DNA of 64,000 nucleotides from Escherichia phage DT571/2, in the sequence record NC_047749.1; one strand, written 5' to 3'. This document shows, piece after piece, positions 1-64,000 of this stretch. The position numbers and the translations under genes were made by a program. How positions within the stretch are numbered: the first letter of the stretch is position 1; the number at the start of each line of letters is the position of its first letter. The notes under the pieces are model-generated. The model was not told the origin of the DNA and ran no database searches. It was given only the letters and a program-made list of their open reading frames with translations.

Positions 1-779
1 TCTTAAACAGACTGAAGAAAGTTAAGGCTAAACAAGCCCCTATTCTTTATATGCACGGTGGTTTTGGTGTACGTTTAGATGGGGAAGAGTATGTATGGCC
101 TATTTTTGAAGGTAGATCCTCTGTATCTCTTGGGTATATTGGGGTCTATGAGATGTGTCAAATAATGTTTAGTTTACCACAGACTCATAGGGACTGTATT
201 GAATTTACAGAGGAGGTTCTCACTCACCTAAAAAATCGTTGCGAAGTTAAAGCTAATGAGACTAATCTTGGGTTTAGCTTGTATGCAACTCCTAGTGAGT
301 CTCTATGTAATCGCTTTAATAAACTACTGGAACGTAGGTTCCCTGAGTATTCTTGGCTAACAGATAAAGGTTATCTCACTAATAGTCATCATTTGGACGT
401 AAGGGAGAAGGTAGCTCCAGATACTAAATTTGAGTATGAAGCTCATTTCACCAAAATAGCTAATGGTGGTAATATATCATTTGTGGAACTACCACAAATG
501 AAAAAGTTCCATAAAGCTCTTGAATACGTAGTAGATAAGGGACTAGAATGTAGCCATTATATTGGTGTTAATATACCGATTGATGAGTGCTTCAACTGTG
601 GGTATATGGGTGAATCTGTTGCCTCTGAACGTGGGTTTGTATGTCCGAGTTGTGGATCTGAAGAAATAGAGGTTACACGTAGGGTTTGCGGGTACCTGGG
701 GTCCCCGGGCAGTAGGCCTTTCAATTCTGGGAAACAAAAAGAAGTGCTTGGTAGAGTAAAACACTTAAATCTTAAGTAA
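1..779 (+). CDS. nrdD: Anaerobic ribonucleoside-triphosphate reductase (class III, NrdD), C-terminal part; 5'-truncated by window edge
   Basis: Frame is open from window start to first ATG at 51. C-terminus has CxxC...CxxC zinc-ribbon (CFNCGYMG...CPSCGS) followed by glycyl-radical motif RVCGYLGSP, as in NrdD. Confidence 0.7.
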   Translation, partial: LNRLKKVKAKQAPILYMHGGFGVRLDGEEYVWPIFEGRSSVSLGYIGVYEMCQIMFSLPQTHRDCIEFTEEVLTHLKNRCEVKANETNLGFSLYATPSESLCNRFNKLLERRFPEYSWLTDKGYLTNSHHLDVREKVAPDTKFEYEAHFTKIANGGNISFVELPQMKKFHKALEYVVDKGLECSHYIGVNIPIDECFNCGYMGESVASERGFVCPSCGSEEIEVTRRVCGYLGSPGSRPFNSGKQKEVLGRVKHLNLK

Positions 780-786
780 GCTAATC

Positions 787-819
787 AGCCAGGTTGCTAG
801 TCGACCTGGCTTTTATTTT
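787..819 (+). terminator. Rho-independent terminator after nrdD
   Basis: 8-bp stem agccaggt/acctggct with 9-nt loop, followed by ttttatttt. Confidence 0.6.
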
Positions 820-821
820 AT

Positions 822-850
822 TTGCTTTCAGCCAAAAATTTATATATAAT
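822..850 (+). promoter_or_regulatory. T5-type sigma70 promoter (-35 TTGCTT, 17-bp spacer, -10 TATAAT)
   Basis: ttgctt 822-827, tataat 845-850, then conserved leader agatttgtaaatttgagaggag containing the RBS for the ORF at 879. Confidence 0.65.
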
Positions 851-878
851 AGATTTGTAAATTTGAGAGGAGAAAGCT

Positions 879-1091
879 ATGAGGATTCATAAGGTAGATA
901 AAGATCGTATCTATTTTGTTATGGACTCCGGAGCATATGGATCTATTCTAAGAGAAGATGTTACTAAATTTTGCTTAATAAATACTTGGATGGATAAGGA
1001 GAAGATTGACCCTAGATCAGGCATATGCTTATCGGAACCAGCTCTTTTAATTGCAAATGCAGAAATTGAATTGTTTGAGGACATAGAATGA
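879..1091 (+). CDS. Hypothetical protein (70 aa)
   Basis: ORF directly downstream of promoter with RBS gagaggag; no recognisable motifs. Confidence 0.45.
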   Translation: MRIHKVDKDRIYFVMDSGAYGSILREDVTKFCLINTWMDKEKIDPRSGICLSEPALLIANAEIELFEDIE

Positions 1092-1318
1092 AAAACGTAA
1101 AACACCTTAAATATCGCTTAATTTATAACGGACGTATGGAAACAGAAGAGCTAGCTCAATTAGCTATTAACTCTAATGAGGTTATGGTGCGTGCGCTAGC
1201 AATTGAAAAGTTGCGTGCTTCTTATGAAAGCCGTATTATGCGGCTGGAGGAAACCCTTTATGGACTTCTTGAATCAGAAGCTAGAAGCAACCCAGAGGAC
1301 AGGCCTACTAAGCAATAG
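1088..1318 (+). CDS. Hypothetical protein (76 aa)
   Basis: ATGA start/stop overlap with the preceding ORF suggests translational coupling. Confidence 0.4.
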   Translation: MKNVKHLKYRLIYNGRMETEELAQLAINSNEVMVRALAIEKLRASYESRIMRLEETLYGLLESEARSNPEDRPTKQ

Positions 1319-1386
1319 AAGGTATGTATATAGGGAGTAATTTTACCTCAAAACATTATCGAAGGATTTAAGTGAGGAATTGTACA

Positions 1387-2211
1387 GTGCGTAGATTAAT
1401 TATTATTAGCGGTGCAGGTTTGAGTGTTGAAAGTGGTGTACGAGCCTTCCGTACTGATACTGCTAGTGGTAAAGCATTGTGGGATGATTATGATCTAGAA
1501 GAAGTATGTAATATTCATGCCTTTCGGGGTAATTTTTACCATAAAACCCACACGTTTTACAACAAACGTCGTGAAGAGTTAGAAACTGTTGAACCCAATC
1601 TTGCACACTTGCGTATTGGTGAATGGTATAAGAAATACCCAGGTCAAGTAGTAAACTTGACTACTAACGTTGATGATCTTATTGAGCGTGCTGGCGTTCC
1701 ACATAGTGACATTCTGCACATTCATGGATACTTAAAGGAGGTTGTTGTAGCTGATAGCTACAACAGTAGTAATAAACGAATTATTGATGTTGGGTATAAC
1801 TCTATTGACCCAGATGATTATAAATGGGTTAAACCTAATGTAGTCTTCTTTGGTGAGCATGCTCCAGCGTACGCAGAAATGTATAATATTTTTGATGGTA
1901 TTACCAGTCAAGATATGATCATTATGGTTGGTTGCTCTAACCAAGTAATTAACTTCTACTGGGAATTATTCCCTGTTCTTAATCTGACTGCTGCAAAACT
2001 TATGGTGGTTAACTACTACGATAGTGCTCTAGCGGTGGGACCAGGCTATCAAGGTATGACTCGTAGTGAGATGTACCAACTGGAAGAACGGGGTATTCCT
2101 TACTGGGGTAAAGGTGCGGTAGATGCTTTCAGTGACCCTGATTTTATTGCTCGTGTGGAAGCCCATCTAGAGGGTAGACCTTATATGCCGGGAAAACAGA
2201 TATGTCCATAG
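1387..2211 (+). CDS. Sir2-like (sirtuin-fold) NAD-binding protein lacking the Zn-ribbon
   Basis: N-terminal GAGLSVESGVRAFR matches the sirtuin GAGIS.ESGIP.FR motif; TTNVDDL resembles TQNIDGLH; IHGYL is the HG catalytic-His motif; no CxxC pairs. Start placed at GTG 1387 (SD gagga, 8-nt spacer); ORF track start is 1372. Confidence 0.6.
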   Translation: MRRLIIISGAGLSVESGVRAFRTDTASGKALWDDYDLEEVCNIHAFRGNFYHKTHTFYNKRREELETVEPNLAHLRIGEWYKKYPGQVVNLTTNVDDLIERAGVPHSDILHIHGYLKEVVVADSYNSSNKRIIDVGYNSIDPDDYKWVKPNVVFFGEHAPAYAEMYNIFDGITSQDMIIMVGCSNQVINFYWELFPVLNLTAAKLMVVNYYDSALAVGPGYQGMTRSEMYQLEERGIPYWGKGAVDAFSDPDFIARVEAHLEGRPYMPGKQICP

Positions 2212-2384
2212 TTAAATCTGTGTATACACATCCCGATGATATATTTGTATGGGCGGATGGTAGTTGGTGTTATCGATGTGAGTTATGGGAAATGGACTAT
2301 AAATCCGATGACTATGGTGTCATATATGTTGATACGGTTGAGTATGATATGTTCTTAGAAAGGAACAAAAATGGAAATAAGTAA
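2202..2384 (+). CDS. Hypothetical protein (60 aa)
   Basis: Small ORF overlapping neighbours at both ends; no motifs. Confidence 0.3.
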   Translation: MSIVKSVYTHPDDIFVWADGSWCYRCELWEMDYKSDDYGVIYVDTVEYDMFLERNKNGNK

Positions 2385-2877
2385 TACTCCAATTATTTTT
2401 CTAGACATTGATGGGGTGCTCAACTCGAGCATCTCCCATCACCATGCACCTGATGATGAAAAGATTTTCTTTGGAAGTGACTGGGTTTTTAAACCGCTTC
2501 TCAAGGCTTTTCAGGACTTTATTCGTCCTTCTCCAATAATGATTGTTGGGGTATCTTCATGGTTCTCTGTCAGGAATGAGGTGGAGAACGTTCAGATTAT
2601 GACCAGATTAGATCTTATCGATCGTTTTCTTGGTATAACGGATTTTACTGGTGGTGGGCTATCTAGGGGTAATTCTGTTCTTCGCTTCGTCGAAAAGCAT
2701 AAGCTCAAACATTGGTGTGTGCTGGATGATGCTGGTGCTATGATGTATCAGTATCCAACAGTTATAGTCAACGGTAGAACTGGAATAAATCTTCAAGACT
2801 TAAGAGCTGTTAGCTATATGTTAGAATTTAGTCCAGATCTTGAAATGTGTAAAGCCCTACAACAATTTAAGGTGTAA
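2371..2877 (+). CDS. HAD-superfamily hydrolase-like protein
   Basis: N-terminal FLDIDGVLN matches HAD motif I (DxDGT/V). Confidence 0.5.
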   Translation: MEISNTPIIFLDIDGVLNSSISHHHAPDDEKIFFGSDWVFKPLLKAFQDFIRPSPIMIVGVSSWFSVRNEVENVQIMTRLDLIDRFLGITDFTGGGLSRGNSVLRFVEKHKLKHWCVLDDAGAMMYQYPTVIVNGRTGINLQDLRAVSYMLEFSPDLEMCKALQQFKV

Positions 2878-2879
2878 AT

Positions 2880-3308
2880 ATGTTCAATAATGTATTCTCT
2901 AAAGAAGCTAACCCAATATTGGTTAATTTTTGGCGTACTCTTCCAGCCAACCTGTACAATGAGGCTATTAATGCTCTGAAAATATGGTGTGAGAATAATG
3001 AAATCTCCTTTGCTTTTAAGGATGAGATTGAAGAAGCTCCCTGTATTGGTTTAATTGTGCAGGTAGAGGATGGCTTTGAAGAGATTATCGGATGGAAAGA
3101 GCTGGATGAAATGGGATTGGTTTTTGCATTAAACTATAAGCTATTTATGCCCAATAAACACCGTATTGTTGTTAATTATAAAACCAGTGAATCTCCGGGC
3201 TTTCAAGTTAATGAACATTACGGTTGGTCTTACTCACCGGAAGAAGTAAATGATGGTATCCAAAGACTTCGTCGTTTTGGTTATCAAATTCCGGGTTTAA
3301 CCGCCTAA
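2880..3308 (+). CDS. Hypothetical protein, paralog A (142 aa)
   Basis: Shares C(I/V)G...(W/D)(K/N)EL(D/S)(E/A)MGL(V/I)(F/V)ALN(Y/F)(K/S)LF(M/H)P...(I/V)PGL with the next ORF. Confidence 0.5.
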   Translation: MFNNVFSKEANPILVNFWRTLPANLYNEAINALKIWCENNEISFAFKDEIEEAPCIGLIVQVEDGFEEIIGWKELDEMGLVFALNYKLFMPNKHRIVVNYKTSESPGFQVNEHYGWSYSPEEVNDGIQRLRRFGYQIPGLTA

Positions 3309-3317
3309 GGGGACACA

Positions 3318-3710
3318 ATGGAACAAGTATATTGGCGTCAGATTGATCCTAGTTTGGTGAAGAGTGCGGAGAAGCTGCTACAACGTTGGTTGGGGGTAAG
3401 ACAAGCCTCCTTCACTTTTCCGGAGCAGCAAATAGACGATCCCTGTGTTGGTGTTTTCCTATCAGGCTACGCTAGGGAAGTGGAATTGGATTGGAATGAA
3501 TTGTCTGCTATGGGTTTAATTGTTGCACTAAATTTCTCTTTGTTCCATCCACGTGGGTTGGCAATATGTCGTGTGCCTGATGACGGTTGTTCGCCCCATC
3601 TTTTACAGGTGGAAGATGATATTTGGGAGTACCCTCCAGATATTCTCAAAGAAGCTAAAGAACAATTAAATCGTGTTGGGATTTATGTTCCAGGCCTGAA
3701 TGATGAATGA
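3318..3710 (+). CDS. Hypothetical protein, paralog B (130 aa)
   Basis: Tandem paralog of 2880-3308 (same motif block and same C-terminal PGL ending). Confidence 0.5.
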   Translation: MEQVYWRQIDPSLVKSAEKLLQRWLGVRQASFTFPEQQIDDPCVGVFLSGYAREVELDWNELSAMGLIVALNFSLFHPRGLAICRVPDDGCSPHLLQVEDDIWEYPPDILKEAKEQLNRVGIYVPGLNDE

Positions 3711-3801
3711 TTTTTATTAGCTGAACTCTGATTACCGAGTCATTTTGGCTCGGTTTTCTCTATGCTCAAAGACACTGGTAGCAGCCCCTGGAAAAATTTA
3801 C

Positions 3802-3830
3802 TTGCTTGATGCTCAAAATCTTGATATAAT
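3802..3830 (+). promoter_or_regulatory. T5-type sigma70 promoter firing into a ~0.6-kb non-coding stretch
   Basis: ttgctt 3802-3807, 17-bp spacer, tataat 3825-3830, leader atttatattgaattgagagac; no ORF of 60 aa or more on + until 4425. Confidence 0.55.
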
Positions 3831-4424
3831 ATTTATATTGAATTGAGAGACATTAGTAAAAATTGATTTTGCTAATTTTTCTTAGTGAAGCTGACAAGGG
3901 ATTTACGGCGAGAGGAATCGATGACCCGTAAATAGCTGCATAAGGTACGTTGCTAGAGCTTTACGAAAAAGTTTTTTCTTGTTTACAATCCGCGATACGG
4001 AACAGTTAGGCTGCCCCATTAAGGGTTGTTTTAACTATTACTAGTGTTTATATTGCATTAGTTAACCTTCAATTAAGTGATCTGTGTACCCTGAATTCGG
4101 AAAGGTAAATCCAAACCGTGCATATTTAGCTCGTTATATAGGCAGAGCTTTATATGGGGGTGCGAACGAAAAGAGCAGCGAATGGCGGCACGTACAGTAG
4201 TCACCTACCAATAGGATAGTGAGGACAAGTAGAATCGGCTTAGCGGCCAATGACCTAGGTTCTATTCTGTATAAGAGCGAAGAGAGCACAGCACTGAGAT
4301 ATGATAACTTATTCATATTGTTTGATGATAATTGATGTTTACGTAAATAGTAGTAATAGTTGTTCTATTCTTTCTGAATAGTCCTAAAGAAAAGATTTCG
4401 ATTAACCAACACAGGAGTATTATT

Positions 4425-7214
4425 GTGTTTTCTATCCTCCAAGGTCACGCCGGGTTTTCTCGTGATTTAGCAACAGGTATTTGGCGAGAAATCAAAGCGG
4501 GAGATTATACCTTTGCCAAGCGATTCTCGAAAGAGCATCCAGAAGGTAAACCAGCTTCTATGCCCTTCAAATTTGATGTAATAGAAGAGCACGACCCACA
4601 AAGCCTTGCAGAAATGTTACCACTTATGAGACGTTTAACGTCTGACCCTCATATCGTTGCGGTACGAGGTCGATGTCTTGCACCTAAAAATAATGTGCGA
4701 CGTAAGAAAGATAACTTTAATGTATCTAATCCTAGTAATATTATTGCTATGGACGTGGATGGTATCCTAGATACCGGTGGGTACGACAAATTTAATCTTG
4801 TTGGTATGGCCCGCCACATTATTAAGATGTTGAATAGTATTAGTGAGGATATGTTTCCTCTTGATGCAGGCTTTATAGCTCATGCATCATCTTCGGCTGG
4901 GCTAAAACCAGGTATCCGAATGCACTTAATACTAGAATCTAACGTCAAGGTAACTCAGGGTCAGCTAAAGTTCTTATTTACATCTATCAATGATAGTAGT
5001 AAGCAAAAATTTGGTTTTGATATTGCCGACCTAGCTTATTACTCATCTGTCCAGCTCCACTATTTTGCCGACCCCTTATTTAGCGATGGTATTGTTGATC
5101 CGTTTAAAGCGGAGAGTAAGCCACGTCTGGTGTATGTTAAAGGCTCAAAAGTAAACTTACCTAATAATCTAGTTGACTATGAAACAACTAGAGGAGAGTT
5201 TAAAGAGGAATTCTACTCTTTACTCGATCAAATTAAAGGCAAAAAGATTGCTTCTGATAAAGTAGAAGAAACCATCAGCGAGTTAGAAGAGGCTGATGAT
5301 GGAGTGTACTTGCGTATTATCCCCAAACTATACCATAGAGCATTAGAGGATGGTGTTGATTTTGAATGGCTAGAACGTGAGATTAAACCAGCTTTATCTG
5401 AATATATTGCAACTAAAGATAACAGTCGTAATATTCAAGATTACTTTAATAACGGTCGCAAGCAGGCTCTCAAAGCGTTTGTTAATAATTCTAAACGTGA
5501 GATTCCACCAAATCTGAAAGGTGTTCCACTTAAGAAATTAGAAGTGGATTCTCCACCAGAAGTTCCGTACCTGAAGATTAACATTGTGCCCCCAAAAGGT
5601 CATATAACATTTGTTAAGGCAAGTCTTGGTACGGGTAAAACTACGGCAGTAACTAAATGGCTGGACGCAGGTGTTCTTCCGGGCAACTTTTTAGCAGTTA
5701 CAAATACTAGAGCACTGGTATCTTCAAATGCCAAGAAATTTAGTGCAGGACAATACGATAAGTCTGTAGATATGCTCAACTTTAAACGTGGGGCTATTGA
5801 TCGTATGTCCACAACTATTCACTCTTTGCATAAGTTCAAAAGTTTTATTGGGCAAATAGACACCATTTTTATTGATGAATGTGACGCTGTAATGAATGAC
5901 CTATTATTCGCCCCTGTTGTTAAACAACGTCGCGAGTGTATTCAAGTTCTACGTGACATCCTCATGACAGCTAAGACTGTAATCTTATCCGATGGTGATA
6001 TTAGTGCGGAAACAATTGAAGCATATGGTTCTTTGATTGAGTTCGATAAACCAGTTGCATTTTACAATCACCACCGTAAAATGTTATCAAAGGCTCATGC
6101 TTATGAATTCCCTGATGAATCCAGTATTTGGGTTGCACTTCAGACTTCTCTAGAGATGGGTGAGAAATCTATTCTAGTATCTGATTGTGGTCCTGATGAG
6201 CTGAATGAGAAGGGTATGGCACTACGTCGTAATACTGGTGCATTAGTTAAAGAAATCCATTCAAACTCCACTTCAGATGTGGATATTCGACGTATTCTGG
6301 ATTATACAACTAATGAGCTAATTGATCAACAAATTGATTGCTTATTATGTAGTCCATCCGTAACGAGTGGAGTTGACTTTAACTATTTTGATAACGTATT
6401 TGTTATTACTAGAACCAGTAATCAGGCGCCAAACATGCGTTTTCAAGCAATCAGGCGCGACCGTGGTGCTCAGAATATCTATTATTTTATTGATAAATCC
6501 ACTAGTGGATTCTCTGCGGGTTCTGAACAATATAATATCGATGAAGGTTGGCTGGAGTTAGCACAGCAATTATATGCACGTCGCAGGGAGCTGGAGTCTA
6601 GGAACTATACTAGTACTTTACGTTATTACTTGCTTGATCAGGGTGCAACTATTGATATTTTCAGTGAAAGCTGGGGAACTATTGAAGGTGCTGGTAAAGA
6701 ATACACAGAAGAGCGAATCAAAGCTATTCTACATTCAACTCCTGATTATTGTGCTCCACGTCATGCGGATGCGTATGAGGCTAAACTACTTATTGTTCGC
6801 TATTATCATCTTGAGTCTATTAAAGATGTAACAGTTGAGCATGTTGAACAATATATCAAAGATAAGCCGAATGATCGAGCTGCATTCTTCCATAAGATGC
6901 ACGAGATGTTCTGGGAAGATATTAAGAAGTGTTCAAATGTGACCATTAAACCATTCATAGAAGCTCTGAAAGGTAAGAAGAAAGATTTCTTCCTTAAAAC
7001 AGGTCAGAGTGCTAACCCAAAATATGCTAGAATGTATCTTGGTATGATGGGTATTGGTAAAGATATGAACACGGAGAATATCGTAGACTGGTATAGAACC
7101 TACTGCAAAATCGAATGTATGCCAATCCCTCTCAAATTCATGACTGAAGAAGAGAAGGCTATGGCAGAAGAAGCAATGTCAGAACTAGGTGCTAGAAATG
7201 ACAGTGAAGAATAA
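4425..7214 (+). CDS. 929-aa Walker A/B ATPase-helicase, putative replication initiator/origin-binding-type protein
   Basis: GTG start with SD acaggag 7 nt upstream; Walker A SLGTGKTT and Walker B FIDECD in the C-terminal half; N-terminal half has DVDG (DxD) and GIRMH motifs compatible with a primase-polymerase-like domain. Confidence 0.6.
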   Translation: MFSILQGHAGFSRDLATGIWREIKAGDYTFAKRFSKEHPEGKPASMPFKFDVIEEHDPQSLAEMLPLMRRLTSDPHIVAVRGRCLAPKNNVRRKKDNFNVSNPSNIIAMDVDGILDTGGYDKFNLVGMARHIIKMLNSISEDMFPLDAGFIAHASSSAGLKPGIRMHLILESNVKVTQGQLKFLFTSINDSSKQKFGFDIADLAYYSSVQLHYFADPLFSDGIVDPFKAESKPRLVYVKGSKVNLPNNLVDYETTRGEFKEEFYSLLDQIKGKKIASDKVEETISELEEADDGVYLRIIPKLYHRALEDGVDFEWLEREIKPALSEYIATKDNSRNIQDYFNNGRKQALKAFVNNSKREIPPNLKGVPLKKLEVDSPPEVPYLKINIVPPKGHITFVKASLGTGKTTAVTKWLDAGVLPGNFLAVTNTRALVSSNAKKFSAGQYDKSVDMLNFKRGAIDRMSTTIHSLHKFKSFIGQIDTIFIDECDAVMNDLLFAPVVKQRRECIQVLRDILMTAKTVILSDGDISAETIEAYGSLIEFDKPVAFYNHHRKMLSKAHAYEFPDESSIWVALQTSLEMGEKSILVSDCGPDELNEKGMALRRNTGALVKEIHSNSTSDVDIRRILDYTTNELIDQQIDCLLCSPSVTSGVDFNYFDNVFVITRTSNQAPNMRFQAIRRDRGAQNIYYFIDKSTSGFSAGSEQYNIDEGWLELAQQLYARRRELESRNYTSTLRYYLLDQGATIDIFSESWGTIEGAGKEYTEERIKAILHSTPDYCAPRHADAYEAKLLIVRYYHLESIKDVTVEHVEQYIKDKPNDRAAFFHKMHEMFWEDIKKCSNVTIKPFIEALKGKKKDFFLKTGQSANPKYARMYLGMMGIGKDMNTENIVDWYRTYCKIECMPIPLKFMTEEEKAMAEEAMSELGARNDSEE

Positions 7215-7431
7215 AAAATGGGAAACAAGGAAGTTTCCAGTAAAAGAACGTAAAGTTCCTGTTTATGATACTTCGGAGAAGCTATGTAGGGTGGTTCCTG
7301 CTAGACTAGCAGGTATCCCTAACATATCCGAGTGGTTACTTAAACAACGGAGGACTAGCGTATCCCTTCGCATAGGGTTTGAGTTGGATAAAGTATATGC
7401 TGAACTTTCTTCTTTGCTCAAGGAATCATAA
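7189..7431 (+). CDS. Hypothetical protein (80 aa)
   Basis: ORF overlaps the end of the 929-aa gene; basic; weak support. Confidence 0.3.
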   Translation: MLEMTVKNKKWETRKFPVKERKVPVYDTSEKLCRVVPARLAGIPNISEWLLKQRRTSVSLRIGFELDKVYAELSSLLKES

Positions 7432-7440
7432 AAAATTTAC

Positions 7441-7469
7441 TTGCATAGTTCAAAAAATTTCTGTATAAT
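7441..7469 (+). promoter_or_regulatory. T5-type strong early promoter (PN25-like)
   Basis: A-rich upstream tcataaaaaatttac, -35 ttgcat 7441-7446, 17-bp spacer, -10 tataat 7464-7469, leader agattcataaatttgagagaggag; near-identical to the T5 PN25 promoter as I recall it. Confidence 0.8.
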
Positions 7470-7500
7470 AGATTCATAAATTTGAGAGAGGAGTTTAAAT

Positions 7501-8205
7501 ATGGCTGGTTCTCGCAGAAAGAAACATATCCATGAAATCCCGGATGAAGTCTTTAAAAAAGTTATAGAGCATCTGGAGAACGGTGGTACTAAGAAAGCAG
7601 CATGTGAGATGCTCGGCGTATCATCCAATCCGACTATGGAAAGGATGATAGAAGAGTGGCAAGATCGCCAAATTCAAGTTGCCGAGATGAAGAAAAAGAA
7701 ACGTGGTACACTCATTGAAGGCATCGAGTTAGCTAACGTTATTGAACAGTATTTATCCGGTGATTCTTTTGAAGAGATTGCCGATCGTAATTATCGCTCT
7801 GTAGCAATGGTTAAATCTGTTCTGGAACGATATGGTGCTCTACTTCGTTTGAACGATATTGTAGACCCGTTGAATCCACCAATTATTCCTGATGATGCTG
7901 TAGCAGAAGAATTTGAAGTAGGTGAGCTAGTTTGGGTTCCTGGATACCAGTGTATCGGTGAAATCAAAAAAGCAATGGATAACCCTGTTGGTTGTTACCG
8001 TGTATGGCTTCTATCAGAAGGCAAACAACAGAATGTTCATTATATGAATTATGAATTAGCTTCTGTAAAGCATTTAGAAAAGCTAGGGGTTGACGTAAAA
8101 TCTCTGGGGTATAAATGGTCCCGGGAAGAAGTTATCACACTGATTAACGAAGCTGTTAAGGCTGCCTTGAAACTTGATAAAGAAAAAGGAAAACGCCGTG
8201 AGTAA
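7501..8205 (+). CDS. Putative DNA-binding transcription regulator with two HTH motifs
   Basis: HTH-like GTKKAACEMLGVS, and SFEEIADRNYRSVAMVKSVLERYG resembling sigma70 region-4 helices; immediately downstream of a strong promoter. Confidence 0.5.
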   Translation: MAGSRRKKHIHEIPDEVFKKVIEHLENGGTKKAACEMLGVSSNPTMERMIEEWQDRQIQVAEMKKKKRGTLIEGIELANVIEQYLSGDSFEEIADRNYRSVAMVKSVLERYGALLRLNDIVDPLNPPIIPDDAVAEEFEVGELVWVPGYQCIGEIKKAMDNPVGCYRVWLLSEGKQQNVHYMNYELASVKHLEKLGVDVKSLGYKWSREEVITLINEAVKAALKLDKEKGKRRE

Positions 8206-8449
8206 ACTAACTGATTTGCTTAAAGATGGGGAAGTAAAAACACTATATCGTAGAAGCTGGGATAACGATAATAACGGCTTAGTGTTACTAACTTTAGATG
8301 CTGACTCGGATGTAGCTACTCAACATACCTGGGTAGCGGGCAACTATCCATATAGCGAAGTTGTTTCATTAACAGTATGCGAAGCTGTTGCAGACGATTG
8401 GGAGATTGCCAGCATTGATGATATGCTCGCTGTTGGCCTGGTGGAGTAA
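8198..8449 (+). CDS. Hypothetical protein (~84 aa)
   Basis: GTG 8198 with SD aagga 7 nt upstream, in the same frame as track ORF 8174-8449. Confidence 0.4.
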   Translation: MSKLTDLLKDGEVKTLYRRSWDNDNNGLVLLTLDADSDVATQHTWVAGNYPYSEVVSLTVCEAVADDWEIASIDDMLAVGLVE

Positions 8450-8466
8450 CTACTTAAAAATTTCAG

Positions 8467-8495
8467 TTGCTTAATCCTACAATTCTTGATATAAT
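8467..8495 (+). promoter_or_regulatory. T5-type sigma70 promoter
   Basis: ttgctt 8467-8472, 17-bp spacer, tataat 8490-8495. Confidence 0.6.
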
Positions 8496-8552
8496 ATTCT
8501 CATAGTTTGAAAGAACTATTCTGTTTAATTCTTAATTAAGGAAATATAAAAT

Positions 8553-8963
8553 ATGACTACTCCAACTCAGTGGACTGATGAACTGTTCGAAAAAATGTCT
8601 TCCGAATACGTTGCTCGTATGGAGCAATTCCCAGAGGATGAACGTCCGAGTGTTAGCATGGAAATTGTTAGTGAAATTGCCCAGGAAAATGGTGTAACTC
8701 CGAACGGTTTTCGTATGAAGCTGACTAAAGCAGGTTTGTATATTAAGAAAGCTGCTGGCTCTGCTTCTAAATCTAGTGCATCTACTGGAGAAAAAGCTTC
8801 CGGTGGTTCTCGTACCTCCAAAGCCCAGGCTCATGCCGACCTTCGTTCAGCGTTCTCTGATGCTGGCTTAGCACCAGATTTTCTGGATGATGCAATTATC
8901 GACAAACTGACCGGTAAAGCGGCTGCTCATCTGGCAGAAGCAATCCGAGCTATCACTAAGTAA
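8553..8963 (+). CDS. Hypothetical protein (136 aa), Ala/Ser-rich C-terminal half
   Basis: RBS taaggaaatataaaat-ATG; no catalytic motifs. Confidence 0.5.
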   Translation: MTTPTQWTDELFEKMSSEYVARMEQFPEDERPSVSMEIVSEIAQENGVTPNGFRMKLTKAGLYIKKAAGSASKSSASTGEKASGGSRTSKAQAHADLRSAFSDAGLAPDFLDDAIIDKLTGKAAAHLAEAIRAITK

Positions 8964-8977
8964 TAGGGAGATTATAC

Positions 8978-9265
8978 ATGAATAAACAAGAAATTATCTC
9001 CGCATGTGAAGCCCATAATGAGTTCTACCTTCATTATGAGAAACTACGCCAAAAGGGTACTACATACCTTCAGGGTACTATGGATTTTTCTGATAAGTAC
9101 CTAAGTAAACGTTTTGCTCAGGAGCGTATCCGTCAACCAAAAGATGACGAAATTCTAGTGTTTAGTCGCACTAATGACAGCTTCCGATTTATTCCTGTTG
9201 CGAAAGTTCGTCGCATTACGAGCCTTCAGTCAGAGTTAGATCGTGCTTCTCCAGTAGGCCGATAA
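8978..9265 (+). CDS. Hypothetical protein (95 aa)
   Basis: RBS gggagattatac-ATG; followed by terminator. Confidence 0.45.
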   Translation: MNKQEIISACEAHNEFYLHYEKLRQKGTTYLQGTMDFSDKYLSKRFAQERIRQPKDDEILVFSRTNDSFRFIPVAKVRRITSLQSELDRASPVGR

Positions 9266-9275
9266 GAAACCAATT

Positions 9276-9300
9276 AGCCCCTATATGGGGCTTTTTGTGT
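9276..9300 (+). terminator. Rho-independent terminator
   Basis: Stem agcccc/ggggct, loop tatat, followed by ttttt. Confidence 0.6.
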
Positions 9301-9315
9301 ATTTGAGAAACGTAA

Positions 9316-9624
9316 ATGAGCGATCAGGTAAACCAAAACTATGAAGGACACGTTGATGATCAGTCAATCCTTCTATGGGAAAGAGAAGGGGAACAAATAA
9401 GATTGACAGTATCTGAATTTCGTGGGAATCTATACATGGGAATTAGGTATTGGCTCCAGGATATTACTGGAGAATGGTTTCCAACGAAATCCGGCTTCTC
9501 TTTTCCGTACACTCTAGAAACTACTTCACAGCTATTCTATGCTTTTACGCAAATCCTTAGTGAATCTGAGGTTTTACATGAAGTACAGAAACGAGCTGAA
9601 GAACTCAAAGCCAAGAATGCCTAG
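9316..9624 (+). CDS. Hypothetical protein (102 aa)
   Basis: ORF with downstream terminator; no motifs. Confidence 0.45.
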   Translation: MSDQVNQNYEGHVDDQSILLWEREGEQIRLTVSEFRGNLYMGIRYWLQDITGEWFPTKSGFSFPYTLETTSQLFYAFTQILSESEVLHEVQKRAEELKAKNA

Positions 9625-9640
9625 TTCTTGGCTTTTTCTT
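9611..9640 (+). terminator. Rho-independent terminator
   Basis: Stem gccaagaa/ttcttggc followed by tttttcttt. Confidence 0.6.
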
Positions 9641-9651
9641 TATAAATGTAT

Positions 9652-9680
9652 TTGCTTTCAACTCAGTTTTGTTATATAAT
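9652..9680 (+). promoter_or_regulatory. T5-type sigma70 promoter
   Basis: ttgctt 9652-9657, 17-bp spacer, tataat 9675-9680, leader atttatataaattaatgagagg. Confidence 0.65.
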
Positions 9681-9694
9681 ATTTATATAAATTA

Positions 9695-9910
9695 ATGAGA
9701 GGATCAATCATGGCAATGACAATAACACTTCCCAAGATTCAAGCAAAACTTAATCTACTTTCCACAGCACGCATTAATTATCAAGATAACATAGGCACAG
9801 TAAATCAAAAGGCGTACAAAGATGCGTTTCTGAAAGAATCTGCTGATTTGATGGATATGGTTACACAATATAATAAAGAACTCAAGATGGAAATCGCCGA
9901 TGATGACTAA
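9695..9910 (+). CDS. Hypothetical protein (71 aa)
   Basis: RBS gagagga; ATGA overlap with ligase subunit A start. Confidence 0.45.
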   Translation: MRGSIMAMTITLPKIQAKLNLLSTARINYQDNIGTVNQKAYKDAFLKESADLMDMVTQYNKELKMEIADDD

Positions 9911-10874
9911 TGTAAAAGAATTTATTAAACGCTGTCAAGAAGCATATTATCAAGGCATGTCTTTAATCTCTGATGAAGAATATGATCGCCTGGTAAAACG
10001 CTTCCCGTTAGAGGAAGAGATCGGGCCTAAGGGTGATATTCCACATCTATACCGTATGTATTCTTTACAGAAAGTTTATTATAATCGTGGAGATAAACCC
10101 CCATTTAACCCGTTAGGTCAAGTAGAAACTGATAAGTTAGATGGTTGTGCAATTTCCCTGCTATATATTAATGGCGAATTTGTTCAAGCACTAACTCGTG
10201 GTAATGGTATTCTGGGAAATGATGTCACAAGCAACGTAAGATTGCTGAACATCCCTAAAAAGATTTCTCAAAAAGTACCTACTCAAATCACTGGTGAAGT
10301 TCTAATTACAAAAGAAGTAGAAAATAAACGTAACTTTGCCTCTGGTGCTATTAACCTCAAAGATAGTGATGATTTCGTACAGCGTATCGGGGAAGGTGGT
10401 TTAATCTTCGTTGCATACGGTATCCAGTGTTCTGCTGAATCTGTAGGTATTACAGAAGCGTATTTAAAAGATATGCTTTGGCTAGAGAATGAGAACTTCT
10501 TAACAGTTGTTAATGTACGTTCCTTCTTTAAATGGATTCCAACGGACGGTAAAGTTGTTCGTATTAATGATAACAACAAATTCTTCCGTGAAGGCTGGAC
10601 TAATAAATTTCCTCGCGGTGCATTTGCTATTAAAGAGGATGAAGAAGGTGAGACTACAACTCTTACTAAAGTTGAATGGAATGTAGGGGCTTCTGGTAAA
10701 GTAACTCCAGTCGGTTATTTTGAACCAGTAATTATTGATGATGCTACAATTGTTAAAGCGACTCTTAATAACGTTGATTATATTAACTCTCTCGATCTAG
10801 AGATCGGTTGCCAGATTCGAGTGATTCGTGCTGGTGGTGTAATCCCGTGCATAGTAGAACGAGTATACGATTAA
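9900..10874 (+). CDS. NAD-dependent DNA ligase, N-terminal subunit (adenylation + OB domains)
   Basis: LigA-like N-terminus (ISDEEYDRL), adenylation lysine motif KLDGCA, OB-fold-like C-terminus; no Zn-finger, HhH or BRCT. Confidence 0.75.
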   Translation: MMTNVKEFIKRCQEAYYQGMSLISDEEYDRLVKRFPLEEEIGPKGDIPHLYRMYSLQKVYYNRGDKPPFNPLGQVETDKLDGCAISLLYINGEFVQALTRGNGILGNDVTSNVRLLNIPKKISQKVPTQITGEVLITKEVENKRNFASGAINLKDSDDFVQRIGEGGLIFVAYGIQCSAESVGITEAYLKDMLWLENENFLTVVNVRSFFKWIPTDGKVVRINDNNKFFREGWTNKFPRGAFAIKEDEEGETTTLTKVEWNVGASGKVTPVGYFEPVIIDDATIVKATLNNVDYINSLDLEIGCQIRVIRAGGVIPCIVERVYD

Positions 10875-10924
10875 TACATAACCCTTTGCTACCCATTTAC
10901 CATATCGGAATTATAAAGTGGTTA

Positions 10925-10953
10925 TTGACATTTTCGCCGCTTAGGTATATACT
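10925..10953 (+). promoter_or_regulatory. Consensus-like sigma70 promoter inside the ligase A/B spacer
   Basis: -35 ttgaca 10925-10930, 17-bp spacer, -10 tatact 10948-10953. Confidence 0.5.
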
Positions 10954-11017
10954 ATTATCATTCAGTTGAGGGATAGAAAGTTATGGCGAGGGTAAGCAAA
11001 GTTAGTTAAAATTGTAG

Positions 11018-11046
11018 TTGCTAAATGCTTAAATACTTGCTATAAT
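11018..11046 (+). promoter_or_regulatory. T5-type sigma70 promoter with extended -10
   Basis: ttgcta 11018-11023, 17-bp spacer, TGc-tataat 11038-11046, leader atttatataaattgataagga. Confidence 0.65.
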
Positions 11047-11073
11047 ATTTATATAAATTGATAAGGAAGAAAT

Positions 11074-11856
11074 TTGATGAAAATCGAAATTCCAACACAA
11101 TGTCCCTCTTGTGGTTCTAAGCTAGATCTTGTCAACGGACAATTATTCTGTCGTAATAAGTCCAACTGTCCAGCGCAATCAAGTAAGTTAATTGAGAACT
11201 TCTGTACAAAAATGAAGTTAAAGGGCTTTGGCCCGAAAACTATTGAGAAGCTGGAGCTGACGAAGATTTCAGAACTATTTTACCTAACCGAAGAAGATTT
11301 GGTTAGAGCCGTGGGTAGCAAGGTTGCCGCTAAGTTAATTAGCGAATTAAATACTAAAGTTCGCGGAGACATTGACTTTGGTTCAGTTCTCGGTTCTTTA
11401 GGAATCCCTCTAATTGGAGAGGTTGCAGCAAAGAAATTATCCCAAAATTGCACTAGCTTCCACGATGTGAAGGCTGACGGCAAGGCTGGAGAAAACTATA
11501 AAGCCTGGCTAAATTCCCCACAAGGCAAGGATGTTATCGAATTACCGTGGAAATTCTCAAATGGTATTAAAGGTGCTAAAGCTGACATCATCATTACAGA
11601 TGAATTAGTTGCCCCGCCAAATGGAATCACGGTGTGTATTACCGGATCTTTGCAAGATTTTGCAAATCGAACGGATGCAACAAACTATCTAGAAGGTCTA
11701 GGGTATACTGTTAAAAAATCAGTTACCAAAGACGTTAAATACCTCATCTGTGAGGATGAATCTAAGCGTTCTTCCTCATCTTATAAGAAAGCCGAAACGA
11801 ATGGGATAGAAATCCTGTCGATTAAAGAACTATTGGAGAAAAATAATAATGTCTAA
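11074..11856 (+). CDS. NAD-dependent DNA ligase, C-terminal subunit (Zn-finger, HhH, BRCT-like)
   Basis: Begins with Cys4 zinc finger CPSCGSKLD...CRNKSNC typical of LigA; Gly-rich helix-hairpin-helix-like segments; BRCT-like C-terminus (ITGSL...). Confidence 0.7.
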   Translation: MMKIEIPTQCPSCGSKLDLVNGQLFCRNKSNCPAQSSKLIENFCTKMKLKGFGPKTIEKLELTKISELFYLTEEDLVRAVGSKVAAKLISELNTKVRGDIDFGSVLGSLGIPLIGEVAAKKLSQNCTSFHDVKADGKAGENYKAWLNSPQGKDVIELPWKFSNGIKGAKADIIITDELVAPPNGITVCITGSLQDFANRTDATNYLEGLGYTVKKSVTKDVKYLICEDESKRSSSSYKKAETNGIEILSIKELLEKNNNV

Positions 11857-12616
11857 ACTGAACTGGAACGTAGAAGGTGTAACCGAGTCTCTGAAAGCAA
11901 AAGCCACTGCTCTGGGTGTTGCTGTAATCTCTCAAGAACAAGTAGCTGCTATCGCTGCTGAACTGGCTGCTGAAACTGGCAAAGACGTTACCGCTCGCTC
12001 TGTTGGCTCTAAGCTGCGTAAAGAAGGTTTCGAAGTACAGAAAGCTAACGAAGTACAGAAATCCCCGTGGACTCCTGAGCAGGAAGCTGAACTGGTTGAT
12101 TTCCTGAACTCTCATGCTGGTCAGTATACTTATGCTGAAATCGCTGCTGCTGTAGCTGGTGGTCAGTTCGGTGCTAAACAGGTACAGGGTAAGATCCTGA
12201 GTCTGGAAATGACCGCTTCTGTTAAACCAACTGAAAAAGCTGCTGCTGTTCGTTCCTTCACTCCGGATGAAGAAACTGATTTTGTTAATCAGGTTGTTGC
12301 TGGTGCTACTATTGAAGCTATCGCTGCCCACTTCGGTCGCAATATTAAGCAGATCCGTGGTAAAGCTCTGAGTCTGCTTCGTGAAGGTCGTATCGCTGCT
12401 ATGCCGGTACAGGAAACTTCAAGTGCTAAAACTCGTGAAGATCTGCTAGAAGGTCTGGATCTGGCTAACATGACTGTTGCTGAGATCGCTGAGAAAACTG
12501 GTAAGTCTGAGCGCGGTGTTAAATCTATGCTGTCTCGTCGTGGTCTGGTTGCTAAGGACTATGATGGTGCCGCTAAGCGTGCTAAACTGGATGCAAAAGC
12601 TGCGGCTGCTGAATAA
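11849..12616 (+). CDS. Abundant early DNA-binding-type protein built from ~4 tandem HTH-like repeats (possibly the T5 D5 equivalent)
   Basis: Four ~30-aa repeats of the form hxxIAxxxGxxxxxVxxKxL (e.g. VAEIAEKTGKSERGVKSMLSRRG); strongly biased GCT/GTT/CGT/CTG codon use typical of highly expressed genes; terminator directly downstream. Confidence 0.55.
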   Translation: MSKLNWNVEGVTESLKAKATALGVAVISQEQVAAIAAELAAETGKDVTARSVGSKLRKEGFEVQKANEVQKSPWTPEQEAELVDFLNSHAGQYTYAEIAAAVAGGQFGAKQVQGKILSLEMTASVKPTEKAAAVRSFTPDEETDFVNQVVAGATIEAIAAHFGRNIKQIRGKALSLLREGRIAAMPVQETSSAKTREDLLEGLDLANMTVAEIAEKTGKSERGVKSMLSRRGLVAKDYDGAAKRAKLDAKAAAAE

Positions 12617-12634
12617 TCTGGTAAATTAAACCTA

Positions 12635-12666
12635 AGGGGAGGGGGCTATGCTCCTTCCCCTTTTTG
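12635..12666 (+). terminator. Rho-independent terminator
   Basis: GC-rich hairpin aggggaggggg...ctccttcccc followed by ttttt. Confidence 0.6.
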
Positions 12667-12698
12667 CATTTAGAAGGCACGAAAGCGTGCAAAGGAGA

Positions 12699-14171
12699 AT
12701 GACCTTGTTTAACGTGCAAGCTGTAGTGTTGAAGATGCTTCTAGCTTCAGAACAGAAGCAAATAGCATTGGAAACATTCTCAAAACTGCATAAAGATCAT
12801 TTTAATGACGCTTTCTCCTCAATTTACCAAGCCGTCCAGAATTATTATAAAAAGTATAACACAATGCCGTCCATTGACGCACTGATGCTTGAGGCTAATA
12901 GGAACGCCCGCCTTTCTCAAGCTCTAGTCGTTTTAGCTAACACTCAAATTCCAGAAGTTAGCATGGAACAGGCACTTGAAGTCCTAGAGGCCGAGTATAC
13001 ACAGGATTTATTCCTGAAGCTTCTAGAAACAGACGTGCTTCAAGATTTAACAATGCTGGATCAGGGAGAAATTCTTAACCGAGTTGCCTCCCTTCACTTA
13101 AAATTAGAAGAGAAAGTAACGAATACTGGAAAAGTATTCAACGCAGATAACATGCGTATTTTCCAGAGAGAAGAAGATACCAAACTGAACTTAATCGCTC
13201 TTGGTATTTGTAATGAGTTCGACGCTCAAATTGGTTTAGCTCGCACAGAAACGTTACTGCTTGGTGGTTGGCGTGGTACTGGTAAATCCATTATCTGTTC
13301 AAACATACAGGTTCAGCAATATTTGAATGGAGATATTGCTCCATACTTCTCAATTGAGATGAAAGAACATGAAGTATTTAGACGTAATCTAGCTATGTTA
13401 GCTGGTGTATCAGCACTAGCAATGCGTAATAATACTCTAGAAGGTGCAGCTCTGTTGAGATTAGCCAGAACTAGAGCTAGGATGTTTAACGGTGGTGAAG
13501 AGCTTTTCGATAACTTCGTTAAACAGTATACAATGGCTAAGATGTGTGATTTCTACGATATGGAAAGTAAGCTAATAGAAGGGTATGAGCTACATACTCC
13601 TATGATTATTGTTTATGATCCTGAGCTGTCTATTACAACAGTTGACGTAGAATTAAATAAATTAGTTGCTAGATACGGGGATAAAGTTACAGTAGCTTTA
13701 CTAGACTATATTAACCAAACCCGACTTCCAGACTCTAAAACCATTGATATGTATGACTGGAAAGAACAGATGGTTGTTAGCTCGTCTTTCAAATCTATCT
13801 GCCAGAAACATAACGTGGCTGGTGTAGCTCCTTACCAGATCGATCAAGATGGTAGAACACGTATGTCGAAGGGGATTCTTGATTCCGCAGACATGGCTGC
13901 TAATCTTAATGCTGCAAAAGCTGATAATGGTCAAGGTGCTATTATGTTTGACTTCGTTAAGACTCGGTCTTCTGATAGCGTGAAGTTTATGCCTAAAATG
14001 AACTGGGAAACCCTGCGGATGGATAACACTACCAACCTAGCAATGGAAGATATATCTCAAATGGAAGCTGAGTTCGTTATCCCTATTGAGAAGGATAAGC
14101 CGGCTCAATCCAAACGTGCTAAGAAAGACAAAGCTGAAAATTCAACAGGTGAACAGGCCAGCGATATATGA
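12699..14171 (+). CDS. DnaB-like replicative helicase
   Basis: Walker A LLLGGWRGTGKS in the C-terminal RecA-like half; precedes the primase with an ATGA overlap. Start uncertain: track ORF begins at 12648 inside the terminator hairpin, so the ATG at 12699 or TTG at 12705 after SD aaggaga is more plausible. Confidence 0.6.
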   Translation: MTLFNVQAVVLKMLLASEQKQIALETFSKLHKDHFNDAFSSIYQAVQNYYKKYNTMPSIDALMLEANRNARLSQALVVLANTQIPEVSMEQALEVLEAEYTQDLFLKLLETDVLQDLTMLDQGEILNRVASLHLKLEEKVTNTGKVFNADNMRIFQREEDTKLNLIALGICNEFDAQIGLARTETLLLGGWRGTGKSIICSNIQVQQYLNGDIAPYFSIEMKEHEVFRRNLAMLAGVSALAMRNNTLEGAALLRLARTRARMFNGGEELFDNFVKQYTMAKMCDFYDMESKLIEGYELHTPMIIVYDPELSITTVDVELNKLVARYGDKVTVALLDYINQTRLPDSKTIDMYDWKEQMVVSSSFKSICQKHNVAGVAPYQIDQDGRTRMSKGILDSADMAANLNAAKADNGQGAIMFDFVKTRSSDSVKFMPKMNWETLRMDNTTNLAMEDISQMEAEFVIPIEKDKPAQSKRAKKDKAENSTGEQASDI

Positions 14172-15058
14172 GTAGAATAACAGAACTACTTGATCTGAAA
14201 GGCATTGAGTATAAAGACACAGGTGGGGACATCCTCATCTGTTGTCTCAACCCAGATCATGATGATAAACACCCAAGTTTGCGTATTGACCCTGAAACAG
14301 GTATTATGCACTGCTTGAGTTGTGGCTTCGGTAAAGGTATACCGAGCATTTACCATTATTTTAATGAGACTCAGTACCGACAGTCCCCAAGACTATCCCA
14401 AGTACGTAAAAAGATTTCAGAGATTAGAAATGGATCTACAAATCTTGCAATCCCAGAATCTGCTTTTCTTTTTGAAGGTGATTTCCGGGGTATCAGTTCT
14501 AAGACCTTAAAGAAATATTTTGCTTTCCAACACCAAGAGGACTGGGAGGGCAGAATTGTATTCCCAATCACAGATGCTGTTGGACGCAATATCCTATTTT
14601 TGGGTCGTTCTATAAACAGTTCTGCCCCTCCTAAATACTTAGTAAAACCAAAACAAGTTTCACCACCAATTTTCCCTGTACGATATAATACTCCAGTTCT
14701 TATTCTAGTTGAAGGCATCTTTGATATGCTGAAGCTAGAGGATAATGGTATAGACTATGCTTCCTGCTGCTTTGGTACACATCAGTTTACTTCTGATAAC
14801 ATTGCAGATAAGTTCAGTCCTTATATTATTGCCGGCGTAAAAGTTGTTGTTATCTTACTAGATAATGATGCTTCTGGTAATAAAGCTGCACAAGCACTGG
14901 CCAAGCTAATTCGTACAAAAACGCGTTTAACACCTGTAGTTGCTAACTTTCTTCTGCCTGAAGGTAAAGACCCTGGTGATTTAAATAAAGAAGAAGTCGA
15001 TACGTTAGCAAAACGTATTGAAATTTTAGTTGCTGAATCACTTAAAGATTTGGTATAA
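14168..15058 (+). CDS. DnaG-type DNA primase (zinc-ribbon + TOPRIM)
   Basis: N-terminal zinc-binding CCLNPDHDDKHPSL...HCLSCGFG; TOPRIM-like LVEGIFDMLKL and LLDNDASGNKAA. Confidence 0.75.
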   Translation: MSRITELLDLKGIEYKDTGGDILICCLNPDHDDKHPSLRIDPETGIMHCLSCGFGKGIPSIYHYFNETQYRQSPRLSQVRKKISEIRNGSTNLAIPESAFLFEGDFRGISSKTLKKYFAFQHQEDWEGRIVFPITDAVGRNILFLGRSINSSAPPKYLVKPKQVSPPIFPVRYNTPVLILVEGIFDMLKLEDNGIDYASCCFGTHQFTSDNIADKFSPYIIAGVKVVVILLDNDASGNKAAQALAKLIRTKTRLTPVVANFLLPEGKDPGDLNKEEVDTLAKRIEILVAESLKDLV

Positions 15059-15059
15059 T
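15030..15059 (+). promoter_or_regulatory. Sigma70-type promoter for the DNA polymerase gene
   Basis: -35 ttgctg 15030-15035, 18-bp spacer, TGg-tataat 15051-15059; overlaps the primase stop codon. Confidence 0.5.
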
Positions 15060-15061
15060 AT

Positions 15062-15106
15062 ATTGGTAAGTTAGAGAAGAAACACTGAAGTTATACTTAC
15101 TTACCA
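15062..15106 (+). promoter_or_regulatory. 5'-leader hairpin next to the polymerase RBS
   Basis: 9-bp inverted repeat ttggtaagt ... acttaccaa with ~27-nt loop; 3' arm abuts SD agaggag of the TTG start at 15121. Confidence 0.4.
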
Positions 15107-15120
15107 AGAGGAGATTAAAT

Positions 15121-17688
15121 TTGAAAATCGCAGTAGTTGATAAAGCTCTAAACAACACTCGTTACGATAAACATTTCCAGCTATACGGCGAGGAAGTTGA
15201 TGTATTCCATATGTGTAACGAGAAGTTGTCCGGTCGTTTGCTCAAAAAGCATATTACTATCGGGACCCCGGAAAACCCATTTGACCCGAATGATTATGAT
15301 TTTGTTATACTGGTAGGTGCCGAACCTTTCCTGTACTTTGCGGGTAAGAAAGGTATTGGTGATTATACTGGTAAACGTGTAGAGTATAATGGATATGCTA
15401 ACTGGATTGCTAGTATCAGCCCAGCCCAGCTACACTTTAAACCTGAAATGAAACCAGTTTTTGATGCAACAGTAGAGAATATCCACGATATTATCAATGG
15501 TCGTGAGAAGATTGCAAAAGCTGGTGATTACCGTCCTATTACTGACCCCGACAAGGCAGAAGAATATATCAAGATGGTGTATAATATGGTTATCGGACCT
15601 GTCGCATTCGACTCCGAAACCTCAGCACTATACTGTCGAGATGGTTATCTGCTTGGTGTTTCTATGTCTCACCAAGAGTATCAGGGTGTATATATCGATT
15701 CTGATTGTCTTACAGAAGTTGCAGTATATTATCTCCAGAAAATTCTGGATAGTGAAAACCATACTATTGTTTTTCACAACTTGAAGTTTGATATGCACTT
15801 TTATAAGTACCATCTGGGACTTACTTTTGATAAAGCACATAAAGAACACAGGCTCCATGATACCATGTTGCAGCATTATGTTCTAGATGAACGTCGTGGT
15901 ACTCATGGCTTGAAATCTCTAGCAATGAAGTATACCGATATGGGTGACTATGACTTCGAACTAGATAAGTTCAAAGATGATTACTGCAAAGCACATAAAA
16001 TCAAGAAAGAAGATTTCACCTATGATTTGATTCCATTTGATATTATGTGGCCTTACGCTGCAAAAGATACAGATGCTACCCTACGTTTACACAACTTCTT
16101 TTTACCAAAAATTGAGAAGAATGAAAAACTTTGCAGTCTGTATTACGATGTTCTAATGCCTGGTTGTGTATTCCTACAGCGTGTCGAAGATCGTGGCGTA
16201 CCTATCTCTATTGATCGTTTGAAAGAAGCTCAGTATCAATTGACTCATAATTTGAATAAAGCCCGTGAGAAACTGTACACTTATCCAGAAGTTAAACAGC
16301 TAGAACAAGATCAGAATGTAGCATTTAACCCGAACTCTGTTAAACAACTTCGTGTTCTTCTATTCGATTATGTTGGTTTGACTCCAACTGGTAAGTTAAC
16401 GGATACTGGTGCAGATTCTACAAACGCAGAAGCTCTGAATGAACTGGCAACCCAGCATCCGATTGCTAAAACTCTTCTAGAGATTCGTAAGCTGACTAAG
16501 CTGATCTCTACTTACGTTGAGAAGATTCTACTGAGTATTGATGCAGATGGTTGCATTCGTACTGGTTTCCATGAACATATGACTACTTCTGGTCGTCTGA
16601 GTTCTTCTGGTAAACTGAACCTGCAACAGCTACCTCGTGATGAATCTATCATTAAGGGTTGTGTAGTTGCACCACCTGGATACCGTGTAATCGCATGGGA
16701 CTTAACAACTGCGGAAGTTTATTATGCTGCTGTTCTATCTGGTGATAGAAATATGCAACAAGTATTTATTAACATGAGAAATGAACCTGATAAATACCCT
16801 GACTTCCACTCTAACATCGCCCACATGGTATTTAAATTGCAATGTGAACCTCGTGATGTTAAAAAGTTATTCCCAGCTCTGCGTCAAGCAGCTAAGGCAA
16901 TTACCTTTGGTATTTTGTACGGTTCTGGCCCGGCTAAAGTAGCACATTCTGTTAACGAAGCATTGCTAGAACAAGCAGCCAAAACTGGGGAACCATTTGT
17001 TGAATGTACTGTTGCAGATGCTAAAGAGTACATTGAGACTTACTTTGGTCAATTCCCACAGCTTAAGCGTTGGATTGATAAGTGCCACGATCAGATCAAG
17101 AATCATGGATTTATCTATAGTCACTTTGGTCGTAAACGTCGTCTGCATAATATCCACTCCGAAGACCGTGGTGTTCAGGGTGAAGAAATCCGTTCTGGAT
17201 TTAACGCAATCATTCAGTCTGCTTCTTCTGATAGTCTCCTTTTAGGTGCTGTAGATGCAGATAATGAGATCATTTCTCTTGGCCTAGAACAAGAGATGAA
17301 GATTGTTATGCTGGTTCATGACTCCGTAGTTGCTATTGTTCGTGAAGACTTGATTGATCAATACAATGAGATCCTGATTCGTAATATTCAGAAAGACCGT
17401 GGTATCAGTATTCCTGGCTGTCCAATTGGTATTGATTCAGATTCTGAAGCTGGAGGTTCTCGTGACTATTCTTGTGGTAAGATGAAGAAACAGCACCCAT
17501 CAATCGCTTGTATTGATGATGACGAATATACTCGTTACGTTAAAGAAATGCTTCTTGATTCTGAATTCGAGTATAAGAAATTAGCTGCAATGGATAAAGA
17601 GCATCCAGACCACAGCAAGTACAAGGATGATAAGTTTATTGCTGTATGTAAAGATCTGGATAACGTGAAAAGGGTTCTCGGTGCTTAA
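15121..17688 (+). CDS. DNA polymerase, family A with 3'-5' exonuclease (T5-type, 855 aa)
   Basis: TTG start after SD agaggag; Exo I motif FDSETSAL; motif B RQAAKAITFGILYGSG; motif C LVHDSV; 855 aa, same length as T5 DNA polymerase as I recall it. Confidence 0.9.
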   Translation: MKIAVVDKALNNTRYDKHFQLYGEEVDVFHMCNEKLSGRLLKKHITIGTPENPFDPNDYDFVILVGAEPFLYFAGKKGIGDYTGKRVEYNGYANWIASISPAQLHFKPEMKPVFDATVENIHDIINGREKIAKAGDYRPITDPDKAEEYIKMVYNMVIGPVAFDSETSALYCRDGYLLGVSMSHQEYQGVYIDSDCLTEVAVYYLQKILDSENHTIVFHNLKFDMHFYKYHLGLTFDKAHKEHRLHDTMLQHYVLDERRGTHGLKSLAMKYTDMGDYDFELDKFKDDYCKAHKIKKEDFTYDLIPFDIMWPYAAKDTDATLRLHNFFLPKIEKNEKLCSLYYDVLMPGCVFLQRVEDRGVPISIDRLKEAQYQLTHNLNKAREKLYTYPEVKQLEQDQNVAFNPNSVKQLRVLLFDYVGLTPTGKLTDTGADSTNAEALNELATQHPIAKTLLEIRKLTKLISTYVEKILLSIDADGCIRTGFHEHMTTSGRLSSSGKLNLQQLPRDESIIKGCVVAPPGYRVIAWDLTTAEVYYAAVLSGDRNMQQVFINMRNEPDKYPDFHSNIAHMVFKLQCEPRDVKKLFPALRQAAKAITFGILYGSGPAKVAHSVNEALLEQAAKTGEPFVECTVADAKEYIETYFGQFPQLKRWIDKCHDQIKNHGFIYSHFGRKRRLHNIHSEDRGVQGEEIRSGFNAIIQSASSDSLLLGAVDADNEIISLGLEQEMKIVMLVHDSVVAIVREDLIDQYNEILIRNIQKDRGISIPGCPIGIDSDSEAGGSRDYSCGKMKKQHPSIACIDDDEYTRYVKEMLLDSEFEYKKLAAMDKEHPDHSKYKDDKFIAVCKDLDNVKRVLGA

Positions 17689-18178
17689 TTTCAAATTGCC
17701 CGTCTATGCGTTACGGGCGTTTGTATCAATTGAGCAAGAAGGTGATTATTCCGTAATTACAACAAGATATAATAAATATGTGCTAGATAACAGGAAGTTG
17801 CCTGGCACGTTTTCTCAACGTAGGCTTATTCTATTTGAGAAACGGAAAGAATTACCATATAAGCTCTATCCTATTAGAGGTAGAATATCAATGTTGTCTC
17901 AATTAGTTGGGTCAAAGCGTAACCAATTTGTAGATTCTGATGGAAATCTTATTAATTGGAAGAAAACTACGTTCTATGATGTTGTCACCTCTAAAGTTTT
18001 GCATTCAGCTAGAATTTACAATGGAAAATACCAATGCTATGTGGCTAAAGTCCCTTATCCATTTGTATTATCCTATGTTCCAGCTTATATAAGCTATATT
18101 CTGGTAAATAATAGCCCTGTTATTTATCAAGTCCATCAAGAGGAGCCTGAAATTCCTAGACTTAGAATAAAATTATGA
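17681..18178 (+). CDS. Hypothetical protein (165 aa)
   Basis: ORF overlapping polymerase stop and helicase start (ATGA). Confidence 0.4.
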   Translation: MLNFKLPVYALRAFVSIEQEGDYSVITTRYNKYVLDNRKLPGTFSQRRLILFEKRKELPYKLYPIRGRISMLSQLVGSKRNQFVDSDGNLINWKKTTFYDVVTSKVLHSARIYNGKYQCYVAKVPYPFVLSYVPAYISYILVNNSPVIYQVHQEEPEIPRLRIKL

Positions 18179-19527
18179 AGGTTGTTATATCTAATAAAGC
18201 CTATTTCAAGCCCGATGATGAACTTTGGGATTATTGTAGTAAGCAAACCACTTACCACATAGAGACAATGACTAGTAAATACCCTATTATGTATAAGAAT
18301 AGTGGTGTTGTTGCCAAAGAGATTAAGTGGATTCCTATTACACGTCTGGATTTACTAGATGCTAAAGGAATAAAATACGAATTAGTTGATAAACGCACGT
18401 TAGCTCCGGTAGATATACCAAAACCGTCGTTTAAACTGCGTGAAGAAGATCAGCTTCCAATATATGAAGAATGCGATGATACCTGCATTATTAATGGTAA
18501 GCCTGGGTTTGGTAAAACTATCCTAGCCCTTGCACTTGCGTATAAATTTGGCCAGAAAACTTTGGTAATCTGTACGAATACATCCATTCGTGAAATGTGG
18601 GCAGCAGAAGTTCGTAAATGGTTTGGGTTTGAACCGGGCATCATAGGTTCTGGGAAATACAATATCGATCCACCAATTGTAGTCAGTAATATTCAAACAG
18701 TGAATAAACATGCGAATAATCTTTCTAAAGTATTCGGTACTGTTATAGTTGATGAAGTTCACCATTGTGTGGCTACAACTTTCACTAACTTCCTAGAAAT
18801 ATCATGTGCTCGCTATAAAATTGGACTATCTGGTACGTTAAAACGTAAGGATGGCTTGCAAGTTATGTTCAAAGATTTCTTTGGATATAAAATATTTAGC
18901 CCGCCGGTTAATAATACTGTTGCACCTACAATCCATAGGTACTCCGTACCAGTTGAATTGTCTGGAAACCAAAACGTACCGTGGGCATTACGTGCTAACG
19001 ATGTGTATAACCACCCTGAATATCGAGGAGCTATTATAAACCTAGCACATTTATATGTGAATATGGGACATAAAGTACTCATTGTAAGTGATAGAACAGA
19101 GTTAATCCAAACAGTACTAGAAGCTCTTACGCAGCGGGGTGTCACAACATATGAAATTATAGGGGCAACCCACTTAGATGACCGATTAAAAATTCAGGAA
19201 GATATAGCAAAAGGTGGGCCTTGTGTACTTGCAGCAGCTCAAAGTATCTTCTCTGAGGGTATTTCCCTTAATGAGCTATCTTGTTTAATAATGGGAAGCC
19301 TCATTAATAATGAATCTCTCATTGAACAGCTTGCAGGCCGTGTTCAACGTATTGTCGATGGTAAACTCGACCCTATTGTTGTAGATCTAATTATGAAGGG
19401 GGGCACTGGACTAAGACAGGCTTCTGGACGTATGGCAGTATATCGTAACAACGGGTGGAAAACTATTACTATGACTCCAGAGAAAGCAGTTCAATTAGCT
19501 AAAATTGCATTTGGCAACAGCTCATAA
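18175..19527 (+). CDS. SF2-type DNA helicase (T5 D10-like position)
   Basis: Walker A NGKPGFGKT, Walker B DEVHH, helicase C-terminal-like region; placement after polymerase as in T5. Confidence 0.7.
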   Translation: MKVVISNKAYFKPDDELWDYCSKQTTYHIETMTSKYPIMYKNSGVVAKEIKWIPITRLDLLDAKGIKYELVDKRTLAPVDIPKPSFKLREEDQLPIYEECDDTCIINGKPGFGKTILALALAYKFGQKTLVICTNTSIREMWAAEVRKWFGFEPGIIGSGKYNIDPPIVVSNIQTVNKHANNLSKVFGTVIVDEVHHCVATTFTNFLEISCARYKIGLSGTLKRKDGLQVMFKDFFGYKIFSPPVNNTVAPTIHRYSVPVELSGNQNVPWALRANDVYNHPEYRGAIINLAHLYVNMGHKVLIVSDRTELIQTVLEALTQRGVTTYEIIGATHLDDRLKIQEDIAKGGPCVLAAAQSIFSEGISLNELSCLIMGSLINNESLIEQLAGRVQRIVDGKLDPIVVDLIMKGGTGLRQASGRMAVYRNNGWKTITMTPEKAVQLAKIAFGNSS

Positions 19528-19539
19528 ATGATGTATAAT
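19511..19539 (+). promoter_or_regulatory. T5-type sigma70 promoter
   Basis: ttggca 19511-19516, 17-bp spacer, tataat 19534-19539, leader atatacataaatttgagagag. Confidence 0.65.
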
Positions 19540-19610
19540 ATATACATAAATTTGAGAGAGAAAGTTTCGGATTGATAAGAAAGTCCGAAGCAGAAAAATA
19601 AAAATTTTAG

Positions 19611-19640
19611 TTGCTAAATTCTCTCGAAATCTAGTATAAT
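19611..19640 (+). promoter_or_regulatory. T5-type sigma70 promoter (second of a tandem pair)
   Basis: ttgcta 19611-19616, 18-bp spacer, tataat 19635-19640, leader atatacataaattcgaggag. Confidence 0.6.
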
Positions 19641-19748
19641 ATATACATAAATTCGAGGAGAAAACAAAAAATTAAATTCTTCGATTATGAAAAGCTATAC
19701 TTACTAGCTAGAGGAAATTCCGACCTAATTATTAAGCTATTCAAAAGA

Positions 19749-20033
19749 ATGCTTACAGAGCCTGATGCTCACCAATTATTGGTCGGTTCCTCGTTCATTT
19801 TGAACGAATCAACGATAGTTGATAATCCAAATAAATTGTCTAATAGACAACTGGCAGAATATCTAGGAATTTTAAGTCTACGAAATTATGCCGAATACAA
19901 GTTTACAAACGATCCTAGTTTGGACATACAATATGTCCCAGTATGGATACCACGTTTAGTAATCGACACTAACCCACTAATCGCAATTAACAAATCGAAA
20001 TTAATCTTTAAAGAGGAAATAAAATATGGCTAA
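19749..20033 (+). CDS. Hypothetical protein (94 aa); weak
   Basis: ORF without a convincing RBS; may be leader sequence for the next gene. Confidence 0.3.
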   Translation: MLTEPDAHQLLVGSSFILNESTIVDNPNKLSNRQLAEYLGILSLRNYAEYKFTNDPSLDIQYVPVWIPRLVIDTNPLIAINKSKLIFKEEIKYG

Positions 20034-20799
20034 GTCTTGGGGCGAAACTACTGGCGGTTCTAACGATAAAATCGAATTCCTGAAGTTCAACAACGGTATC
20101 ACTCGTGTTCGTATCGTTTCTGGTGTTCTTCCACGTTATGTCTATTGGCTGACTAATAAAGAGGGTAGCGTAGCTCCTTTCGAATGTCTCCGTTTTAATC
20201 GTGACAAAGAGAGCTTTGTTCGTGGTAAAGCTGATCCGGTTCATGAGATGGGCTTCTTTGAGAAAGAGCTGGATAAAGATGGTAACCGCGTTCCGCTGAA
20301 ACCGAAGAAAAACTATATCGCTTTTGTTATCGACCGTTCTGATAACAAACTGAAAGTAATGGAAGTCAAAGCTACTATTCTGAAAGGCATCCAGTCTATC
20401 ATGAAGCAGTTGAGTCTGGCAACCCCGTTTGATATTGATATTTCTATCGAGAAAAAAGGCAAAGGTTTCGATACTGAGTATGATGTACAGCAGATTGCTG
20501 CTATGCAGTTCCAGATTAAGCTGCAAGATCCTAACAGTGCAGAATCTAAGCAATATGCTGCGGATGTAGATCTGATTGGTGAAGCTATGTGTGATGAAGA
20601 TGGCGACATCATTAAGTTCGAAAAAGTTCCTTCCCTGGAACAAACCTATCCGGTTCCTACCTATGAAGAGCAGAAAGAAGCAATTCAAGCCTTCATGGAA
20701 GGTCGTGAGAATAAAGATGATGATGCCAAATCTGGTAACAGCAATGCTGGTTCCCAGAAAGGTATTGACCAAGAAGCTGCAAGCGATCTGGACGACTAA
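20026..20799 (+). CDS. Abundant early protein with acidic C-terminal tail; putative ssDNA-binding-type protein
   Basis: Strong RBS aagagga; highly biased codon use; acidic C-terminus ...QEAASDLDD as in phage SSBs; strong terminator downstream. Confidence 0.45.
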   Translation: MAKSWGETTGGSNDKIEFLKFNNGITRVRIVSGVLPRYVYWLTNKEGSVAPFECLRFNRDKESFVRGKADPVHEMGFFEKELDKDGNRVPLKPKKNYIAFVIDRSDNKLKVMEVKATILKGIQSIMKQLSLATPFDIDISIEKKGKGFDTEYDVQQIAAMQFQIKLQDPNSAESKQYAADVDLIGEAMCDEDGDIIKFEKVPSLEQTYPVPTYEEQKEAIQAFMEGRENKDDDAKSGNSNAGSQKGIDQEAASDLDD

Positions 20800-20806
20800 T
20801 AAATAG

Positions 20807-20830
20807 AGGGGCTTCGGCCCCTTTCTTTTT
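20807..20830 (+). terminator. Rho-independent terminator with UUCG tetraloop
   Basis: aggggc-ttcg-gcccct followed by ttctttttaa. Confidence 0.75.
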
Positions 20831-20835
20831 AACTT

Positions 20836-21813
20836 ATGAGAATATTATTTAGTGCTGATCATCATATCAAACTAGGGCAAGATAAAATCCCCAAAGAATG
20901 GCAGAAGCGTCGCTTCCTGATGCTAGGAGAACGGTTAAATGATATATTCCATAATCATAACTGTGATTTGCATATTATTGGTGGTGATTTATTTGATCAT
21001 TCCGACCCGTCGTCAGAAGAAATAGAACTGCTTGAACAGTTTATGTCAAGACTTGACCATCCCGGCAAAATCTTTACTGGAAATCATGAAATGTTAACTA
21101 AAACCATTTCGTGTCTATATCATTATGCGGGAGTTATTAATAAAGTAACTAGTGGGAAGTGGGAAGTAATTACCAAACCATATCGTTCCCATGAATTTGA
21201 TATTGTTCCGTATGATGAGATTCATAAACCAAAGTGGAAACCTGCTGAATCAAAACTATGTTTCACGCATGTTCGTGGTGAAATCCCTCCACATGTAAAA
21301 CCAGAAATTGATCTAACTAAGTACAACTGTTATGATACTGTAATTGCTGGCGATTTACACTCTTATACTAATAGCCAGACTATCGGGTCTACTAGACTCC
21401 TCTACCCAGGGTCTCCATTAACTACATCGTTCCATAGAGAACGCACAAAAGGTACAAACGGTTGCTTTATCATTGATACCGACACATTAAAAGTAGAATG
21501 GATTGAACTAGGTGATTTACCACAACTGATTCGTAAAACAATCGGAGCTGGTGAAGAGATGGAACCTAGTGATTACGATCGTGTAGTCTACGAAGTTACT
21601 GGTGACGTTGTTCAATTAAAGTCTATCAAAGACTCTGATTTATTAGATAAGAAGATTAACCATCGAGTTACTAAAGACGCTAAGTTAAATCTTGTTGATC
21701 TTGATATGTTAGGTGAACTTGAACTTTACTTCCGTGAAGTCGAGAAGCTACCTCAAGGCGACATTGATAGAATCTTGGCTAGAGCTGCGAAATATGTCAA
21801 AGATTACAATTAA
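20836..21813 (+). CDS. SbcD/Mre11-like nuclease subunit (calcineurin-like phosphoesterase)
   Basis: Phosphoesterase motifs SADHH, GGDLFDH, GNHE in order. Confidence 0.75.
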   Translation: MRILFSADHHIKLGQDKIPKEWQKRRFLMLGERLNDIFHNHNCDLHIIGGDLFDHSDPSSEEIELLEQFMSRLDHPGKIFTGNHEMLTKTISCLYHYAGVINKVTSGKWEVITKPYRSHEFDIVPYDEIHKPKWKPAESKLCFTHVRGEIPPHVKPEIDLTKYNCYDTVIAGDLHSYTNSQTIGSTRLLYPGSPLTTSFHRERTKGTNGCFIIDTDTLKVEWIELGDLPQLIRKTIGAGEEMEPSDYDRVVYEVTGDVVQLKSIKDSDLLDKKINHRVTKDAKLNLVDLDMLGELELYFREVEKLPQGDIDRILARAAKYVKDYN

Positions 21814-23632
21814 GACACTAAAATTTAGTAACGTTATGTCTTACGGTAAAGACATCGTAATTCATTTCGATAAGAATCCAGTTACTCAACTAATTGGCGG
21901 CAATGGACTAGGGAAATCCACCATCGCTACGGTTATAGAAGAGCTATTCTATAATAAAAATTCTCGAGGTATCAAGAAGGATGCATTGTTCTCTTGGAAT
22001 GCCCCTAAGAAAGAATACGATATGCACGCTTATTTCTCGAAAGATGATGATGAGTATGAGCTGCATAAAGTAGTTAAGTCAACTGCTAAAGTAACGTTGA
22101 TTAAGAATGGGGAAGATATTAGTGGGCATACGGCAACCCAAACATACAAGATGATCGAAGAGATTATGGGTGGTGACTTTCAAACATTCACCAAACTGAT
22201 TTATCAATCAGTGGGTTCCAACCTAGACTTTCTAAAAGCAACGGATGCAACACGTAAGGCTTTTCTTGTTAATTTGTTCAATCAAGAGCAATACAAAGAA
22301 ATGTCGGAAACTATTAAGGCTGACCGTAAAGAAATAGCAAATACCTTAAATAATTTGCAGGGCCAAATGGCTGTAATTACGAAAATCCTTAATGGAAAAA
22401 ATAATCTAGGAACTTTGCAGGAACCCGTAGAAGTGCCGGAGTTTGATGAAGAGCCATTAGCACAAGAACTTACTGAATCGAAAATTAAGGCGGCATTAGC
22501 CAAGTCACAAGAGGCTAATATTACTAAGTTGCGTAATTTGGACAAAGCTGTACAAGTTGCCGAACAATCTTTCGAACCTTTCAAAAATTTGCCCGCGCCC
22601 ACCGACCAAAATGAAGAGATCTCGAGTGTTACGCGTGACCTAACGATTGTGACCTCACGTGCGAGCGAAGTTAAGAAACGTTATCAGAAGTTCAAGCAAG
22701 AGGCTTCAAATACTGAATGCCCTACTTGCGGTACTCATCTGGATACAACTGCTGCTCAAAAAGCAATGGATATGGCTAGAACAGAATATGATCCTCTGTT
22801 CAAAGAGAAGCAATCTCTTGAAGCTAAGCTAGAACAGTTGAAGAAAGAACAACTTGAGTACGTTGCGTATACTAGAGCAAAGGATGCTTTGGATAAAGCA
22901 GTGGTAGCTAGAGACGAGTTCAAAAATTCAATGAGTGATGCTTCTTTTGAAGAACTCAATGTGCAAATCCTACAGGTGCAAATCCGACAATTAGAACAGG
23001 AAATCGCTGATGGCCGCTCTAAGGTTGCAATTGCCAAAGAGCATAATGCAAATGTCGAATTAGCCAATGCAAAATATAAAGCAAAGCTAGAACAGATTGA
23101 GAAAGCTGAAGCAGAAATGTCTGAGATTACTTCCAAACTTGATGGAGTAGCCGAAGCTGTAGCTGATCTCGATATTCTAATTGCTGCATTGAAAAATCTG
23201 GTGGGATATAAACTAGAACATAGTGTGAAAGTATTTGAAGAACTAATTAATAAATACCTTTCCATTATGACTGGCGGTAAATTCGCACTTGGATTTGAAC
23301 TTGATGAAACAAAATTACAAGTAGTAATCTTCAATGATGGAAACCGTACCAGTATGGAGAACTGCTCTACTGGTCAGCAAAGTCGAATTAATCTAGCAAC
23401 CCTGCTAGCTATTCGGATGCTGTTAACCTCTATTAGTAAAGTTAATATTAATCTTCTATTCCTTGATGAAGTAATTAGCTTTATTGATACGAAAGGACTT
23501 GATACTCTCGTTGAACTATTAAATGAGGAAGAAAGTCTAAATTCTATCATTGTTTCTCACGGGCATACGCATCCATTGGCTCATAAGATTACTGTCAAGA
23601 AAGATGCAGAAGGATTTTCCTACTTAGAATAA
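21794..23632 (+). CDS. SbcC/Rad50-like ATPase subunit
   Basis: Walker A GGNGLGKST, long coiled-coil with central CPTCGT zinc-hook, C-terminal Walker B LLFLDEV and VSHG. Start at ATG 21794 chosen over track start 21713. Confidence 0.75.
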   Translation: MSKITIKTLKFSNVMSYGKDIVIHFDKNPVTQLIGGNGLGKSTIATVIEELFYNKNSRGIKKDALFSWNAPKKEYDMHAYFSKDDDEYELHKVVKSTAKVTLIKNGEDISGHTATQTYKMIEEIMGGDFQTFTKLIYQSVGSNLDFLKATDATRKAFLVNLFNQEQYKEMSETIKADRKEIANTLNNLQGQMAVITKILNGKNNLGTLQEPVEVPEFDEEPLAQELTESKIKAALAKSQEANITKLRNLDKAVQVAEQSFEPFKNLPAPTDQNEEISSVTRDLTIVTSRASEVKKRYQKFKQEASNTECPTCGTHLDTTAAQKAMDMARTEYDPLFKEKQSLEAKLEQLKKEQLEYVAYTRAKDALDKAVVARDEFKNSMSDASFEELNVQILQVQIRQLEQEIADGRSKVAIAKEHNANVELANAKYKAKLEQIEKAEAEMSEITSKLDGVAEAVADLDILIAALKNLVGYKLEHSVKVFEELINKYLSIMTGGKFALGFELDETKLQVVIFNDGNRTSMENCSTGQQSRINLATLLAIRMLLTSISKVNINLLFLDEVISFIDTKGLDTLVELLNEEESLNSIIVSHGHTHPLAHKITVKKDAEGFSYLE

Positions 23633-23635
23633 AAC

Positions 23636-24118
23636 ATGGCCGTAGATAGTAGAGAGAAAGGCAAACGTGGTGAATATCAGGTAAGAGATATTCTACGTGA
23701 GCGTACTGGTCTTGAGTGGGAACGTGTTCCAGGCTCTGGTGCTTTTGGCCAGAGCCACGGACTGAAAGGTGACATTTACCTTCCCCCACAAAGTGGACAT
23801 ATTAGTAAATACTGCTTCGAAGTTAAGTGGTATAAAGACGACGCATTATCAAGTAATTTATTTAATGTTGGTGAATCCACTCTAGAGAAGTGGTGGCAGC
23901 AGTGCTCACGTGAAGGTGAGCAGATGAACTCCAAGCCCGCATTAATATTCAAAAAAGACAGAGGACAGTGGTTAATAGCTTTGGATAGCTCGGACCCGAT
24001 GGTTGACAACTTAATGAGTCGTACCCATATGGTGTTAAATAAGAAAGATATGGAAATTGTAATAGGGTTGTTTGAACCGTGGCTACATCATGCATCTGTT
24101 GAGGACTTAATTAAATAA
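23636..24118 (+). CDS. Hjc-type Holliday-junction resolvase-like nuclease
   Basis: KGKRGEYQVRDILRE...GSG...GDIY...FEVK matches the Hjc pattern (KG..E.....L ... SG ... D ... E.K); sits between the SbcCD-like genes and the flap endonuclease. Confidence 0.55.
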   Translation: MAVDSREKGKRGEYQVRDILRERTGLEWERVPGSGAFGQSHGLKGDIYLPPQSGHISKYCFEVKWYKDDALSSNLFNVGESTLEKWWQQCSREGEQMNSKPALIFKKDRGQWLIALDSSDPMVDNLMSRTHMVLNKKDMEIVIGLFEPWLHHASVEDLIK

Positions 24119-24993
24119 TGAGTAAATCCTGGGGAAAATTTATTGAAGAAGAGGAAGCTGAAATGGCTTCCCGTCGTAACCTAATGATTGTCGATGGAAC
24201 TAACTTAGGCTTTCGCTTCAAACATAATAATAGTAAGAAACCATTTGCCTCAAGTTATGTTTCCACTATTCAGTCTCTGGCAAAGTCTTATTCTGCTAGA
24301 ACTACAATAGTTTTAGGGGATAAGGGGAAATCTGTATTTCGTCTAGAACATCTACCAGAGTATAAAGGTAATCGTGATGAAAAGTACGCACAACGTACAG
24401 AAGAAGAGAAAGCGCTAGATGAGCAGTTCTTTGAATATTTGAAAGATGCTTTCGAGTTGTGTGAAACTACATTCCCAACCTTCACTATTCGTGGTGTAGA
24501 AGCTGATGATATGGCAGCTTATATTGTTAAGCTCATCGGGCATCTTTATGATCACGTTTGGTTGATTTCTACCGATGGTGACTGGGACACTTTATTAACA
24601 GATAAAGTTTCTCGTTTTTCTTTCACAACACGTCGTGAATATCATCTTCGTGATATGTATGAGCATCATAATGTTGACGATGTAGAGCAGTTTATTTCCC
24701 TGAAAGCAATTATGGGAGATCTAGGGGATAATATCCGGGGTGTTGAAGGTATTGGGGCAAAACGCGGGTATAACATTATTCGTGAATTCGGTAATGTTCT
24801 GGATATTATTGATCAGCTTCCACTACCTGGAAAACAGAAATATATACAGAATTTAAATGCTTCGGAAGAATTGCTCTACCGAAACCTAATTCTAGTTGAT
24901 TTACCTACCTACTGTGTGGATGCTATTGCTGCTGTGGGTCAAGACGTATTAGATAAGTTTACAAAAGATATTTTGGAGATTGCAGAACAATGA
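24118..24993 (+). CDS. D15: 5'-3' exonuclease / flap endonuclease (T5 D15-like, 291 aa)
   Basis: N-terminal MIVDGTNLGFR and downstream acidic clusters typical of FEN/5'-nuclease; 291 aa, same length as T5 D15 as I recall it. Confidence 0.85.
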   Translation: MSKSWGKFIEEEEAEMASRRNLMIVDGTNLGFRFKHNNSKKPFASSYVSTIQSLAKSYSARTTIVLGDKGKSVFRLEHLPEYKGNRDEKYAQRTEEEKALDEQFFEYLKDAFELCETTFPTFTIRGVEADDMAAYIVKLIGHLYDHVWLISTDGDWDTLLTDKVSRFSFTTRREYHLRDMYEHHNVDDVEQFISLKAIMGDLGDNIRGVEGIGAKRGYNIIREFGNVLDIIDQLPLPGKQKYIQNLNASEELLYRNLILVDLPTYCVDAIAAVGQDVLDKFTKDILEIAEQ

Positions 24994-25436
24994 TTAAAAT
25001 TAAGTTAACTCATCCAGATTGTATGCCTAAGATTGGCTCTGAAGATGCCGCAGGCATGGATCTGCGAGCATTCTTTGGTACTAACCCTGCTGCAGATTTA
25101 CGTGCTATTGCACCAGGCAAATCCTTAATGATTGACACCGGTGTCGCGGTAGAAATTCCGCGAGGTTGGTTCGGTTTGGTGGTTCCGCGTAGTTCTTTAG
25201 GAAAGCGTCATCTGATGATTGCAAATACCGCGGGGGTGATTGATTCAGACTATCGTGGTACTATTAAGATGAACCTTTATAACTACGGTTCTGAAATTCA
25301 AACTCTGGAGAATTTTGAAAGACTTTGCCAGTTAGTGGTACTACCGCACTACTCAACCCATAATTTTAAAATCGTTGACAAACTAGAGGAGACTGATCGT
25401 GGAGAAGGTGGATTTGGAAGCTCAGGAAGTAAGTAA
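24990..25436 (+). CDS. dut: dUTP pyrophosphatase
   Basis: dUTPase motifs AAGMDLRA, VPRSSLG, GVIDSDYRG. Confidence 0.85.
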   Translation: MIKIKLTHPDCMPKIGSEDAAGMDLRAFFGTNPAADLRAIAPGKSLMIDTGVAVEIPRGWFGLVVPRSSLGKRHLMIANTAGVIDSDYRGTIKMNLYNYGSEIQTLENFERLCQLVVLPHYSTHNFKIVDKLEETDRGEGGFGSSGSK

Positions 25437-25671
25437 TTTTACTGATCCTAATGGGGTAGACTTAGACTTAGCTGAACCTACTAATTTCTATCATGTGGCT
25501 GTTGCTCAGCCTGATCTTAACAAAATTGTACTTAAAGTCGATATGTTTGGTAATGTGGAACATTGGGATGAGGAAGGATTCTTGAACTTATGTAATGAGT
25601 CTCAAGACCCAACTCTCAAAGCCCTGTTAGCCGTATACAATTTAGGTATTATCAAAGGAAGTAAAGATTAA
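25399..25671 (+). CDS. Hypothetical protein (90 aa)
   Basis: GTG start with SD gaggag 7 nt upstream; overlaps dut 3' end. Confidence 0.45.
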   Translation: MEKVDLEAQEVSNFTDPNGVDLDLAEPTNFYHVAVAQPDLNKIVLKVDMFGNVEHWDEEGFLNLCNESQDPTLKALLAVYNLGIIKGSKD

Positions 25672-25672
25672 T

Positions 25673-25709
25673 AAAAAACCCCCAGTGGACAATCCACTGG
25701 GGGTTTTTT
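25673..25709. terminator. Bidirectional rho-independent terminator between the early (+) and late (-) modules
   Basis: Perfect 11-bp stem cccccagtgga/tccactggggg with 3-nt loop, flanked by aaaaaa on one side and tttttt on the other. Confidence 0.85.
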
Positions 25710-25893
25710 ATTTATTTACCTACCTTTAACTCAGCAATCTCGGCTTACGTTGCCTAGATATTCGGTATCAACGTTTACACAGTGTGCGTCGTATTCCACA
25801 GCATGAGATGTGTATAGAGTTCCTTCTGCTCCAGTAAGTACCACCTGGCTAACACCCGCATACTTACCGGAGCCTTTCAGCGCCTTGAGTGAA

Positions 25894-28197
25894 TTATTTC
25901 GCTGCCTTCAGCGCGGCTATCTCTGCCTTCAAATCCTCGATTTGCTTATTGAGATACTGCACACAACCCATCAAATCCATAACGATCGGGTTTACATCCA
26001 CCGACGGCCTGTCGCGGGTCTTACCACCGATAATAGCGTTAGTCTCTGGGTCCACCTCCACATCGTACGTCTCTTCTCGATGTTTGATGTATTGAGGTGC
26101 AATCGCTTCAGCCTCCTCGGCAATTATGCCGAAGCGGACGCGCTCCTGCACATCGTCCTTATACACGTAGTTCACCATGCGCATTTGTTCAATACGTGCA
26201 ACCGCTTCTGTAACGTCTGCATTGACAATATCTTTCTTAAAGTCCCGCCCCGATGTGCCTTGCAAGGCAAGAACACCACCAGATGAAGGCCAGTTGATTG
26301 TAATGCCAGTGCCGTTTCCCTTCTCAAAATATTTATAGATCTGGTTACTATTGATATTAACCGAATCCCACATCGTGCGGAAATTACCAGCCGGGACTGA
26401 ATCTTTTGCGTTGTGTAGAACGAAAGACTTCACCGGACCGTCGGTAGTCGGGCGAATGGTTATATCACGGGCCCACACTACTCCGCCTGTTCCCGCTCCG
26501 GGGATCTCCACGACGGTATCTCGGTACGCGCCCGACGCGTCATATGATTGCAACTTAAAATTGCCCGAAGCGTCGTTAATCCCCATACGCCAGCGTACTT
26601 TATCGGCGGAATCCGCCCAACATACACCGTCAAAATCGGAGTTCACCGAGTTCACAACTATACTATTCGGTATAGTTAGTTTACCTGTTTCGTCAAAATC
26701 CAGATTCGCGCTTCTTTGTGTGGTACTGTTCGTTACGGAAATACGAGCAGAATAGTTACCGCCGATATCGGCACGGGCACAGAAACTAGCTTCAGCCTCA
26801 TTGGCGCCACTAATCTTGTACAATGAGAATATGTTACCACCTTGAGCAATTGTGCCGTCAGCTGGACGTGTCGCATCACCATTGATCACACTCCAAGACG
26901 TATTCGCCGCCACGAACCCGCCTGACGCTCGAATAACCCACACACCCATGAAGTTATTTGGACGCAACTCCGTTACGGTCCGACCATAGATCGCGCTGAC
27001 CCTCGAGGCGTCCAGGTTAATGATGCCGTAGGAGACCGCGCCGTTACTAACAGTTAGGTTGCTTGGCGTCCGATATTGCGAATCCGCGCCACCAGACCCA
27101 TGGAACGCGCCACTTTCACCGTTGATAATACTTGCGGACCCGCCGCCGTGTAATTCGACGCGGCCTGTGATGTTAGGTGCTCCTGATTCGTAGATATACC
27201 CATCGTTGCCACTTTGCCCGCCGTCCCCCCGGCAGAACAAGCCGAATATTGACCCAGGCTGAACACCATTACGGTCTGGCACTCGGAAGGTCGTTGTGCC
27301 GTCACCAGTAGAATACTTGCCGCGCTGATTTGGGTTAGCCAGCCAGGTAGCGTCACTAATTGGCGATAGCATTTGCGCATACGCCCAGAGTTCGGGCCAG
27401 TCAGCACGATTCAACAACTGACCATCACTCACCACCTCGTACGGCTGAATGTATGCGCGACTATCCCGCAGGTGAAAGTCACCTACCCCATAGTTCATAA
27501 CGCCATTCATGGTAGGTCCAACTGTACCAGTGTTAATCTTATTCTCTACCCAACGTTTGGTTACAGCATCGTAGTCCCCCACAGGGTCCCCAGCAAGAGG
27601 GGTGGACCCTTGTGGTCTTACAACGTCCCATAAAGCTTCTCTATTATTTACCCCGGTACCCCCTTGTTCAACCGGGAGTGCTAACCACTCATTCTCTGTA
27701 TCACTATAAACTCCCCAAGTACCATTATTTTGAATAGTTAATCTAGAATTCTTATCACCACTGTAGATTATGGTTTCTGTTTCGGACTCCTGACTAAATC
27801 TATCGAGTTCCAGTGCGGTTTTAGCCCCCTCTAGTGTAGAAGAACCAGTACCACCTTGAGCAATCGTAATAGCCTTAGTAAGCGCATTTAATTCTGTAAT
27901 ATCATTATTAGCACCTTTAGCAGCTTTACTATCTATGGTGATATTCATACTACCAAGAGCAGTATTGATATTCCCAATAGCCTCTACATTGTTCTGAATG
28001 GAACTATCAATACCAGTTAAACGAGTATTTAATTCTTCTTTATCTATAGTGTAGTTAGAGATTTGTAGGTATTTAGAAGTTAGTGCAACAGCACCAGCTT
28101 CTCCATCAACAGAGAAAACGCCTGCAACCGCAGCATCTCTGTTAACTACAACGTATGGCGCCATTGCGCCGGATTTAGGCATTAAATTACGTGACAT
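25894..28197 (-). CDS. Tail fibre protein with C-terminal intramolecular-chaperone (S74-like) domain; second L-shaped fibre protein (LtfB-like)
   Basis: 767 aa; C-terminus ...DVNPIVMDLMGCVQYLNKQIEDLKAEIAALKAAK resembles the auto-processing chaperone domain of tail fibres; shares an almost identical ~90-aa block with the 1039-aa fibre. Confidence 0.7.
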   Translation of the reverse strand: MSRNLMPKSGAMAPYVVVNRDAAVAGVFSVDGEAGAVALTSKYLQISNYTIDKEELNTRLTGIDSSIQNNVEAIGNINTALGSMNITIDSKAAKGANNDITELNALTKAITIAQGGTGSSTLEGAKTALELDRFSQESETETIIYSGDKNSRLTIQNNGTWGVYSDTENEWLALPVEQGGTGVNNREALWDVVRPQGSTPLAGDPVGDYDAVTKRWVENKINTGTVGPTMNGVMNYGVGDFHLRDSRAYIQPYEVVSDGQLLNRADWPELWAYAQMLSPISDATWLANPNQRGKYSTGDGTTTFRVPDRNGVQPGSIFGLFCRGDGGQSGNDGYIYESGAPNITGRVELHGGGSASIINGESGAFHGSGGADSQYRTPSNLTVSNGAVSYGIINLDASRVSAIYGRTVTELRPNNFMGVWVIRASGGFVAANTSWSVINGDATRPADGTIAQGGNIFSLYKISGANEAEASFCARADIGGNYSARISVTNSTTQRSANLDFDETGKLTIPNSIVVNSVNSDFDGVCWADSADKVRWRMGINDASGNFKLQSYDASGAYRDTVVEIPGAGTGGVVWARDITIRPTTDGPVKSFVLHNAKDSVPAGNFRTMWDSVNINSNQIYKYFEKGNGTGITINWPSSGGVLALQGTSGRDFKKDIVNADVTEAVARIEQMRMVNYVYKDDVQERVRFGIIAEEAEAIAPQYIKHREETYDVEVDPETNAIIGGKTRDRPSVDVNPIVMDLMGCVQYLNKQIEDLKAEIAALKAAK

Positions 28198-28215
28198 AGT
28201 ATTTCCTTAGTAAAT

Positions 28216-28231
28216 AGGGGCCGAAGCCCCT
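28216..28231 (-). promoter_or_regulatory. Intergenic GC hairpin with UUCG tetraloop between the two fibre genes
   Basis: On the - strand transcript: aggggc-uucg-gcccct; same hairpin sequence as the terminator at 20807. Confidence 0.4.
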
Positions 28232-28236
28232 TTGAA

Positions 28237-31200
28237 TTATTTAGCTTCGAGTTCAGTAATCTTGGCTTCCAGAGCCTCAACCTTATCCATCAAAGCGAGG
28301 ATAGCTTCGTGGTGGAGGGCTGCTGCAACACCGTAGGTGTCTACACCTTTAACGTCCGGGACTACCTCACCATCACGTAGATTCATGGAACCTGCATTGA
28401 ATATAGCATCCGGGAAGCGGTTCTCCACATCCTGAGCGATGAACCCGTAGTTCCTCTTAGAGTTATCCTGCTTGACACGCCACGATACACCCTTGATGGT
28501 ACGCATAGCGCCGAGAGGGTCCGGGATGCGTACAACATCTTCCTTGATGCGCTCGTCAGAAGTAGTGCTCCACCCACCCGGACATACCGCATTACCAGCC
28601 TGCATGAACTGGAAATACCTCGGAGTACTACCACTCACACTGGTCATTATGGTCATATCGCCATTACGTTCGGAGTATACTCGCCCGTACATGGCACCAC
28701 TTGGTGATACGAAGTCCAAAAATCCGGAGGTGTAACTACCACTACCTGTGATACGCACAATATTGCCTTTGGCAATCATATTGCCCGGTGTGACTAAGTC
28801 CCCGCTACTATTAAAGTCAAAGCTCCGAGTAACACCCAGAGTAGAGTTGTACACGGATATACGGGCAGCATACGTACCACCTATCGTGCCTACCATACGG
28901 AAATCTGCGGAACCTTCCAGCTGACCACCAACACGGTACTCACTAGTAACACGACCGCCAGTAACAGACGTTGTTGCAGGTGGCAGTGTGGCATCACCGT
29001 TAATCACAGACCACGACGTATTCGCAGCAACAAATCCGCCCGATGCACGAATCACCCAAACGCCTACGAATGAGTTAGGTCTTACCTCGGAAGCACGCCC
29101 ATAAGCCGCATTGACTCTAGATGCCCTGAATGTGTATGTGTTATATCTTGCGTTACTCCCCTCTGCGTTGCTAAGACTAATTGCAGAAGTTCCGTTATTA
29201 GAAGATGCAAATGCACCTGACGGAGCTCCTGCGAGATAACTATAAGAAGTAAAATCCCCTGAGATATCAGGGAGGCCGTTTTCAAGAATACCGCCATAAT
29301 TGCCGCCCGCATCACCACGCCCGAACAACCCCTTGATTGAACCTGTTTGAGTACCGTTACGGTCTGGCACGCGGAAAGTAGTAGAGCCATCACCTGTTGA
29401 ATACTGGTGTCTGTTCCAAGGGTCAGCAAGCCAATCAGCATCAGAAATAGGGGAAAGCATTTGAGCATAAGCCCACAACTCGGGCCAGTCAGCCCTATTA
29501 AGAAGTTGTCCATCAGAAACGACTTCATATGGTTGAATATACGCACGACTATCACGAAGGTGGAAATCACCTACACCATAGTTCATGACACCATTCATTG
29601 TTGGCCCTACTGTACCGGTGTTAATCTTATTCTCTACCCAACGCTTAGTAACAGCATCGTAGTCGCCAACAGGATCACCAGCCAGCGGCGTTGAACCAAC
29701 GGGTCGCACGTTAAGCCATGCGGCAGCACGGTCTGCCAAATCCGAAAGGTTATTAGCTTTTAATAAGTAATCAGTATCTGACTGAGTTTTAGCGTCTGCT
29801 AAAGCAGAATCAACCTCCATCTTAGTATACGTGGTAGCAATATCAGCCTTATCTGCTAAAGCAGAATCAACCTCCATCTTAGTATACGTGGTAGCAATAT
29901 CAGCCTTATCTGCTAAAGCAGAATCAACCTCCGTAGTACTATATAACTCGAGGGCTATACGGGCGTCTTCTTTAGTTGTTGCACCAGTACCGCCTTGATT
30001 AATACTAACAGTACCTTGTAGTGAGGTATCAATTTCAACGTTACCAGTTATATCATCTGGAGAGATACCATTAACTGTCACAACATAAGGAATCTGATCT
30101 TTAATAACGCCAGCATCTTCTTCGCCTTTAGTTGGTGCACGGAATGCCTGTCCTTGCATCATATCTGGTAGACGGAAGGTTGTAGAGCCATCACCCGTAG
30201 AGAAGTAAAGAGACGCACCGGCTTGCCATTCAGCTTCTGGTACAGAAGGAATTAAGCCAGCCTCAATAGCCTCCCAAGTATCTGGATAGTCTGCACGAAG
30301 AACTTCACGACCATCAGCAGGAAGAACACCAGGGTAGCCAACACCTGAATCTTTATCATAAGGGAACCAAGTAACTTCACCCAGCCATAAAGAGGGGTTA
30401 CCACCAGGAAGGGTGATCTGTACGTTACCCCCATCATCTGCACGAACGTTATTAACAGAAACTAACTTTTGCTCTGTTTCTACTAACTCTAATACTGGAG
30501 TCTCAGCAGTTCCAGCTACTTTGTACCACCCATATTTTGAGTTAGTTTGGTTCCAGACTAGAACCTTTTCGTCTAGCACACGGTTTACAACATCGGCATC
30601 AGCTTCTGCTTTAGTCTTATAAACTTTGATAAAACCAGAAATATCTACTTTATCAAGTTTACTATCAACAATCTGAGTTGCACGATCTGCCTCAGCTTTA
30701 GCACGATCTGCCTCAGTAGTAGCATCGATAGCTTTATCACCGGCTTCAGTAGCAGAACCAGCAGCATTAGTTTCAGAAATCTTAGCGTTTAGTTCTGATT
30801 GCCTTGCAGCAGCAGCATGTTCGCCAGCAGTGGTAGCAGCAGCATCAGCTCCATCTTTAGCTGTTTCAGCACCAGTCTTAGCAGCTTCTGCGGCTATTTG
30901 AGCTTGTTGCGCAGCTGTTTTAGCTTGTTCAGCTAGTAAACGACTTTGTTCAGCATTCTGCGCTGCCAATTCTGCAGAGTCTCTAAATCCCTCTGATTCT
31001 TGCGCAGAAGCTGCAGAATTATCTGCACTGCTTTGGGCTAAACCCGCCTGTCTTTCTGACTCAGTAGCAGAGGCAGCAGATTGAGTTGCTGAAGCTTCGG
31101 AAGCACCAGCATGAATACCCGCCTGAATCTCTGAATCTTTAGCGTTATTTTCAGAGTCCTTAGCTGCTATTTCAGAACCTCTAGCAGCAGCAGCGGATCC

Positions 31201-31356
31201 TGCAGAGGCCTCTACAGCAGCAGTTAATTCACCAGCAGTAATAGAACTAATAGAATTACCTAAAACTACTGTATATTTAGGATACTTACTAGCAGTAGTT
31301 GTAGTGTCATCTATGTTCAGAATCTGCTGTACAATAATTTTAGTTTTAAGTGCCAT
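28237..31356 (-). CDS. L-shaped tail fibre protein (pb1/LtfA-like) with C-terminal chaperone domain
   Basis: 1039 aa; Ala-rich coiled-coil N-terminal region; 19-aa tandem repeats; C-terminus ...ILALMDKVEALEAKITELEAK chaperone-like; adjacent to the collar gene. Confidence 0.75.
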   Translation of the reverse strand: MALKTKIIVQQILNIDDTTTTASKYPKYTVVLGNSISSITAGELTAAVEASAGSAAAARGSEIAAKDSENNAKDSEIQAGIHAGASEASATQSAASATESERQAGLAQSSADNSAASAQESEGFRDSAELAAQNAEQSRLLAEQAKTAAQQAQIAAEAAKTGAETAKDGADAAATTAGEHAAAARQSELNAKISETNAAGSATEAGDKAIDATTEADRAKAEADRATQIVDSKLDKVDISGFIKVYKTKAEADADVVNRVLDEKVLVWNQTNSKYGWYKVAGTAETPVLELVETEQKLVSVNNVRADDGGNVQITLPGGNPSLWLGEVTWFPYDKDSGVGYPGVLPADGREVLRADYPDTWEAIEAGLIPSVPEAEWQAGASLYFSTGDGSTTFRLPDMMQGQAFRAPTKGEEDAGVIKDQIPYVVTVNGISPDDITGNVEIDTSLQGTVSINQGGTGATTKEDARIALELYSTTEVDSALADKADIATTYTKMEVDSALADKADIATTYTKMEVDSALADAKTQSDTDYLLKANNLSDLADRAAAWLNVRPVGSTPLAGDPVGDYDAVTKRWVENKINTGTVGPTMNGVMNYGVGDFHLRDSRAYIQPYEVVSDGQLLNRADWPELWAYAQMLSPISDADWLADPWNRHQYSTGDGSTTFRVPDRNGTQTGSIKGLFGRGDAGGNYGGILENGLPDISGDFTSYSYLAGAPSGAFASSNNGTSAISLSNAEGSNARYNTYTFRASRVNAAYGRASEVRPNSFVGVWVIRASGGFVAANTSWSVINGDATLPPATTSVTGGRVTSEYRVGGQLEGSADFRMVGTIGGTYAARISVYNSTLGVTRSFDFNSSGDLVTPGNMIAKGNIVRITGSGSYTSGFLDFVSPSGAMYGRVYSERNGDMTIMTSVSGSTPRYFQFMQAGNAVCPGGWSTTSDERIKEDVVRIPDPLGAMRTIKGVSWRVKQDNSKRNYGFIAQDVENRFPDAIFNAGSMNLRDGEVVPDVKGVDTYGVAAALHHEAILALMDKVEALEAKITELEAK
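29795..29941. repeat. 57-bp tandem repeat (about 2.6 copies) inside the tail-fibre gene
   Basis: Unit tctgctaaagcagaatcaacctccatcttagtatacgtggtagcaatatcagccttatc starts at 29795, 29852 and 29909; encodes repeated TTYTKMEVDSALADKADIA. Confidence 0.85.
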
Positions 31357-31778
31357 TATTGAGTTACTCCATCGCTGATGTATACTTTACCTTCCATAAT
31401 ACGGAAAGAACTGACTTCAGAGCCAATTACATCACGAGTCATTAGGATATCATAATAACCCGCAAAGCGTTGTCTAGGGTTATACTTATCACGTTCTTTA
31501 GATGCTTTTTCACCAATATTAGTAACGTCTGCAACGGAAAGACTAATTGCAGCAGCACCTTGAGCAGCATCAATAATACTAGTAGTAAAAGATGCCAAAG
31601 TTTCCGCGTTCTCGTCTAAGCTAGACTTAATAGTTCCACGAAGTGAATAACCTGCTAGATTAACAGGTGTTTCAGAAGGAGGGTATACACTATCATCAAC
31701 ATCCATAAATTGCATGATAAGACCATAAGGCACTTTCTCATCAACAACAATATCAATTACTCTATTTTCAGTACTCAT
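31356..31778 (-). CDS. Tail collar/fibre-attachment protein (T5 p132-like, 140 aa)
   Basis: Position between pb4-like and tail-fibre genes; 140 aa as for T5 p132 (from memory). Confidence 0.5.
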
Positions 31779-31782
31779 TATT

Positions 31783-33855
31783 TTACCTTATATGAATATA
31801 TCCGTTTACTAGATCTATTTTCATCTTATATTGAGCTTCAGGATTTCCTGATAGTGCGGCAGCCCTATCATATATAGTATTAACACCTATTTGTGATAGA
31901 AAAGCATTCCCAGCTACTATTTTATCCGCTGTAATAGTACCATTAACTATCATATTACCATGAAGTACCATAGCTGGGTTAACCCAACCAGAACCGTTCC
32001 ATTGTCTAGTAAATGCAGTTTGAGGTGAATTACTATTAAATTCAGTTAATACATCATATTTAACTGGGGGAGAACCGAAGTTACTTTGAAAGAAAGAATT
32101 AGCTTGTCCATCGTCCCAACCACTTAAACCTGCTATACCTACAGAATACATCCCAGGACCACGTTGTCCATCATGCCCTATAGTACCTTCAGTACCGCTC
32201 CACTGAACTACATCCGACCAACTAGTACCCTCTAATAACCTATTAGTAACTGGATCAAGTGTACCCGTAGTCGCATAGATATTTTGTGTCATATCTGTGC
32301 GGTTAGGTGGAGTTTTTGACCAACCCGGAGGCGGATAATCCTGCTCTAGTGGTTTAGCAGGTAGAGATGTTGCTAACTTATAAACAAATACTGTTTGCTT
32401 ACCTTGCATACCAGTACCCAGATCTACATCGCCATTAGGAGTTCCAATAACTACTCCACTAGAAATACGTAGCACATCACCATCATAACGAATCCACTGT
32501 GTGGCATTACCAATGTCTAATTTAGCTTTGGCAGAGGTATTATCCATACCCATCCAAATACCTGAGTTATTATCCCCCCAAGATTTACCCTGAGTGTAAA
32601 TTGCCGGATTATCCTCACCAGATAAGTTAGTCATGATAAAGTTCGCAGCATTAATATCTCTAGTAATTACTTTACCATCAACGTTAACAACACGGTTTAT
32701 AGGGTCAAAAGAAATGGGTGCTTTTCCTTCTTCATCTAGCAGACCAATGTTAATAGCACCAGTAGCTGCGTCGATTAAGAATGTCTGTTTCCAGATTTCT
32801 CCCTCTTTCATGCTGCCCTTAATAAAGGCATAATTAACATCAATACCCGTCTCATTGACAAAACTGTTGTCTAGAGGAGTATCTTCATTCAATATAAATG
32901 TTGCAGGAGCTGATTCTGTTATATCTTGCCTATTTGGTCCCCAGGCAATTGATGATACCTTAAAAGTATGCTCAACTTTCCATGGGAATGATATAATCGT
33001 TGCAGCCCTAGCAGCCCCAACGTTTATCTTTTGAGCTTTAGCCCAACCAGTCCTAGCATATTCTTCAGAGTTTATATAAGTAACCAGAAATTCACGGACG
33101 TTAGCACCCGCCCCACGTTCCCAGTCCCATTCTATTCTAACATCATAACGTTCCTTACCATCTGCAATTCGTGCAGCTTTAAAGGCAATGTTAGTAGGTG
33201 CAGTAGGCGGTACGAAATTATAAGCTACAGTGAAAACGCTAGGATATTCATAATAACCAGATGAGTCAACTGTAACACCATCTGGCATCGTAACTTGGCC
33301 AGATATTCTGATCTTATAGTCACCAACAGGAACACCACCAAATTTGATAGTAGGTCCCAGTGCGCCTATATAATATTTAACCCATTCACTATCTTCTGAT
33401 GCAGTACTTTTTAATTCAATAGTGCAGTAACTAGCTTCACCAGTTGTCTCTACAACAACTATGGGAGCACCAACACCAACGTCAACGGGTTCTGATTCAG
33501 ATCTTGCTGCAACAATTATTGGCTTTTCCTTTGTTCTAAAGTTAGTTTCATTAGAGAGGTTGATACCAATCTTAGCTTCCAGTAACTCTGAGTCAATAAT
33601 TGAGTCATAGAAAGCCCCCTGAATCTCATAGGAGGTAGAGGGGGTTAGATTATTAATCATTACGAAGAAAGTATCTACACCGGTGTAATCACGTCTATCT
33701 ATACTTTCTTCTACTTTTAACCAAAAAGATCTACCAATAACATCATAATCAGTATAAATGGAGTGCTGGACATAAGCCAAAGTATATCCAGTCATTATAC
33801 TATTTAAGACCATTTTGGCTGGTGCATTATTTGAAATCATTAAATGGATGCCCAC
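31783..33855 (-). CDS. Tail tip/baseplate protein (T5 pb4-like, 690 aa)
   Basis: Size and synteny (downstream of the pb3-like gene). Confidence 0.55.
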
Positions 33856-36689
33856 TCCACAGACTGTTCTCCATCATCCCCTTCAGCTCTAATACGAAAA
33901 TACAATTTTCTATTTATACCTAGAGCATCACTGTTCTGGAGAGCAAAGTCTGCCTTATTATATGTTAATAAATAGTCATAAGTATACTGATTTTCAATAC
34001 GTACACTTCTTAACATCCTATTTTGTGGATCGTGTATTTCAAGGGTATAAAATATACTCTCTATTATATCTTCTTCAGGTATTCTATCCCAGGCTAGTTT
34101 CACATCTGGGCCAACAAACTCAGTTACATCTCCAGAGGCAGTATTAGTTACCCTAAAATTAGATACTACACTAAGGTTTTTAGCGGAGTTAAGTTCTATG
34201 GACAGAGTCACCGGAGAACTTCTTCTACCGTTAATATCTACTGCCCTTATCTCAAATATAGCCAGACCTGCTGGTTCCCCAATTATTTCTTGGATCATAC
34301 GTTCGTTAGGGTTGGTCTCTAACTGTTGTACTATGTAAGGTTCGGCATGGCCTGAGTGCACAATAGAGTAGTAAACTACATTATTGGTTAGACTCGGAAG
34401 CCAGGATAACTCACCATTTTTACCTATAGAGCCTACTAAACCGCCAGGAGTAGGAGTATATTTAAAGTCTCTAGGAGGAAGGACATTATTACTAATATCG
34501 GGGATATCATTACCGCTATTATCAACCTGCCCAGAGTTGATGAATACATCTTCTCCATACTCCTGTAAGGTAACATTTATCTTACCTTCTCTAGAGTTTT
34601 CCACTTCGTCTACTAGGAAGTACTTCCTATCCCACCCATAACGGTCATATGTGAATGCAATAGCATCGTTAGGTTCAATACCAATGAATTGATACGGCAA
34701 TGAGAAAGAAAGTGTTCTTGAGTATCTGGATTTCTTAAGTTCTCTATCAGCAAAACTTCTTGCAGTATAGTAATTAGTAATATTAGCAAAAGATAGTTGT
34801 AATTTTTTATCTAGGTTCTTGTCCTGTTCCTTATAATTGGAGTTATAGAATGTAATGGAATTAGTTTTCCAGCTAAGGGCTGGATCTACTATAGATGCTT
34901 GAACTGAGTTGAATTTATTTCTACCAGTAGTATCTGATAGCTCCAAATCGCCATAAGTATCTAGAAAATTAATCTCTAACGGAGTATTAGAGTATTTTTC
35001 TACAGTAACCCTATACTGGCCAGATAAGTTGTTAATAGCCCCACCATAGGACTCTAATAAACCTTGCACATTTTTAAATACTGATTCAGATGTATCCAGA
35101 ATAGTATTCATTTGTACTATTTGTCTATTTTCCGCTAATGGATTAGTCCACCCAACGTATCTCCAATATGGCTGCCAAGATACCTGATAGGATTCATCTA
35201 TAATATCTAAAATAGCTGCTTCCTGTATTAATTGCTGAAGGGGGAACTGATCAATGGTAATATTAGCGCCGTATCTATCAGAGGTTAAGTAATCAAGTGT
35301 TTGCCAAATACCATTTAAACTAGTACTATTAGCAGTTACTCTACCATCAGAATGATAGACTTTTACTTTTTTACCTTGAATTTCAGCACTAACTTCTGGA
35401 ATCTCAGTTCTGTTTTCATTAATAGTAAAACGCACTACGGCATAAGCAGTATCTAGTAGCTTATATCTAGCATCCCAGTATTCAGGCCCATTGCCATTCA
35501 TATTTTGAAGATAGAACCCGCGGTTTCTAGCGATGTTCACTAGCACATCAGAGGCTGTTTGATTAGACTTTCCGTGGTAAGTCCAGATCCTTATATCACC
35601 ATTTCCATCATTATACCTATACTCTTGACCATGAACGGATGGACTACTAGAGGAAATTCCAGATGCTATCCGCTGCATGGTATCTCCTACTATTTTTTTA
35701 GTACCGAAGCAGGTTCTAGCGGAGCTATCATTAGCGTCTACACAGATCATAGGATTATCACCGAAGGAGAAATCAAGAAAACCATCAATCTCCCCCTCAG
35801 CAAAGGCGTATACGACATAAACTATGTTGGGATTGTGTAGTTCTGTATCAGCAAAAATAGGTATCCCCGGTATTTTCTGTACACCATAAACTACTGGTAT
35901 ATATTTAGCAGCAAGGTTAAAATCTATATCTACTTCCTTAGTAACAGTTTCATAGTATTTTTTAAGGCTGTAGCTTCTAGATAAACCAAATAATTTTTTC
36001 TTTGATTTTAGCTTGTATCTTTCTTCCTGTACTTGGTACTTTGCCAGTATAGATATACTTTTATTAGCATGAAAGAACCCATAGTCTTCTTGGTACTCAG
36101 GTCTTTTAGCACCGTTAGATGGTACTAGCTGTCCAGCTACAACTTCAAGCCCCCTATGAGAAGCATCATCAGTATATCTGCCATTAACCCTATCAAAGTC
36201 ATAGAATTGGTTAGAACAATTCCAGGTAATTGTAGAAGTTCCTACTCCAGAGGTACTAATGTTATCTTTAATGCCTCCTCCAGTAATCCTTCCCCTAAAG
36301 TACAGTAAAGGACCATTTGTATCTGGGTCTACTGGCAGAATAGAACCATCTTCAGTAATAATTGCTTGATGAATTGATACGGTTCTATCTAAGAAGGACA
36401 CGCCATTTTGTACTAGTTTTAGCACTTCATCCTGTGCTGTGCCAGTAATGGTAAAAGATAGACTGCCAATAGATAAATCTCTGTTTTGTTTGTGTGAGCT
36501 AATAGACTTAACTTTACCTGCCTGGTATAGGATGCCATTATATATTACATCCCTAAAATAATCAGTTAAATAAATAAAAGCAGTACTAGTACCAGTAGAG
36601 CCAGGTAACTCTAGGGAAATTAGACTAGCAGTTTTTATTCTGCTATTATTTTTTAAGTAGTTTCTAGCACTATCTAGTATTTGTTTCAT
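33840..36689 (-). CDS. Baseplate hub protein (T5 pb3-like, 949 aa)
   Basis: 949 aa, same as T5 pb3 as I recall; between the distal tail protein and pb4-like genes. Confidence 0.6.
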   Translation of the reverse strand: MKQILDSARNYLKNNSRIKTASLISLELPGSTGTSTAFIYLTDYFRDVIYNGILYQAGKVKSISSHKQNRDLSIGSLSFTITGTAQDEVLKLVQNGVSFLDRTVSIHQAIITEDGSILPVDPDTNGPLLYFRGRITGGGIKDNISTSGVGTSTITWNCSNQFYDFDRVNGRYTDDASHRGLEVVAGQLVPSNGAKRPEYQEDYGFFHANKSISILAKYQVQEERYKLKSKKKLFGLSRSYSLKKYYETVTKEVDIDFNLAAKYIPVVYGVQKIPGIPIFADTELHNPNIVYVVYAFAEGEIDGFLDFSFGDNPMICVDANDSSARTCFGTKKIVGDTMQRIASGISSSSPSVHGQEYRYNDGNGDIRIWTYHGKSNQTASDVLVNIARNRGFYLQNMNGNGPEYWDARYKLLDTAYAVVRFTINENRTEIPEVSAEIQGKKVKVYHSDGRVTANSTSLNGIWQTLDYLTSDRYGANITIDQFPLQQLIQEAAILDIIDESYQVSWQPYWRYVGWTNPLAENRQIVQMNTILDTSESVFKNVQGLLESYGGAINNLSGQYRVTVEKYSNTPLEINFLDTYGDLELSDTTGRNKFNSVQASIVDPALSWKTNSITFYNSNYKEQDKNLDKKLQLSFANITNYYTARSFADRELKKSRYSRTLSFSLPYQFIGIEPNDAIAFTYDRYGWDRKYFLVDEVENSREGKINVTLQEYGEDVFINSGQVDNSGNDIPDISNNVLPPRDFKYTPTPGGLVGSIGKNGELSWLPSLTNNVVYYSIVHSGHAEPYIVQQLETNPNERMIQEIIGEPAGLAIFEIRAVDINGRRSSPVTLSIELNSAKNLSVVSNFRVTNTASGDVTEFVGPDVKLAWDRIPEEDIIESIFYTLEIHDPQNRMLRSVRIENQYTYDYLLTYNKADFALQNSDALGINRKLYFRIRAEGDDGEQSVEWASI

Positions 36690-37300
36690 AAACTTTCCCG
36701 TAAATTTAATGAGATGCCGGAATATGTTCCGTTATTATTTAATGTAGATCCGAAAGCATCACCATTCATGAGTTTTGTTCTAAATAGTATCCCATTAAAT
36801 ACTGGTTTTTCAGCTCCAGTGGTGGTTATAAATAGGTCAGGGTATATGTTAATAGACCATGAATTGCCAGATCTATTAAATGATGTTATTTTATAAACTT
36901 TTGGGTGATTGGATAATTTAAATAAATCACCTGGTTTAGGAATACCGGTAAGAACACCTCCTGTATCCATAGTAATATTGGAACCTCTTTGTCCTGCTGG
37001 TATATTTACTAAGTTAGTATTGCCCCTAACCCTAAAAGCCTCGTACTGGGGTAATATAACATCTATATAACCACCGGTCCTTTTGTACTCTAGAATAAAA
37101 GCATCTAGAACACTATATTCATCTGGAAATAGCTCTGGGTAGGAAATATTTATACCCCAGTATTGAGCAGATACCTTAACTTCGTTAACTTTACCATTAG
37201 GTAACTCATCACGAATTACTGGGTCATTATCAATCAGGTTAACACTTTCGAATCCTAATCCTGAAAGTTCTGGATTCGTGTATGGGTCTGGTAATCTCAT
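36686..37300 (-). CDS. Distal tail protein (T5 pb9-like, 204 aa)
   Basis: Immediately downstream of the tape-measure gene; 204 aa. Confidence 0.55.
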   Translation of the reverse strand: MRLPDPYTNPELSGLGFESVNLIDNDPVIRDELPNGKVNEVKVSAQYWGINISYPELFPDEYSVLDAFILEYKRTGGYIDVILPQYEAFRVRGNTNLVNIPAGQRGSNITMDTGGVLTGIPKPGDLFKLSNHPKVYKITSFNRSGNSWSINIYPDLFITTTGAEKPVFNGILFRTKLMNGDAFGSTLNNNGTYSGISLNLRESL

Positions 37301-37327
37301 AGTTAATTTCTCCTCTTAGATACAATT

Positions 37328-37356
37328 ATTATAATAGTATTAGAAAATTTTATCAA
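37328..37356 (-). promoter_or_regulatory. Sigma70-like promoter on - strand upstream of the pb9-like gene
   Basis: On the - strand: ttgata, 17-bp spacer, tataat; -35 at 37351-37356 and -10 at 37328-37333 in + coordinates. Confidence 0.4.
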
Positions 37357-37365
37357 GAAATTTTT

Positions 37366-37402
37366 ATTTTTCCATAAAGAAAAGGAGGACTCAAAGTCCT
37401 CC
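37366..37402 (-). terminator. Rho-independent terminator after the tape-measure gene
   Basis: On the - strand: ggaggac-uuuga-gtcctcc followed by ttttctttatgg. Confidence 0.6.
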
Positions 37403-37409
37403 TCCAGTT

Positions 37410-40400
37410 TTAAGAATTTCCTAGTGTTTTTAGGCTAGCACCATTCTCATTCAGAGCTAATTCTACTGCATCCCTCAGAGCACCGCTATTACTAGAGGCG
37501 AACTCTCTAAAACTAGCAGCATCCATAGCACTAATATTCAGGATGATAGGTCTTCCTGAAGTTGAATTAGAGGAATTTTTTAACTCATCATTAGGTGTAG
37601 CTTTCATAGGAACCATAGGAGTAATTACCTCGGTACCATGTTCTCCCATCTGATAGCTAACCCCTGGGTACATATTACCACCTTCGGCACGCGGTACAAA
37701 TGAGTTGGCATTACCAATACCCTTCTCACCACGTACATAAGATAGTTCTCCAGCATTAGCAGACATAGATACATCAATGCTCTTCTGACGCTCTCCAAGA
37801 GTTAAATAACTAGTGGTATTTGCTCCAGAATCCACAGAGGGCATAGAGGATGCATTAGAAGCAGCGGCTAAGGATAGTGCGCCTGCAGCAGCCGCAGTGG
37901 CCATCATCGTTAACCCTAATGGTAAGAACGGTTGGGTAGCTGCAGCGTTCATCATAGCTACGGCTGTAGATATGATTATTTGCTTTTTAGCTTCTCGCTG
38001 CTGTATCTTAGTCTTTTCTGCCTCCAACTTCTTGATTTTAGCTTTAGATTCCTCAGATTTACCATCACGCTTCTGTTCTGCTGCAATAGCCTGGTCTATT
38101 GCACTTATTTGCTGGTTAGCAGAATACGCCATCATCTGTCCCACCATCTGCATACCTGCAGATATGGTTGTTATACTATCCAAGCTATCTTGTGCATTAG
38201 CCACCACTGCTAAGGAGAAATTACCTATGCTGTTAGCCAATGCTGTAGAAGCAGAATCCACTTCTGACATCTTAGCTATAGCCTGATCATACATAGACAT
38301 TCTATTCTCAAAATCAGCAAACTCTTTATCAGCACCAGATAATCCATTGGTAGGAGTGAATGTACCCCCTAGTGAGGATACGACTGATTTGTACGTTTGA
38401 TCCTCTCTTTGCTTTTTAAGCTGTTCTAGGGCCGCTGAAGTTTTATAAATCTCATTACGATATTTGATTTCTTCCTCAGTATTACCCTTAGATAGTTCCA
38501 GCTGTTGCTGCAGAATGGATAGTCTTTCCGTAAGAATTTGGGATTGGCCAGTAACATTTCTTTGTGTTTGACTGACTTCTAGTGCATCCATGAGGGCTGA
38601 CACATGTGAGGCAGTTGCCTGATTTTCTGCTTCCCATAGCTCTCTATTTATCTGTGCTTGAGCACGCCTTGACTGTTCTACCTTAGCTTGACCATCCGCT
38701 TGTTTAGAGTATAATTCCGTTTTTTCCTGCTCTAACTGCAGCTCTAGTCTTAACTGCTCCAAACGATACTGAGTACTCGTCATAGTGCGGTCATTAAGAA
38801 GAGCTATTTCTCTATCAATACCAAGAATCTTATCTGTGTAATCCTTGACCTTCTTCTGAGCTTCCATTCCCTGGTTAGTGAGTTTAATTTTCTCCAGCTG
38901 AATTTTTTCAATTTCCCTCTCAACAGCTTTATTTCCCTGGTTTGTTTGAAGAACACGGCGTAAAGCAGCTTCTTGCTCTTCTAACTGTTGGAGTTCTAAA
39001 CGCCTACCAGCTTCCTGTGCCTTTTCTTTATCCTTAGTTTGATTATATACATCAGCTATCTTCTGTTGAACTGCTAACTGATTTTTAGTTTCATTACCAG
39101 TTAGTTTAACATACTCAGATAGAGCCTGAGATGCAGTTTTCATTTCAGACAGGGTGTTATAACCCAGGTTAAGGTTTTTAACATACTCATCGGCACTCTT
39201 ACCAGTGCCTAAGGATAGAGATTCTATATTTTTTATAGCATCTGCTAGTGTAGCACTAGTTTTAGCAGCGGTATCTGTATTCTGAGCAACGTTCTGTATA
39301 TCATTAGCTAGGTCACTAGCAGTTTTCTTAGTCTGATTATATGCTTTTTGTTGTTCAGTTAGTCCTTTTAATACAGTAGAGTTAAAATCGTATACAGCAC
39401 CAGGATCAGTAGCATCCCTCTGTAGATTAATCTGTTTTTGGAATTCTGGATTAGCTTTTGCAGCAGCAGCACCTGCAGCTTGATAAGCTGACTTCCAAGC
39501 ATTAAGGTTCTCGGTAGAATCAGTAACTTCTTTATCCAAGCGTGCTACTTGTAGTCCCATAGCGGCAGTTTCTTCTACAAACTTTTTATTGGCTTCAGAA
39601 GCACCCGCGGTTGCAAGACCAGCAGGAATACCCTCACCAACTTGACGTATAGCTAGTTTTGTATAGAAATCTGCTTGCTCCATTCGTTTATCAAATTCGG
39701 ATTTTAGCTTATTACGCTTATCAAGAGATTCCTTATACATATCTAAGGCTTTATTGTACCCCTCTTCAGAGGCAGATAGACTTAAAGCAACAGCACCAAC
39801 GTTGGTGGGATCTATCTGTTTATTAGTTTGTTCTTGCGCCCTAGCTGCTTCAGCAGATATAGAAGCCTGAGAAGTATAAAATACTGTGTTGATAGCATCA
39901 ATTACTGGCCCTAAGTACTTAGCAGCAGCTTGTTGTATTGTTCTTAGTGCAGCATCTGCGTTAGCAGCAAACTGCTCCCACGGAGTAGCGCGCAGAACTT
40001 CATCTAGATACCCAAAACGTTTAGTAGACTCTGCTATAACAGCATTAGCATACGCTTGCTGTTTCTGGAAGGTAGTAAGGCTATTAATATTATATGTTAT
40101 ACCTGTGTTTGCAGCATTTAACTGTTTAACGTAATCAGCATAAGCATCATTAAGACGGATAGTAACACCAAGTTCATCCAGAAGTTCGATTTCCTGTTTA
40201 GATACACCCTTAATTACACGGTTAAGTGCATCAGTCATATCAACGCCAAGAACAGCAGCAGCACGACGAGCTACTAGACCAAACTTATTAAGTTGTTCAG
40301 CATCAAAACCGTATGCAGAAGCAGAGGATGCTTGTCTCATAGCTTCTTCAAAGGAAATAGCGTACCCGGCTGCTTCTTGTAGTGATCTAGCAAGGGACTG

Positions 40401-41090
40401 AACAGGAGTACCTGTCTGAGTACCTACTATAACACCAAATTCTTCTAGACGATTTAGCTGGTCACCTAGTTTAAGTTGTTCGAATGCAGATTGCAAAACG
40501 AAGATGTTAGAAGCAATAGCAGCGTACAGAAGAGGTAAACCACCACCAACTTTAGCCATTGCAGCAAAATCACGAGTTGCACCGCGTGCGGAACCAGAAG
40601 TATTACCAATGGCTCTAGAAGCCCTGCCAGCAGCACCAGCAGTGTCATTAAAACCTCTAGTTGTACCACCTAAAACTCTATTGGTGTCATACAATCTATC
40701 TTGAACTTTCTCTGTTGCAGCTGCAACATCATTACCCATTACTTTAACAGACCTAGATACTCCATCAAATCCAGCCTCTAGTTTGTCTGCTACTTCAATC
40801 ATTGCAATAGATAGATCATCCAGCTTAGCACCTATACTATCAATAGATTTAGTGATACCAGCCATACCCCTACTAGCCTGCATTTTAGTAAGACTTTTTG
40901 CTGCTCTATCTGCCGCCCTCTCAATGGAGTATAGAGTTTTGGGCATTTTACCTAACTGTTCATTTGTCAGTTCGGAAGCAGCAGCAGCATTTTCTAATGC
41001 ATCAGATACGTTTTCAATAGACTTTGCAGTACGGGTTGCCCCCTTCTGTTTAACGTCTATTAGTAATTCTCGTATTAGCTTATCAGTCAT
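37410..41090 (-). CDS. Tail tape-measure protein (T5 pb2-like, 1226 aa)
   Basis: Long, Ala/Gln-rich coiled-coil protein with hydrophobic segments; located between tail tube/chaperone genes and the distal tail protein. Confidence 0.75.
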   Translation of the reverse strand: MTDKLIRELLIDVKQKGATRTAKSIENVSDALENAAAASELTNEQLGKMPKTLYSIERAADRAAKSLTKMQASRGMAGITKSIDSIGAKLDDLSIAMIEVADKLEAGFDGVSRSVKVMGNDVAAATEKVQDRLYDTNRVLGGTTRGFNDTAGAAGRASRAIGNTSGSARGATRDFAAMAKVGGGLPLLYAAIASNIFVLQSAFEQLKLGDQLNRLEEFGVIVGTQTGTPVQSLARSLQEAAGYAISFEEAMRQASSASAYGFDAEQLNKFGLVARRAAAVLGVDMTDALNRVIKGVSKQEIELLDELGVTIRLNDAYADYVKQLNAANTGITYNINSLTTFQKQQAYANAVIAESTKRFGYLDEVLRATPWEQFAANADAALRTIQQAAAKYLGPVIDAINTVFYTSQASISAEAARAQEQTNKQIDPTNVGAVALSLSASEEGYNKALDMYKESLDKRNKLKSEFDKRMEQADFYTKLAIRQVGEGIPAGLATAGASEANKKFVEETAAMGLQVARLDKEVTDSTENLNAWKSAYQAAGAAAAKANPEFQKQINLQRDATDPGAVYDFNSTVLKGLTEQQKAYNQTKKTASDLANDIQNVAQNTDTAAKTSATLADAIKNIESLSLGTGKSADEYVKNLNLGYNTLSEMKTASQALSEYVKLTGNETKNQLAVQQKIADVYNQTKDKEKAQEAGRRLELQQLEEQEAALRRVLQTNQGNKAVEREIEKIQLEKIKLTNQGMEAQKKVKDYTDKILGIDREIALLNDRTMTSTQYRLEQLRLELQLEQEKTELYSKQADGQAKVEQSRRAQAQINRELWEAENQATASHVSALMDALEVSQTQRNVTGQSQILTERLSILQQQLELSKGNTEEEIKYRNEIYKTSAALEQLKKQREDQTYKSVVSSLGGTFTPTNGLSGADKEFADFENRMSMYDQAIAKMSEVDSASTALANSIGNFSLAVVANAQDSLDSITTISAGMQMVGQMMAYSANQQISAIDQAIAAEQKRDGKSEESKAKIKKLEAEKTKIQQREAKKQIIISTAVAMMNAAATQPFLPLGLTMMATAAAAGALSLAAASNASSMPSVDSGANTTSYLTLGERQKSIDVSMSANAGELSYVRGEKGIGNANSFVPRAEGGNMYPGVSYQMGEHGTEVITPMVPMKATPNDELKNSSNSTSGRPIILNISAMDAASFREFASSNSGALRDAVELALNENGASLKTLGNS

Positions 41091-41102
41091 AATTTATTTT
41101 TC

Positions 41103-41138
41103 CCAATAAAAAAGGCTCTGGGCATATCACCCAGAGCC
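41103..41138 (-). terminator. Intrinsic terminator/attenuator hairpin just upstream of the tape-measure gene
   Basis: On the - strand: 9-bp stem ggctctggg/cccagagcc followed by ttttttatt; lies between the ORF ending at 41175 and the pb2-like start at 41090. Confidence 0.5.
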
Positions 41139-41174
41139 AAGCCTCATCGTGGAACGCCCCATTGGAGGAAACTT

Positions 41175-41666
41175 TTACCGTGCTCGAGATTTGGCATGTG
41201 GCTTAACGTTAGGTATTCTACCGTTTTGCGGTTTATGCTTCTCAGCACGTTTACGTGCAGCGTCTACAGCTTTAGCATCAAATATATTGATAATGTGTAG
41301 AACAAATTCTTTTTCTATAGGATCGGTAATCCCATAAATATCGAATAAAACACCTAAAGCAGCTTTGTCTTTGCCTATAAATATAGGAAAGTCACCCGGT
41401 ATGAAACAGTCAACTAGACTGTTATAGATATTCATGCTAATAGCTACAATAGGTGGAAAGTCTTCAAGTTCAACAGGCATAGCCTTAGGATCAGGTTCTA
41501 TACCCATTGACTCACAAAGTATTAAATATTGTTGTTTAGTCATTTTAGATGCTGAGCTTTTAATACACTTATCTGCAAAATCAGCAACAGCATCTAGTAG
41601 TTCTTTACGCTTTTGAGCTACGAAAAGTGTCGAGGTGGAACACTGTCTGGTTGATCCAAGAATCAA
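41175..41666 (-). CDS. Hypothetical tail-assembly-region protein
   Basis: Between tail tube and tape measure. Track ORF overlaps the upstream ORF by 62 nt; true start may be the internal ATG near 41543. Confidence 0.4.
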   Translation of the reverse strand: MILGSTRQCSTSTLFVAQKRKELLDAVADFADKCIKSSASKMTKQQYLILCESMGIEPDPKAMPVELEDFPPIVAISMNIYNSLVDCFIPGDFPIFIGKDKAALGVLFDIYGITDPIEKEFVLHIINIFDAKAVDAARKRAEKHKPQNGRIPNVKPHAKSRAR

Positions 41667-42024
41667 ACGCAGCAGAGTTCTGCATAAGCATTACAGCATT
41701 ATCACGACTAAAGGGAACTTCAGTAGTAGGATCAGCATCTGTTTCAATCAGCATCAGCTTTTCAACGTCGCCTACAGTCAAACCAGTCCAACCTTTAATT
41801 GCAGCATCAACGAAAGCTTCAATAAACTTATCGTCATCCTGTACTTGAATTAGGGTACCATTAACCCATTCATCACGTTTGGCAGAAGAGATAACACGCT
41901 TAGAAGTAGCACGAGACATATAGTTAAGCTCTAGCTTAAAGTTTGGCATACCTGGGTATGAAAGAGTAACAGTACGGGTATCAAGAGTAATATCTTTTAA
42001 GTTAATCATTTTTAATTTCTCCAA
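41605..42024 (-). CDS. Hypothetical tail-assembly-region protein (139 aa)
   Basis: Position typical of tail assembly chaperones. Confidence 0.45.
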   Translation of the reverse strand: MEKLKMINLKDITLDTRTVTLSYPGMPNFKLELNYMSRATSKRVISSAKRDEWVNGTLIQVQDDDKFIEAFVDAAIKGWTGLTVGDVEKLMLIETDADPTTEVPFSRDNAVMLMQNSAAFDSWINQTVFHLDTFRSSKA

Positions 42025-42904
42025 AGAAATCTATTCTCACAGGGTCTGAAGAAGCAGTAGGTATAATATCCCACTCAACTTTATACACATCTGAGAAATT
42101 TAGGCGTTTTGAAATACGTGCTAAAGGAAAATCTATAGAAATATTATTATTTCTTATATTTAAAGGTACATCGGTTTCTGGTTCAATATTGTAAACCATA
42201 TCTCCAGCAAAACGTTTTAAGTAGTATAGGGAAATGGTTGCTGAAGCATTCATTTCATTTACATAGGCTCTTTTATTATTATAGATTTTATTTATATCAA
42301 AAACACTCTTATCTTCTCTCCAGGAGCATTGCTGTTGAAAAGATAAAGAAGCGGAAATAAGACCAGGTAAAATGTTACCATTAGTAGAAACTATTACCGG
42401 GCTATAGGACATTGCTTCACCCTGTATAATAGAAGCTGCTTCTCTATATGTAGATACTTCGGAAAATTTCCCTGATTCGATACCAACGTTAAGAATTGGT
42501 ATATTCTTATCCAAAGAAAAATCTACAGTAGATACATAGCAGTTCTCAAAATATACACAGTTATTATCTTTATTTACTATATAGATATTAAACATAATAG
42601 GTTCAATATTGTTACTATATAGTGGTAGTAAGAAAGTATTACCTTTTCTATCAAAACCTAGCCATTCAAAAAAGTTAGCTTCAGTAAGTGTATTACTAAA
42701 ATTTATTGCTAGAGAGATAGAAGAAGGAGTTTGAGCATTTATAACAGAGTCTGCATAGTTAGTTCTACGATGAATAGTCCTACGAAGAGTCTTAAATTCT
42801 TCGTAGGAGGTTTGTACATCGTAGTTTGATAGGGCATCAAAATGAAATGCCCTACCATCATACTCAACTATAACCTTTGACTCTCGCATTAGAGAGTAGT
42901 ACAT
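42002..42904 (-). CDS. Minor tail protein (300 aa)
   Basis: Immediately downstream of the tail tube gene; no motifs recognised. Confidence 0.45.
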   Translation of the reverse strand: MYYSLMRESKVIVEYDGRAFHFDALSNYDVQTSYEEFKTLRRTIHRRTNYADSVINAQTPSSISLAINFSNTLTEANFFEWLGFDRKGNTFLLPLYSNNIEPIMFNIYIVNKDNNCVYFENCYVSTVDFSLDKNIPILNVGIESGKFSEVSTYREAASIIQGEAMSYSPVIVSTNGNILPGLISASLSFQQQCSWREDKSVFDINKIYNNKRAYVNEMNASATISLYYLKRFAGDMVYNIEPETDVPLNIRNNNISIDFPLARISKRLNFSDVYKVEWDIIPTASSDPVRIDFFGEIKND

Positions 42905-42908
42905 TTAT

Positions 42909-44315
42909 TTATTCACCAGCACTAACTGTGATAGTTTTAGTACCTTCTACACCAGAACCGTCTTTAGCTACAGCCTTCACAATAACTTCGCCCGTTTTAG
43001 AAACATCAGCAGTTAATAGTCCAGATTCGGCATCAATCGTAGCGGCATCACCACTAGAAATAGACCAAGTCACAGCCGTATTAGTAGCTTCTGGAGGGGT
43101 TACCTCAACAGACATCTGCAAAGTATCACTATTTGTTACAGAAGTAGCATCAGCAGCAGATTTAACTGTGATTGATTCGACCAGTATTGGTGGAGTTTCA
43201 GCACCATCCCCCGTAGCAATCAGATTAGCCACAGTAGTTTTTGTATACTTGTTAGAAAATCCAAGATAACCTTCGTCACCAGTATCCAAATCTGTAGGAA
43301 TAGCCTTAAACTCTACTGAAGTACCAAGTACATCATCAGTCTCAATAGTAGGAATGTTAACGTGCGCCTGTTTAGCAACTAACACAGCTGCCGGACGTTC
43401 ATCATCATATTCACCACCAAGGATAAGTGCAATCTCAAAACGGTTAACTACCTTAAGGGTTCTGACAAGATCTTTGTACAGTTCCATGGAACCAAGAGAC
43501 TTATCATTAAGGTATGCTGTCAAAGAACCCGTTAACTCAAACGCACCCGTAAATGAGCCGATTGGAATATTTACACGTGACATAATATTCGGGGTTAGGT
43601 ACGTGATGTTGTTATTAATGGTAAAAGTACCACCAGTAATAGGAATATCATATTCCTTATCAGAATCCATATCCTTAATTTTTAGGATAGTTAACTTGTT
43701 CTTAATGTAAGAACTCTGAATAGTCATATAGGTTTCATCATCAATACCTAGTGCATCTGGATCAAATGGTTGCTCATCCAGTGGGATTAGCTGATTACCA
43801 TTACCAGACCAAGTTACACGACCAATATCTTCAATATCAACGTTAACTTCTGCCTGGTTGATCTGGCAAGAGTCGATGTAACTCCACGCATTGTCAGTTA
43901 GAATGTAAATATGCAGCATAGCCAGTTCGTGATATGCGTTATCTTTGAAGTTAACCATGAAGTTAGTAGCATTATTATGTGCTCCAGTATCTCCATCAAG
44001 GTCAATAGCTTTACCACTAGAAAGTGCATGCCATAACATATAGTCAGGAACAATTTGTTTGCCAGTAGTTGTATCCTCGTATGGTAGGATATAGGTGGAA
44101 AAGCTCCACTCAGCCGCGTTCAAGGAATCGTTAAAACGTTTAGAACCACGAGTAGGACGCGGACCAGCTTCGTTAACAGTAATATCTGTTGAGTTACTGT
44201 CCTGACCCCAAGAAATATCATCCTGAACTAGAATCTCTTGCGTGTTGGTCGTATCGTGACCAGTCTTAACCGTAGACACGAAGATTCGAGTATTACGTAA
44301 TAGTTGTAAAGACAT
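42909..44315 (-). CDS. Tail tube protein (T5 pb6-like) with C-terminal Ig-like domain
   Basis: 468 aa; C-terminal ~90 aa Ig-like (BIG2-type) segment ...AVTWSISSGDAATID...KTITVSA. Confidence 0.65.
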   Translation of the reverse strand: MSLQLLRNTRIFVSTVKTGHDTTNTQEILVQDDISWGQDSNSTDITVNEAGPRPTRGSKRFNDSLNAAEWSFSTYILPYEDTTTGKQIVPDYMLWHALSSGKAIDLDGDTGAHNNATNFMVNFKDNAYHELAMLHIYILTDNAWSYIDSCQINQAEVNVDIEDIGRVTWSGNGNQLIPLDEQPFDPDALGIDDETYMTIQSSYIKNKLTILKIKDMDSDKEYDIPITGGTFTINNNITYLTPNIMSRVNIPIGSFTGAFELTGSLTAYLNDKSLGSMELYKDLVRTLKVVNRFEIALILGGEYDDERPAAVLVAKQAHVNIPTIETDDVLGTSVEFKAIPTDLDTGDEGYLGFSNKYTKTTVANLIATGDGAETPPILVESITVKSAADATSVTNSDTLQMSVEVTPPEATNTAVTWSISSGDAATIDAESGLLTADVSKTGEVIVKAVAKDGSGVEGTKTITVSAGE

Positions 44316-44341
44316 TTAATTATTTTCTCCTAATCTGTAAC

Positions 44342-44827
44342 TTATCTGCGAAGTGACCTACGTGGAGGCTGATACCTCACTGTTACATTTATTTCTGCTA
44401 AACCATATGGGGCCAGTAGACCCTCATCTGTACTAACTGATGTAATGCTCATATCAGTCGCCTCACATGGGAAGGTCGATCCATTAGGTTTACTAACAGT
44501 ATATTCTAAATTTCCACCTGTGTCAATAACGGTTTTTATATCCGCTACGAGTTTTTCAAGCTGCTCTTGAATGTCTGTTTTCTCTTTATCATAGACCAGA
44601 ATTGGAAGTTCTAAAAACATCCACTGTTGACCTGAAGGAAGATACTGCCCAGTTTCAGTTCCGATATGAACTGCAACATAAGGAAACTCTCGTATCTCCT
44701 CAAACTTATAAGTTTGACGTGAGACGTTTCCATACAAGTTATTAAAATATTCATCTGGTTGAGAGCCATCCATTTGTTGGGCTATTCGGTCAACCAGAGC
44801 TTGCGCTATACTTGTTCTGTGATCCAT
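44342..44827 (-). CDS. Neck/tail-terminator-region protein (161 aa)
   Basis: Synteny between capsid and tail tube genes. Confidence 0.4.
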   Translation of the reverse strand: MDHRTSIAQALVDRIAQQMDGSQPDEYFNNLYGNVSRQTYKFEEIREFPYVAVHIGTETGQYLPSGQQWMFLELPILVYDKEKTDIQEQLEKLVADIKTVIDTGGNLEYTVSKPNGSTFPCEATDMSITSVSTDEGLLAPYGLAEINVTVRYQPPRRSLRR

Positions 44828-44830
44828 TTA

Positions 44831-45598
44831 TTAGGTCCCTTGATTAACCTTAATTTTGTATCTGGAGTGAATTAAGTCTCTTGCAGCTTTAGCTATCGCC
44901 TCTCCAATTAGTCTTTGAGGGTTTCTAGCACCTGGGTAGGGTCGTAATGACAATCTTCGATATGTAGATACAGCAGGATTAAATACTGAATATGGACGTA
45001 CCATATAATTATATGTAACATTTAATTCAGGAGCACCTTTGCTAGTTCCAGCATCTCTAAGCATAACATCTTTAACTTTTAGAGAATTTGCAAAACGACC
45101 TGTTCTAAATTTAAGTGGAGCTCCTGCTTTTTTCATATCCTTTATTAAGTATTCTTTGGCAACCAACTCCAGAATAACCTTCATATTACTATTTGATACA
45201 AAACGACCAGAAGCCCCTGATACTGCACCTGAGTATCCATCCTCAACATCACTAGGATCACCAAAGTTTACCTGCACTCTACCAGTAGAGCGTTTTTTAC
45301 CTACAGAAGATTTCTTGCCTGCGGTTGATTGAATAAGGCTTTCTAAAGCCCCTAGATCTCCTGTCAGGTCTAAGCTAGAAGAAACTGCTTTTAGAATAGA
45401 GGCTGTCCTAACACTAAGGAGATCCTGTGATACCGGTTTTGAGAATTTAAAAGATACTTGAGCAACAGTACCATCTCTAGTAGGATCCTTTAATCCTGTT
45501 TCAACAGAATATACAACAGTATTCTTATTGTTCTCGGAACGCCCAACATTATCTAGCTGCTCTTTAATAATTCGTGTAGCTAAATCAGAAAGAGACAT
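44831..45598 (-). CDS. Neck-region protein (255 aa)
   Basis: Synteny only. Confidence 0.4.
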   Translation of the reverse strand: MSLSDLATRIIKEQLDNVGRSENNKNTVVYSVETGLKDPTRDGTVAQVSFKFSKPVSQDLLSVRTASILKAVSSSLDLTGDLGALESLIQSTAGKKSSVGKKRSTGRVQVNFGDPSDVEDGYSGAVSGASGRFVSNSNMKVILELVAKEYLIKDMKKAGAPLKFRTGRFANSLKVKDVMLRDAGTSKGAPELNVTYNYMVRPYSVFNPAVSTYRRLSLRPYPGARNPQRLIGEAIAKAARDLIHSRYKIKVNQGT

Positions 45599-46110
45599 TA
45601 TACTCTCCTGTAAACTTCAATAATAGTACGAATATGCTCTGGAATACCAGACTTAGTATTATTAAAAGTAACTGTTTCTCCGCCAATTGTTTTAGCTTGA
45701 CGGTAATCCTGTTTATGCCAGTGATCTACTAACATACATGCTGCAAGTTTGAGATCTTCAGGAATTGGGTTAAATCCACCTTGTGTGTACTCTACATCCA
45801 TATAACCTTCTGGGGGACTAAATTTAAGAAGTATAACCCCATCAGAGTATAACTTATACTGTTCGGGATCTATCTCCTTATCATTAATAGTCATTTTAGT
45901 TACTGAAGTAGCTGAGGGAGAACTTAAAAAGTATTTTTTACGAGTAGGTTTTGTATTGATTAACTGGTCTACCGCATCAGCATCATCCATACCTAAAAGG
46001 CTAGTAATCAGCGCATTGGCAGCAGTAATCATCATCTCTACTCCAGATTCTAGTTCAGGTCGTTTTAAACCACCGTATAATCTATAGTCTTCAGCTGTGA
46101 TGATTTGCAT
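45598..46110 (-). CDS. Head-completion/neck-region protein (170 aa)
   Basis: Immediately downstream of the major capsid gene and terminator. Confidence 0.4.
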   Translation of the reverse strand: MQIITAEDYRLYGGLKRPELESGVEMMITAANALITSLLGMDDADAVDQLINTKPTRKKYFLSSPSATSVTKMTINDKEIDPEQYKLYSDGVILLKFSPPEGYMDVEYTQGGFNPIPEDLKLAACMLVDHWHKQDYRQAKTIGGETVTFNNTKSGIPEHIRTIIEVYRRV

Positions 46111-46120
46111 TTATTTTTCC

Positions 46121-46152
46121 TAATAATAAAAAAAGGAGAGCCGAAGCTCTCC
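46121..46152 (-). terminator. Rho-independent terminator after the major capsid gene
   Basis: On the - strand: ggagagc-uucg-gctctcc followed by tttttttattatt. Confidence 0.75.
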
Positions 46153-46173
46153 TTATCGGCTGAAAAGCCTGTA

Positions 46174-47550
46174 TTAAGATGCAGCGTAAGCACCGGATAC
46201 AACGCCGTTCTCGAAGTAACGTTGCAGGTTAACACGCTGAGTAACGTAGTATGCGTCACGCTGTTTGCCAGCTTGGCGCTCACGTTCAACAGTAACAGCA
46301 CGCTGACGTGGCATCACGAAGTTATCTTTATAAACAATAACTGCGAACTCTTTACCAGCTGCTTTAGCTGGGAAGTACTCAGAAACTACAACCGGCAGAC
46401 CATAAATACGACCAACCTGACCCTGCAGTTTAACAGCATCATTACCAACCTGAGCAACATCCTGCCATTCTTCATCTTCCAGCAGATCGTAGTAAGCATC
46501 CATAGATACAATCAGTACCAGTTTGGACAGTTTCAGACCATGACGGCCCAGCTTACGACGCAGTTTAGAGATAGTTTTAGCAGTTACCAGAACAGAACCA
46601 TCAGCTTTAGCTTCGGTAGTAACTTTAGCACTATCTTCACTAGCAAGAGTCAGCAGACCTTTCGGCTTACCAGAACCATCACCAGTCATGAAGGCTTCTT
46701 CAATAGAAACAGCGTGTGCTTCAATTAGACGCTTACGAAGCAGTGGCAGCAGGGAGAAGATTGCATCTTCTTCAGTTTCATCAGTAATGAAGGATTTAGC
46801 AGCCAGTTTGTAAGTACTGAAGTGGATTTCTGTAAGAGCGCCTGTAACTTCGCTACCAGTAGTATTGTCACTACCATAAGCAGAAGCAGCAACCCAAGTA
46901 GCTCTACCAGCATCCGGTTCAACCAACATAGTAAGAATCTTACTGGACATCGGCAGTTCTTCGAACAGTGCGCCAACTACTAGCTCTTTCTGCAGGTCAC
47001 GGATAATACGCTGAGAGAAAATAGTTTCATAGCTTTCACTAGAAACTTCTACAGAAGAGGACTGATTCACTGCTTTCAGGTGTTTTTGACCGTGTTCGGT
47101 TTCGAATACGCCTTTTTCCATTACATAGGACAACAGAACCAGTTTTTCTACTTCGTCTTCAAAGGTTTCCTGAGTACCGTACAGTGCTTTAGCAACACTA
47201 TCACCAACGAAGGAACGACCTTCACGAGCTGTTAGCAGAGACTTAATTTCGTCCTGAAGACCAACAATAGTTTCCTGTTGTTTTTCTACAGTTTGTGCAA
47301 ACAGTTCTGCACTCTTCTTAGATTTCTCATCCAGAGACTTAACCAGTTCCAGAGCTTGTTCCAGTTTCTGACGATCTTCGCCAACTGCTTTAGAAACCAG
47401 GGCATTCATACGAGCCAGTTCTTTTTCTTCCTGCTCTTTACGCATACGTTCAGCTTCCTGAGCTTTCTGAGCAGCGGTCAGACCTTCCAGAGATTTAGCC
47501 AGATCACCCAGACCAAGTTCTTCTTTCAGCTTATTAATATCAATAGTCAT
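46174..47550 (-). CDS. Major capsid protein precursor (T5 pb8-like, 458 aa) with N-terminal scaffold domain
   Basis: 458 aa; N-terminal ~160 aa charged coiled-coil (scaffolding-like) followed by a capsid-fold-sized domain; highly expressed codon bias. Confidence 0.8.
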   Translation of the reverse strand: MTIDINKLKEELGLGDLAKSLEGLTAAQKAQEAERMRKEQEEKELARMNALVSKAVGEDRQKLEQALELVKSLDEKSKKSAELFAQTVEKQQETIVGLQDEIKSLLTAREGRSFVGDSVAKALYGTQETFEDEVEKLVLLSYVMEKGVFETEHGQKHLKAVNQSSSVEVSSESYETIFSQRIIRDLQKELVVGALFEELPMSSKILTMLVEPDAGRATWVAASAYGSDNTTGSEVTGALTEIHFSTYKLAAKSFITDETEEDAIFSLLPLLRKRLIEAHAVSIEEAFMTGDGSGKPKGLLTLASEDSAKVTTEAKADGSVLVTAKTISKLRRKLGRHGLKLSKLVLIVSMDAYYDLLEDEEWQDVAQVGNDAVKLQGQVGRIYGLPVVVSEYFPAKAAGKEFAVIVYKDNFVMPRQRAVTVERERQAGKQRDAYYVTQRVNLQRYFENGVVSGAYAAS

Positions 47551-47567
47551 TTTTAAATAATTCTCCG

Positions 47568-48200
47568 TTATTCTTTAACGTAGCCTAAAGCTATCGCAAG
47601 TTTTTCTAGTTCAGAAAGATTACGTTCTTGAGCTGGGACAGCTTTAGAACTTATTGCAGTAAAAGATTTACGCCATTCAGTATAATCATGACCATTCATG
47701 CTCTTAGCGAGATTGAATGTTGAGTCCTGATTACAAGGTACAGAAACTACCGAAACTTCGTATAGTTCTAAATCTTTAATAATAAATATATCAGTAGCTT
47801 CATCCCACTCTGCATCTAGGCAGCGGAATCCGATACTAAAAGTTTTCAGTACACCGTTTTTAATTAGTGAAAAGATAGCTGGGTCAGAACTTTCATAGAT
47901 CTCACATTCAATTTCGAGACCCATTTCAGTAGGGTTAAGATCAATACACTTACCGATTGGACGACGATGATCGTGTCCGAAAAGAATAATCGGGTTTTTC
48001 ATGTAGTTAGTAAGTGCATTAGACGTTTTCCATGCAGAAGCAGGAATTACATCGCCAGCGCGATCTTTACTAATTGTATTAGCGAATCCACGGATTTTTA
48101 CAACGCCCTCTTTGGATTCGCTATCAATAGATTTAATATAAGCATCTAAATGAACGGGTGCTGATTTTAACTTGTTATAGTCAATAGCAGCTTGTGTCAT
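47568..48200 (-). CDS. Prohead protease (T5 pb11-like, 210 aa)
   Basis: 210 aa; between decoration/portal and capsid genes. Confidence 0.65.
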   Translation of the reverse strand: MTQAAIDYNKLKSAPVHLDAYIKSIDSESKEGVVKIRGFANTISKDRAGDVIPASAWKTSNALTNYMKNPIILFGHDHRRPIGKCIDLNPTEMGLEIECEIYESSDPAIFSLIKNGVLKTFSIGFRCLDAEWDEATDIFIIKDLELYEVSVVSVPCNQDSTFNLAKSMNGHDYTEWRKSFTAISSKAVPAQERNLSELEKLAIALGYVKE

Positions 48201-48203
48201 TTA

Positions 48204-48941
48204 TTATTCTCCAGGAACAGTAGGATTAACTGTCACAGCACATGTAGTAGAGTCCTTGCTTACTTGCTTACTATCTGTTACAGTTACTTTATAAGAGCCG
48301 GCATCCTCAGCTGCTGCTGCAGGCTTAGTATAGGTAGCTTCTGAAGCATCCGGAATAGGAGAACCATCTTTAGTCCATGCATAAGTATATGGACCAGTAC
48401 CACCAGTTGCAGTAACAGAAAGTGTTAATGCTGCTCCCTCTTCGACTGACATGCTAGCAGCTAAATCTGTAGAAAGAGTTAATGGTGGAATAACCGTAGT
48501 CACACACTCAACAGACGTTATACTAGCTTGTTTACTATCAGTAACTACTACTTTATAAGTACCAGCGTCTTCCGCAGCTGCTGTAGCTTTAGTAAAGTTA
48601 GGTCCTGATGCTTCTAGAGGAGAACCATCCTTAGTCCAAGCATACGTATATGGAGCTGTACCGCCACTAACTGTTACGCTTAGATTAATTGCCGCTCCAG
48701 TATCAACTGCCAGAGTGCTATCTAGATCCTTAGTAAAAGCCAGAGGAGGAAATGCTTTATCATAAGCCTCTACAAATTTCTTCCATACTTTACGGTTAGT
48801 ATGCGCAGATGAAAGTCCTAGTTCTCTACGCAGAAAAGCATAGCTAGGAACATATTCATGCGCAGCGACCGTAGCAAAGAAGATATGAGATTCTGGCAGT
48901 TTTTCACCAAAAATGGTCTTTAGACCATTATAATCAATCAT
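48204..48941 (-). CDS. Capsid decoration protein (pb10-like) with two tandem Ig-like domains
   Basis: Two ~70-aa repeats (LSVTVSGGTAPYTYAWTKDGSP...YKVVVTDSKQ and LSVTATGGTGPYTYAWTKDGSP...YKVTVTDSKQ) after an N-terminal domain. Confidence 0.6.
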   Translation of the reverse strand: MIDYNGLKTIFGEKLPESHIFFATVAAHEYVPSYAFLRRELGLSSAHTNRKVWKKFVEAYDKAFPPLAFTKDLDSTLAVDTGAAINLSVTVSGGTAPYTYAWTKDGSPLEASGPNFTKATAAAEDAGTYKVVVTDSKQASITSVECVTTVIPPLTLSTDLAASMSVEEGAALTLSVTATGGTGPYTYAWTKDGSPIPDASEATYTKPAAAAEDAGSYKVTVTDSKQVSKDSTTCAVTVNPTVPGE

Positions 48942-50155
48942 TCTTTATCTCCCTCGGTGGAACCTTGAGGTCTACCACCTTCTTGACCAGATACACCTGT
49001 TGCAGAACCAGCAACGTTAGCAGGAATACGAATCCTATTCATCTGCTCATCATCTAAAGGTTCAAGGTTCAGCTCTAAACGAGCTTCGTTACCAGTCATA
49101 ATACCATTATTAACCAATGAGGTTAAATGTTTAGCCTCAGCTTCTTTATCTGGTGTTAATGCAGCTACCTCCTTAGTATTAGGGGTAATCTTATAACCAA
49201 AAAAGAAAGTAAGAGAACTAGTCAGTTTGTTCAGCATAGGAATGATAGTCATATAGTAGAACAATTCGATGTTTGGTCGAATATTCGCATTATTACCACC
49301 ATCAATCAGTACTTGCGGAACACCAAAGGCTAGACAGATAGATTTATTAAATCCTGCGATGTCTTCCTTAAAGTCTAGATCTTTAAAAGAGGATATTTGG
49401 GAGTACGGTTTAGCTTTCATACCACCATCTAGAATCAGGACAGAAGACTGACCCGTACTAGGATTATAATCGAGTTGTAATTCTTCTTGTTTACGCTCAC
49501 GCAATTTCTTGTTCAGGATTTCATCCGTTTCAAGAATAAGACCAATCACGGTTCCGTTATCTAGGAACTTCTCTTTAAAGTTAAGCATTTTAGAACGCTT
49601 CTCAAGAGAGTCAATAACAGTAGCAACACGAGATTGTCCAGAAATTTGAGAATTTGTGCCACACACGTAACTGTTATCCTTTATAAAGATAATCTCATCT
49701 ACGCGATAGTTTATCTGATTATTAAATATAAATTTTTTGATAAACTTATTGGCATCTGCCTCGACCTGCATGAGAGCGGCCGGGACATGGTAAAGCGATG
49801 TGCCATCCCAATAGATGTATGCACAACCCTCAAAAAGTAGGTCAGTGACTACAAGTCTACGGAATGTGCTTATATCCATGAATGGATTAGGTCGTACATT
49901 TAAGAGAGTGTCTAGAGTCTTTGTTTTGACGCCATTAGCGTACGTAACAATATTATATTTATCTCCGACAGTATAAGAACACTCCGCCGCACTATCTATA
50001 ACCATATTGGCAGTTCGATTGAGAATCTCAATCTTGCTATAGGCTTGTCCAGTGGTAAAAGGCTTACGGTTAGTGCGATGACTAACTGGTTCCATGTCTC
50101 TTATAATACGTTGACCCGGATTTAGCTTTTCAGTAATCCAGCTTTTAAAACCCAT
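48938..50155 (-). CDS. Portal protein (T5 pb7-like, 405 aa)
   Basis: Size and position between terminase and protease. Confidence 0.7.
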   Translation of the reverse strand: MGFKSWITEKLNPGQRIIRDMEPVSHRTNRKPFTTGQAYSKIEILNRTANMVIDSAAECSYTVGDKYNIVTYANGVKTKTLDTLLNVRPNPFMDISTFRRLVVTDLLFEGCAYIYWDGTSLYHVPAALMQVEADANKFIKKFIFNNQINYRVDEIIFIKDNSYVCGTNSQISGQSRVATVIDSLEKRSKMLNFKEKFLDNGTVIGLILETDEILNKKLRERKQEELQLDYNPSTGQSSVLILDGGMKAKPYSQISSFKDLDFKEDIAGFNKSICLAFGVPQVLIDGGNNANIRPNIELFYYMTIIPMLNKLTSSLTFFFGYKITPNTKEVAALTPDKEAEAKHLTSLVNNGIMTGNEARLELNLEPLDDEQMNRIRIPANVAGSATGVSGQEGGRPQGSTEGDKE

Positions 50156-50607
50156 TATAAGAACCTTGCGAATCCTGATTTTGTTTCAGTCTTGACTTGT
50201 GTCTTTTCTTGAGGATTCTGTAATTTGTCTTTCTGCTTTTGAACCCATGCTTTCTGTTTATCAGCAGAAAATAATGGAGGTTCTTTCGTGTAAACCTTAT
50301 GTAATAGTTGGTGATGGTGCTGGCACAATGTTACCACGTCCCTAACTAACTCATGCTCATATTTCTTGTAGAATGCTTCCCTATTTGAAAGGACGATATT
50401 CTCATCAGTGAAATCCAGCTGGAGTTCTTTAGCAAATTTTTTTATTAGCTGAGATATAGTATGATAATGGTGAAGTTCTAGGTCTTCACTACTACCACAT
50501 ATAGCACAGCAACCATCCTTACTATACCTAGATTTTATACCATCCCTCATTATAGAGATGGCATCACGTTTGTACTTAGTATTAGTGGCCATAATCCCCC
50601 AATCCAA
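50155..50607 (-). CDS. HNH endonuclease
   Basis: CAICGSSEDLELHHYH ... CQHHHQLLHK (HNH/zinc motif). Confidence 0.7.
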   Translation of the reverse strand: MDWGIMATNTKYKRDAISIMRDGIKSRYSKDGCCAICGSSEDLELHHYHTISQLIKKFAKELQLDFTDENIVLSNREAFYKKYEHELVRDVVTLCQHHHQLLHKVYTKEPPLFSADKQKAWVQKQKDKLQNPQEKTQVKTETKSGFARFL

Positions 50608-51110
50608 AGCTACTTAGAAAGATTACTATATCCTCTAGGGCAACATTGAGATTCCATCTAATGTGGTATAGCATATATGACCCTTATTGTGTTATAGATG
50701 TAGTTTTTATTATTATAGTTATTTAATAGCACATACTCTATTCTGGGTATTTTGGCTTTAATAGCTACATCTAGTGATATAGTGTAGAGGTGTAATGTGG
50801 TGTTGCTTCCCAAACGTGTGCTCTCTGGCATTTAAATACTGTTTTTGTACGTTGGTTTACATATTCACCGACAATTTGGATTCCACGATCAGCTAATCTA
50901 ATATTTATATCTTTTATTGTTAGCTTTTGTCGACCCGTAGAATCTCCTACACCTCATGTAGAGCATTAATTTTTTCTTGTTTACGTTCTATTATGGGAGA
51001 AGTTCTCCCGATCAATGAATATAGTATACATAATCGTATCGAATTTGTAAAGGGGATTTTAAAATACAGGAATGGGATACCAACTGAGTAGTATCCCATC
51101 CTATACTTAT

Positions 51111-52427
51111 TTATTTACCACGGGAAATAGAGTAAATTCCATAGCGGAGCGCATCACAAAGGTGAGAGTTAGCATCATGACGTGGTCTTTCACGTGATAA
51201 TTTCTCTTCGCCTTCTTGGAAATCCCACTTATAGTTCTGCAATGCATGAATTAAGGAGGAACATGAGGCATCCACAATAATTTTCCCTTGCTGGAATAAC
51301 GCTTGCAAACATGCTAGACCATCTAGGACAGATTTTTTAGCCGGAGCCGACGCGATTTCATGCTCATACGCTAAGTCCTGGCGGAACTGAGCTGCTGCAG
51401 AGTCAACAAAAATACGATCAACTTTATAACGATCTATACAGTGCTGAATATAAGCAGCATGCTGAGCTGTAGTTTTCTCCGCCTGCTGGTACTCTTCTAA
51501 CACATAGTAAGTATCCGTATCGTAATGATATTTAATAGTAAGAACTGCTGTAGGATCACGATAACCAACGTCAATACCAAGCAACGTTTCGAATGCTTCA
51601 TCATCTTTAAAGAAGTGGCGCATACCTTTGAGGTCTTTAACATGATCGATAGCATTGAAAGTATCAAATATCTGGCCTTCGAATACAGAGAAGTCAGCCT
51701 CGTATTCCTGACGGAAGTAGTTTTTACTAACTGTACGACGTGCTTCCTCAATGTCATGCAAGTCAGCACGTGGGTTATCACGATATGTACCATGAATGGA
51801 TACCCAGTTAGGCAACGTATCATCAAATCCGTAGGCGTAAAACTCTTTAAACCAGTTACCTCCACGAGGGGTGGAAATAAATAGAGCCTTAGAATTAGGT
51901 TTATCTAGAGTAGGACGCAGCTGAACCCTGAAGGCATCACCACCCACGTCGGAAATTGCCGCCTCGTCAAAGATGATAAAATCGTATGAACGTCCAACTG
52001 CGGAGTCAGCCTGAGCCGCGGAAGCTAGTTTAAATAGAGAACCATTAGCTAACTCAATCTCTTTATCTTTAGCGTTTTCACGTTCGGTTTGTAGGCCGTA
52101 CTTCTTAATAAGACCACGAATCTGAGACCATCCGATATTAGCCAGTGAATAGTTAGGGGCAACTACTAGCACCTTCACATTAGGTTCCAGCAACTTTAGG
52201 AACCCAAGTGTATATGCTATAAAGGACTTACCTACACGGCGTGATACACACGCCGTTACAAAACGATGTCTAGGGTCTTCTAGCGCATTGATAATAGCTA
52301 TTTGAGGGCCATTAGGTGTAATACCCTCTTGTGCTAGTATTCCGGAAACAGGTAGACGAAAGAAACGTTTATCTACCCCGAAATCAATAACATCTACTGT
52401 ATTAACATAGGGTCTTGATACTTCCAT
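51111..52427 (-). CDS. Terminase large subunit (438 aa)
   Basis: Walker A-like VSRRVGKS; 438 aa; start overlaps stop of the small-subunit gene. Confidence 0.8.
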   Translation of the reverse strand: MEVSRPYVNTVDVIDFGVDKRFFRLPVSGILAQEGITPNGPQIAIINALEDPRHRFVTACVSRRVGKSFIAYTLGFLKLLEPNVKVLVVAPNYSLANIGWSQIRGLIKKYGLQTERENAKDKEIELANGSLFKLASAAQADSAVGRSYDFIIFDEAAISDVGGDAFRVQLRPTLDKPNSKALFISTPRGGNWFKEFYAYGFDDTLPNWVSIHGTYRDNPRADLHDIEEARRTVSKNYFRQEYEADFSVFEGQIFDTFNAIDHVKDLKGMRHFFKDDEAFETLLGIDVGYRDPTAVLTIKYHYDTDTYYVLEEYQQAEKTTAQHAAYIQHCIDRYKVDRIFVDSAAAQFRQDLAYEHEIASAPAKKSVLDGLACLQALFQQGKIIVDASCSSLIHALQNYKWDFQEGEEKLSRERPRHDANSHLCDALRYGIYSISRGK

Positions 52428-52909
52428 TACTTCTTACCTCCAGTAGCTAGGGAAGTAATTAAGTCCATGTAGTTTTGGTCCCCAGCTCCAGCAATAATGT
52501 TATTCTGGATATTGGTCTGGTTAGCAGGAGCACGGACAGCAGCTTTAGCTTTTTCTAACTCTACCATCATCTTCATTTCTTCCATCTTCATCTTGTGTGC
52601 CTTCCAGAGAATATCCATAATATCCTGGTCAGAACCCATGCCAGTTTCTTCTAGCTCCTCTAGTTTACGTTTAATAACTTCGTCTAGAACACCAAACAAA
52701 CGATCCCTATTACGGAATCCACTCTCCATAAAAATATCGTTTAAGTAGTTCTTAACTTCACTACGATTCATAATATCTCGAAAAGCAATTTCAGACATTC
52801 CAAGACTACGTGCGGCAGAAGGCACATCGCTGCCGCACTGTAAATAAGCTTCAATCACATCCATCCCTTCAGGGGACATAAGATCTGGTACTAATACATC
52901 ATTTGCCAT
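52427..52909 (-). CDS. Terminase small subunit
   Basis: HTH-like [17 protein letters not shown]; immediately upstream of and overlapping the large subunit. Confidence 0.55.
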
Positions 52910-52919
52910 ATTTCCTCCT

Positions 52920-54680
52920 TTAGGTAAGGCGTTGAACTGTTACTCGTAGTCTCGGTAAGAAAACTGCTGAACCTAAACTAACGTGTAGTATAACACCTAA
53001 TTCTGCATTACCATTACCAAGATTTTTTATTGTATATATAAAACTATTTCTACTAAAAGCTCCGCTGTCTGGAGTATATTTATAAGCAGAGGTAGTATGG
53101 AAAGGTACTAACTTTCCAGGAGGAAGAACTAAAATTTGGTGAAATATAGCATCTCCTCCTGTATAACTTTGTGATTTTCTTCCTTGCACCTGAAAAACAC
53201 TACCATTCCACGTATTTACTGGTAACCCAGCAACATTAAGGTTACCAGATAGTATTTCACTAGTTAATATAACAGTAGAGTTATTATTTGGCAGACCTAA
53301 TCCAACTGTTGCTAGGGATTTATAAACATTACCAGTGCCTGGGTATGTCGGAGTAATATCGTTACCAATATAGGCGCTAGCCACGTTACCAGATAATAGG
53401 CGTAAAGGTACTGATGAAGGCCCCCAGACAACACCATTCTCATTACCAATAGTATTATTATTAGAGTTTACGTACCAAGTCTTACCAGCAGAGAACTTAT
53501 AAATACTAAGTTGTGCTCTTGTACCACTATAGTTGACTGGTGCCCATATAGATCCTTTATTGGAACATACAAATTCACATCTTCCAGTAGTATCCCCAAA
53601 CACTCCATCATGAGCAGCGTTTACTCCAATATACTCCATATCAGCACGAGAAGTTAGGTTTCCTAAAGCATTCTGATTAATAAACTTCCAACTAGTAGTA
53701 GATAACTTAACTCCCTTAATAGTAAAGTTGGACGGAGAAATTATTATGTCAGAACCCGTGAAAGGGTTACTAGAAACAGACATACCACCGTTAGAATACC
53801 TTAGGTTCAGTACATACCATATAACTTTTGTAGGAGTTACTCCGTAGCCATCTTGAACTATTTTTGTATTAGCTGATTGACTTGCTAACTTAGTAGCAGA
53901 ACCTCTACAAACATACCTATTTCCACCATCACTAAAGTGCTGTACTATATTGCTAGGAATTGTTTGTTTGTACCCAACATACCCCCTAATGTTAGAATTA
54001 CATACATAAAACCATTCATGGCCACGTTTACCAGCCCCCATTGGAGCCATCCAGTTAGGATTCCAATAGTACGTATCACCTGAAGATATAGGAACGGAAG
54101 AACTTCCTATAGGATACCCTAGTTGTTTGAAGGTTTCAGCTACAGTAGCACCCACAGGTGCACCACCCCCCGGTCTTACAACACCATGGTAAGTACTATG
54201 TAGTACAGTACCACCTGTACCACTTCTAGCTATAGATTCTTCATGCCCCAGAGAACTATTATAAGAATAAGTACCTGAAGCTAGACTATTCCCAAAAGCA
54301 AATCCAGCAGTTTGACTTAAACTAGCAAACGATCTATAGGGGTCAGCCTGAGTAGAAGAAAGAAATTGTCCAACTTGGGATTGAGTACCATTCAAGAAAC
54401 CACGATGAGTACCATTAACTTCTATAGCTGTTAGTATAACCCTACCAGGATCATTGCTCTTTAGGTTAACTATATCAGAAGGCATTTGGCATACATAGAA
54501 ACCATTCCCAGCACTACTTAATGCACTCTCATAAGTGCTTTCTACTAATACGAAGGGCATATCAGAATGAAAAATAGTATTAGTACTAGGGTTTTTATGA
54601 GCATTAATATCTCCACCACTAGCAGTATTTAGTGACAATACAGTTTTACCATCACTATATTTTCCAGCGAAAAAACCCAT
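52920..54680 (-). CDS. Receptor-binding tail protein (pb5-like, 586 aa)
   Basis: Last late gene, divergent from the lipoprotein gene as for oad/llp in T5; Gly/Ser/Asn-rich. Receptor cannot be told from sequence. Confidence 0.6.
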
Positions 54681-54705
54681 ATAATCTCCTATTATAAAAA
54701 TGTAT

Positions 54706-54734
54706 TTGCTTTTATCTCTCTATTTTGCTATAAT
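54706..54734 (+). promoter_or_regulatory. T5-type sigma70 promoter for the lipoprotein gene
   Basis: ttgctt 54706-54711, 17-bp spacer, TGc-tataat 54726-54734, leader agattcataaattagaaatggagag. Confidence 0.7.
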
Positions 54735-54765
54735 AGATTCATAAATTAGAAATGGAGAGATAAAT

Positions 54766-55032
54766 ATGAAAAAGTTTGTAATTGCACTAGTTGCCACAGT
54801 TATGTTATCTGGTTGTGCACCTGCTCCCAAACCATTTTGTACGGGATTTGTAAAATCTTTTGGTGGTGCGGGAGAGGAACATTACGGTCTCAAGGTTCAA
54901 AAAGTTCGTATTAAGGGAGATCGCTTTCCAGTAGTACAGCTCCGTACTAAGTTTGGGTGGTGGGATCTCAGTCAGTTTGACCTTAAATATGGTGATTGTA
55001 AATTTAAACTAGAGCAATCTAATTACCTGTAA
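54766..55032 (+). CDS. llp: Lipoprotein, receptor-blocking superinfection-exclusion type (Llp-like)
   Basis: Signal peptide plus lipobox MKKFVIALVATVMLSGC; small; divergent from the receptor-binding gene; early-type promoter. Confidence 0.7.
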   Translation: MKKFVIALVATVMLSGCAPAPKPFCTGFVKSFGGAGEEHYGLKVQKVRIKGDRFPVVQLRTKFGWWDLSQFDLKYGDCKFKLEQSNYL

Positions 55033-55208
55033 TTAGTATAAAACAAAAAGACATCCAAGTAAACTAAATTTTTTATTTCTTGGATGGTATATTGGCATAA
55101 ACCACTATGTAAGAAAAGTAGAAGTCCTTCTAGGAGTCCATAAGCACGGTTGGTTATGCACAAATTGTAGAATACTTTAAATATCACATTTATAGGAGCA
55201 TGAAAGAT

Positions 55209-55337
55209 ATGTCAAACAAGAGAAAAAGTAGACGCGGAGAAGTGTATGAGAGTTGGGTTAATAGTTTTGGACTTGGGACTATCCTATTTTTTATTTTCGT
55301 AGGTTTTTGGTTGGCAGCTATGGCGGGGTGGATTTAA
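55209..55337 (+). CDS. Small membrane protein (42 aa)
   Basis: SD aggag; C-terminal TM helix LGTILFFIFVGFWLAAMAGWI; stop overlaps the next start. Confidence 0.4.
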   Translation: MSNKRKSRRGEVYESWVNSFGLGTILFFIFVGFWLAAMAGWI

Positions 55338-55444
55338 TGGAATGGGTAATTGTTACATTGCTAGGGATTGTGATTATTGGGCAATGTATTTTAGATAATC
55401 ACTTAGCTAGAATTGAAACTTTACTAACGGAGAAACGTAAATGA
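55337..55444 (+). CDS. Small membrane protein (35 aa)
   Basis: N-terminal TM helix WVIVTLLGIVIIG; TAATG and ATGA overlaps with neighbours. Confidence 0.4.
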   Translation: MEWVIVTLLGIVIIGQCILDNHLARIETLLTEKRK

Positions 55445-55635
55445 TGGAAGTAGTAGCTACACTAATAGTAATACAAGTCTGGGCAACTTTCATTGTTTCT
55501 TATAACGCGTATGTTCGCCTAAAAACTCTAGAGGCTCAAGTAAAACAGCAACAAGTTACTCTAGAAAAGCTAGTACTACTGCAACGTTGTGATAGTACCC
55601 GCATTTTGCAAATTGAGAGGGAATTAGATGTTTAG
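55441..55635 (+). CDS. Small membrane protein with coiled-coil tail (64 aa)
   Basis: TM helix VVATLIVIQVWATFIV followed by a helical charged segment. Confidence 0.45.
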   Translation: MMEVVATLIVIQVWATFIVSYNAYVRLKTLEAQVKQQQVTLEKLVLLQRCDSTRILQIERELDV

Positions 55636-55873
55636 TATTATACTTGCTTTTATTATCGGGGTGCTTGCGGGAATTTTCGGAATGACTGCGGCTATTAACA
55701 AGCATCGCAAATATATCGCGGAAGTATCGCGGGAGATTGCGGAAAGGGAGCGGAAGTTTGACGAGAAACGTGCGGAGTTCGAACGGGAGTGGAGTGATGG
55801 TTCTCGGGCGTCGCGGAAGAGATTTCGTGAGTTTAGACCTGAACATCGGTTTGATGACCATTCTATGCGCTAA
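55628..55873 (+). CDS. Small membrane protein with highly charged C-terminal domain (81 aa)
   Basis: N-terminal TM helix FSIILAFIIGVLAGIFGM followed by an Arg/Glu-rich tail. Confidence 0.45.
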   Translation: MFSIILAFIIGVLAGIFGMTAAINKHRKYIAEVSREIAERERKFDEKRAEFEREWSDGSRASRKRFREFRPEHRFDDHSMR

Positions 55874-56038
55874 TTGGGAAATCTCGAAATTTCATAAGAT
55901 TACACATGGAGGTGTGCTCACCGCCGGAGGCGAAAATACTTAGTCTGCTAACCGCCACCCCCCGTTACTATTACTCTGCTAACTATTTCACCTTGCAACC
56001 ATTTTAATTGCAAGGTGAAACAAATTCAACTGTAATTA

Positions 56039-56773
56039 TTACGCTACTTTTAATTTCTCAATATATTGTTGTGGGCTGCAACTATATTCTGCGCGCTCCT
56101 CCTCGGTCATACCTTCCCAACATAATTGCAAGCGGTCGGCTAGGAACTGATAATCATTATCATCTTCAAGAGATTCATCAATAAAGGTTTCGCCGATCAA
56201 TGTGACGCCTATTGATAGAATATCGTTAACGGCTTGCGCGTCCAGCGTTTTAAATCCATATGCCGCCGCCGCTGATAATACGCCTTTATGATCATCAATC
56301 ATCGTGAAATCAGCGTTCGGATATAGCTGTTTGAATAGCTCAAAATAATGGCTTTTATATATAGCGTCTTTACTGTGGTATATTTCGCTAACCTTATCAG
56401 CCGTAAAATATTTGTGAAGTGTATCGCGGGAAAATACGCGGATATTGCTATTCCCACGCCCTCGCAGACCTTGTTTGCGCAAATAATAATAATCCGACTT
56501 ACTCATCAGGCGAGCGGTGCAAATAATGTTTAACGTGTTGGCGTCATTCATGCATTGGCGCATATAGGTAACGAGCGGCAAAAGCGTATCCTGCATTATT
56601 AACTCATGTTTGCACGCTTCATTTTTATACTTATTTAAATCTAAATCGCCTTCAATATCAAAGCAAGGCGCTACACGGTGGGCGGAGTTAATGATCGTGC
56701 CGTCCAGATCCCAAATCATTACGCGGGAAATATGCGGGTAATTGCGGGAAATATTCTTTTTATCTTGATTCAT
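56039..56773 (-). CDS. dmp: 5'-deoxyribonucleotidase (HAD family; T5 dmp-like, 244 aa)
   Basis: HAD motif I IWDLDGTI near the N-terminus; 244 aa; pre-early-region context. Confidence 0.7.
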   Translation of the reverse strand: MNQDKKNISRNYPHISRVMIWDLDGTIINSAHRVAPCFDIEGDLDLNKYKNEACKHELIMQDTLLPLVTYMRQCMNDANTLNIICTARLMSKSDYYYLRKQGLRGRGNSNIRVFSRDTLHKYFTADKVSEIYHSKDAIYKSHYFELFKQLYPNADFTMIDDHKGVLSAAAAYGFKTLDAQAVNDILSIGVTLIGETFIDESLEDDNDYQFLADRLQLCWEGMTEEERAEYSCSPQQYIEKLKVA

Positions 56774-56847
56774 TTTGTTACGTTCTCCATTAAAGGGATT
56801 AAGTTAATTTAATCCAGCCCATACAGTGGGCTGGAGTATTTCAGTCA

Positions 56848-57249
56848 TTAAAATACCAGACCATAAGCCAAAGCATCAGCGATAACAGTAATATCCTCGC
56901 CAGATACACCGGAACGAATACCGGCGCATGTAAATACCTTCGCGCTCATTAACTGATCATCAAGACAAGCGGGGCAAGGCGCGACAACTGCGAAAGCTAA
57001 ACCAGCTTTTGCGGCGTCAATAATAGTCGTTTCTTGTTTCATCGTATCAATGTAAACGCCTTTCGCCTTGATGCGGCTAGATAGCTTGCCCGTGGTGTAG
57101 GCGAAAGTAGTGATCTGTAGCGCCTCATTAAATTCGATTAAGTCATCAACAACGTGCCCCGCCTCGACGTGATAGCGCTCACCGGTAGAATAAACTAGGA
57201 CGATTGCAGACTGCGCGCGATCGAATGGGATACGGTTGTAAGTAGTCAT
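56848..57249 (-). CDS. Hypothetical pre-early protein (133 aa)
   Basis: ORF with the conserved ggagtt-ATG initiation region shared by neighbours. Confidence 0.45.
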   Translation of the reverse strand: MTTYNRIPFDRAQSAIVLVYSTGERYHVEAGHVVDDLIEFNEALQITTFAYTTGKLSSRIKAKGVYIDTMKQETTIIDAAKAGLAFAVVAPCPACLDDQLMSAKVFTCAGIRSGVSGEDITVIADALAYGLVF

Positions 57250-57318
57250 GCGTATAACTCCAATTAATTTAATAAACTTTTATGGCGGCGGTATATTTCG
57301 CCCGCCCGCCTGATTTAT

Positions 57319-58983
57319 TTACGCGAAAAATTTGCCGTTTTTAAAGTCGATTAACGTGCGCTGCCCGTTTGCATATGTAATTACATGCGTTTGCGTCCAG
57401 CTTGATGCGCCGACGTTGTAGCCCATATCGAGGCTGCCCGATACGCCAGCAGTATATACGCCGCCGTAAATGCTGGCGGTATGGGTGTGCCCCGTGTTTA
57501 ATTTGCCCAACTTTTTAAATTGCTTCGGATTGCCGCGGCTCCCGTTGATGCCGTTGTGACCGTGTACGCCGCACTCAATGCCTGCAATCTTGAATGATTG
57601 ATCAGTCGTTAGGAATATGGCGTTAAACTCACAGCCTGCAACCTTGCGCAGCGCATAATCCAGCACGTTGAAAGTATCGTCATTTTCTGCAATAGCTCCA
57701 TAGATCGCGGCGTTGAGGCGGTGATATAGCTCTGCGTTTGCTGGATCGTCTTTAATGTTAGCGTTGCGATCATCCAGCCAACGGGATAACGCCAGATCGT
57801 GGTTTGACTCAACAATGATTGTTTGCGAGAAATCGCGCTCCATTGATTCCAATACACGCCCCGTGTCGATAAGATCATCTAAAACCTTATCACGTCCGGC
57901 GGCGTACTGTTTTGCTAGGAATACGCCAGATGCGCGATTGTGGTGGTTGCGTGATGTAAAGTCATGCACATCATGCACGAACTGATATTTAGGTTTAAGA
58001 ATATCAAGCAAACTATTTTCGCCCGCCCATGACGCTTCAGCACACGCCTTATCTAATTTTTCAGCGTGCACGTCGCCATACTGTAAACCTAAAACATGCC
58101 CCGATGTTTCATAACATCCGGCGGGAGTGGCGCAAATATTCAAATCATAAAAAACGCCGGTTTCATCCATCGTCTCAAGCTGGCGAACAAAAAATGCCCC
58201 GTCCTCGTCAAACTCGACAATCAGCGCGCCAAAGTTATGTAACGCTTCGGCCTTTTGCCCTGCTTTCTGCTGAATGTAGTTTTTTAGCGTTGCCGCTCCC
58301 GTTGAGTACATACGGCGCACTACTTCACCTTTGAGCGCTGGAACGCTTTCTGCGGTGATTTTAGCTGCTCCAATTGCCAAACCTTCAAGATCAAGCGCTG
58401 TTGCAGTCTCAGCGAATCCAGAAAGCGGGTAGTCTGCCGTTGGCAAAACATTAATCTCAGCCATGAAAGCAAAGCGGCGACTATTTAAAAACACGTTTTT
58501 ATTACAGATATATTTATCAAAAGCGGAATCATATTTGATCCCGTCCGCACCTTCTCCATTCTGGAATCCTTTTTTGTTATAAATGAACTTGCTAACCAGC
58601 AAATCAGCGCCGATAAATTGGGCGTAATGTTCAAGTGAGGCTAAAAAGTTTTTATGCGGGAACGTGTTGTTCTGGATTGATGTTATAATGAAGCGTTTGC
58701 CCTGCTTTACTTCCCACTGTTCAACCGTGCTAGAAATAATTCCCGCCGCCTCTGGGCGCTCGTCGTTTTTAACGGCTTTTGATGCTTTCGCCTCTTTTGG
58801 TTTCGCTGGTTTGTTTGCTTCCAGCCAATCACAAATTGCGGTCGAATGTTTTGCCGTATCGTACACCGCTTTTGATATATCGTCGCAGACTTCCAATCTA
58901 GTAGCGCGCAGACGTTTACCGTAAAAATTAAAATCAGCGGCCAGCTTCAGGATAACGGTTTGTTTTTCTGCGGAAATAACCAT
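57319..58983 (-). CDS. A1: Pre-early protein A1-like, metallophosphoesterase fold (554 aa)
   Basis: Calcineurin-like motifs in order: GDVH, ESNHD, HGHNG, GHTH; size close to T5 A1 (556 aa as I recall). Confidence 0.6.
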   Translation of the reverse strand: MVISAEKQTVILKLAADFNFYGKRLRATRLEVCDDISKAVYDTAKHSTAICDWLEANKPAKPKEAKASKAVKNDERPEAAGIISSTVEQWEVKQGKRFIITSIQNNTFPHKNFLASLEHYAQFIGADLLVSKFIYNKKGFQNGEGADGIKYDSAFDKYICNKNVFLNSRRFAFMAEINVLPTADYPLSGFAETATALDLEGLAIGAAKITAESVPALKGEVVRRMYSTGAATLKNYIQQKAGQKAEALHNFGALIVEFDEDGAFFVRQLETMDETGVFYDLNICATPAGCYETSGHVLGLQYGDVHAEKLDKACAEASWAGENSLLDILKPKYQFVHDVHDFTSRNHHNRASGVFLAKQYAAGRDKVLDDLIDTGRVLESMERDFSQTIIVESNHDLALSRWLDDRNANIKDDPANAELYHRLNAAIYGAIAENDDTFNVLDYALRKVAGCEFNAIFLTTDQSFKIAGIECGVHGHNGINGSRGNPKQFKKLGKLNTGHTHTASIYGGVYTAGVSGSLDMGYNVGASSWTQTHVITYANGQRTLIDFKNGKFFA

Positions 58984-59080
58984 AATATTAAAACTCCATT
59001 AAAGGGATTAAGAACGTTTGTTATTGGCAAATATTGCCAAATATAACGCTGCTTATTAACAGCGTTATAATTTGCAATAC

Positions 59081-59326
59081 TTAACTGATCGGCATCAGGC
59101 TAGAACTAACACCACAAACAACGGCGGTAATAAAACAAAATAAGCCTAAACGCTTTGCTAACTTTGATTTGCGTTTAAAGTAATATGAATCCAGATCATT
59201 CTGGAAATAAGCGAACAATAATGAGGCCGCTACAATAAATAAACCTAGAATTAACGATTCAGTGGGATAAAAGATCATTTTAATAATTCCAGTTAAAGGG
59301 AAATTATAGTGGGGAATATTCCCCAC
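59081..59326 (-). CDS. Small membrane protein (81 aa)
   Basis: Two predicted TM helices. Confidence 0.4.
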   Translation of the reverse strand: MGNIPHYNFPLTGIIKMIFYPTESLILGLFIVAASLLFAYFQNDLDSYYFKRKSKLAKRLGLFCFITAVVCGVSSSLMPIS

Positions 59327-59335
59327 TAATTAAAT

Positions 59336-59752
59336 TTATTCACCTGCGGATTGTTTTACTTCATCTGCTACGCCTAGTAATTGCGCTACGGCGTCCAGCG
59401 TTTCTAATTTTGCGCTTTCCAGACTTGCCAGATCGTCGGCGTCTTTGATAATGCCGGAATCAATGGCATGTTTAGCAATAACGCGCACATAATGCGCCTT
59501 GCGGATTGAACTACCGCCGCCAACTTTGCGCGGTTTATCGCTTTTCTGATACGCTTTTGCGCTGGTCAATTTTGAGCGAACAGACACAGGGGAAGTAGCG
59601 CCCACTGTTTTGGCGATCTCTTTCAGGCCGTCGCTGTTTGCGAACTCTAAACCGTTTTCATTGATTAATTGCTGATACATAGAAACGGCTTTTTGGGTAT
59701 TTTCTTCATTCCATGCAAATTTTGCGGATTTTTCGGTTTTAACGTTAGTCAT
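59336..59752 (-). CDS. Pre-early protein, A2-like by size and position (138 aa)
   Basis: Directly upstream (in transcription order) of the A1-like gene. Confidence 0.45.
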   Translation of the reverse strand: MTNVKTEKSAKFAWNEENTQKAVSMYQQLINENGLEFANSDGLKEIAKTVGATSPVSVRSKLTSAKAYQKSDKPRKVGGGSSIRKAHYVRVIAKHAIDSGIIKDADDLASLESAKLETLDAVAQLLGVADEVKQSAGE

Positions 59753-59852
59753 GGTATAAACTCCAATTAATTTAATTTAAGGGATAAGATTAACATAATG
59801 TTAATCGTTATATTTCCCCAATAGTTCGGGGAAATATAAAGTTAACACTAAA

Positions 59853-60104
59853 CTATGCTACAGCTTCCAATTTTTCGTTACGTTGAACAACTTTTACAAC
59901 GTCGCCAGATTTAACGCGAACACTAAAAACGGTTTTTCCGTTGTTGCTACGTTCCGTTTCTGCATATACTGCATCAATTACATCGAACGGCATGAGCGCC
60001 GCGCCTTTGATGCGTTCGGCCTTTCCGGTTGCCTCGTCTGTTTTAGTAACGAAAGGGATGAAAACGGATTGACCAATTTTTGGCGCGGTGATAGCGTTTT
60101 TCAT
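59853..60104 (-). CDS. Hypothetical pre-early protein (83 aa)
   Basis: Shares the ggagtttatacc-ATG initiation region with the A2-like gene. Confidence 0.45.
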   Translation of the reverse strand: MKNAITAPKIGQSVFIPFVTKTDEATGKAERIKGAALMPFDVIDAVYAETERSNNGKTVFSVRVKSGDVVKVVQRNEKLEAVA

Positions 60105-60338
60105 GGTATAAACTCCAGTTATTTGATGGATTGTTCCGCATTACCTGCTAAAAAATAATAACAGGTAATAAGAAAAAATCCGCTCACCGTTAAAATCAAT
60201 TTAAGGAACTCCACACAGGCCGCTATATCCCGTTAGGGGGCGGGGCACATTATGGCAAGTACCGGCCGTCAAATTTTACCAAGTTATCGCTCTTGTTGAA
60301 TCGGGTACATTTTAAAGCCTATCGGCTAGGGCGTCAAA

Positions 60339-60509
60339 TTATTTTTCGTTTTCTTTTAAATTAGAATTCTCCCAACTGAATTGCATCTCGCAAAATATTT
60401 TCCCATCTTTATGATGGTAAGCGATCTCGCTCCCGTGGTTAGCACAGAAAGCGATCACTGCCTCAGCTTGTTCTACCGTGATATTGTTGGCCGTTTCTTT
60501 GATTTTCAT
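60339..60509 (-). CDS. Small hypothetical protein (56 aa, not in the ORF track)
   Basis: Strong SD aaggaga 7 nt upstream of ATG at 60509; translates to MKIKETANNITVEQAEAVIAF... Confidence 0.4.
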   Translation of the reverse strand: MKIKETANNITVEQAEAVIAFCANHGSEIAYHHKDGKIFCEMQFSWENSNLKENEK

Positions 60510-61132
60510 ATCGTCGTCTCCTTATAAGGTTAATAAGTTTGCCGCCGATGGGCTTTAAAATGCACCTGATTTTTAAAGAGCGCGGCGGTAAACTTTCCGC
60601 CGTGTAGTTCGTCATTGCCGCCCTACGAGATAAATAATAGGGAATACCCAAAAAAGGTGCAACCTTAATTTTGTAAAGAAATGTAAAGAAAGCAAATACC
60701 CGCACCGCGTCCGGCGATCGCCCAAGTTTAAAGGAAACAGGCGCGCGGATACCATAAAACCGAGCTGATTGGCAAGTAATTTTTTCATTTTTATTTGCCT
60801 TGCCCTACTTGACAAAACTTAAAAAGCTCGTGGTGACGATAAACGGGCTATCCCTTTATGATGGGATACCTGAAAAATTTACCGCGTTGTAGGACGTTTT
60901 AGGCCGCTTATCTTCGATTTAACAAATATTTAACAAAAGCAAAATTGAAAAATAGTTTGAGAAGGTATTGACTTTTTAAAATCAAGACTAAACGAGTTAT
61001 TTTAAAAAATTAATTAATTGACTTTTATTTGTTGTTGTGTAGTAGAAAGATAGCAGACTAATAATTGCTAGAATGATAATCATGCTGGTGATTGTAACAG
61101 ACTGAACTATTAGCAGACTACTGATCCCGGAA

Positions 61133-61176
61133 AATCTCATTAGCCAACTAACTATCTCATTAGCCAACTAACTATT
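61133..61176. repeat. Direct repeat 2 x ~21 bp (ctcattagccaactaactat)
   Basis: Two adjacent copies. Confidence 0.8.
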
Positions 61177-61185
61177 TCATAAGTT

Positions 61186-61365
61186 ATAATAACTATAAAA
61201 ATAATCACCGTTAAAATAATCACTATAAAAATAATCACCATTAAAATAATAACTATAGAAATAATCACCATTATAATAATCACCATTAAAATAATCACTA
61301 TAAAAATAATCACCATTAAAATAATCACTATAAAAATAATCACCATTATTATAATCACTATAAGA
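61186..61365. repeat. Tandem array, ~12 copies of a 15-bp AT-rich unit (ATAATCAC[C/T][A/G]TTAAA / ATAATCACTATAAAA)
   Basis: Contiguous 15-bp periodicity read directly from the sequence. Confidence 0.9.
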
Positions 61366-61401
61366 AACTATCGGCTTAAGTGAGAACCACTATCATTTAA
61401 G

Positions 61402-61510
61402 TTATCCACAACGTTATCCACAGCACAAAATGATTTGACACGATAGGCGGCGATATAAAGATTTATCCACAGACTTATCCACAGGTTATCCTACTGTATA
61501 TTTATCCAGG
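61402..61510. promoter_or_regulatory. DnaA-box cluster (4 perfect TTATCCACA plus 2 variants)
   Basis: TTATCCACA at 61402, 61414, 61463, 61475; variants ttatcctac 61486 and ttatccagg 61502. Confidence 0.8.
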
Positions 61511-61880
61511 GTAAAAAGATAGTGTTTACAACTGCAATCAATTTTGAGCGGCCTAAAACGCTTTCTAACGAGCTGATCGCTGTAGGGTAATATTAAAGTA
61601 AAGCCTTTACCCGTCGGCCTAGAGGCTTCGCCGTGTTTTGCTCTTTACTGCACCGCTGCGCGGTTAGCATAAAACTAGGTGTTAGGCAAGAAAAATAAAA
61701 AGTAAAGTAAACGTTGCCCCTAGAAAGAAAATAATTTTACCGGTAACATCGAAAGCGGGTAATAATTAACCTAATGTAAAGTTTTGTAAGGCCCGCCATA
61801 ATCAGCGGCCTTTTTTGTTATACTGCCCTTACACCGTTTAAGGACGGTTAAAAATTTCCCGAAAAATTTGGAGGCTTAAA

Positions 61881-62060
61881 ATGGTTATTTTTCGATCTAT
61901 TCTGGCGGGTATCTTGGGCGCTATTTTAACTCTATTTGCTACCGCTTACGGTATTCAAGATTCTTATTGCGGTTTAGTAAATACTAAACCTATGGTTATT
62001 ATTGGCGCGGGTATCGCTGTTTTTTCTTATTTGCTGGGCTGCATGAATAAAGGAGAATAA
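61881..62060 (+). CDS. Small membrane protein (59 aa)
   Basis: SD ggagg 6 nt upstream of ATG; two hydrophobic helices. Confidence 0.45.
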   Translation: MVIFRSILAGILGAILTLFATAYGIQDSYCGLVNTKPMVIIGAGIAVFSYLLGCMNKGE

Positions 62061-62062
62061 AA

Positions 62063-62275
62063 ATGATCCGCAACGTTTCTCTTGCTCGTTCCAAAGGTTT
62101 TAAGCTGGTGGATGTAAACACGTTCGAGCGTCCTGGTTGTAAAATCGAATATATAGCGCGGAATAAAAACGCTTTCCGCGTTACAGAAAAGAGATTCGAT
62201 AAACGCGGCAACGTGATAGCTGAAACGGTTAAATATTTTGCCACCTTTTACGCGGCCTTTCGTGGGGTATTATGA
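62063..62275 (+). CDS. Hypothetical protein (70 aa)
   Basis: SD aaggaga; part of a tightly packed small-gene operon. Confidence 0.45.
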   Translation: MIRNVSLARSKGFKLVDVNTFERPGCKIEYIARNKNAFRVTEKRFDKRGNVIAETVKYFATFYAAFRGVL

Positions 62276-62397
62276 AGAGCGTTGTTATTGTTATCCTTGC
62301 AATGGTTGGCGGTTTTACCACCACCTTGTTTAGAAATGATCCTCTTTTGCTAGGGATCTTTATGCTTTTATCTGGTTATCTGATCGGGAGGTTATAA
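62272..62397 (+). CDS. Small membrane protein (41 aa)
   Basis: ATGA overlap with the previous ORF; hydrophobic. Confidence 0.35.
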   Translation: MKSVVIVILAMVGGFTTTLFRNDPLLLGIFMLLSGYLIGRL

Positions 62398-62398
62398 A

Positions 62399-62743
62399 AT
62401 GGTGATTTATGAAGGTGATCGCCTTGTTGCTGATTGCCGTCCGGCATTGTTAGCAAACTACTTAAACCAGCTTTCGCCAGTATATAAAGGCGTTATAAAT
62501 ATTTATGAAGGCGGGGCGCATTATAAGATTAATGCGGTCGTTGCCCGTGAACTAGCGTTTCAATTTTTAACCTTTTCATCTTGCAATATTCAGGTCATGG
62601 GTGAGGCGTTAATTGCAGAAAATGAAGATGATTTTATTAATATCTTTCGCAAGATATGCACCGAGCGCCTGATAATGAAAGGGGCATATATTCAATCCAC
62701 TGCGGATAGTATTGAAACGGCTTTTCGAAAGGTGGCACAATGA
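62399..62743 (+). CDS. Hypothetical protein (114 aa)
   Basis: SD gggagg 7 nt upstream. Confidence 0.45.
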   Translation: MVIYEGDRLVADCRPALLANYLNQLSPVYKGVINIYEGGAHYKINAVVARELAFQFLTFSSCNIQVMGEALIAENEDDFINIFRKICTERLIMKGAYIQSTADSIETAFRKVAQ

Positions 62744-62848
62744 AGCTATATATTTTCGCGGGTAATGTTGAGGCTGCAAATGATTCCGCTGGTGGCGATA
62801 GCGTTCGCCATTATTGGCAAAATTATATTTACTAGGCGTAATGATCAC

Positions 62849-62903
62849 GGGGCACAACTATCAGGGAGTGCCCCTGATTCTCAAATGAGAATCATTCTCA
62901 TTT
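62849..62903. repeat. Hairpin (ggggcac/gtgcccc) followed by a perfect 21-bp palindrome aaatgagaatcattctcattt
   Basis: Palindrome at 62883-62903 is related to the 23-bp array units downstream. Confidence 0.8.
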
Positions 62904-63136
62904 GACCGCGCCCGCGATGGTTAGCACACTAATGATTAGGGTGTTACGTGTCGCCTTGTGTGATCGTTAGCGGGCTAACTAATTTTCAAGCCTCCTCCAG
63001 ATTTGCCCTTGTTTTAGTATCCCCATCAAAATAAAACGCGTTAGAAAGCGATTCAGGGCGTTTTAGGCCTATATTAGAATTATTCACTGCGTAGGAATAC
63101 TGTATATTTATACAGTAGAATAACCTGGGGATAAGT

Positions 63137-63208
63137 CGGTGGATAACGCTTCAAAATGGCTAGAATTTTGTCAAGGCAAATCGTGCTGTTGATAAGTCTG
63201 TGGATAAC
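63137..63208. promoter_or_regulatory. Second DnaA-box group, opposite orientation (tgtggataa)
   Basis: gtggataac 63139-63147 (8/9) and perfect tgtggataa 63200-63208. Confidence 0.65.
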
Positions 63209-63240
63209 TTAAATAACAGTGTTTCTCACTTCCGTTTTTA

Positions 63241-63505
63241 AATGCGAATCATTATCATTTGCATTCCACTTCTTAAATGAGAATCATTTCACTTCTTGAA
63301 TAGTTCTCATTCCCTTTCTTAAATGAGAATCATTTCACTTCTTGAATAGTTCTCATTTCACTTCTTGAATAGTTCTCATTCCACTTCTTAAATGAGAATC
63401 ATTCCACTTCTTAAATGAGAATCATTCCACCTCTTAAATGAGAATGATTATCATTCGCATTCCACTTCTTAAATGCGAATGATAATCATTCTCATTCGCA
63501 TTCCG
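63241..63505. repeat. Tandem array of ~9 copies of a 23-bp unit in two variants, flanked by palindromic aatg(c/a)gaat..attcgcatt elements
   Basis: Variants CCACTTCTTAAATGAGAATCATT and TCACTTCTTGAATAGTTCTCATT. Confidence 0.9.
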
Positions 63506-63509
63506 GCGA

Positions 63510-63755
63510 GCAGGGCAATTGCCCTGCGCTTATGTGCAAATCCGACAATTGCTCCAAGGGTTACGCGAGGGCATGTATGTGCAAATCCGACCCATTTTTT
63601 GGTAGTGTGCAAATCCGACCCCAAAAATTTATAAATTCGTGAGAGTGACAAATCTGTCTCCCAAAAACTCCAGCAATCACGAACTGCGTTCGAATCCTGT
63701 GGGGTATGTGCAAATCCGACACGGTTTTTCTAGGATTAAGATGTGCGAATCCGAT
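63510..63755. repeat. 18-bp palindrome gcagggcaattgccctgc plus 5 dispersed copies of the 14-mer TGTGCAAATCCGAC
   Basis: 14-mer at 63533, 63578, 63606, 63707 and variant tgtgcgaatccgat at 63742. Confidence 0.85.
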
Positions 63756-64000
63756 GAAATTTTTGTGACTTCGATGAGAGGGTGTGTGATTGTATAGGTT
63801 TGAGGAGAAGATGAGAGAGCGAGAAAAATTTTGGGGCTAGAAGTGTATGGGCGCAGGATTGGTGCGGAGCACCTGATTTGCGGGGGTTTTGGGGGATAGT
63901 GGAGATAATTTGGGGAAATTTGAGATAGGTGCAGAAAAAGTAAAATTTTATTAGCTAAAGGGGGCAATATAGCTTGACAATTGAAAATTCTTGTGGCTCT

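Follow-up and report, generated by a model that had tools for sequence, protein, structure and literature searches.

Why do two adjacent tail-fibre genes encode the same stretch of protein in different DNA? The question is raised by a locus on the minus strand of the window analysed here, a 64,000-nt stretch of the Escherichia phage DT571/2 genome (NC_047749.1). Within it ltfA (28237-31356, 1039 aa, lateral tail fibre protein A) and ltfB (25894-28197, 767 aa, lateral tail fibre protein B, the length published for DT571/2 LtfB in PMC4728585) lie consecutively on the same strand. They are flanked by ltfC (31356-31778, minus strand, 140 aa), which encodes the collar protein attaching the L-shaped fibre, and by dut (24990-25436, opposite strand to ltfA and ltfB), in the gene order of the DT57C annotation. 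The locus is essentially the one published for DT57C and DT571/2 (see also Ayala et al. 2023, PMC10713586), for which the relatedness of ltfA and ltfB, the branched fibre and the LtfAB fusion deletions have already been described (Golomidova et al. 2016, PMC4728585). New relative to that work are the quantified synonymous saturation of the shared block, the differing composition and ancestry of its two copies, and the placement of one fusion crossover within it. We conclude that the block reflects ordinary tail-fibre mosaicism in a published locus, with no deliberate recoding.

Architecture of the two-fibre locus

LtfA runs from a T5-pb1-like N-terminus through a phiEco32-gp14-like region and a set of 19-aa repeats into a receptor-binding module and an S74 chaperone, and LtfB from a gp15-like N-terminus into a receptor-binding module and an S74 chaperone. 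The first 60 codons of ltfA are 99-100% identical to those of DT57C ltfA and encode the type of N-terminus that inserts into the LtfC collar, the structure of which is described in PMC10713586; LtfA residues 1-229 are covered by the PHROG tail-fibre families phrog_5481 and phrog_24369. DNA identity to DT57C ltfA stays at 97-100% to around codon 600, in the middle of the shared block, and decays beyond it. The ltfB gene is ~100% identical to its DT57C counterpart, codons 61-90 excepted, and its product matches phrog_6921 over the full length (E = 2e-292).

A related arrangement is found in the phiEco32 gp14/gp15 fibre. The downstream gene aligns with full-length LtfB at 35-37% identity (37% for LtfB aa 1-763 against locus L029, tblastn) and also carries the block, with 69% identity over block residues 8-87. 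The middle of LtfA (aa 223-471) is 42-44% identical to the four phiEco32-type loci L029-L032 (tblastn), and since the match is limited to this region the upstream phiEco32-type gene appears to lack a module. In these four loci the block occurs in the downstream gp15-like gene alone, whereas in DT571/2 LtfA, too, has acquired a complete module. The gp14/gp15 homology corresponds to the proposed contact between LtfA and LtfB. Genetic evidence that LtfB is joined to the virion via LtfA is given in PMC4728585; the cryo-EM model of PMC10713586 resolves the LtfA N-terminus only and is without LtfB density at the tail core.

Both proteins end in a C-terminal intramolecular chaperone, as a preliminary description of this DNA had stated. 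PF13884 (Peptidase_S74) matches LtfA at aa 933-984 (28405-28560, minus strand, E = 1e-10) and LtfB at aa 650-703 (26089-26250, minus strand, E = 2.2e-10), with scores of 42.2 and 41.1 bits against a Pfam gathering cut-off of 22. T5 pb1 carries the same endosialidase-type C-terminal chaperone, and autocleavage sites have been predicted for the chaperone domains (PMC4728585). The two chaperones align poorly with each other here, with 20-27% identity over the last 100 residues, compared with 53-87% between the A and B chaperones of DT57C. The branched two-fibre arrangement that the preliminary description had proposed is the published model for exactly this locus (PMC4728585).

A protein-identical block with saturated synonymous sites

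The shared block is an 87-aa peptide (GSTPLAG...SPISDA), a conserved junction or collar-like domain found in LtfA at aa 554-640 (copy A, 29437-29697, minus strand) and in LtfB at aa 197-283 (copy B, 27349-27609, minus strand). The peptides are 100% identical, with zero replacements, and the DNA is identical at 207 of 261 positions (79.3%). Both the identical block of ~90 aa and the estimate of ~75-80% DNA identity with many third-position differences were thus accurate in the preliminary description, which had also found both sites, although its coordinates (27.37-27.64 and 29.38-29.65 kb) were 20-50 nt off. The 88-aa string reported there is exact in LtfA alone, because the residue preceding the first glycine is valine in LtfA and glutamine in LtfB.

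The codon alignment, proposed there as a check, gives no amino-acid divergence and DNA far from ~100% identity. The 54 differences fall at codon positions 1, 2 and 3 in the proportion 6/2/46; of the 81 degenerate codons 48 differ, and identical runs extend to 26 nt at most. The Nei-Gojobori pS is 0.77, which is saturated, so that dS is undefined. The method also scores eight path steps as non-synonymous, but these arise artefactually from six synonymous codon pairs that are two steps apart (two Ser TCT/AGT, three Leu and one Arg). An independent repeat search recovered the same feature as an in-frame direct repeat of 278 nt with 79% identity and a spacing of 2088 nt.

All four block copies in DT571/2 and DT57C encode the same 87 residues. 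The copies A of the two phages differ at 11 synonymous positions and the copies B by 1 nt, against 54-56 sites between A and B. That one peptide is kept in four copies despite these synonymous differences indicates very strong purifying selection on it.

A second shared block, absent from the preliminary description, lies further along both genes. The 26-residue sequence GVWVIRASGGFVAANTSWSVINGDAT occurs in LtfA at aa 765-790 (28987-29064, minus strand) and in LtfB at aa 418-443 (26869-26946, minus strand), with 26/26 residues and 79.5% of nucleotides identical.

Divergence of the copies matches independent codon choice

As a null model for recoding we simulated independent codon draws for the 87-aa peptide. 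The observed nucleotide identity of 0.793 compares with 0.790 ± 0.02 in the simulation, and the 33 identical codons out of 81 with 32.7 ± 4.3 (z = 0.07). The 26-nt identical run lies in the upper tail (simulated median 17, P(≥ 26) = 0.06). In this simulation neither DNA divergence in excess of independent codon choice nor shortened identical runs were found for the A/B pair. As the observed 79.3% equals the outcome of two independent draws, the synonymous sites are saturated rather than unusually different, and the remaining alignable part of the two modules is saturated to an equal degree. Active or deliberate recoding was also considered and is rejected, as the copies diverge no more than independent codon choice would give.

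These figures bear on the suggestion, made in the preliminary description, that there is selection against recombination between the copies. In such a scheme selection against deletion between the direct repeats would have driven, or filtered for, synonymous divergence, and only phages with DNA-dissimilar copies would keep both fibres. Recombination between ltfA and ltfB does yield LtfAB fusions, and the fusion deletions DT530(1) and DT571/2-ABF narrow or cripple the host range (PMC4728585). We also found no two-copy phage with DNA-similar copies among the DT57C group and Kenya-K38/K45 records examined, a set outside which ten other records match the block at two places. Selection of this kind agrees poorly with the 26-nt run retained here, the opposite of a minimised one, with a divergence no greater than the random-codon expectation and with the equal saturation of the rest of the alignable module. 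It is also hard to reconcile with a perfect tandem repeat (57 bp x 2.4, 100% matches, 29795-29932, minus strand) tolerated in ltfA ~100 nt upstream of copy A; this repeat encodes the 19-aa motif VDSALADKADIATTYTKME, already described in PMC4728585.

The fusions themselves provide a further argument. The laboratory fusion mutant DT571/2-ABF was published as LtfA aa 1-663 joined to LtfB aa 288-767 (PMC4728585). Compared with DT571/2, its A part has 1 mismatch in 1562 nt and its B part has mismatches at the hybrid-block sites alone. Every informative site as far as block nt 111 is of the A type and every one from nt 123 onwards of the B type, without any mixing, which places the crossover in the 11-nt identical stretch ATGAACTATGG (29576-29586 in copy A, with its partner at 27488-27498 in copy B, both minus strand). 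The 2088-nt spacing of the blocks agrees with the published deletion 71916-74004 (PMC4728585), and the DT530(1) junction falls at approximately the second shared block. Since 11 identical nt within the block served for the ABF crossover, the DNA divergence does not prevent recombination. We therefore do not sustain the earlier suggestion; selection against deletion seems to us quite unlikely as the cause of the divergence, and, though conceivable as a lineage-level filter, it is required by nothing observed here.

The two copies differ in composition and kinship

If selection did not recode the copies, where did they come from? The preliminary description had also offered an old duplication under strong purifying selection. 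The selection part agrees with the four identical peptides. An ancient tandem duplication in a T5-like ancestor, with the peptide held by extreme selection while synonymous sites saturated, would account for two adjacent genes in the same strand and frame at 2088-nt spacing, for the shared domain order of the modules and for the perfect identity of the blocks, including a non-consensus residue, V16. The composition of the copies speaks against it. Copy A has a GC3 of 0.34, similar to the average of 0.31 for the backbone ORFs, and copy B one of 0.52; the third-position differences between the copies are directional (25 vs 10, p = 0.017). Along ltfB, GC3 lies at 0.20-0.32 until about codon 180, the module start, and there rises abruptly to 0.42-0.65.

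The nearest relatives of the copies are also different. Over block nt 30-210 copy A retains 85-93% DNA identity to two other T5-like phages, L018 and L023, falling to 0.55 beyond, a kinship that copy B lacks. By blastn, the homology between ltfB and non-T5 phages sets in precisely at base 1 of copy B (query position 92). Identity to the Sloth and Envy tail-fibre genes is 0.70-0.80 over block nt 0-210, 0.90-1.00 from nt 210 to ~690, where the second block lies, and ~0.45 thereafter. The nucleotide identity profile against L009 and L010 thus delimits a segment of ~480 nt (26919-27399, minus strand), 90-100% identical to tail-fibre genes of 45-kb Sloth/Envy-type siphoviruses and bounded by the 3' end of the first block and by copy B of the second, which forms its distal edge. 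For nt 0-210 of copy B no donor was found, all relatives being at the identity floor.

At the protein level, the 160 residues past the block are 91% identical between LtfB and Sloth and 61% between LtfB and LtfA. In the distal part of the module the values are 29% for LtfA and LtfB, 60% for LtfB and L011, and 46% for LtfA and phiKT. Copies A and B have neither the shared composition nor the mutual closest relationship of in-place tandem paralogues. With a mosaic junction at each of the two blocks, the copies are more plausibly xenologs than in-place duplicates, and published phylogeny likewise has ltfA and ltfB arising via recombination, not duplication (PMC10644984). The argument rests on base composition and the flanking segments rather than on the block itself, in which saturation has wiped out any signal able to tell a very old duplicate from an imported allele. 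The duplication half of the earlier proposal is accordingly unlikely, although we rate it slightly above selection against deletion.

The block belongs to a widespread family

A tblastn search matched the block in 240 phage records, which include T5-like phages, 42-45-kb phages (PGT2, phiKT, Sloth and Envy), 68-72-kb phages and 76-78-kb phiEco32-like phages. Almost all of the records contain it just once, and its single-copy state in most T5-like phages is a further point against duplication; the phiEco32-like EK010 and SDYTW1-F1-2-2_3 have matches at two places each. Relative to the consensus of 25 homologues (≥ 90% identity) the peptide deviates at one residue, V16, present in both copies. 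In phages with saturated synonymous sites a core of 53 aa hardly varies, and unrelated lineages approach the peptide at saturation (Stokescottia within 1 aa, fp01 within 2 aa).

Zero differences is nevertheless the extreme of the range: the 232 saturated homologue pairs have a median of ~7, and 0 occurs in A/B pairs alone. This value, together with the shared V16, leaves room for a pressure for identity within one phage or for an ancient common ancestry of the first ~200 nt. One version of such a pressure is that both collars must match in protein within a virion, for example through a shared partner or assembly step, with the peptides co-evolving while the DNA drifts; the identity of four copies in two phages fits this. 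In Kenya-K38, however, which has the same LtfA/LtfB layout, the blocks are identical at just 54 of 87 residues (62%), so that perfect identity is not needed for a two-fibre design, and the Kenya-K38/K45 copies match at 158 of 261 nt. The peptide is, moreover, simply the family consensus, and gene conversion would also have homogenised the DNA. We regard a within-virion requirement as very improbable. A combined scheme, in which two-fibre loci persist only with DNA-dissimilar junctions, as a filter for saturated xenologous alleles, and the protein identity of the DT57C group reflects a need for interchangeable collars, appears doubtful to a similar extent as selection against deletion.

The block motif (DGQ-LL-RADWPELW...STGDG-TTFRVPD) resembles the Collar consensus, and distant homologues found by protein search carry precomputed PF07484. 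The Pfam threshold for this family (24 bits) was not reached in the LtfB block region (18.2) or at LtfA aa 385-400 (23.1-23.5). Profile comparison of the region gave a match at E = 4e-10 to 9cuy, a solved 'short tail fiber'; most of the aligned part lies downstream of the block, and the alignment of the canonical collar strand is weak. The AF2 monomer model has a mean pLDDT of 63 and is confident for LtfB aa 236-315 alone; its best Foldseek matches are T4 gp12 entries at non-significant E-values (0.025-0.4). A role as trimer collar or adaptor might be tentatively suggested from these models.

Modules probably assembled from different lineages

Our preferred explanation, to which we give a probability of about 0.7, is that LtfA and LtfB carry modules acquired separately from different phage lineages. 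In this view the block, under strong constraint, would serve as N-terminal junction to a receptor-binding module, which would consist of this junction with its collar-like domain, a variable part, the second conserved strand block, a distal binding domain and the S74 chaperone, and which may have been exchanged among many unrelated enterobacterial phages. LtfA and LtfB would each hold one such module, built by separate recombination events; the direction and order of these acquisitions we infer. Because the modules would have been assembled from different lineages, their junctions would be xenologous alleles already saturated to each other, and their protein identity would follow from strong purifying selection holding each of them at the family consensus. 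Module pieces would be swapped between phages at the conserved blocks, and at the same blocks, 2088 nt apart within one genome, rare in-frame crossovers can collapse the branched two-fibre locus to a single LtfAB fibre.

The fibre mosaics of P2, Mu, P1, lambda and the T-even phages are similarly built, with short conserved segments flanking variable receptor-binding segments and coinciding with recombination breakpoints between unrelated phages. In DT571/2 the first and second blocks likewise coincide with breakpoints. Unlike in those mosaics, the same junction is found twice per genome, in two co-expressed fibre genes, and because of this it also mediates intragenomic fusion deletions.

Shared blocks in the two lateral tail-fibre genes

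Local protein alignment with codon tracking, combined with an exact string search, defines an 87-aa block (GSTPLAG...SPISDA) common to both fibre proteins. Copy A lies on the minus strand at 29697-29437 (LtfA residues 554-640) and copy B, also on the minus strand, at 27609-27349 (LtfB residues 197-283); the two are spaced 2088 nt, in frame, and directly follow a V (LtfA) or a Q (LtfB). The preliminary description of a protein-identical, DNA-divergent block in both genes is therefore confirmed, with slight corrections to its coordinates and length. At the DNA level the copies are 79.3% identical: of 261 positions 54 differ, 6, 2 and 46 of these falling at first, second and third codon positions, and none replaces an amino acid. 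Among 81 degenerate codons 48 differ, and uninterrupted identical stretches reach at most 26 nt. A second shared block of 26 aa, GVWVIRASGGFVAANTSWSVINGDAT, shows the same pattern (79.5% nucleotide identity) and is located on the minus strand at 28987-29064 in ltfA and 26869-26946 in ltfB.

By megablast, the genes form the lateral tail-fibre locus known from the DT57C/DT571-2 group of Tequintavirus, which is already characterised. Downstream of ltfC (31356-31778) follow the open reading frames ltfA (28237-31356, minus strand, 1039 aa) and, as the next gene, ltfB (25894-28197, minus strand, 767 aa, equal to the published length for LtfB of DT571/2), with dut and a flap endonuclease gene adjoining the pair. 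Both proteins carry a PF13884 chaperone domain at the C-terminal end, as had been noticed, and the proposed two-fibre context is borne out; both points are already in the literature. Relative to DT57C, mosaic patches at ltfA codons 61-120 (window 31000-31180, 72-82% nucleotide identity) and ltfB codons 61-90 (window 27930-28015, 64%) are set in N-terminal parts otherwise 99-100% identical, and the window's LtfB is 21 codons shorter than its DT57C counterpart (767 versus 788 aa). Imperfect 21-nt periodic repeats with 78% matches were also observed at 30676-30729, where ltfA encodes an Ala/Glu-rich coiled coil, and at 27942-27981, near the 5' end of ltfB.

DNA divergence between the copies

The preliminary description had offered selection against recombination between the copies as one explanation for the recoding, and dN/dS as a check. 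The Nei-Gojobori pS could be calculated (0.77) and is saturated; as it exceeds the Jukes-Cantor limit, neither dS nor omega is defined. In six codons (two Ser TCT/AGT, three Leu and one Arg) the copies differ at two positions, which gives the method spurious non-synonymous path steps. With dN/dS unusable we turned to codon randomisation, drawing the codons of both copies independently 20,000 times from the codon frequencies of the 37 long ORFs in the window. The simulated nucleotide identity was 0.790 ± 0.02 against 0.793 observed, and 32.7 ± 4.3 identical degenerate codons were expected against 33 seen (z = 0.07). Since the observed values match independent codon draws, 79% is the floor set by the common peptide, and the synonymous sites are randomised, not anti-correlated, with a spacing of differences that does not minimise homology. 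Third-position identity in alignable stretches outside the blocks is 0.2-0.5 throughout.

Selected recoding is thus without positive evidence and fails the single direct test available. An anti-recombination design of evenly spaced differences was likewise rejected, as the 26-nt run is longer than the simulated median of 17 and belongs to the upper, not the lower, tail of the simulated runs (P = 0.06). Roughly 100 nt upstream of the saturated copy A, in the same gene, lies a perfect 57-bp tandem repeat of 2.4 copies (29795-29932, minus strand; LtfA residues 476-521, 19-aa motif VDSALADKADIATTYTKME) that is 100% identical in DNA, so repeats are not generally avoided in ltfA; the published fusion mutant DT571/2-ABF carries one additional copy of it. 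We consider it improbable that a filter acting at the level of lineages has disfavoured junctions similar in DNA.

Conservation of the shared peptide

The protein identity between A and B is only moderately unusual. The block turns up in several unrelated phage groups, with 240 records in total and mostly one copy per genome, and in 35 IMG/VR loci. A 53-aa core is almost invariant among 25 homologues with at least 90% identity, and the window peptide departs from the consensus of these homologues at one residue, V16. For the 232 homologue pairs whose synonymous sites are saturated, the median is ~7 amino-acid differences; A/B pairs are the only ones with none, and unrelated lineages get to 1 (Stokescottia) and 2 (fp01). 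The four copies of the window and DT57C encode one peptide, with the two A copies differing at 11 synonymous sites. Judged from these homologues, the block is a consensus sequence under strong, family-wide purifying selection.

The T5-like Salmonella phage Kenya-K38 shares the LtfA/LtfB layout, yet its blocks are identical at only 54 of 87 residues, and the two-fibre design therefore does not require identity. Kenya-K38/K45 were the only two-copy T5-like phages inspected, and their copies, being 62% identical in protein, are uninformative on the DNA divergence of protein-identical pairs. The Kenya-K38 fibre genes (OQ291035, 3332-8772) are annotated in pieces as long tail fiber, chaperone of endosialidase and tail collar domain protein. 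LtfA and LtfB align by tblastn across the gaps between these fragments, and the splits probably arise from frameshifts or sequencing errors.

Ancestry of the two copies

Copy A has a GC3 of 0.34, close to the backbone ORF mean of 0.31 and not exceeded in 71% of backbone 87-codon windows; copy B has a GC3 of 0.52, a value reached by just 2.5% of them. The differing third positions are skewed in the same direction, with A/T in copy A opposite G/C in copy B at 25 sites and the reverse at 10 (p = 0.017). Within ltfB, GC3 is 0.20-0.32 up to about codon 180, the start of the module, and there steps up to 0.42-0.65; overall GC across the locus climbs from 0.39 to 0.51. The fibre genes (window 25600-29800) have a GC content of 0.47-0.55 versus 0.35-0.42 in the flanking backbone, and GC3 grows toward the 3' end of both ltfA and ltfB, to 0.57-0.65.

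The nearest relatives also differ. Over block nucleotides 30-210 copy A is 85-93% identical in DNA to two T5-like phage loci, falling to 0.55 thereafter. A search of 50,697 phage records by blastn in 'distant' mode, together with the IMG/VR loci, returned no DNA donor of nucleotides 0-210 of copy B above the identity floor, and the gene has a near-identical relative only after this stretch, of the Sloth/Envy type. From block nucleotide 210 to ~690, as far as block 2, ltfB matches the tail-fibre gene of Sloth/Envy, 45-kb siphoviruses with a locus GC of 0.53-0.55, at 90-100% DNA identity, which then drops to ~0.45. This segment of ~480 nt (26919-27399) suggests that a T5-like phage and an unrelated siphovirus group exchanged DNA fairly recently. 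In the 160 aa past the block LtfB is 91% identical to Sloth and 61% to LtfA; identity between the distal parts of LtfA and LtfB is 29%, and for either part closer matches exist in other phages. The window's ltfA is 100% identical to that of DT57C up to codon 600, in mid-block, and diverges afterwards, and the homology of non-T5 phages to ltfB begins at the first base of the block. As identity shifts at the blocks, the two conserved blocks coincide with mosaic breakpoints.

An old duplication, the other explanation proposed initially, is poorly supported, as composition, nearest relatives and published phylogeny point to separate ancestry; ltfA and ltfB have been stated on phylogenetic grounds to derive from recombination, not duplication (PMC10644984), in agreement with our results. 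The junction copies are best read, from these comparisons, as alleles with separate lines of descent, each either imported or retained. The best explanation overall is that this mosaic locus contains two xenologous alleles of an ultra-conserved junction domain, with their synonymous sites saturated. No special mechanism is needed for identical protein with different DNA, because a highly constrained junction peptide is present as two alleles of different ancestry.

Recombination in LtfAB fusion mutants

DT571/2-ABF (Golomidova et al. 2016, PMC4728585) has 1 mismatch in 1562 nt to the window in its ltfA part, and in its ltfB part differences are confined to the sites of the hybrid block. Together with the length of LtfB, this match makes the window DT571/2 or a phage almost identical to it. 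Informative sites are all A-type to block nucleotide 111 and B-type from 123, which places the crossover inside the block, in the 11-nt stretch ATGAACTATGG (29576-29586 and 27488-27498). In the second fusion mutant, DT530(1) (KU236381), the LtfAB junction lies at LtfA nucleotides ~2341-2345, about block 2, a position given by location only because DT57C served as proxy for the true DT530 parent. With this proxy only ~5 nt are common to the A-type and the B-type stretch. In DT57C, exact A/B matches measure 26, 15 and 14 nt in the three longest runs, so the 'recombination between identical sequences' of the published account may mean very short identities.

As the fusion crossovers fall at block junctions, 79% identity is no bar to in-frame fusion. 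That A/B fusion is still possible at this identity is useful for engineering and classifying T5-like phages, as are the natural swap junctions of receptor-binding pieces at the 3' end of block 1 and at block 2. The locus would also be a handy test bed for how repeat divergence controls deletion rate in a lytic phage.

Possible structural role of the block

The Pfam Collar domain (PF07484) gives a sub-threshold match in the block region and is precomputed on remote homologues. A profile of the region matches the solved short tail fibre 9cuy (E = 4e-10), mainly past the block. We found no solved homologue covering the block, and the deposited DT57C LtfA model holds the N-terminus only (PMC10713586). 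An AF2 monomer model built on a 30-sequence alignment was confident for LtfB residues 236-315 only, and a Foldseek search of the PDB with it returned nothing significant, T4 gp12 being the top hit. We infer, tentatively, that the block may form a trimer collar or adaptor that opens the receptor-binding module. The phiEco32-gp14-like region of LtfA contains a third collar-like motif, PGVLPADGREVLRADYPDTWEA...STGDGSTTFRLPD (residues 342-400; 30157-30333, minus strand), which is more divergent; across its 38-nt core (30164-30201) the identity to the matching stretch after copy A is 82%.

Follow-up and report, generated by a model that had tools for sequence, protein, structure and literature searches.

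We analysed a window of 64,000 nucleotides from Escherichia phage DT571/2 (NC_047749.1), to which all coordinates refer, and observed, on the minus strand, the gene order pb4-ltfC-ltfA-ltfB, an order shared by phage DT57C. The pb4 reading frame (31783-33855) carries four PB4 Pfam domains, and ltfC (31356-31778) encodes the collar protein of 140 aa (PF23926 LtfC, E=2.3e-15). The 1039-aa lateral, L-shaped tail fibre protein A is encoded by ltfA (28237-31356), and ltfB (25894-28197), assigned by its reading frame, domains and gene order, encodes a second fibre protein of 767 aa that branches from LtfA. In a full-length homologue search, the 1039-aa product was 100% identical to the "L-shaped tail fiber assembly [Escherichia phage DT571/2]" (P0230). 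The full-length query was needed for this, as searches with 178-aa and 321-aa LtfA segments returned only proteins of ~560 aa or less. The alignment of LtfA with its DT57C counterpart (PDB 8hqz chain d; E=0, 73% identity) likewise spans the whole protein, with a near-identical N-terminal part. The identity of LtfA and of its neighbouring genes shows that this part of the window is the locus for the lateral tail fibres of DT571/2, a T5-like phage.

The DT57C cryo-EM structure shows that the LtfC collar anchors the LtfA N-termini and that the N-terminal helices of LtfA are trimeric (PMC10713586). Further along the protein, LtfA residues 232-453 match PDB 7z47, a 'putative tail fiber', and residues 933-984 form a Peptidase_S74 domain (PF13884, E=1e-10), the C-terminal intramolecular chaperone that also ends LtfB. 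The repeat that we describe here is held by a 98-aa linker running from GGTGATTKE to AAAWLNVRP (LtfA residues 455-552; 29701-29994, minus strand), which lies between a module resembling phiEco32 gp14 and the SU10 fibre and the distal receptor-binding module. In addition, ltfA and ltfB share a direct repeat, of which the ltfA copy (29420-29697, minus strand) is 79% identical to 27332-27609 at a spacing of 2088 bp.

Within the linker, Tandem Repeats Finder reported an exact tandem tract at 29795-29932 with a period of 57, 2.4 copies, 100% matches, 0 indels and a score of 276. A repeat search likewise placed identical 57-nt copies (100%) at 29795-29851 and 29852-29908, followed by a partial third from 29909. 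The whole array spans 138 bp and is in frame with the minus-strand reading frame of ltfA. Its longest exact run at an offset of 57 measures 81 nt, so that a chance origin in 64 kb is impossible. These data bear out the original prediction of a 57-bp duplication in two exact copies and a partial third, except that the end it proposed, 29941, lies slightly beyond the exact tract. We also observed a short palindrome, TCTGCT-TT-AGCAGA, within each 57-bp unit.

Read in gene orientation, the block consists of ...ALELYS, TTEVDSALADKADIATTYT, KMEVDSALADKADIATTYT and KMEVDSALAD, followed by AKTQSDTDY.... At the protein level, the array begins at 29937 with a slightly divergent unit A (TTEVDSALADKADIATTYT; 29881-29937, minus strand; ltfA nt 1420-1476), whose first two codons differ from those of unit B (KMEVDSALADKADIATTYT; 29824-29880, minus strand; ltfA nt 1477-1533); the two units share 54 of 57 nt and 17 of 19 aa. 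The incomplete unit C, KMEVDSALAD, occupies 29794-29823 on the same strand and passes into the non-repeat AKTQSDTDY. It had been proposed that the repeat encodes 19-aa segments of a tail-fibre shaft, written as TTYTKMEVDSALADKADIA. This proved to be the same unit of LtfA in another phase; the gene is ltfA at full identity, and its repeat encodes tandem 19-aa units of the shaft or linker.

The published block and the ABF mutant

The same object has been described before. Golomidova et al. (2016, Viruses 8:26; PMC4728585) marked a "block of tandemly repeated 19 a.a. motifs in LtfA protein", directly after the phiEco32 gp14-like region that they proposed as the contact with LtfB. The published block of DT571/2 and DT57C has the unit VDSALADKADIATTYTKME, present in wild-type DT571/2 as two copies and one incomplete copy, and we found no difference between it and the feature in the window. 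The same authors reported three copies and one incomplete copy in DT571/2-ABF, a laboratory-selected mutant in which a 2088-bp deletion fuses LtfA to LtfB (PMC4728585). Both the repeat and its expansion by one unit have thus been known since 2016; since the wild-type array and the ABF variant are already in print, the finding is correct and not new. Our additions are a survey of natural relatives, a signature of concerted evolution, alternative duplications in the linker, a view of how widespread the 19-residue module is, and a register match to the hyaluronidase HylP1.

Comparison of the ABF sequence (KU159289) with the window showed exactly one additional perfect 57-bp unit, the mutant having unit B twice. 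The unit matches in KU159289 at ltfA nt 1453 and 1510, compared to one such match in the window. After removal of one 57-bp unit, ABF corresponds to window ltfA from nt 1 to ~1775 joined to the 3' part of ltfB; over 3375 nt, the sole mismatch is at nt 824. The deletion measures 2088 bp and its junction lies in a stretch of 12-nt identity at ltfA nt 1770-1781 (window about 29576-29587), inside the 79%-identical direct repeat of ltfA and ltfB. The 2016 authors speculated that the duplication in ABF compensates for the fusion, and reported that in DT530(1) a similar fusion without the duplication gives a poorly functional fibre (PMC4728585). A functional effect of fibre length is, to this extent, their speculation, and the extra unit in ABF could instead be a neutral hitch-hiker.

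Copy number and unit turnover in natural relatives

In the phage collection searched, the same 19-aa block was present in DT57C, DT530, TrudiGerster (Bas27) and the Yersinia phage phiR2-01, with 2.4 units in each. No other copy number of this block was found among the natural isolates, which comprise four independent natural lineages carrying it. The original interpretation is right in essence, in that the copy number can change; the laboratory mutant ABF, with its additional unit, is the one documented variant. All natural carriers, however, have 2.4 units, and the original prediction had itself named such invariance as an argument against functional length variation. The copy-number variation that had been anticipated in related genomes was accordingly not borne out for the 19-aa block.

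Perfect tandem repeats are known to cause trouble in assembly, and a collapsed repeat would hide a different wild-type copy number, for example the 3.4 units of ABF. The Kenya-K45 record indeed has a run of N exactly within its homologous repeat, and the locus with the sole 3.4-copy sequence (KU159289) was sequenced separately. Nevertheless, we give hardly any credence to an assembly or sequencing artefact: the 138-bp array is shorter than ordinary reads, the wild-type (2+1) and ABF (3+1) arrays were compared directly by their authors (PMC4728585), and 2.4 units recur in DT57C, in the separately deposited DT530 locus, in TrudiGerster and in phiR2-01.

The constant copy number is accompanied by marked differences in the DNA of the units. 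The copies of DT57C and DT530 differ at three nucleotides (giving KTEVD and KVEVD for KMEVD), and their longest exact run is 51 nt. In phiR2-01, units A and B share only 35 of 57 nt and 12 of 19 aa, the longest exact run is 8 nt, and the units are identical to those of the window at 33-36 of 57 nt, with the 19-aa periodicity kept. Given such divergence between units, the arrangement in 2.4 units must be old and maintained by selection on the protein. TrudiGerster, on the other hand, has its own perfect 81-nt repeat, which, relative to that of the window, has GAA for GAG in each of its three units and GCC for GCT in both full units. Because these substitutions are common to all paralogous copies, they are a sign of concerted evolution and point to homogenisation of the copies within each genome, which may proceed through gene conversion or through contraction and re-expansion. 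From these comparisons, the array turns over in nature and yet goes back to 2.4 units.

To compare the linker across lineages, we took GGTG and WLNVRP as its ends in the LtfA homologues and observed lengths of 75-117 aa. DT571/2, DT57C and TrudiGerster have a 98-aa linker with 2.4 copies of the 19-aa unit, and the ABF mutant has 117 aa with 3.4 copies. The linker of the metagenomic homologues P0234 and P0235 is unexpanded at 78 aa (VYTKAETYEKSELYTQTEIDDKLVEV). Other homologues carry different duplications: a 25-aa unit in two copies in an SP3-like phage (103 aa), a 13-aa unit in three copies in Kenya-K36/K42 (104 aa) and a 30-aa GGTGAST... unit, which is present twice in P0236 (75 aa) and three times in YZU-L1 (P0183; 105 aa). 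The translated locus of mar003J3 has the 30-aa unit in three copies, in the same arrangement as YZU-L1. In an IMG/VR scan with an LtfA protein segment, the SP3-like locus was the sole one covering the repeat region. Expanded forms of the linker group near 100 residues. In-frame tandem duplication has thus occurred repeatedly at the LtfA linker, which does show natural length polymorphism. As the copy number is fixed at 2.4 in the carriers of the 19-aa block, natural length variation is seen only in other duplications of the linker, in sister lineages, and in the homologous unit of an unrelated metagenomic phage described below.

These further duplications at the same linker, the perfect 81-nt repeats kept by homogenisation in DT571/2 and TrudiGerster, and the recovery of the +1 variant from a single selection experiment (PMC4728585) might also suggest a contingency locus akin to those of phase variation, at which frequent switching of the copy number gives each lysate a mixture of fibre lengths and hedges bets on host range. 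Like the contingency loci of bacteria, the LtfA block lies in a surface or adhesion gene and would change its length through a repeat-mediated, recombination-independent process. However, known contingency loci have short units in many copies that vary among isolates, whereas the LtfA unit is 57 bp long, is present in just 2.4 copies and has a conserved copy number in all natural carriers, across four independent lineages. Its changes are always in frame, so that it offers no on/off switch. Furthermore, DT57C and DT530, with an exact run of 51 nt, and phiR2-01, with one of 8 nt, keep the protein architecture, and since these phages tolerate diverged copies, perfect DNA identity is not required. 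We therefore regard a contingency locus as very unlikely, and favour a block of structural modules whose number is held constant in nature.

A widespread 19-residue module and its predicted fold

With LtfA aa 440-600 as the query, HMMER matched 1121 protein clusters at E<=1e-3 among 1.84 billion representative proteins, many of them with 5-17 matched stretches. Among the best 150 of the 1121 clusters, 19 residues was by far the commonest spacing of the Y-T-K-x-E-x-D motif (299 spacings), followed by 22 residues (22 spacings), and consecutive 19-residue units formed runs of up to 12. Many unrelated phage fibres in metagenomes and IMG/VR also contain the motif, as shown by a scan with degenerate codons. 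The generic 'YTKTEVDTALxxKADxxTT' arrays in the fibre and surface proteins of uncultured phages share with LtfA the period of 19, the motif and near-perfect tandem DNA repeats of variable copy number. They differ from LtfA in that they tend to be longer (with as many as 12 units in a row and up to 18 motifs per protein) and occur in unrelated proteins outside any curated Pfam family. A Pfam scan of the LtfA block and the canonical repeat array (E<=10) matched no family, giving noise only (E>=0.097), and the PHROGs matches of the block were limited to generic 'tail fiber protein' families. These searches bring to light an abundant 19-residue fibre module that Pfam does not cover.

The unit also varies in number in an unrelated metagenomic phage of ~44 kb, where 2 and at least 3.7 perfect 57-bp units, respectively, are present on two contigs whose 600-nt upstream flanks are 100% identical. 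Further relatives of this phage have 2 and at least 3 units. These differences fit slippage in nature, although they may in part be assembly errors in perfect repeats.

The palindrome found in each DT571/2 unit could be taken to mean that the repeat acts in the DNA or RNA, as a hairpin or as a regulatory or recombination signal, rather than in the protein. However, the single-stranded DNA fold of the array was no more stable than those of shuffled sequences (z = -1.1; matched by 28 of 200 shuffles), and phiR2-01 keeps the 19-aa periodicity without the palindrome. The 19-aa motif is, moreover, conserved at the protein level in over 1000 protein clusters whose codon choices are unrelated. There is next to no probability left for such a role, and the evidence favours repeats that are maintained as units of protein structure. 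Hairpin-promoted slippage was dropped together with a nucleic-acid-level function, because the fold energy of the array does not differ from that of the shuffles.

Next, we compared the unit with known structures. The DT57C cryo-EM structure resolves only the N-terminus of LtfA (PMC10713586, PDB 8hqz). A PDB sequence search with the block matched DT57C LtfA, in which the repeat region is unmodelled, and gave a weak match to a short tail fibre of the NLSDL type; no solved structure over LtfA residues 470-530 was found in this search. The canonical repeat matched the coiled-coil adhesin NadA (4cjd, E=0.004) and, weakly, the GCN4-fusion constructs 7o9v, 7oaa and 7oac (E=0.07-0.4). An alignment-free single-chain AlphaFold2 model of the block gave one continuous helix at low confidence (pLDDT 49.5), which speaks neither for nor against β-layers.

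A closer parallel is provided by HylP1, the tail-fibre hyaluronidase of a Streptococcus prophage (PDB 2C3F), for which Hartmann et al. (2016, eLife 5:e11861; PMC4786415) give the sequence IDG-LAT-KVETAQK-LQQ-KAD-KET-VYT-KAESKQE and the register abc-bbb-efghijk-abc-bbb-efg-bbb-efghijk. By manual mapping, the LtfA unit LAD-KAD-IAT-TYT-KMEVDSA and the HylP1 stretch LQQ-KAD-KET-VYT-KAESKQE have the same 3+3+3+3+7 = 19 spacing and are identical at 9 of 19 residues, and V and L of the LtfA unit fall on the core positions h and a of the HylP1 register. The pattern abc-bbb-efg-bbb-efghijk is common to LQQKADKETVYTKAESKQE of HylP1 and LADKADIATTYTKMEVDSA of LtfA, and both proteins are phage fibres, HylP1 a homotrimer and LtfA probably one as well. 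The motif xxTKxE of LtfA fits the published β-layer consensus (PMC4786415), and the unit shows the hallmark of α/β coiled coils, a hexad or nonad that interrupts heptads or hendecads and bears a β-layer motif (x-x-T-K-polar-D/E or KAD). The pattern occurs once in HylP1 versus 2.4 times in LtfA, whose fold we infer from sequence. Outside the motif, no homology between the two proteins was detectable, and 2C3F was absent from the PDB matches of the LtfA block.

On the strength of the match in spacing and identity to HylP1, we assign the LtfA units to the α/β coiled coils: each unit is most likely one segment of this kind, with two β-layers (TYT and KAD) that alternate with helical stretches of 10 and 3 residues. 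At each β-layer, the chain is reportedly shifted by 120 degrees around the axis of the trimer, and with such a shift per layer whole units should insert without breaking the three-fold symmetry. At about 1.5 Å per residue, one extra unit would lengthen the shaft by an estimated ~2.5-3 nm.

Structural modules and fibre length

The repeat is the published 19-residue block of LtfA, which forms the proximal part of the lateral tail fibre in the T5-like coliphage DT571/2, and we consider it very probable that its units are structural modules that are gained and lost whole. Each 57-bp unit encodes 19 residues, which would make one structural module of the trimeric fibre. The block, of two units and an incomplete one, makes up most of the 98-aa linker, which connects the proximal module, proposed by the 2016 authors as the LtfB docking region, to the distal receptor-binding module. 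The exact repetition of 81 bp at an offset of 57 bp allows whole units to be gained or lost in frame, which we attribute to replication slippage or unequal recombination as the probable routes; a literature search on the slippage of fibre repeats returned nothing specific. One such gain, from 2.4 to 3.4 copies, is fixed in the laboratory-selected LtfA-LtfB fusion mutant ABF. The added unit would lengthen the shaft and leave the three-fold register undisturbed. In natural arrays, the copies are homogenised within each genome, yet all isolates with the block keep a length of 2.4 units.

A bolder proposal is that the linker between the LtfB-docking and distal receptor-binding modules is an evolvable length tuner. 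Three T5-like lineages would then have independently taken it from 75-78 to 98-105 residues by different duplications (the 19-aa unit in 2.4 copies; the 25-aa unit in two or the 13-aa unit in three copies; the 30-aa unit in three copies). Units of the DT571/2 type would be kept identical in their DNA by concerted evolution, so that an extra one is quickly gained when the fibre architecture changes, and the gain in ABF would be truly compensatory. We think that this proposal as a whole is improbable.

In conclusion, the copy number is conserved despite the turnover of units, and similar linker lengths have been reached elsewhere by different duplications, which suggests that the spacing from the branch point to the distal receptor-binding domain is under selection. 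The LtfA block offers a clean and experimentally tractable case in which a phage fibre can, through in-frame tandem repeats, gain or lose length in whole structural modules, and it may be of use in the rational engineering of branched T5-like fibres.

Lengthening of the LtfA linker and copy number of 57-bp units

We compared the linker of the lateral tail fibre protein LtfA (GGTG...WLNVRP), the segment that holds the repeat block, in P0232, P0234, P0235, P0236, P0183, L004 and L039. The linker has been lengthened in three T5-like lineages, each time by different repeat units, from 75-78 to 98-105 residues, and these expansions may represent convergence on a preferred spacer length. In the public record of Salmonella phage Kenya-K45 (L038), an N run and a frame disruption were observed around locus position 2700, exactly within the homologous tandem repeat; the N run is probably an assembly gap due to the repeat.

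Perfect 57-bp units, here encoding EVDTALSSKANSSDVYSKT, were also found in the fibre of an unrelated ~44-kb metagenomic phage recovered from different samples. Across the samples (L046, L062, L059 and L064), the copy numbers of this unit are, in ascending order, 2, 2, at least 3 and at least 3.7, and the 600-nt upstream flanks of L046 and L062 are 100% identical.

Possible mosaicism and direct repeats in the fibre genes

Between phage TrudiGerster (L037, 2501-2899) and the window (29795-29937), the identity of ltfA is uneven. Overall the two genes are ~85% identical, with nt 1201-1600, repeat block included, reaching 96-98% and the sequence directly past the block dropping to ~74%. This pattern suggests a mosaic (recombinational) boundary immediately downstream of the repeat block.

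Direct repeats are shared by ltfA and the second fibre gene, ltfB (window 27332-27609 and 29420-29697, with a second pair at 27224-27317 and 29312-29405). Their spacing is exactly 2088 bp and their nucleotide identity 74-79%, and the encoded protein is almost identical (VRPxGSTPLAGDPVGDYDAVTKRWVENKINTG...). The deletion junction of ABF, a lab-selected DT571/2 mutant with an LtfA-LtfB fusion, lies within them at ltfA nt 1770-1781 (window ~29576-29587). These shared repeats were already pointed out as a recombination hot spot (Golomidova et al. 2016, PMC4728585).

Smaller repeats and the 19-residue module

Each unit of the repeat block (window 29795-29932) contains a short palindrome, TCTGCT-TT-AGCAGA, within the codons for SALAD. 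Folding of the array is not unusually stable (z = -1.1), and Yersinia phage phiR2-01 lacks the palindrome, which is probably a coincidence of the coding sequence. In the N-terminal Ala/Glu-rich coiled-coil region of LtfA (aa ~210-228; window 30676-30729, minus strand), 2.5 copies of a 21-bp (7-aa) unit form an imperfect tandem repeat with 78% matches. This array encodes TEADRAK/AEADRAT and looks like a duplication at heptad level within the helical shaft.

The 19-residue module YTKTEVDTALxxKADxxTT is very abundant among representative proteins (P0086-P0229), being matched by 1121 clusters at E<=1e-3. Its secondary spacings are 22, 25, 32 and 38 residues. Pfam holds no model for the module, which is a candidate new curated repeat family.

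Follow-up and report, generated by a model that had tools for sequence, protein, structure and literature searches.

The closest described counterpart of the locus considered here is that of phage T5, in which the endonuclease SciA (T5.153 / T5p149) is likewise encoded between the genes for the terminase large subunit (terL) and the portal protein. PDB entries 9qgv and 9qgx (H42Q and H42A mutants) are titled as the SciA endonuclease of Escherichia phage T5 in complex with 10 bp DNA (GCGC sequence); no paper describing these structures was found in the literature, and they are known here by their PDB titles. The nick consensus R/GCGCRGG and the genetic mapping of sciA and sciB were reported earlier, as were the late appearance of the nicks during infection and the viability of nick-deficient T5 mutants (PMC3517423). 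The second nicking locus, sciB, is annotated on terS in T5st0. Another point of reference is the gp74-type HNH protein of HK97, which shares with SciA its small size, its place beside terS and terL and a possible tie to packaging, but which makes cos cuts, whereas the putative activity of SciA consists of site-specific nicks at genome-wide GCGC sites.

The free-standing homing endonucleases of the Seg/Mob type in T4 (SegF, SegG, SegE) are known for localized marker exclusion and co-conversion of flanking genes. In T5-like phages, homing-endonuclease genes of the T5orf172 type are abundant, most often adjoin terminase genes and mark recombination boundaries (PMC10448857), while no experimental report on cleavage or homing by the T5 representative next to sciA (T5.154 / T5p150) was found in the literature.

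The terL-portal region of DT57C

The window (i.e. the whole stretch of DNA that was analysed, 64,000 nucleotides) is 100% identical to phage DT57C, a relative of T5. The region has minus-strand genes only, arranged as terS, terL, gap, HNH gene, portal gene. An earlier note on this DNA had placed the HNH gene immediately after the portal gene; the two are indeed adjacent, but because transcription runs along the minus strand the HNH gene precedes the portal gene. Similarly, the HNH-type minus-strand ORF listed in that note at 50155-50607 does exist, but its start at 50607 is a TTG lying in frame upstream of the true start; the ATG at 50592 (M-A-T-N...) is used in the GenBank annotation and in 23 out of 23 aligned homologues, so that the gene spans 50155-50592 and encodes 145 aa. 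In the direction of transcription, the features are as follows.

51111..52427, minus strand: terL, terminase large subunit, the upstream flank (Pfam Terminase_6N and Terminase_6C; terL in the DT57C annotation)
51070..51101, minus strand: intrinsic-terminator-like hairpin after terL, found by a scan; 13-pair stem GGATGGGATAC...GTATCCCATTC, then a T-tract to ~51060
51023..51051, minus strand: candidate sigma-70-like promoter; TTTACA at 51051-51046, a 17-nt spacer and TATACT at 51028-51023 (10 of 12 consensus matches)
50593..51014, minus strand: pseudogene of a free-standing T5orf172/GIY-YIG-type homing endonuclease, orthologue of T5.154 / T5p150 (DNA alignment to T5, tblastn)
50994..51008, minus strand: perfect 15-nt palindrome GGGAGAAcTTCTCCC at the 5' edge of the cassette (direct reading)
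50936..50947, minus strand: former ribosome-binding site GGAG (50947-50944) and former start codon, now ACG (50938-50936), from allele comparison
50652..50794, minus strand: diverged middle of the pseudogene (zinc-ribbon / CapR-like repeats), with 34-bp and 7-bp deletions
50155..50592, minus strand: sciA, HNH (beta-beta-alpha-metal) site-specific nicking endonuclease, 145 aa (PDB sequence match; sciA in the DT57C annotation)
50308..50592, minus strand: first ~285 nt of sciA, an allele block (T5 type here) that co-segregates with the cassette (allele identities)
48938..50155, minus strand: portal protein gene, the downstream flank (Pfam Phage_portal, E = 3e-50, plus annotation)

The stretch next to terL (50608-51110, 503 bp) contains no ORF of at least 60 aa in any frame, as had been noted before, the longest ORFs being 57, 54 and 50 aa. 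Such a stretch is ordinary in random sequence (75% of the shuffled window is ORF-free) but stands out in this genome, where ORFs of at least 60 aa leave only 8.4% of the window uncovered and only three ORF-free stretches reach 500 bp, the other two being near the right end of the record. The junction very probably holds two unrelated nuclease genes with separate histories, i.e. an ancestral nickase gene (sciA) and a decayed homing-endonuclease gene of the T5orf172 type.

The HNH gene

Judged by its sequence, the HNH gene is the DT57C orthologue of sciA; its product is not a homing endonuclease, nor is it a terminase cofactor in the manner of HK97. With phmmer the protein matches 9qgv/9qgx over residues 1-145 (E = 7e-95, 97% identity), while Foldseek against T5 SciA gave E = 8e-16 and a target-normalised TM-score of 0.85; besides SciA itself, the structure search with the HNH protein returned no PDB fold match. 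The differences from wild-type T5 SciA are D112N and L124I, with the same conserved Cys/His set and otherwise nothing of substance. H41, H42, C29, C32, C90, H93, H94 and H98 are invariant across 24 homologues and the ELHHYH motif is intact, including the catalytic H42 (T5 SciA numbering); C29, C32, C90, H93/H94 and H98 are assumed to be a zinc site. The ribosome-binding site is GGGGGA at 50600-50595, and the stop codon overlaps the portal start at 50155. RGCGCRGG occurs four times in the window versus 2.4 expected, i.e. without enrichment.

The earlier note had regarded the HNH gene as inserted between the portal and terminase genes, and as either a mobile homing endonuclease or a terminase-associated packaging nuclease. 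That it is itself a homing endonuclease which recently landed there is barely conceivable. HNH is admittedly a common homing-endonuclease class, of which T5 carries several (PMC10644984), and the 5' two-thirds of the gene is strongly allelic with mosaic inheritance. However, the order terL, HNH, portal occurs in 76 of the 76 related IMG/VR loci in which all three genes are visible, with protein identities as low as ~42% (79 loci were compared, the other three ending at a contig edge with two adjacent genes each, in the same order); annotated phages agree with this position, and the HNH protein has matches in 518 phage records. Being conserved in every sampled locus, the gene is not recently mobile. 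Moreover, the homologues found are confined to the T5-like phage group, with PF26848 (precomputed Pfam) as the single family common to all of them, and both the overlap with the portal start and the identity of the T5 orthologue, a nickase solved on its GCGC nick motif, speak against mobility. A nuclease of the HK97 gp74 type, needed together with TerS and TerL to cut concatemers, is unlikely as well, even though the gene adjoins terS and terL as in HK97-like phages (PMC10448857, PMC3592412), sciB is annotated on terS, and the lateness of the nicks suggests a link to packaging (PMC3517423). Mutants lacking the nicks are viable (PMC3517423), T5 packages with long direct terminal repeats and not with cos ends (PMC10644984), and the motif in the solved complexes is GCGC. 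Pfam and NCBIfam searches with the HNH protein gave nothing significant (the best Pfam HNH family was HNH_2, E = 0.5), by which it is not a sequence member of the gp74-like HNH families (no Pfam HNH match at E < 0.1); the only fold match is SciA, and outside the HNH core no similarity of sequence or fold is detectable between SciA and the gp74 type.

The gap between terL and sciA

The suggestion that the spacer is a regulatory region holds for its first ~95 bp, which are occupied by the terL terminator and the conserved promoter (both calls being consensus matches backed by conservation). The terminator sequence is identical in DT57C, T5, SP01, TrudiRoth, GreteKellenberger and S114, and the annotation of phage Shivani has a terminator at the equivalent hairpin. 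Both promoter hexamers are invariant across the two genera (Tequintavirus and Epseptimavirus), and existing annotations call it 'putative promoter' (T5st0) or 'P40-like' (S114). In phages without the cassette, this sigma-70-like candidate would serve sciA and the portal gene; where the endonuclease gene is present, that gene would be the first to be transcribed from it.

The alternative suggestion, a decayed mobile-element remnant, was borne out for the remaining ~420 bp, which are a T5orf172-type pseudogene whose T5 copy (T5.154) is intact. The gap aligns end to end with the T5.154 region save for indels and a ~250-bp deletion, and the search for degraded ORFs by translated alignment, as proposed earlier, recovered T5.154 remnants with frameshifts, stops and a lost core: tblastn matched aa 49-101 at 98% and aa 257-277 at 81%, while aa ~140-163 are frameshifted with stops and aa 164-256 are missing. 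The cassette runs from just after the -10 box to the sciA start codon, with its left boundary at 51015|51014, as set by the empty site in GreteKellenberger and S114; the palindrome is found in all endonuclease-carrying alleles and is absent at empty sites. The start codon, ATG in T5, SP01, TrudiRoth, SA001, smaug and a metagenomic contig (L035), is ACG in DT57C. The annotation of Shivani places the gene start at the corresponding ATG with its ribosome-binding site, and the RefSeq start of T5.154 in T5 is probably 53 codons too far upstream. From the ACG, the dead frame reaches a TAG at 50773-50771, and there are more frameshifts and stops. T5.154 has T5orf172, MUG113, CapR and DUF4379 domains and matches endonuclease PHROGs; the ~250-bp deletion, at about 50653/50652, removed the T5orf172 catalytic core, the missing aa 164-256 covering most of the PF10544 and PF13455 matches (aa 179-264). 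Both an intact ORF with a start codon and a catalytic domain are thus absent from the DT57C copy.

Compared with the T5.154 alleles (Shivani gp086, TrudiRoth bas30_0003 and SP01 gp020, all free-standing T5orf172 genes with CapR / treble-clef zinc-ribbon repeats), the remnant has the same insertion point, 5' leader, palindrome and ribosome-binding site, as well as the first 48 codons (98% identity) and the last 21 codons, which overlap the sciA start. It differs from them in being dead, with its ACG start, broken frame, lost core and a middle with 67-74% identity to the three intact alleles, against 81-92% among these. The 34-bp, 7-bp and core deletions recur in SA001, smaug and the L035 contig, and the wrecks all have them. 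By contrast with the middle, the 5' third of the wreck is at 99.5% identity, a mismatch with uniform neutral decay that suggests an unsampled fourth allele or later recombination. The cassette junctions are the same as in T5, SP01 and TrudiRoth; since the flanks are orthologous and the empty site is defined, the DT57C copy was filed as a pseudogene of the family and not as a member. No paralogue of the endonuclease or of its diverged middle occurs elsewhere in the window, which excludes ectopic conversion from a paralogue within the window. A group I intron or other structured RNA carrying the endonuclease ORF was also considered and rejected: Rfam, scanned permissively over 49500-52000, gave a single match, at chance level (E = 6.9), and the cassette is intergenic, not within a gene.

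Could the 503 bp instead be a functional non-coding element beyond the terminator and promoter, such as a pac or regulatory site, a structured leader or a small RNA? This is quite unlikely. The first ~320 nt of the gap are 99-100% identical to T5, the palindrome at the cassette edge is perfect and, if the promoter is active, the stretch is necessarily the 5' leader of the sciA-portal transcript; yet the part that is conserved, at the 5' end, codes for protein in T5, ~78% of the T5-like phages do without everything beyond the promoter (with a spacer of ~117 bp), the Rfam match is at chance level, and the genome ends, where the packaging cuts are made, are far away. Small proteins below the 60-aa cut-off are a very improbable explanation, although a 57-aa ORF (50658-50831) and a 50-aa ORF (50947-51099) do exist and short hypothetical proteins are annotated here in SA001 and smaug. 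Of these two ORFs, neither of which has a Pfam match, the shorter runs from within the terminator stem across the promoter, and the longer is the endonuclease remnant read out of frame; what SA001 has annotated as an ORF is the N-terminal part of the truncated endonuclease, the start codon of which DT57C has lost.

Distribution, history and meaning of the cassette

The cassette is at least 80% complete in about 74 of 440 T5-like phage records, the DT57C-type wreck occurs in ~10 and the site is empty in ~350 (three-state counts that derive from coverage classes and the matches listed). The empty site, a spacer of ~117 bp with terminator and promoter, was found in GreteKellenberger, S114 and 19 IMG/VR T5-like loci. 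The cassette occurs on both Tequintavirus and Epseptimavirus backbones, with presence/absence polymorphism as well as transfer between lineages. The comparison of the junction across T5-like genomes that the earlier note had called for therefore splits its proposal: the HNH gene is conserved at every sampled locus, whereas the spacer is polymorphic, which makes the spacer the mobile part.

The cassette is always accompanied by a diverged form of the first ~285 nt of sciA, whichever genus the backbone belongs to. Over this block, identity to the allele of cassette-free phages is 71-72% at the nucleotide level (74% at the amino-acid level over the catalytic half), versus 87-88% over the rest of sciA, in genomes that are otherwise 87-99% identical here. 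The T5-type block and cassette are found on an Epseptimavirus backbone in TrudiRoth (77 versus 5 informative sites) and L015 (81 versus 1), and the GreteKellenberger-type block with an empty site on the T5-like backbones of L018, L021, L024 and L028 (64-65 versus 10-11). The T5-type block is present at 90% identity or more in 81 records, close to the inferred ~71 full cassettes of the T5/TrudiRoth type plus ~10 wrecks among the matches listed. Taken as proof of homing, however, this linkage is weakened by smaug, which has the same dead remnant as DT57C on an Epseptimavirus-like backbone, with a GreteKellenberger-like terL (32 versus 10 sites). As the block moves with the endonuclease dead, ordinary recombination in conserved flanks could explain the linkage without homing.

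In the history that is proposed, T5-like phages would have possessed sciA ancestrally, at its place between terL and portal, with transcription from the conserved promoter that follows the terL terminator; the single-strand nicks that characterise virion DNA of the T5 type, site-specific and with the consensus R/GCGCRGG, would be made by the SciA protein. Between this promoter and sciA, an ancestor of DT57C would then have acquired a free-standing gene for a homing endonuclease of the T5orf172 subfamily of GIY-YIG nucleases, with N-terminal zinc-ribbon/CapR-like DNA-binding repeats; the newcomer would have borrowed the promoter and given sciA a new ribosome-binding site. By analogy with the Seg/Mob endonucleases of T4, it may have spread in mixed infections by cutting cassette-free genomes near the insertion site and being copied in during repair together with its flanks, the co-copied flank here being the first ~285 nt of sciA. 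Decay in the DT57C lineage would have begun with the shared deletions that took the catalytic core and broke the frame, followed in DT57C by the change of the start codon from ATG to ACG, leaving a ~420-nt untranslated leader between promoter and sciA. Like the Seg/Mob genes of T4, the endonuclease gene is intergenic beside essential genes, patchy among close relatives and inherited along with a flanking block (sciA nt 1-285), a general pattern also described in PMC10448857; unlike in T4, the block in T5-like phages moves even with a dead endonuclease, so that homing is not needed for the pattern.

It is conceivable, though doubtful, that the T5orf172 endonuclease cuts the first ~285 nt of sciA or the adjoining empty site in cassette-free phages, the two 5' alleles being sensitive and immune forms separated by homing. 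If so, it would be through a selfish endonuclease that phages of different genera exchange the catalytic half of their own nickase, by which the choice of nick sites could change; the remnant in DT57C would then owe its persistence to the protection it still gives against being cut by relatives with an intact gene.

The locus as a whole is ordinary and well understood, with known kinds of gene on both counts, and the main value of the analysis lies in annotation: the gap in DT57C (record positions 94658-95175) becomes a terminator, a promoter and a homing-endonuclease pseudogene, while the HNH gene (sciA) does not belong in a list of mobile nuclease genes of T5-like phages. The junction between terL and sciA is a recurrent landing site for unrelated nuclease genes, and it offers a natural series of the life cycle of a homing endonuclease, comprising the empty site, the intact gene (in three alleles), the truncated gene with a start codon and the truncated gene without one. 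For work on the specificity of SciA, it matters that there are at least three alleles of its N-terminal catalytic half, which go with the state of the cassette beside the gene.

The HNH gene and its neighbourhood

The region at 48900-52500 is 100% identical to 92965-96565 of Escherichia phage DT57C (NC_027356.1), a Tequintavirus and near relative of T5, and is matched by 448 phage records. All its genes lie on the minus strand, in the transcription order terS, terL, gap, HNH gene, portal:

52909-52427, minus: terS
52427-51111, minus: terL
51110-50608, minus (transcription order, terL to HNH): gap
50592-50155, minus: HNH gene (sciA)
50155-48938, minus: portal gene

The HNH reading frame and the adjacent ORF-free stretch described in the earlier note are both real, except that the start given there, 50607, is a TTG in frame; the annotation and 23 of 23 aligned homologues place it at the ATG at 50592, with GGGGGA ahead of it. 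Within 50608-51110 no ORF is longer than 57 aa, the next two having 54 and 50 aa. ORF-free stretches of this size are common in shuffled sequence; here ORFs of at least 60 aa leave only 8.4% of the window uncovered, and just three uncovered stretches reach 500 bp, the gap included. The other two (61359-61998 and 62858-63468) are close to the right-hand end of the DT57C record. The window has four sites that fit RGCGCRGG, the T5 nick consensus, at 62004(+), 63523(-), 63850(+) and 22592(-), three of them clustering at these right-end stretches, although the total does not differ significantly from the 2.4 expected. The head-decoration gene of DT57C (dec, a pb10 homologue; 48204-48941, minus) measures 738 bp versus 495 bp in T5 and encodes two tandem Ig-like repeats (…GGTAPYTYAWTKDGSP… and …GGTGPYTYAWTKDGSP…).

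The HNH protein has no significant match in the Pfam and NCBIfam copies, and among PHROGs it matches a family of unknown function and, weakly, HNH families. Its identity follows from the search of PDB sequences, which returned two chains (E = 7e-95) spanning all 145 residues with only two differences, the engineered H42Q or H42A aside. Foldseek, queried with an AlphaFold model (mean pLDDT 77.7), returned the same entries, whose titles describe SciA endonuclease of phage T5 complexed with a 10-bp DNA of GCGC sequence (released 2026-03-25), and no further significant structural neighbour. In the DT57C record the gene is already called sciA ("nicking site-specific endonuclease"), and residues H41, H42, C29, C32, C90, H93, H94 and H98 do not vary in 24 homologues. 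The HNH gene is a known nickase gene; the major nicks of T5 have the consensus 5'-R/GCGCRGG with a GCGC core, and genetics links nicking to two loci of the late region, sciA and sciB (PMC3517423).

The earlier note had read the gene as either a mobile homing endonuclease or a packaging nuclease; the first reading does not stand and the second is unlikely. A search of 5.8 billion proteins gave 74 homologues, all sharing one precomputed Pfam family, the named ones belonging to T5-like phages and related Vibrio phages. Among 79 related loci from IMG/VR, terL, HNH gene and portal follow in that order in all 76 that show the three genes, down to ~44% TerL and ~42% HNH identity; the remaining three end at a contig edge, with the two visible adjacent genes in unchanged order. 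The 5' part of sciA matches 518 phage records. Since universal conservation at this position had been named as arguing against recent mobility, and the gene is present in every locus sampled, a mobile HNH gene is excluded. A packaging role like that of HK97 gp74 is unsupported by either sequence or fold, and mutants without nicks are reportedly viable; the annotation of sciB on terS nevertheless leaves room for some coupling of SciA to terminase.

A decayed endonuclease gene in the gap

Where DT57C has the gap, T5 carries an extra gene, T5.154 (T5p150), annotated "endonuclease", with T5orf172, MUG113, CapR and treble-clef zinc-finger domains. Alignment of the DNA reveals this gene in ruined form. 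Over the first ~320 nt from the terL stop, DT57C differs from T5 by two 1-nt insertions and one substitution; then comes a ~140-nt segment, 67-74% identical to every intact allele, with deletions of 34 nt and 7 nt, followed by a ~250-nt deletion and a last ~60 nt that overlap the sciA start. Translated alignment, which had been proposed as a search for degraded ORFs, indeed recovered remains of T5.154: residues 49-101 match at 98% (with Met54 changed to Thr), residues ~140-163 appear in a different frame with stops, and residues 257-277 match at 81%, while the T5orf172 catalytic core (residues 164-256) is missing. The true start of T5.154 is probably Met54, which has a GGAG ribosome-binding site and is the annotated start in Shivani. 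The RefSeq ORF (277 aa; 3183-4016 of the T5 locus L002, NC_005859) starts within the terL terminator stem and spans the annotated promoter, and a start at the ATG 53 codons downstream, as in Shivani (224 aa), is plausible.

The middle of the pseudogene (50652-50794, minus) has 67-74% identity to three intact alleles, and its 5' third 99.5% to T5. Given the spared hydrophobic and zinc-ligand positions, the sequence suggests that this middle part diverged while still coding, and its source would be a fourth allele outside those sampled, not the T5 allele.

Upstream of the pseudogene, a scan located regulatory elements, and the inserted block (the cassette) opens with a palindrome:

51101-51070, minus: terminator-like 13-pair hairpin with T-tract (scan)
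51051-51023, minus: predicted promoter TTTACA-17-TATACT (scan)
50994-51008, minus: perfect palindrome GGGAGAAcTTCTCCC, first bases of the cassette

Hairpin and promoter are the same in both genera, save two spacer substitutions in Epseptimavirus-type sequences, and relatives' annotations include both, the hairpin as terminator. In cassette-free phages (GreteKellenberger, S114) the spacer is ~117 bp and the empty site reads ...TATACTATATTCAT|ACAGTTGAGGAGAATACTGTG, GTG being the sciA start; the cassette therefore lies exactly between the -10 box and sciA (51014-50593). It would borrow the resident promoter and supply a ribosome-binding site for sciA. The palindrome, kept in all cassette-carrying alleles and absent from empty sites, may serve as a binding site or form a hairpin at the mRNA 5' end.

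It is unlikely that the gap encodes a functional RNA or a small protein, as the stretch is missing in about four-fifths of relatives, Rfam offers no credible match, and each small ORF is either read out of frame or overlaps the terminator and promoter. The gap instead holds a new, previously unannotated case of a familiar kind, a decaying free-standing homing endonuclease gene, so that the earlier suggestion of a decayed mobile element holds for the spacer.

Distribution of the cassette and its tie to sciA

The T5.154 region matches 440 records and is covered to at least 80% in 74 of these, most other matches comprising only 129 bp (terL end, terminator and promoter). At least three types of intact allele exist (T5, TrudiRoth/NR01 and SP01/PNJ1902). 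The decayed form occurs in DT57C, Gostya9, SA001, smaug, three partial records and the metagenomic contig L035, with identical deletions in all. The ATG and a 55-codon stub survive in SA001, smaug and L035; DT57C shows ACG instead and therefore represents the most decayed stage. Distant relatives carry other inserts at the same junction.

Other inserts at the terL-sciA junction (L-numbers denote fetched related loci)
L033, L086: further T5orf172 genes, with CapR
L071: classical GIY-YIG gene
L080, L082, L085: 78-aa C-terminal remnant of the L071-type GIY-YIG gene
L043, L066: 519-aa protein with zinc-ribbon, REase_MTES_1575 and Mom-like matches

Two T5-like IMG/VR loci (L038 and L039, ~816-2879) encode, between terL and the HNH gene, a 687-aa protein resembling the receptor-binding tail protein at 52920-54680 of DT57C; their gene order differs from that of DT57C and T5.

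Over the first ~285 nt of sciA, T5-type and GreteKellenberger-type phages share 71-72% identity, against 87-88% in the rest of sciA and 95-96% at the portal start, and this 5' allele goes with the cassette independently of the backbone. In TrudiRoth and L015, terL, the 3' end of sciA and the portal gene are Epseptimavirus-like, yet the cassette is present and the 5' part of sciA is T5-type (77 vs 5 informative sites in TrudiRoth, 81 vs 1 in L015); in L018, L021, L024 and L028 the flanks are T5-like, the site is empty and the 5' part is GreteKellenberger-type (64-65 vs 10-11 sites). The T5-type 5' part, at 90% identity or more, occurs in 81 phage-collection records, close to the estimated ~71 full T5/TrudiRoth-type cassettes plus ~10 decayed ones (a tally inferred from partial listings). 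Such linkage is the pattern that co-conversion during homing would produce, and it agrees with a published account in which T5orf172 genes adjoin terminase genes and mark recombination boundaries (PMC10448857). Salmonella phage smaug (MT074461.1 13651-14765; L089), classified as Epseptimavirus, combines a GreteKellenberger-like terL 3' end (32 vs 10 sites) with the same dead cassette as DT57C and a T5-type sciA 5' part (80 vs 0). Ordinary recombination in the conserved flanks therefore moves the block as well, across genus backbones and with no need of a working endonuclease, so that homing is a putative cause of the linkage.

Only two points are mildly new: how tightly the cassette is tied to the diverged catalytic half of sciA, and the recurrent use of the terL-sciA junction by unrelated nuclease genes.

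Follow-up and report, generated by a model that had tools for sequence, protein, structure and literature searches.

A coupled cassette of four small genes lies between llp and the right terminal repeat

The window, i.e., the 64,000-nt stretch of DNA analysed here, corresponds with 100% identity to the right 64 kb of Escherichia phage DT57C (KM979354). Flanked by llp on one side and by dmp/A1 on the other, as the original prediction had it in placing them between llp and the pre-early genes, four consecutive small open reading frames (o1–o4) are all present on the plus strand with the predicted sizes. They comprise o1 (55209-55337, +; 42 aa), o2 (55337-55444, +; 35 aa), o3 (55441-55635, +; 64 aa) and o4 (55628-55873, +; 81 aa), the first two being shorter than 60 aa. 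Each matches a PHROG family across essentially the whole profile, namely PHROG 8596 for o1 (E 1.1e-31), PHROG 6369 for o2 (E 1.1e-25), PHROG 5851 for o3 (E 1.3e-33) and PHROG 6447 for o4 (E 7.8e-48). The four genes are annotated as DT57C_000130-133 in DT57C and are orthologous to T5.159, T5.160, T5.161 and T5.162 of T5 (AY543070), listed respectively as ORF148, ORF149, ORF150 and ORF151 in AY587007, and to BF23_00172-175 of BF23, with the same order, strand, overlaps and distance of 42 nt to the terminal repeat. Apart from the llp upstream, which in DT57C is of the BF23 type and not of the T5 type, the locus differs from that of T5 in nothing of substance. The genes as such are thus already known: the GenBank entries of DT57C, T5 and BF23 call them hypothetical or putative membrane proteins, and the T5 record notes “contains single transmembrane domain” for each of T5.159-T5.162. 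What is added here is that the cassette lies outside the repeat, that it is under purifying selection, that o1 and o4 are near-universal while the middle genes come and go, and that a role in lysis can be set aside.

The start of o1 was assigned to 55209 because this ATG is invariant, whereas the upstream ATG at 55200 is not kept and reads ACG or ATT in 5 of 18 relatives; for o3, an alternative start is possible at its second ATG (55444). A Shine-Dalgarno sequence is present for each of the four genes, and each later start overlaps the preceding stop. The TAATG and ATGA links described in the original prediction hold for the first two junctions, o1/o2 (TAATG, 1-nt overlap) and o2/o3 (ATGA, 4-nt overlap), but not for the third, since o3 and o4 share an 8-nt overlap, ATGTTTAG, that is neither of these motifs. 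The start/stop overlaps are retained in cassette variants of three, four and five genes, and nucleotide diversity, also at synonymous sites, is minimal at the o1/o2 and o3/o4 junctions. Together, o1–o4 make up a true operon with translational coupling, encoding four small inner-membrane proteins that each cross the membrane once, and it is virtually certain that they are real genes for membrane peptides. On the opposite strand, a 101-aa ORF (55556-55861, −) was considered and rejected, as it has no conserved start and is interrupted by stops in relatives.

Transcription signals and the terminal repeat around the cassette

Upstream of the cassette, llp (54766-55032, +) encodes a BF23-type lipoprotein that blocks the receptor BtuB, according to the DT57C annotation; it matches PHROG 1119 (Cor superinfection exclusion, E 1e-25) and carries a Pfam lipoprotein attachment site. 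A consensus scan located a promoter-like site upstream of llp (54632-54661, +), GTGACA-18-TATATT with 10 of 12 matches, a candidate for the early promoter of llp and perhaps also of the cassette; an early promoter is annotated at the equivalent place upstream of llp in T5 records. The 176-nt spacer between llp and o1 (55033-55208, +), aligned among 18 relatives, holds a conserved block at its 3′ end, including a −10-like TAGAAT (55168-55173) and a Shine-Dalgarno AGGAG (55194-55198), and between T5-type and BF23-type spacers conservation is confined to the last ~40 nt. The consensus scan found no full promoter match in the DT57C spacer, whereas the T5 spacer contains TTTACA-17-TAGAGT with an upstream TG; matches in this region are not clearly above the shuffled expectation. 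The spacer also contains a hairpin, whose fold is not unusual (z = −1.18), and a terminator after llp was rejected on this value.

The right terminal repeat begins at 55916, equivalent to base 1 of the DT57C record, and blastn of bases 1-9500 of that record against the window aligned 1-8085 to 55916-64000 with 99.975% identity. The cassette therefore ends 42 nt before the repeat and lies outside it, which answers the question left by the original prediction and agrees with its placement of the genes where the late module meets the terminal-repeat region; the same 42-nt spacing is found in the T5 and BF23 annotations. Inside the repeat, between the convergent genes o4 and dmp, a hairpin with a 13-bp stem (55986-56020) is present. 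The RNA fold of 55874-56038 has a free energy of −39.7 kcal/mol (z = −3.2), and the hairpin has no U-tract; in T5, a putative rho-independent terminator is annotated at the equivalent position. This hairpin is likely the transcript end of the cassette. A search of 54600-56200 against Rfam returned no RNA family.

Each cassette protein has one hydrophobic segment and a distinct soluble part

Kyte-Doolittle analysis identified one strongly hydrophobic segment in each protein, with best 19-residue means of 2.17 (o1), 2.18 (o2), 2.06 (o3) and 2.53 (o4), in keeping with the single transmembrane (TM) helix foreseen for each. In o1, a basic N-terminal peptide (NKRKSRR) is followed by a C-terminal TM helix, and the protein is predicted to be tail-anchored with its N-terminus inside; the motif RGEVY..W.N..G.G is invariant. 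The other three proteins carry the TM helix at the N-terminus, followed by tails of 16, 41 and 58 aa in o2, o3 and o4, respectively. The tail of o2 is amphipathic, whereas the TM helix of o3 runs into a heptad-patterned helix, in which 73% of the residues at a/d positions are hydrophobic against 30% elsewhere, and the o3 C-terminus QRCDSTRILQIERELDV is invariant. The TM helix of o4 contains an invariant IIGxxxGxFG and is followed by a juxtamembrane segment, NKHRKY, a charged E/R/K helix and a basic tail, so that the region beyond the membrane is highly charged (18 K/R and 14 D/E) and ends in the basic C-terminus SRASRKRFREFRPEHRF. The two charged or coiled-coil soluble tails announced from the sequence are thus recognisable in o3 and o4. 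AF2 models show a single helix over residues 2-63 of o3 (pLDDT 84) and over residues 2-69 of o4 (pLDDT 73).

Small-xxx-small motifs occur in the TM helices of the cassette proteins, and conservation is higher in the juxtamembrane and tail motifs, such as RGEVY..W.N of o1 and the C-terminus of o3, than in the TM segments. Conserved cysteines are found at C17 of o2 and C50 of o3. The conserved core of o4 comprises residues 1-67; its charged helix shows 7-aa indels among relatives, and its last 14 aa are exchanged for others in those relatives with a homing endonuclease gene downstream. In o2–o4, no basic residue precedes the anchor and three to four K/R occur within the 15 residues after it; a C-in orientation is favoured on this basis, and the charge distribution predicts, by the positive-inside rule alone, that the three tails are cytoplasmic. 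For certain N-terminal anchors, that of Rz among them, this rule cannot be relied on. A lipobox of the form [LVI][ASTVI][GAS]C is found in llp and in none of o1–o4.

The cassette is a conserved backbone element with a variable middle

The cassette is demonstrably under purifying selection, with pN/pS values of 0.145 (o1), 0.136 (o2), 0.340 (o3) and 0.278 (o4), and variable sites within o1–o4 are commonest at third codon positions. In relatives, o1 and o4 are intact, free of the frameshifts and stops that would have spoken against the original prediction, save for one in-frame deletion in o4 of L027. With o1 in 446 and o4 in 442 phage records, against 468 that contain dmp at an identity of at least 60%, these two genes form a core present in almost all T5-like coliphages and Salmonella phages. 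The genes between them vary, and the cassette ranges from two to five genes across relatives: o3 is present in 304 of ~445 genomes and missing from 7 of 24 IMG/VR loci, Yersinia phage phiR2-01 has the order o1-o3-o4 without o2, and two loci (L011 and L016) carry a 51-aa tandem paralogue of o2 (o2x; hhalign probability 95.8%). Each of o2 and o3 is therefore dispensable in some lineages. In divergent phages, o1 is followed by unrelated ORFs, and in a Klebsiella T5-like phage the same slot holds unrelated ORFs with an N-terminal TM segment and a coiled coil. Comparison of o2 with o3 by hhalign gave a probability of 10-45% and did not establish paralogy, nor did hhalign relate o1 or o4 to any other cassette protein.

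The cassette proteins are 78-95% identical in T5, whereas the llp and rbp of T5 are unrelated to those of DT57C. Because the cassette is conserved in T5 despite the unrelated llp and rbp, and because conservation starts ~40 nt 5′ of o1, the cassette belongs to the conserved genome backbone that adjoins the right terminal repeat and is not part of the exchangeable receptor module (rbp-llp). A foreign origin of the cassette was rejected, as its GC content of 0.41 is close to the 0.40 of the window.

Searches find homologues only among T5-like phages

No homologue of o1–o4 outside T5-like phages was found in 1.84 billion representative proteins, Pfam, NCBIfam, PADLOC or PDB. An HMM of o4 run against the 1.84 billion proteins gave five matches, and word-indexed searches gave 83 clusters for o4, 32 for the o1 profile and 251 for o3, all of them T5-like. 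At E ≤ 1, Pfam returned nothing for o1–o3 and only sub-threshold, unrelated matches for o4. One of these, PF06305 (LapA_dom), remained below its cut-off of 28 bits with a score of 22.6 (E 1e-4), and the match was limited to the TM and juxtamembrane stretch; it was rejected together with an FtsL-like match as compositional, both covering no more than the TM segment and the charged helix. Described exclusion proteins in Pfam, NCBIfam and PADLOC show no similarity to o1–o4.

A literature search found no mention of T5.159-162 or T5p155-158, and the literature on T5 transcriptomics and small membrane proteins yielded nothing specific to the cassette. In a genome-wide CRISPRi-ART screen of T5, T5.159-162 fall outside the 17 “Fit” genes and show no fitness defect on knock-down; since the recall of CRISPRi-ART in T5 is low, absence from this list is weak evidence.

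Lysis, tail assembly, DNA tethering and host takeover as possible roles

Holins and antiholins come to mind for small proteins that cross the membrane once and have charged tails, and a holin- or spanin-like nature was among the options raised in the original prediction. The cassette could thus supply a holin/antiholin accessory, a pinholin-like peptide or a short spanin-like component; the outer-membrane lipoprotein gene llp is adjacent, o2–o4 share with spanins (lambda Rz/Rz1, T4 PseT.3/PseT.2) an anchor at the N-terminus with a helical segment behind it that is partly coiled coil, and in a divergent T5-like contig (L036) a 184-aa protein in the analogous position weakly matches Rz-like spanin PHROGs (E ~1e-3). 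However, a lysis role is very improbable, because the DT57C genome encodes a holin, an endolysin and Rz-like spanins at other sites, with hol and lys at 18.0-19.1 kb of the record and two Rz-like spanins at 20.6-21.3 kb (RefSeq), as T5-like phages also do. Moreover, o1–o4 match no holin or spanin profile (Pfam; PHROG, Rz-like at E ≤ 0.01), have no o-spanin partner and no lipobox, and their 16-58 aa tails are too short for the periplasm, an i-spanin needing roughly at least 100 aa, while the charge pattern favours the cytoplasm. Llp itself has a different, solved function in receptor blocking, and the cassette sits beside an early-expressed gene, far from the endolysin. A part in the virion or in tail assembly is hardly credible: it is suggested only by the nearby rbp and by the names “tail assembly protein” and “tail fiber protein” propagated in GenBank and UniRef for o2 and o3 orthologues, names that are without support, given that the original T5 and DT57C annotations read hypothetical or membrane proteins. 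Membrane-anchored peptides of 35-64 aa, encoded on the strand opposite to the late genes, matching no tail-protein profile and, for o2 and o3, missing from many viable phages, do not fit such a role.

The predicted architecture could also serve DNA organisation, with anchored coiled coils and basic segments holding phage DNA, its ends, or replication and packaging proteins at the membrane. In phi29, DNA replication is organised by p16.7 and p1, early proteins that are small and membrane-anchored and contain coiled-coil and basic segments. In the cassette, o3 and o4 are predicted to be single long helices with cytoplasmic tails of 41-58 aa, the o1 N-terminus and the o4 C-terminus are basic, the 7-aa indels of the o4 helix preserve the heptad phase, and the genes adjoin the genome end. 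Set against this, Pfam and NCBIfam detect no DNA-binding domain in o1–o4, phi29 belongs to a different lineage with a different host, the basic last 14 aa of o4 are freely replaced in the relatives with a homing endonuclease, some lineages do without o2 and others without o3, and knock-down causes no fitness defect, so a tethering role is quite improbable. Possible, albeit doubtful, is a set of host-takeover effectors, in which each peptide would bind some inner-membrane machinery of the host and inhibit or redirect it; candidate targets are the divisome, the synthesis of peptidoglycan or lipids, transporters and proteases, as well as abortive-infection or defence systems bound to the membrane. 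Precedents exist among small phage membrane proteins that inhibit division or wall synthesis of the host, SPO1 gp56 being one. PhiNM1 Gp11 is another, a small membrane protein described to block cell division (PMC11237401). Both resemble the cassette proteins as single-pass peptides of less than 100 aa from early or host-takeover operons, an architecture that o1–o4, from a probably early operon, share without any homology. The better conservation of tail and juxtamembrane motifs than of TM segments suggests specific protein contacts, the quick turnover of gene content at the locus is what would be expected of host-interaction genes, and the genes are dispensable in a laboratory strain. Nevertheless, o1–o4 resemble no known effector and have no match in PADLOC or Pfam, and a conserved, coupled four-gene unit points to a single complex more than to four separate effectors.

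A tentative role in exclusion or envelope conversion

Our preferred reading, held at a probability of roughly 0.3, is that the cassette would serve as an accessory module of the inner membrane, expressed together with llp or close to it, and would prevent superinfection or bring about some other conversion of the envelope. Directly upstream on the same strand lies llp, a proven superinfection-exclusion gene; the two are adjacent and probably form one early transcription unit. An accessory role is suggested by the gene number of two to five, the tandem o2 paralogue and the fast-changing locus. Like Llp and its counterparts (T5 Llp, BF23 Llp, and Cor of T1 and phi80), o1–o4 would be small envelope proteins made by a lytic phage for the infected cell; unlike these outer-membrane lipoproteins, which have a lipobox and act on the receptor, they have no lipobox, are predicted to reside in the inner membrane and are conserved regardless of receptor type. 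Exclusion proteins of the inner membrane, such as T4 Imm and Sp, HK97 gp15 and P22 SieA, are likewise small and membrane-anchored; they are produced by the resident phage, often encoded near tail or receptor genes, and nonessential in the laboratory. The cassette differs from these in lacking any sequence or profile similarity to them, in its predicted cytoplasmic tails and in its coupled four-gene set, which is atypical.

As to topology, complex formation, expression timing and function, we infer the following scheme. Once the whole genome is inside the cell, host RNA polymerase would transcribe the cassette rightwards, starting from the early promoter of llp and/or a weak promoter in the spacer and ending at the hairpin just inside the repeat. 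Ribosomes would move from ORF to ORF via the overlapping stop and start codons, and the amounts of the four proteins are expected to be coupled. The tail-anchored o1 would be inserted with its basic N-terminus in the cytoplasm, whereas o2, o3 and o4 would be inserted N-out/C-in, each as one long helix extending a 16-58 aa tail into the cytoplasm, with a helical part of ~41-46 residues in the tails of o3 and o4. Through their small-xxx-small TM helices and amphipathic tails, the proteins may assemble into a hetero-oligomer. The module would then convert the inner membrane of the infected cell, complementing Llp and not acting in lysis, and its most likely effect would be to block DNA entry of superinfecting T5-like phages whatever outer-membrane receptor they use, or to protect the envelope in some other way.

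Llp is expressed early and mediates superinfection exclusion (PMC9586334), and its function has been demonstrated in DT57C (PMC4728585). Against exclusion by the cassette, Llp alone suffices for exclusion at the receptor (PMC9586334). The tails, if cytoplasmic as predicted, would offer no obvious way to stop DNA that arrives from the periplasm and likewise count against exclusion. Early expression, for its part, is assumed from position, and a DT57C spacer with a hairpin and without a consensus promoter also weighs on that side.

A bolder version, which we regard as unlikely, is that the cassette forms a new kind of inner-membrane exclusion complex, acting downstream of the receptor and against all T5-like phages. 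We infer that no unique DNA enters the cell after the cassette, and that an entry-blocker encoded there could not impair the transfer of its own genome. In the new-complex version this position would be functional, the blocker being made only after the two-step genome transfer is complete, and the varying o2, o2x and o3, together with the look-alike genes in the corresponding slot of Klebsiella and other T5-like phages, would reflect an arms race between related phages. If exclusion is indeed the function of the cassette, a classical model phage would possess a second, receptor-independent exclusion layer, and the cassette would offer a handle on the passage of T5 DNA across the inner membrane, which is still poorly understood. 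A possible lead comes from published plating data: a clone of DT57C llp only, whose reverse primer ends at the o1 start, reduced plating 100-fold, as compared with the >10^6-fold reported for earlier BF23 clones, and the authors call the reasons for the difference in DT57C not clear (PMC4728585). As a hint of a cassette role, this gap between the llp-only and BF23 clones serves as a lead only.

Four overlapping membrane-protein genes

The cassette comprises four small plus-strand genes, o1 (55209-55337, 42 aa), o2 (55337-55444, 35 aa), o3 (55441-55635, 64 aa) and o4 (55628-55873, 81 aa), and both the ORF list and the sequence bear out the position and lengths originally predicted. The predicted start of o1 is also correct, because the ATG at 55209 does not vary among the relatives compared, but 5 of the 18 have ACG or ATT in place of an in-frame ATG upstream, at 55200. 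A purine-rich Shine-Dalgarno sequence lies 5-10 nt ahead of every start. The junctions are, in order, TAATG, ATGA and an 8-nt overlap (ATGTTTAG), so that the proposed TAATG/ATGA linkage holds for the first two junctions but not for the third, which has neither motif. Each protein contains one 19-residue stretch with mean hydropathy >2, in agreement with the single transmembrane (TM) segment proposed for each.

Window 54700-56100 is 100% identical by megablast to Escherichia phage DT57C (KM979354 / NC_027356), in which the record position equals the window position plus 44065 and the last base is the window end. At exactly the cassette position, the DT57C record carries four CDS, DT57C_000130-133, two named 'hypothetical protein' and two 'putative membrane protein', with notes referring to T5p157/ORF150 and T5p158/ORF151. 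The cassette is real and correctly described, but it had been annotated before in the DT57C record and in T5, and the new information is descriptive. It belongs to the T5.159-T5.162 orthologous set, with all three of the defining features tested present.

Conservation and coding status

All four proteins match PHROG profiles end to end (E 1e-25 to 1e-48). In a comparison of 24 IMG/VR loci, BF23 and T5, third codon positions are the most variable sites in o1-o4, and pN/pS (Nei-Gojobori) is 0.145 for o1, 0.136 for o2, 0.340 for o3 and 0.278 for o4. The o1/o2 and o3/o4 junctions show the lowest nucleotide diversity, also at synonymous sites, a pattern that fits selection on translational-coupling signals. 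An antisense 101-aa ORF overlapping o3 and o4 (55556-55861, minus strand) lacks a start codon shared by the relatives, several of which have stops within it; it is therefore spurious, a by-product of coding-strand composition.

A tblastn search of 50,697 phage records detected o1 in 446, the o4 core in 442, o3 in 304 and o2 in 187, the last with the limited sensitivity of a 35-aa query. The neighbouring marker dmp, the pre-early gene convergent with o4, occurs at ≥60% identity in 468 records; by this measure, ~95% of T5/Epseptimavirus-level relatives carry o1 and o4. Among ~440 Demerecviridae of Vibrio, Klebsiella and Proteus, which are more distant, neither gene is detectable.

Profile, word-indexed and database searches found no homologues outside T5-like phages: an o4 profile retrieved 5 proteins from 1.84 billion representatives, all in T5-like clusters, and word-indexed searches with o4, o1 and o3 returned T5-like clusters only. 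Pfam, NCBIfam, PADLOC, PDB sequences and Rfam gave no match to the cassette at or above threshold. The top sub-threshold match of o4, LapA_dom (22.6 bits versus a cut-off of 28), does not extend beyond the anchor and juxtamembrane segment and was rejected as compositional. Because the defining features tested for the spanin, holin, Cor/Llp and LapA families are absent, the cassette is placed outside all of them.

Protein architecture

The o1 protein carries a basic N-terminal peptide (MSNKRKSRRGEVYESW), with 5 K/R and 2 D/E ahead of its anchor, and its hydrophobic helix is C-terminal, which fits a predicted tail-anchored, N-in arrangement. The hydrophobic helices of o2, o3 and o4 begin at residue 2-3, no basic residue precedes them, and 3-4 K/R lie within the 15 residues past each; under the positive-inside rule, this charge pattern predicts outside N-termini and cytoplasmic tails, a topology that we treat as prediction only. 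AlphaFold2 models o3 (residues 2-63, pLDDT 84) and o4 (residues 2-69, pLDDT 73) each as a single helix. The o3 tail has a heptad pattern (73% hydrophobic at a/d versus 30% at other positions), and in the o4 tail an E/R/K-rich helix gives way to a basic segment; 7-residue deletions in this charged helix, found in three natural variants, keep the heptad phase. The o4 TM helix contains an invariant IIGxxxGxFG motif, and the membrane segments of o1 and o3 are less conserved than their juxtamembrane/tail motifs.

Variation of the locus

Gene number in the cassette varies among relatives and is not fixed at four. T5, BF23 and DT57C have o1-o2-o3-o4, seven IMG/VR loci o1-o2-o4 and Yersinia phage phiR2-01 o1-o3-o4, and two loci (L011 and L016) have o1-o2x-o2-o3-o4; the additional o2x (51 aa) pairs with o2 as its tandem paralogue (hhalign probability 95.8%). 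Stop/start overlaps are preserved in the 3-, 4- and 5-gene variants. In divergent T5-like phages, unrelated ORFs occupy the slot between the receptor-module gene rbp and dmp: o1 is accompanied by a 38-aa C-terminal-anchor peptide (L034, 3114-3230), by an unrelated 110-aa ORF (Enterobacter phage KKP_3711) or by four unrelated N-terminal-anchor, coiled-coil ORFs of 75-184 aa (L036, 3117-4404); a 110-aa ORF in L031 (2608-2940) lacks this build. In a Klebsiella T5-like phage (L038), this rbp-dmp slot holds 74-aa and 151-aa ORFs (4386-5069, minus strand) with a cassette-like architecture, N-terminal anchor plus coiled coil, but undetectable similarity. The 184-aa ORF of L036 and the 151-aa Klebsiella ORF both have Ser/Gly/Pro-rich tails ending in ...CSF, and the former weakly matches Rz-like spanin PHROGs (E ~1e-3). 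In genomes with these long forms, llp, the receptor-blocking lipoprotein gene upstream of the cassette, is neither annotated nor called at the locus.

The ~14 last o4 residues are replaced in genomes with a downstream homing endonuclease gene; residues 1-67 therefore form the functional core. The o4 3' end is an insertion hot spot. In many relatives (L012, L016, L018-L020, L023-L025 and L027, ~2700-3220 in locus coordinates), an HNH homing endonuclease gene lies between o4 codon 67 and the terminal repeat, equivalent to window 55829-55915, and its start often overlaps the rewritten o4 C-terminus, with MSESGDKPVDRRSS, KINGKS or AKVSDEE replacing EFRPEHRFDDHSMR. DT57C, T5 and BF23 lack this insert.

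Cassette identity between DT57C and T5 is 78-95% despite unrelated llp and rbp genes, and upstream sequence conservation starts only ~40 nt ahead of o1, so the cassette is part of the repeat-adjacent backbone and not of the exchangeable receptor module.

Candidate functions

None of the papers searched mentions the cassette genes. A genome-wide CRISPRi-ART screen, which has low recall for T5, found 17 genes that lower T5 fitness on knock-down; T5.159-162 are absent from this list, and the cassette genes are probably dispensable under laboratory conditions. Taken with the fast turnover of genes at the locus and the proven exclusion gene next door, this dispensability points to an accessory inner-membrane function. 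Our preferred reading, to which we give a probability of only about 0.3, is an exclusion or envelope-conversion complex that would complement Llp at a step shared by all T5-like phages; the mode of action of such a complex may resemble that of inner-membrane exclusion systems. The position of the cassette, as the last unique DNA entering the cell, would be compatible with such a role. A DT57C llp-only clone, made with a reverse primer ending at the o1 start, lowered plating only 100-fold, versus a reported >10^6-fold for earlier BF23 clones, a gap that the authors leave unexplained (PMC4728585); we regard it as a lead on the role of the cassette, not as evidence.

Small effectors acting against host inner-membrane machinery or defence systems are a tentative alternative to an exclusion complex, and a role in tethering phage DNA or proteins to the membrane is doubtful. 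The original prediction also offered a holin/spanin-like reading, which is disfavoured: DT57C has holin and endolysin genes and two Rz-like spanin genes annotated at 18-21 kb, the T5-like lysis cassette has been described as complete (PMC4342426), and o1-o4 have short tails, no lipobox and no holin or spanin profile match, making any lysis-related role distinctly unlikely. Some database names would imply tail assembly, GenBank/UniRef orthologues of o1-o3 often being called 'tail assembly protein', 'tail fiber protein' or 'receptor blocking protein'; the o1-o3 sequences (55209-55635) offer no support for these names, apparently annotation errors that have spread between records, and we consider a tail-assembly role highly improbable.

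Transcription and the adjacent terminal repeat

A promoter-like site lies upstream of llp, where an early promoter is annotated in T5, and early expression of llp is known (Decker 1994, cited in PMC9586334). T5 has an additional site, TTTACA-17-TAGAGT, 36 nt ahead of the T5.159 start, of which the DT57C counterpart retains only a -10-like TAGAAT; the fold of the llp-o1 spacer is unremarkable. A 13-bp-stem hairpin (55986-56020; fold z = -3.2) lies between the convergent o4 and dmp, inside the repeat, at a position matching an annotated putative terminator in T5, and lacks a U-tract on both strands. From this arrangement, cassette transcription would be early and rightward, ending at the repeat hairpin.

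Positions 1-8085 of the DT57C record match window 55916-64000 at 99.975% identity. The right repeat therefore starts at 55916, 42 nt past the o4 stop, and this alignment of the record's left end settles that the cassette lies outside it. The same 42-nt gap is found in T5 (T5.162 end 111490, repeat start 111532) and BF23 (104759 and 104801). Being inside the repeat, the hairpin has a second copy at the left genome end, beside dmp. The DT57C repeat_region feature (window 56039-63634) disagrees with the actual repeat, and its limits are only approximate because the 8085-nt end identity runs from 55916 to the record's last base. Terminal repeats measure 10.1 kb in T5 and 9.7 kb in BF23, and the right-hand copy here may be shortened by the record end. 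Also within the repeat, a tandem array (63262-63497) repeats a 23-bp unit (CATTCCACTTCTTAAATGAGAAT) about eight times and shows a higher-order period of 69 bp.
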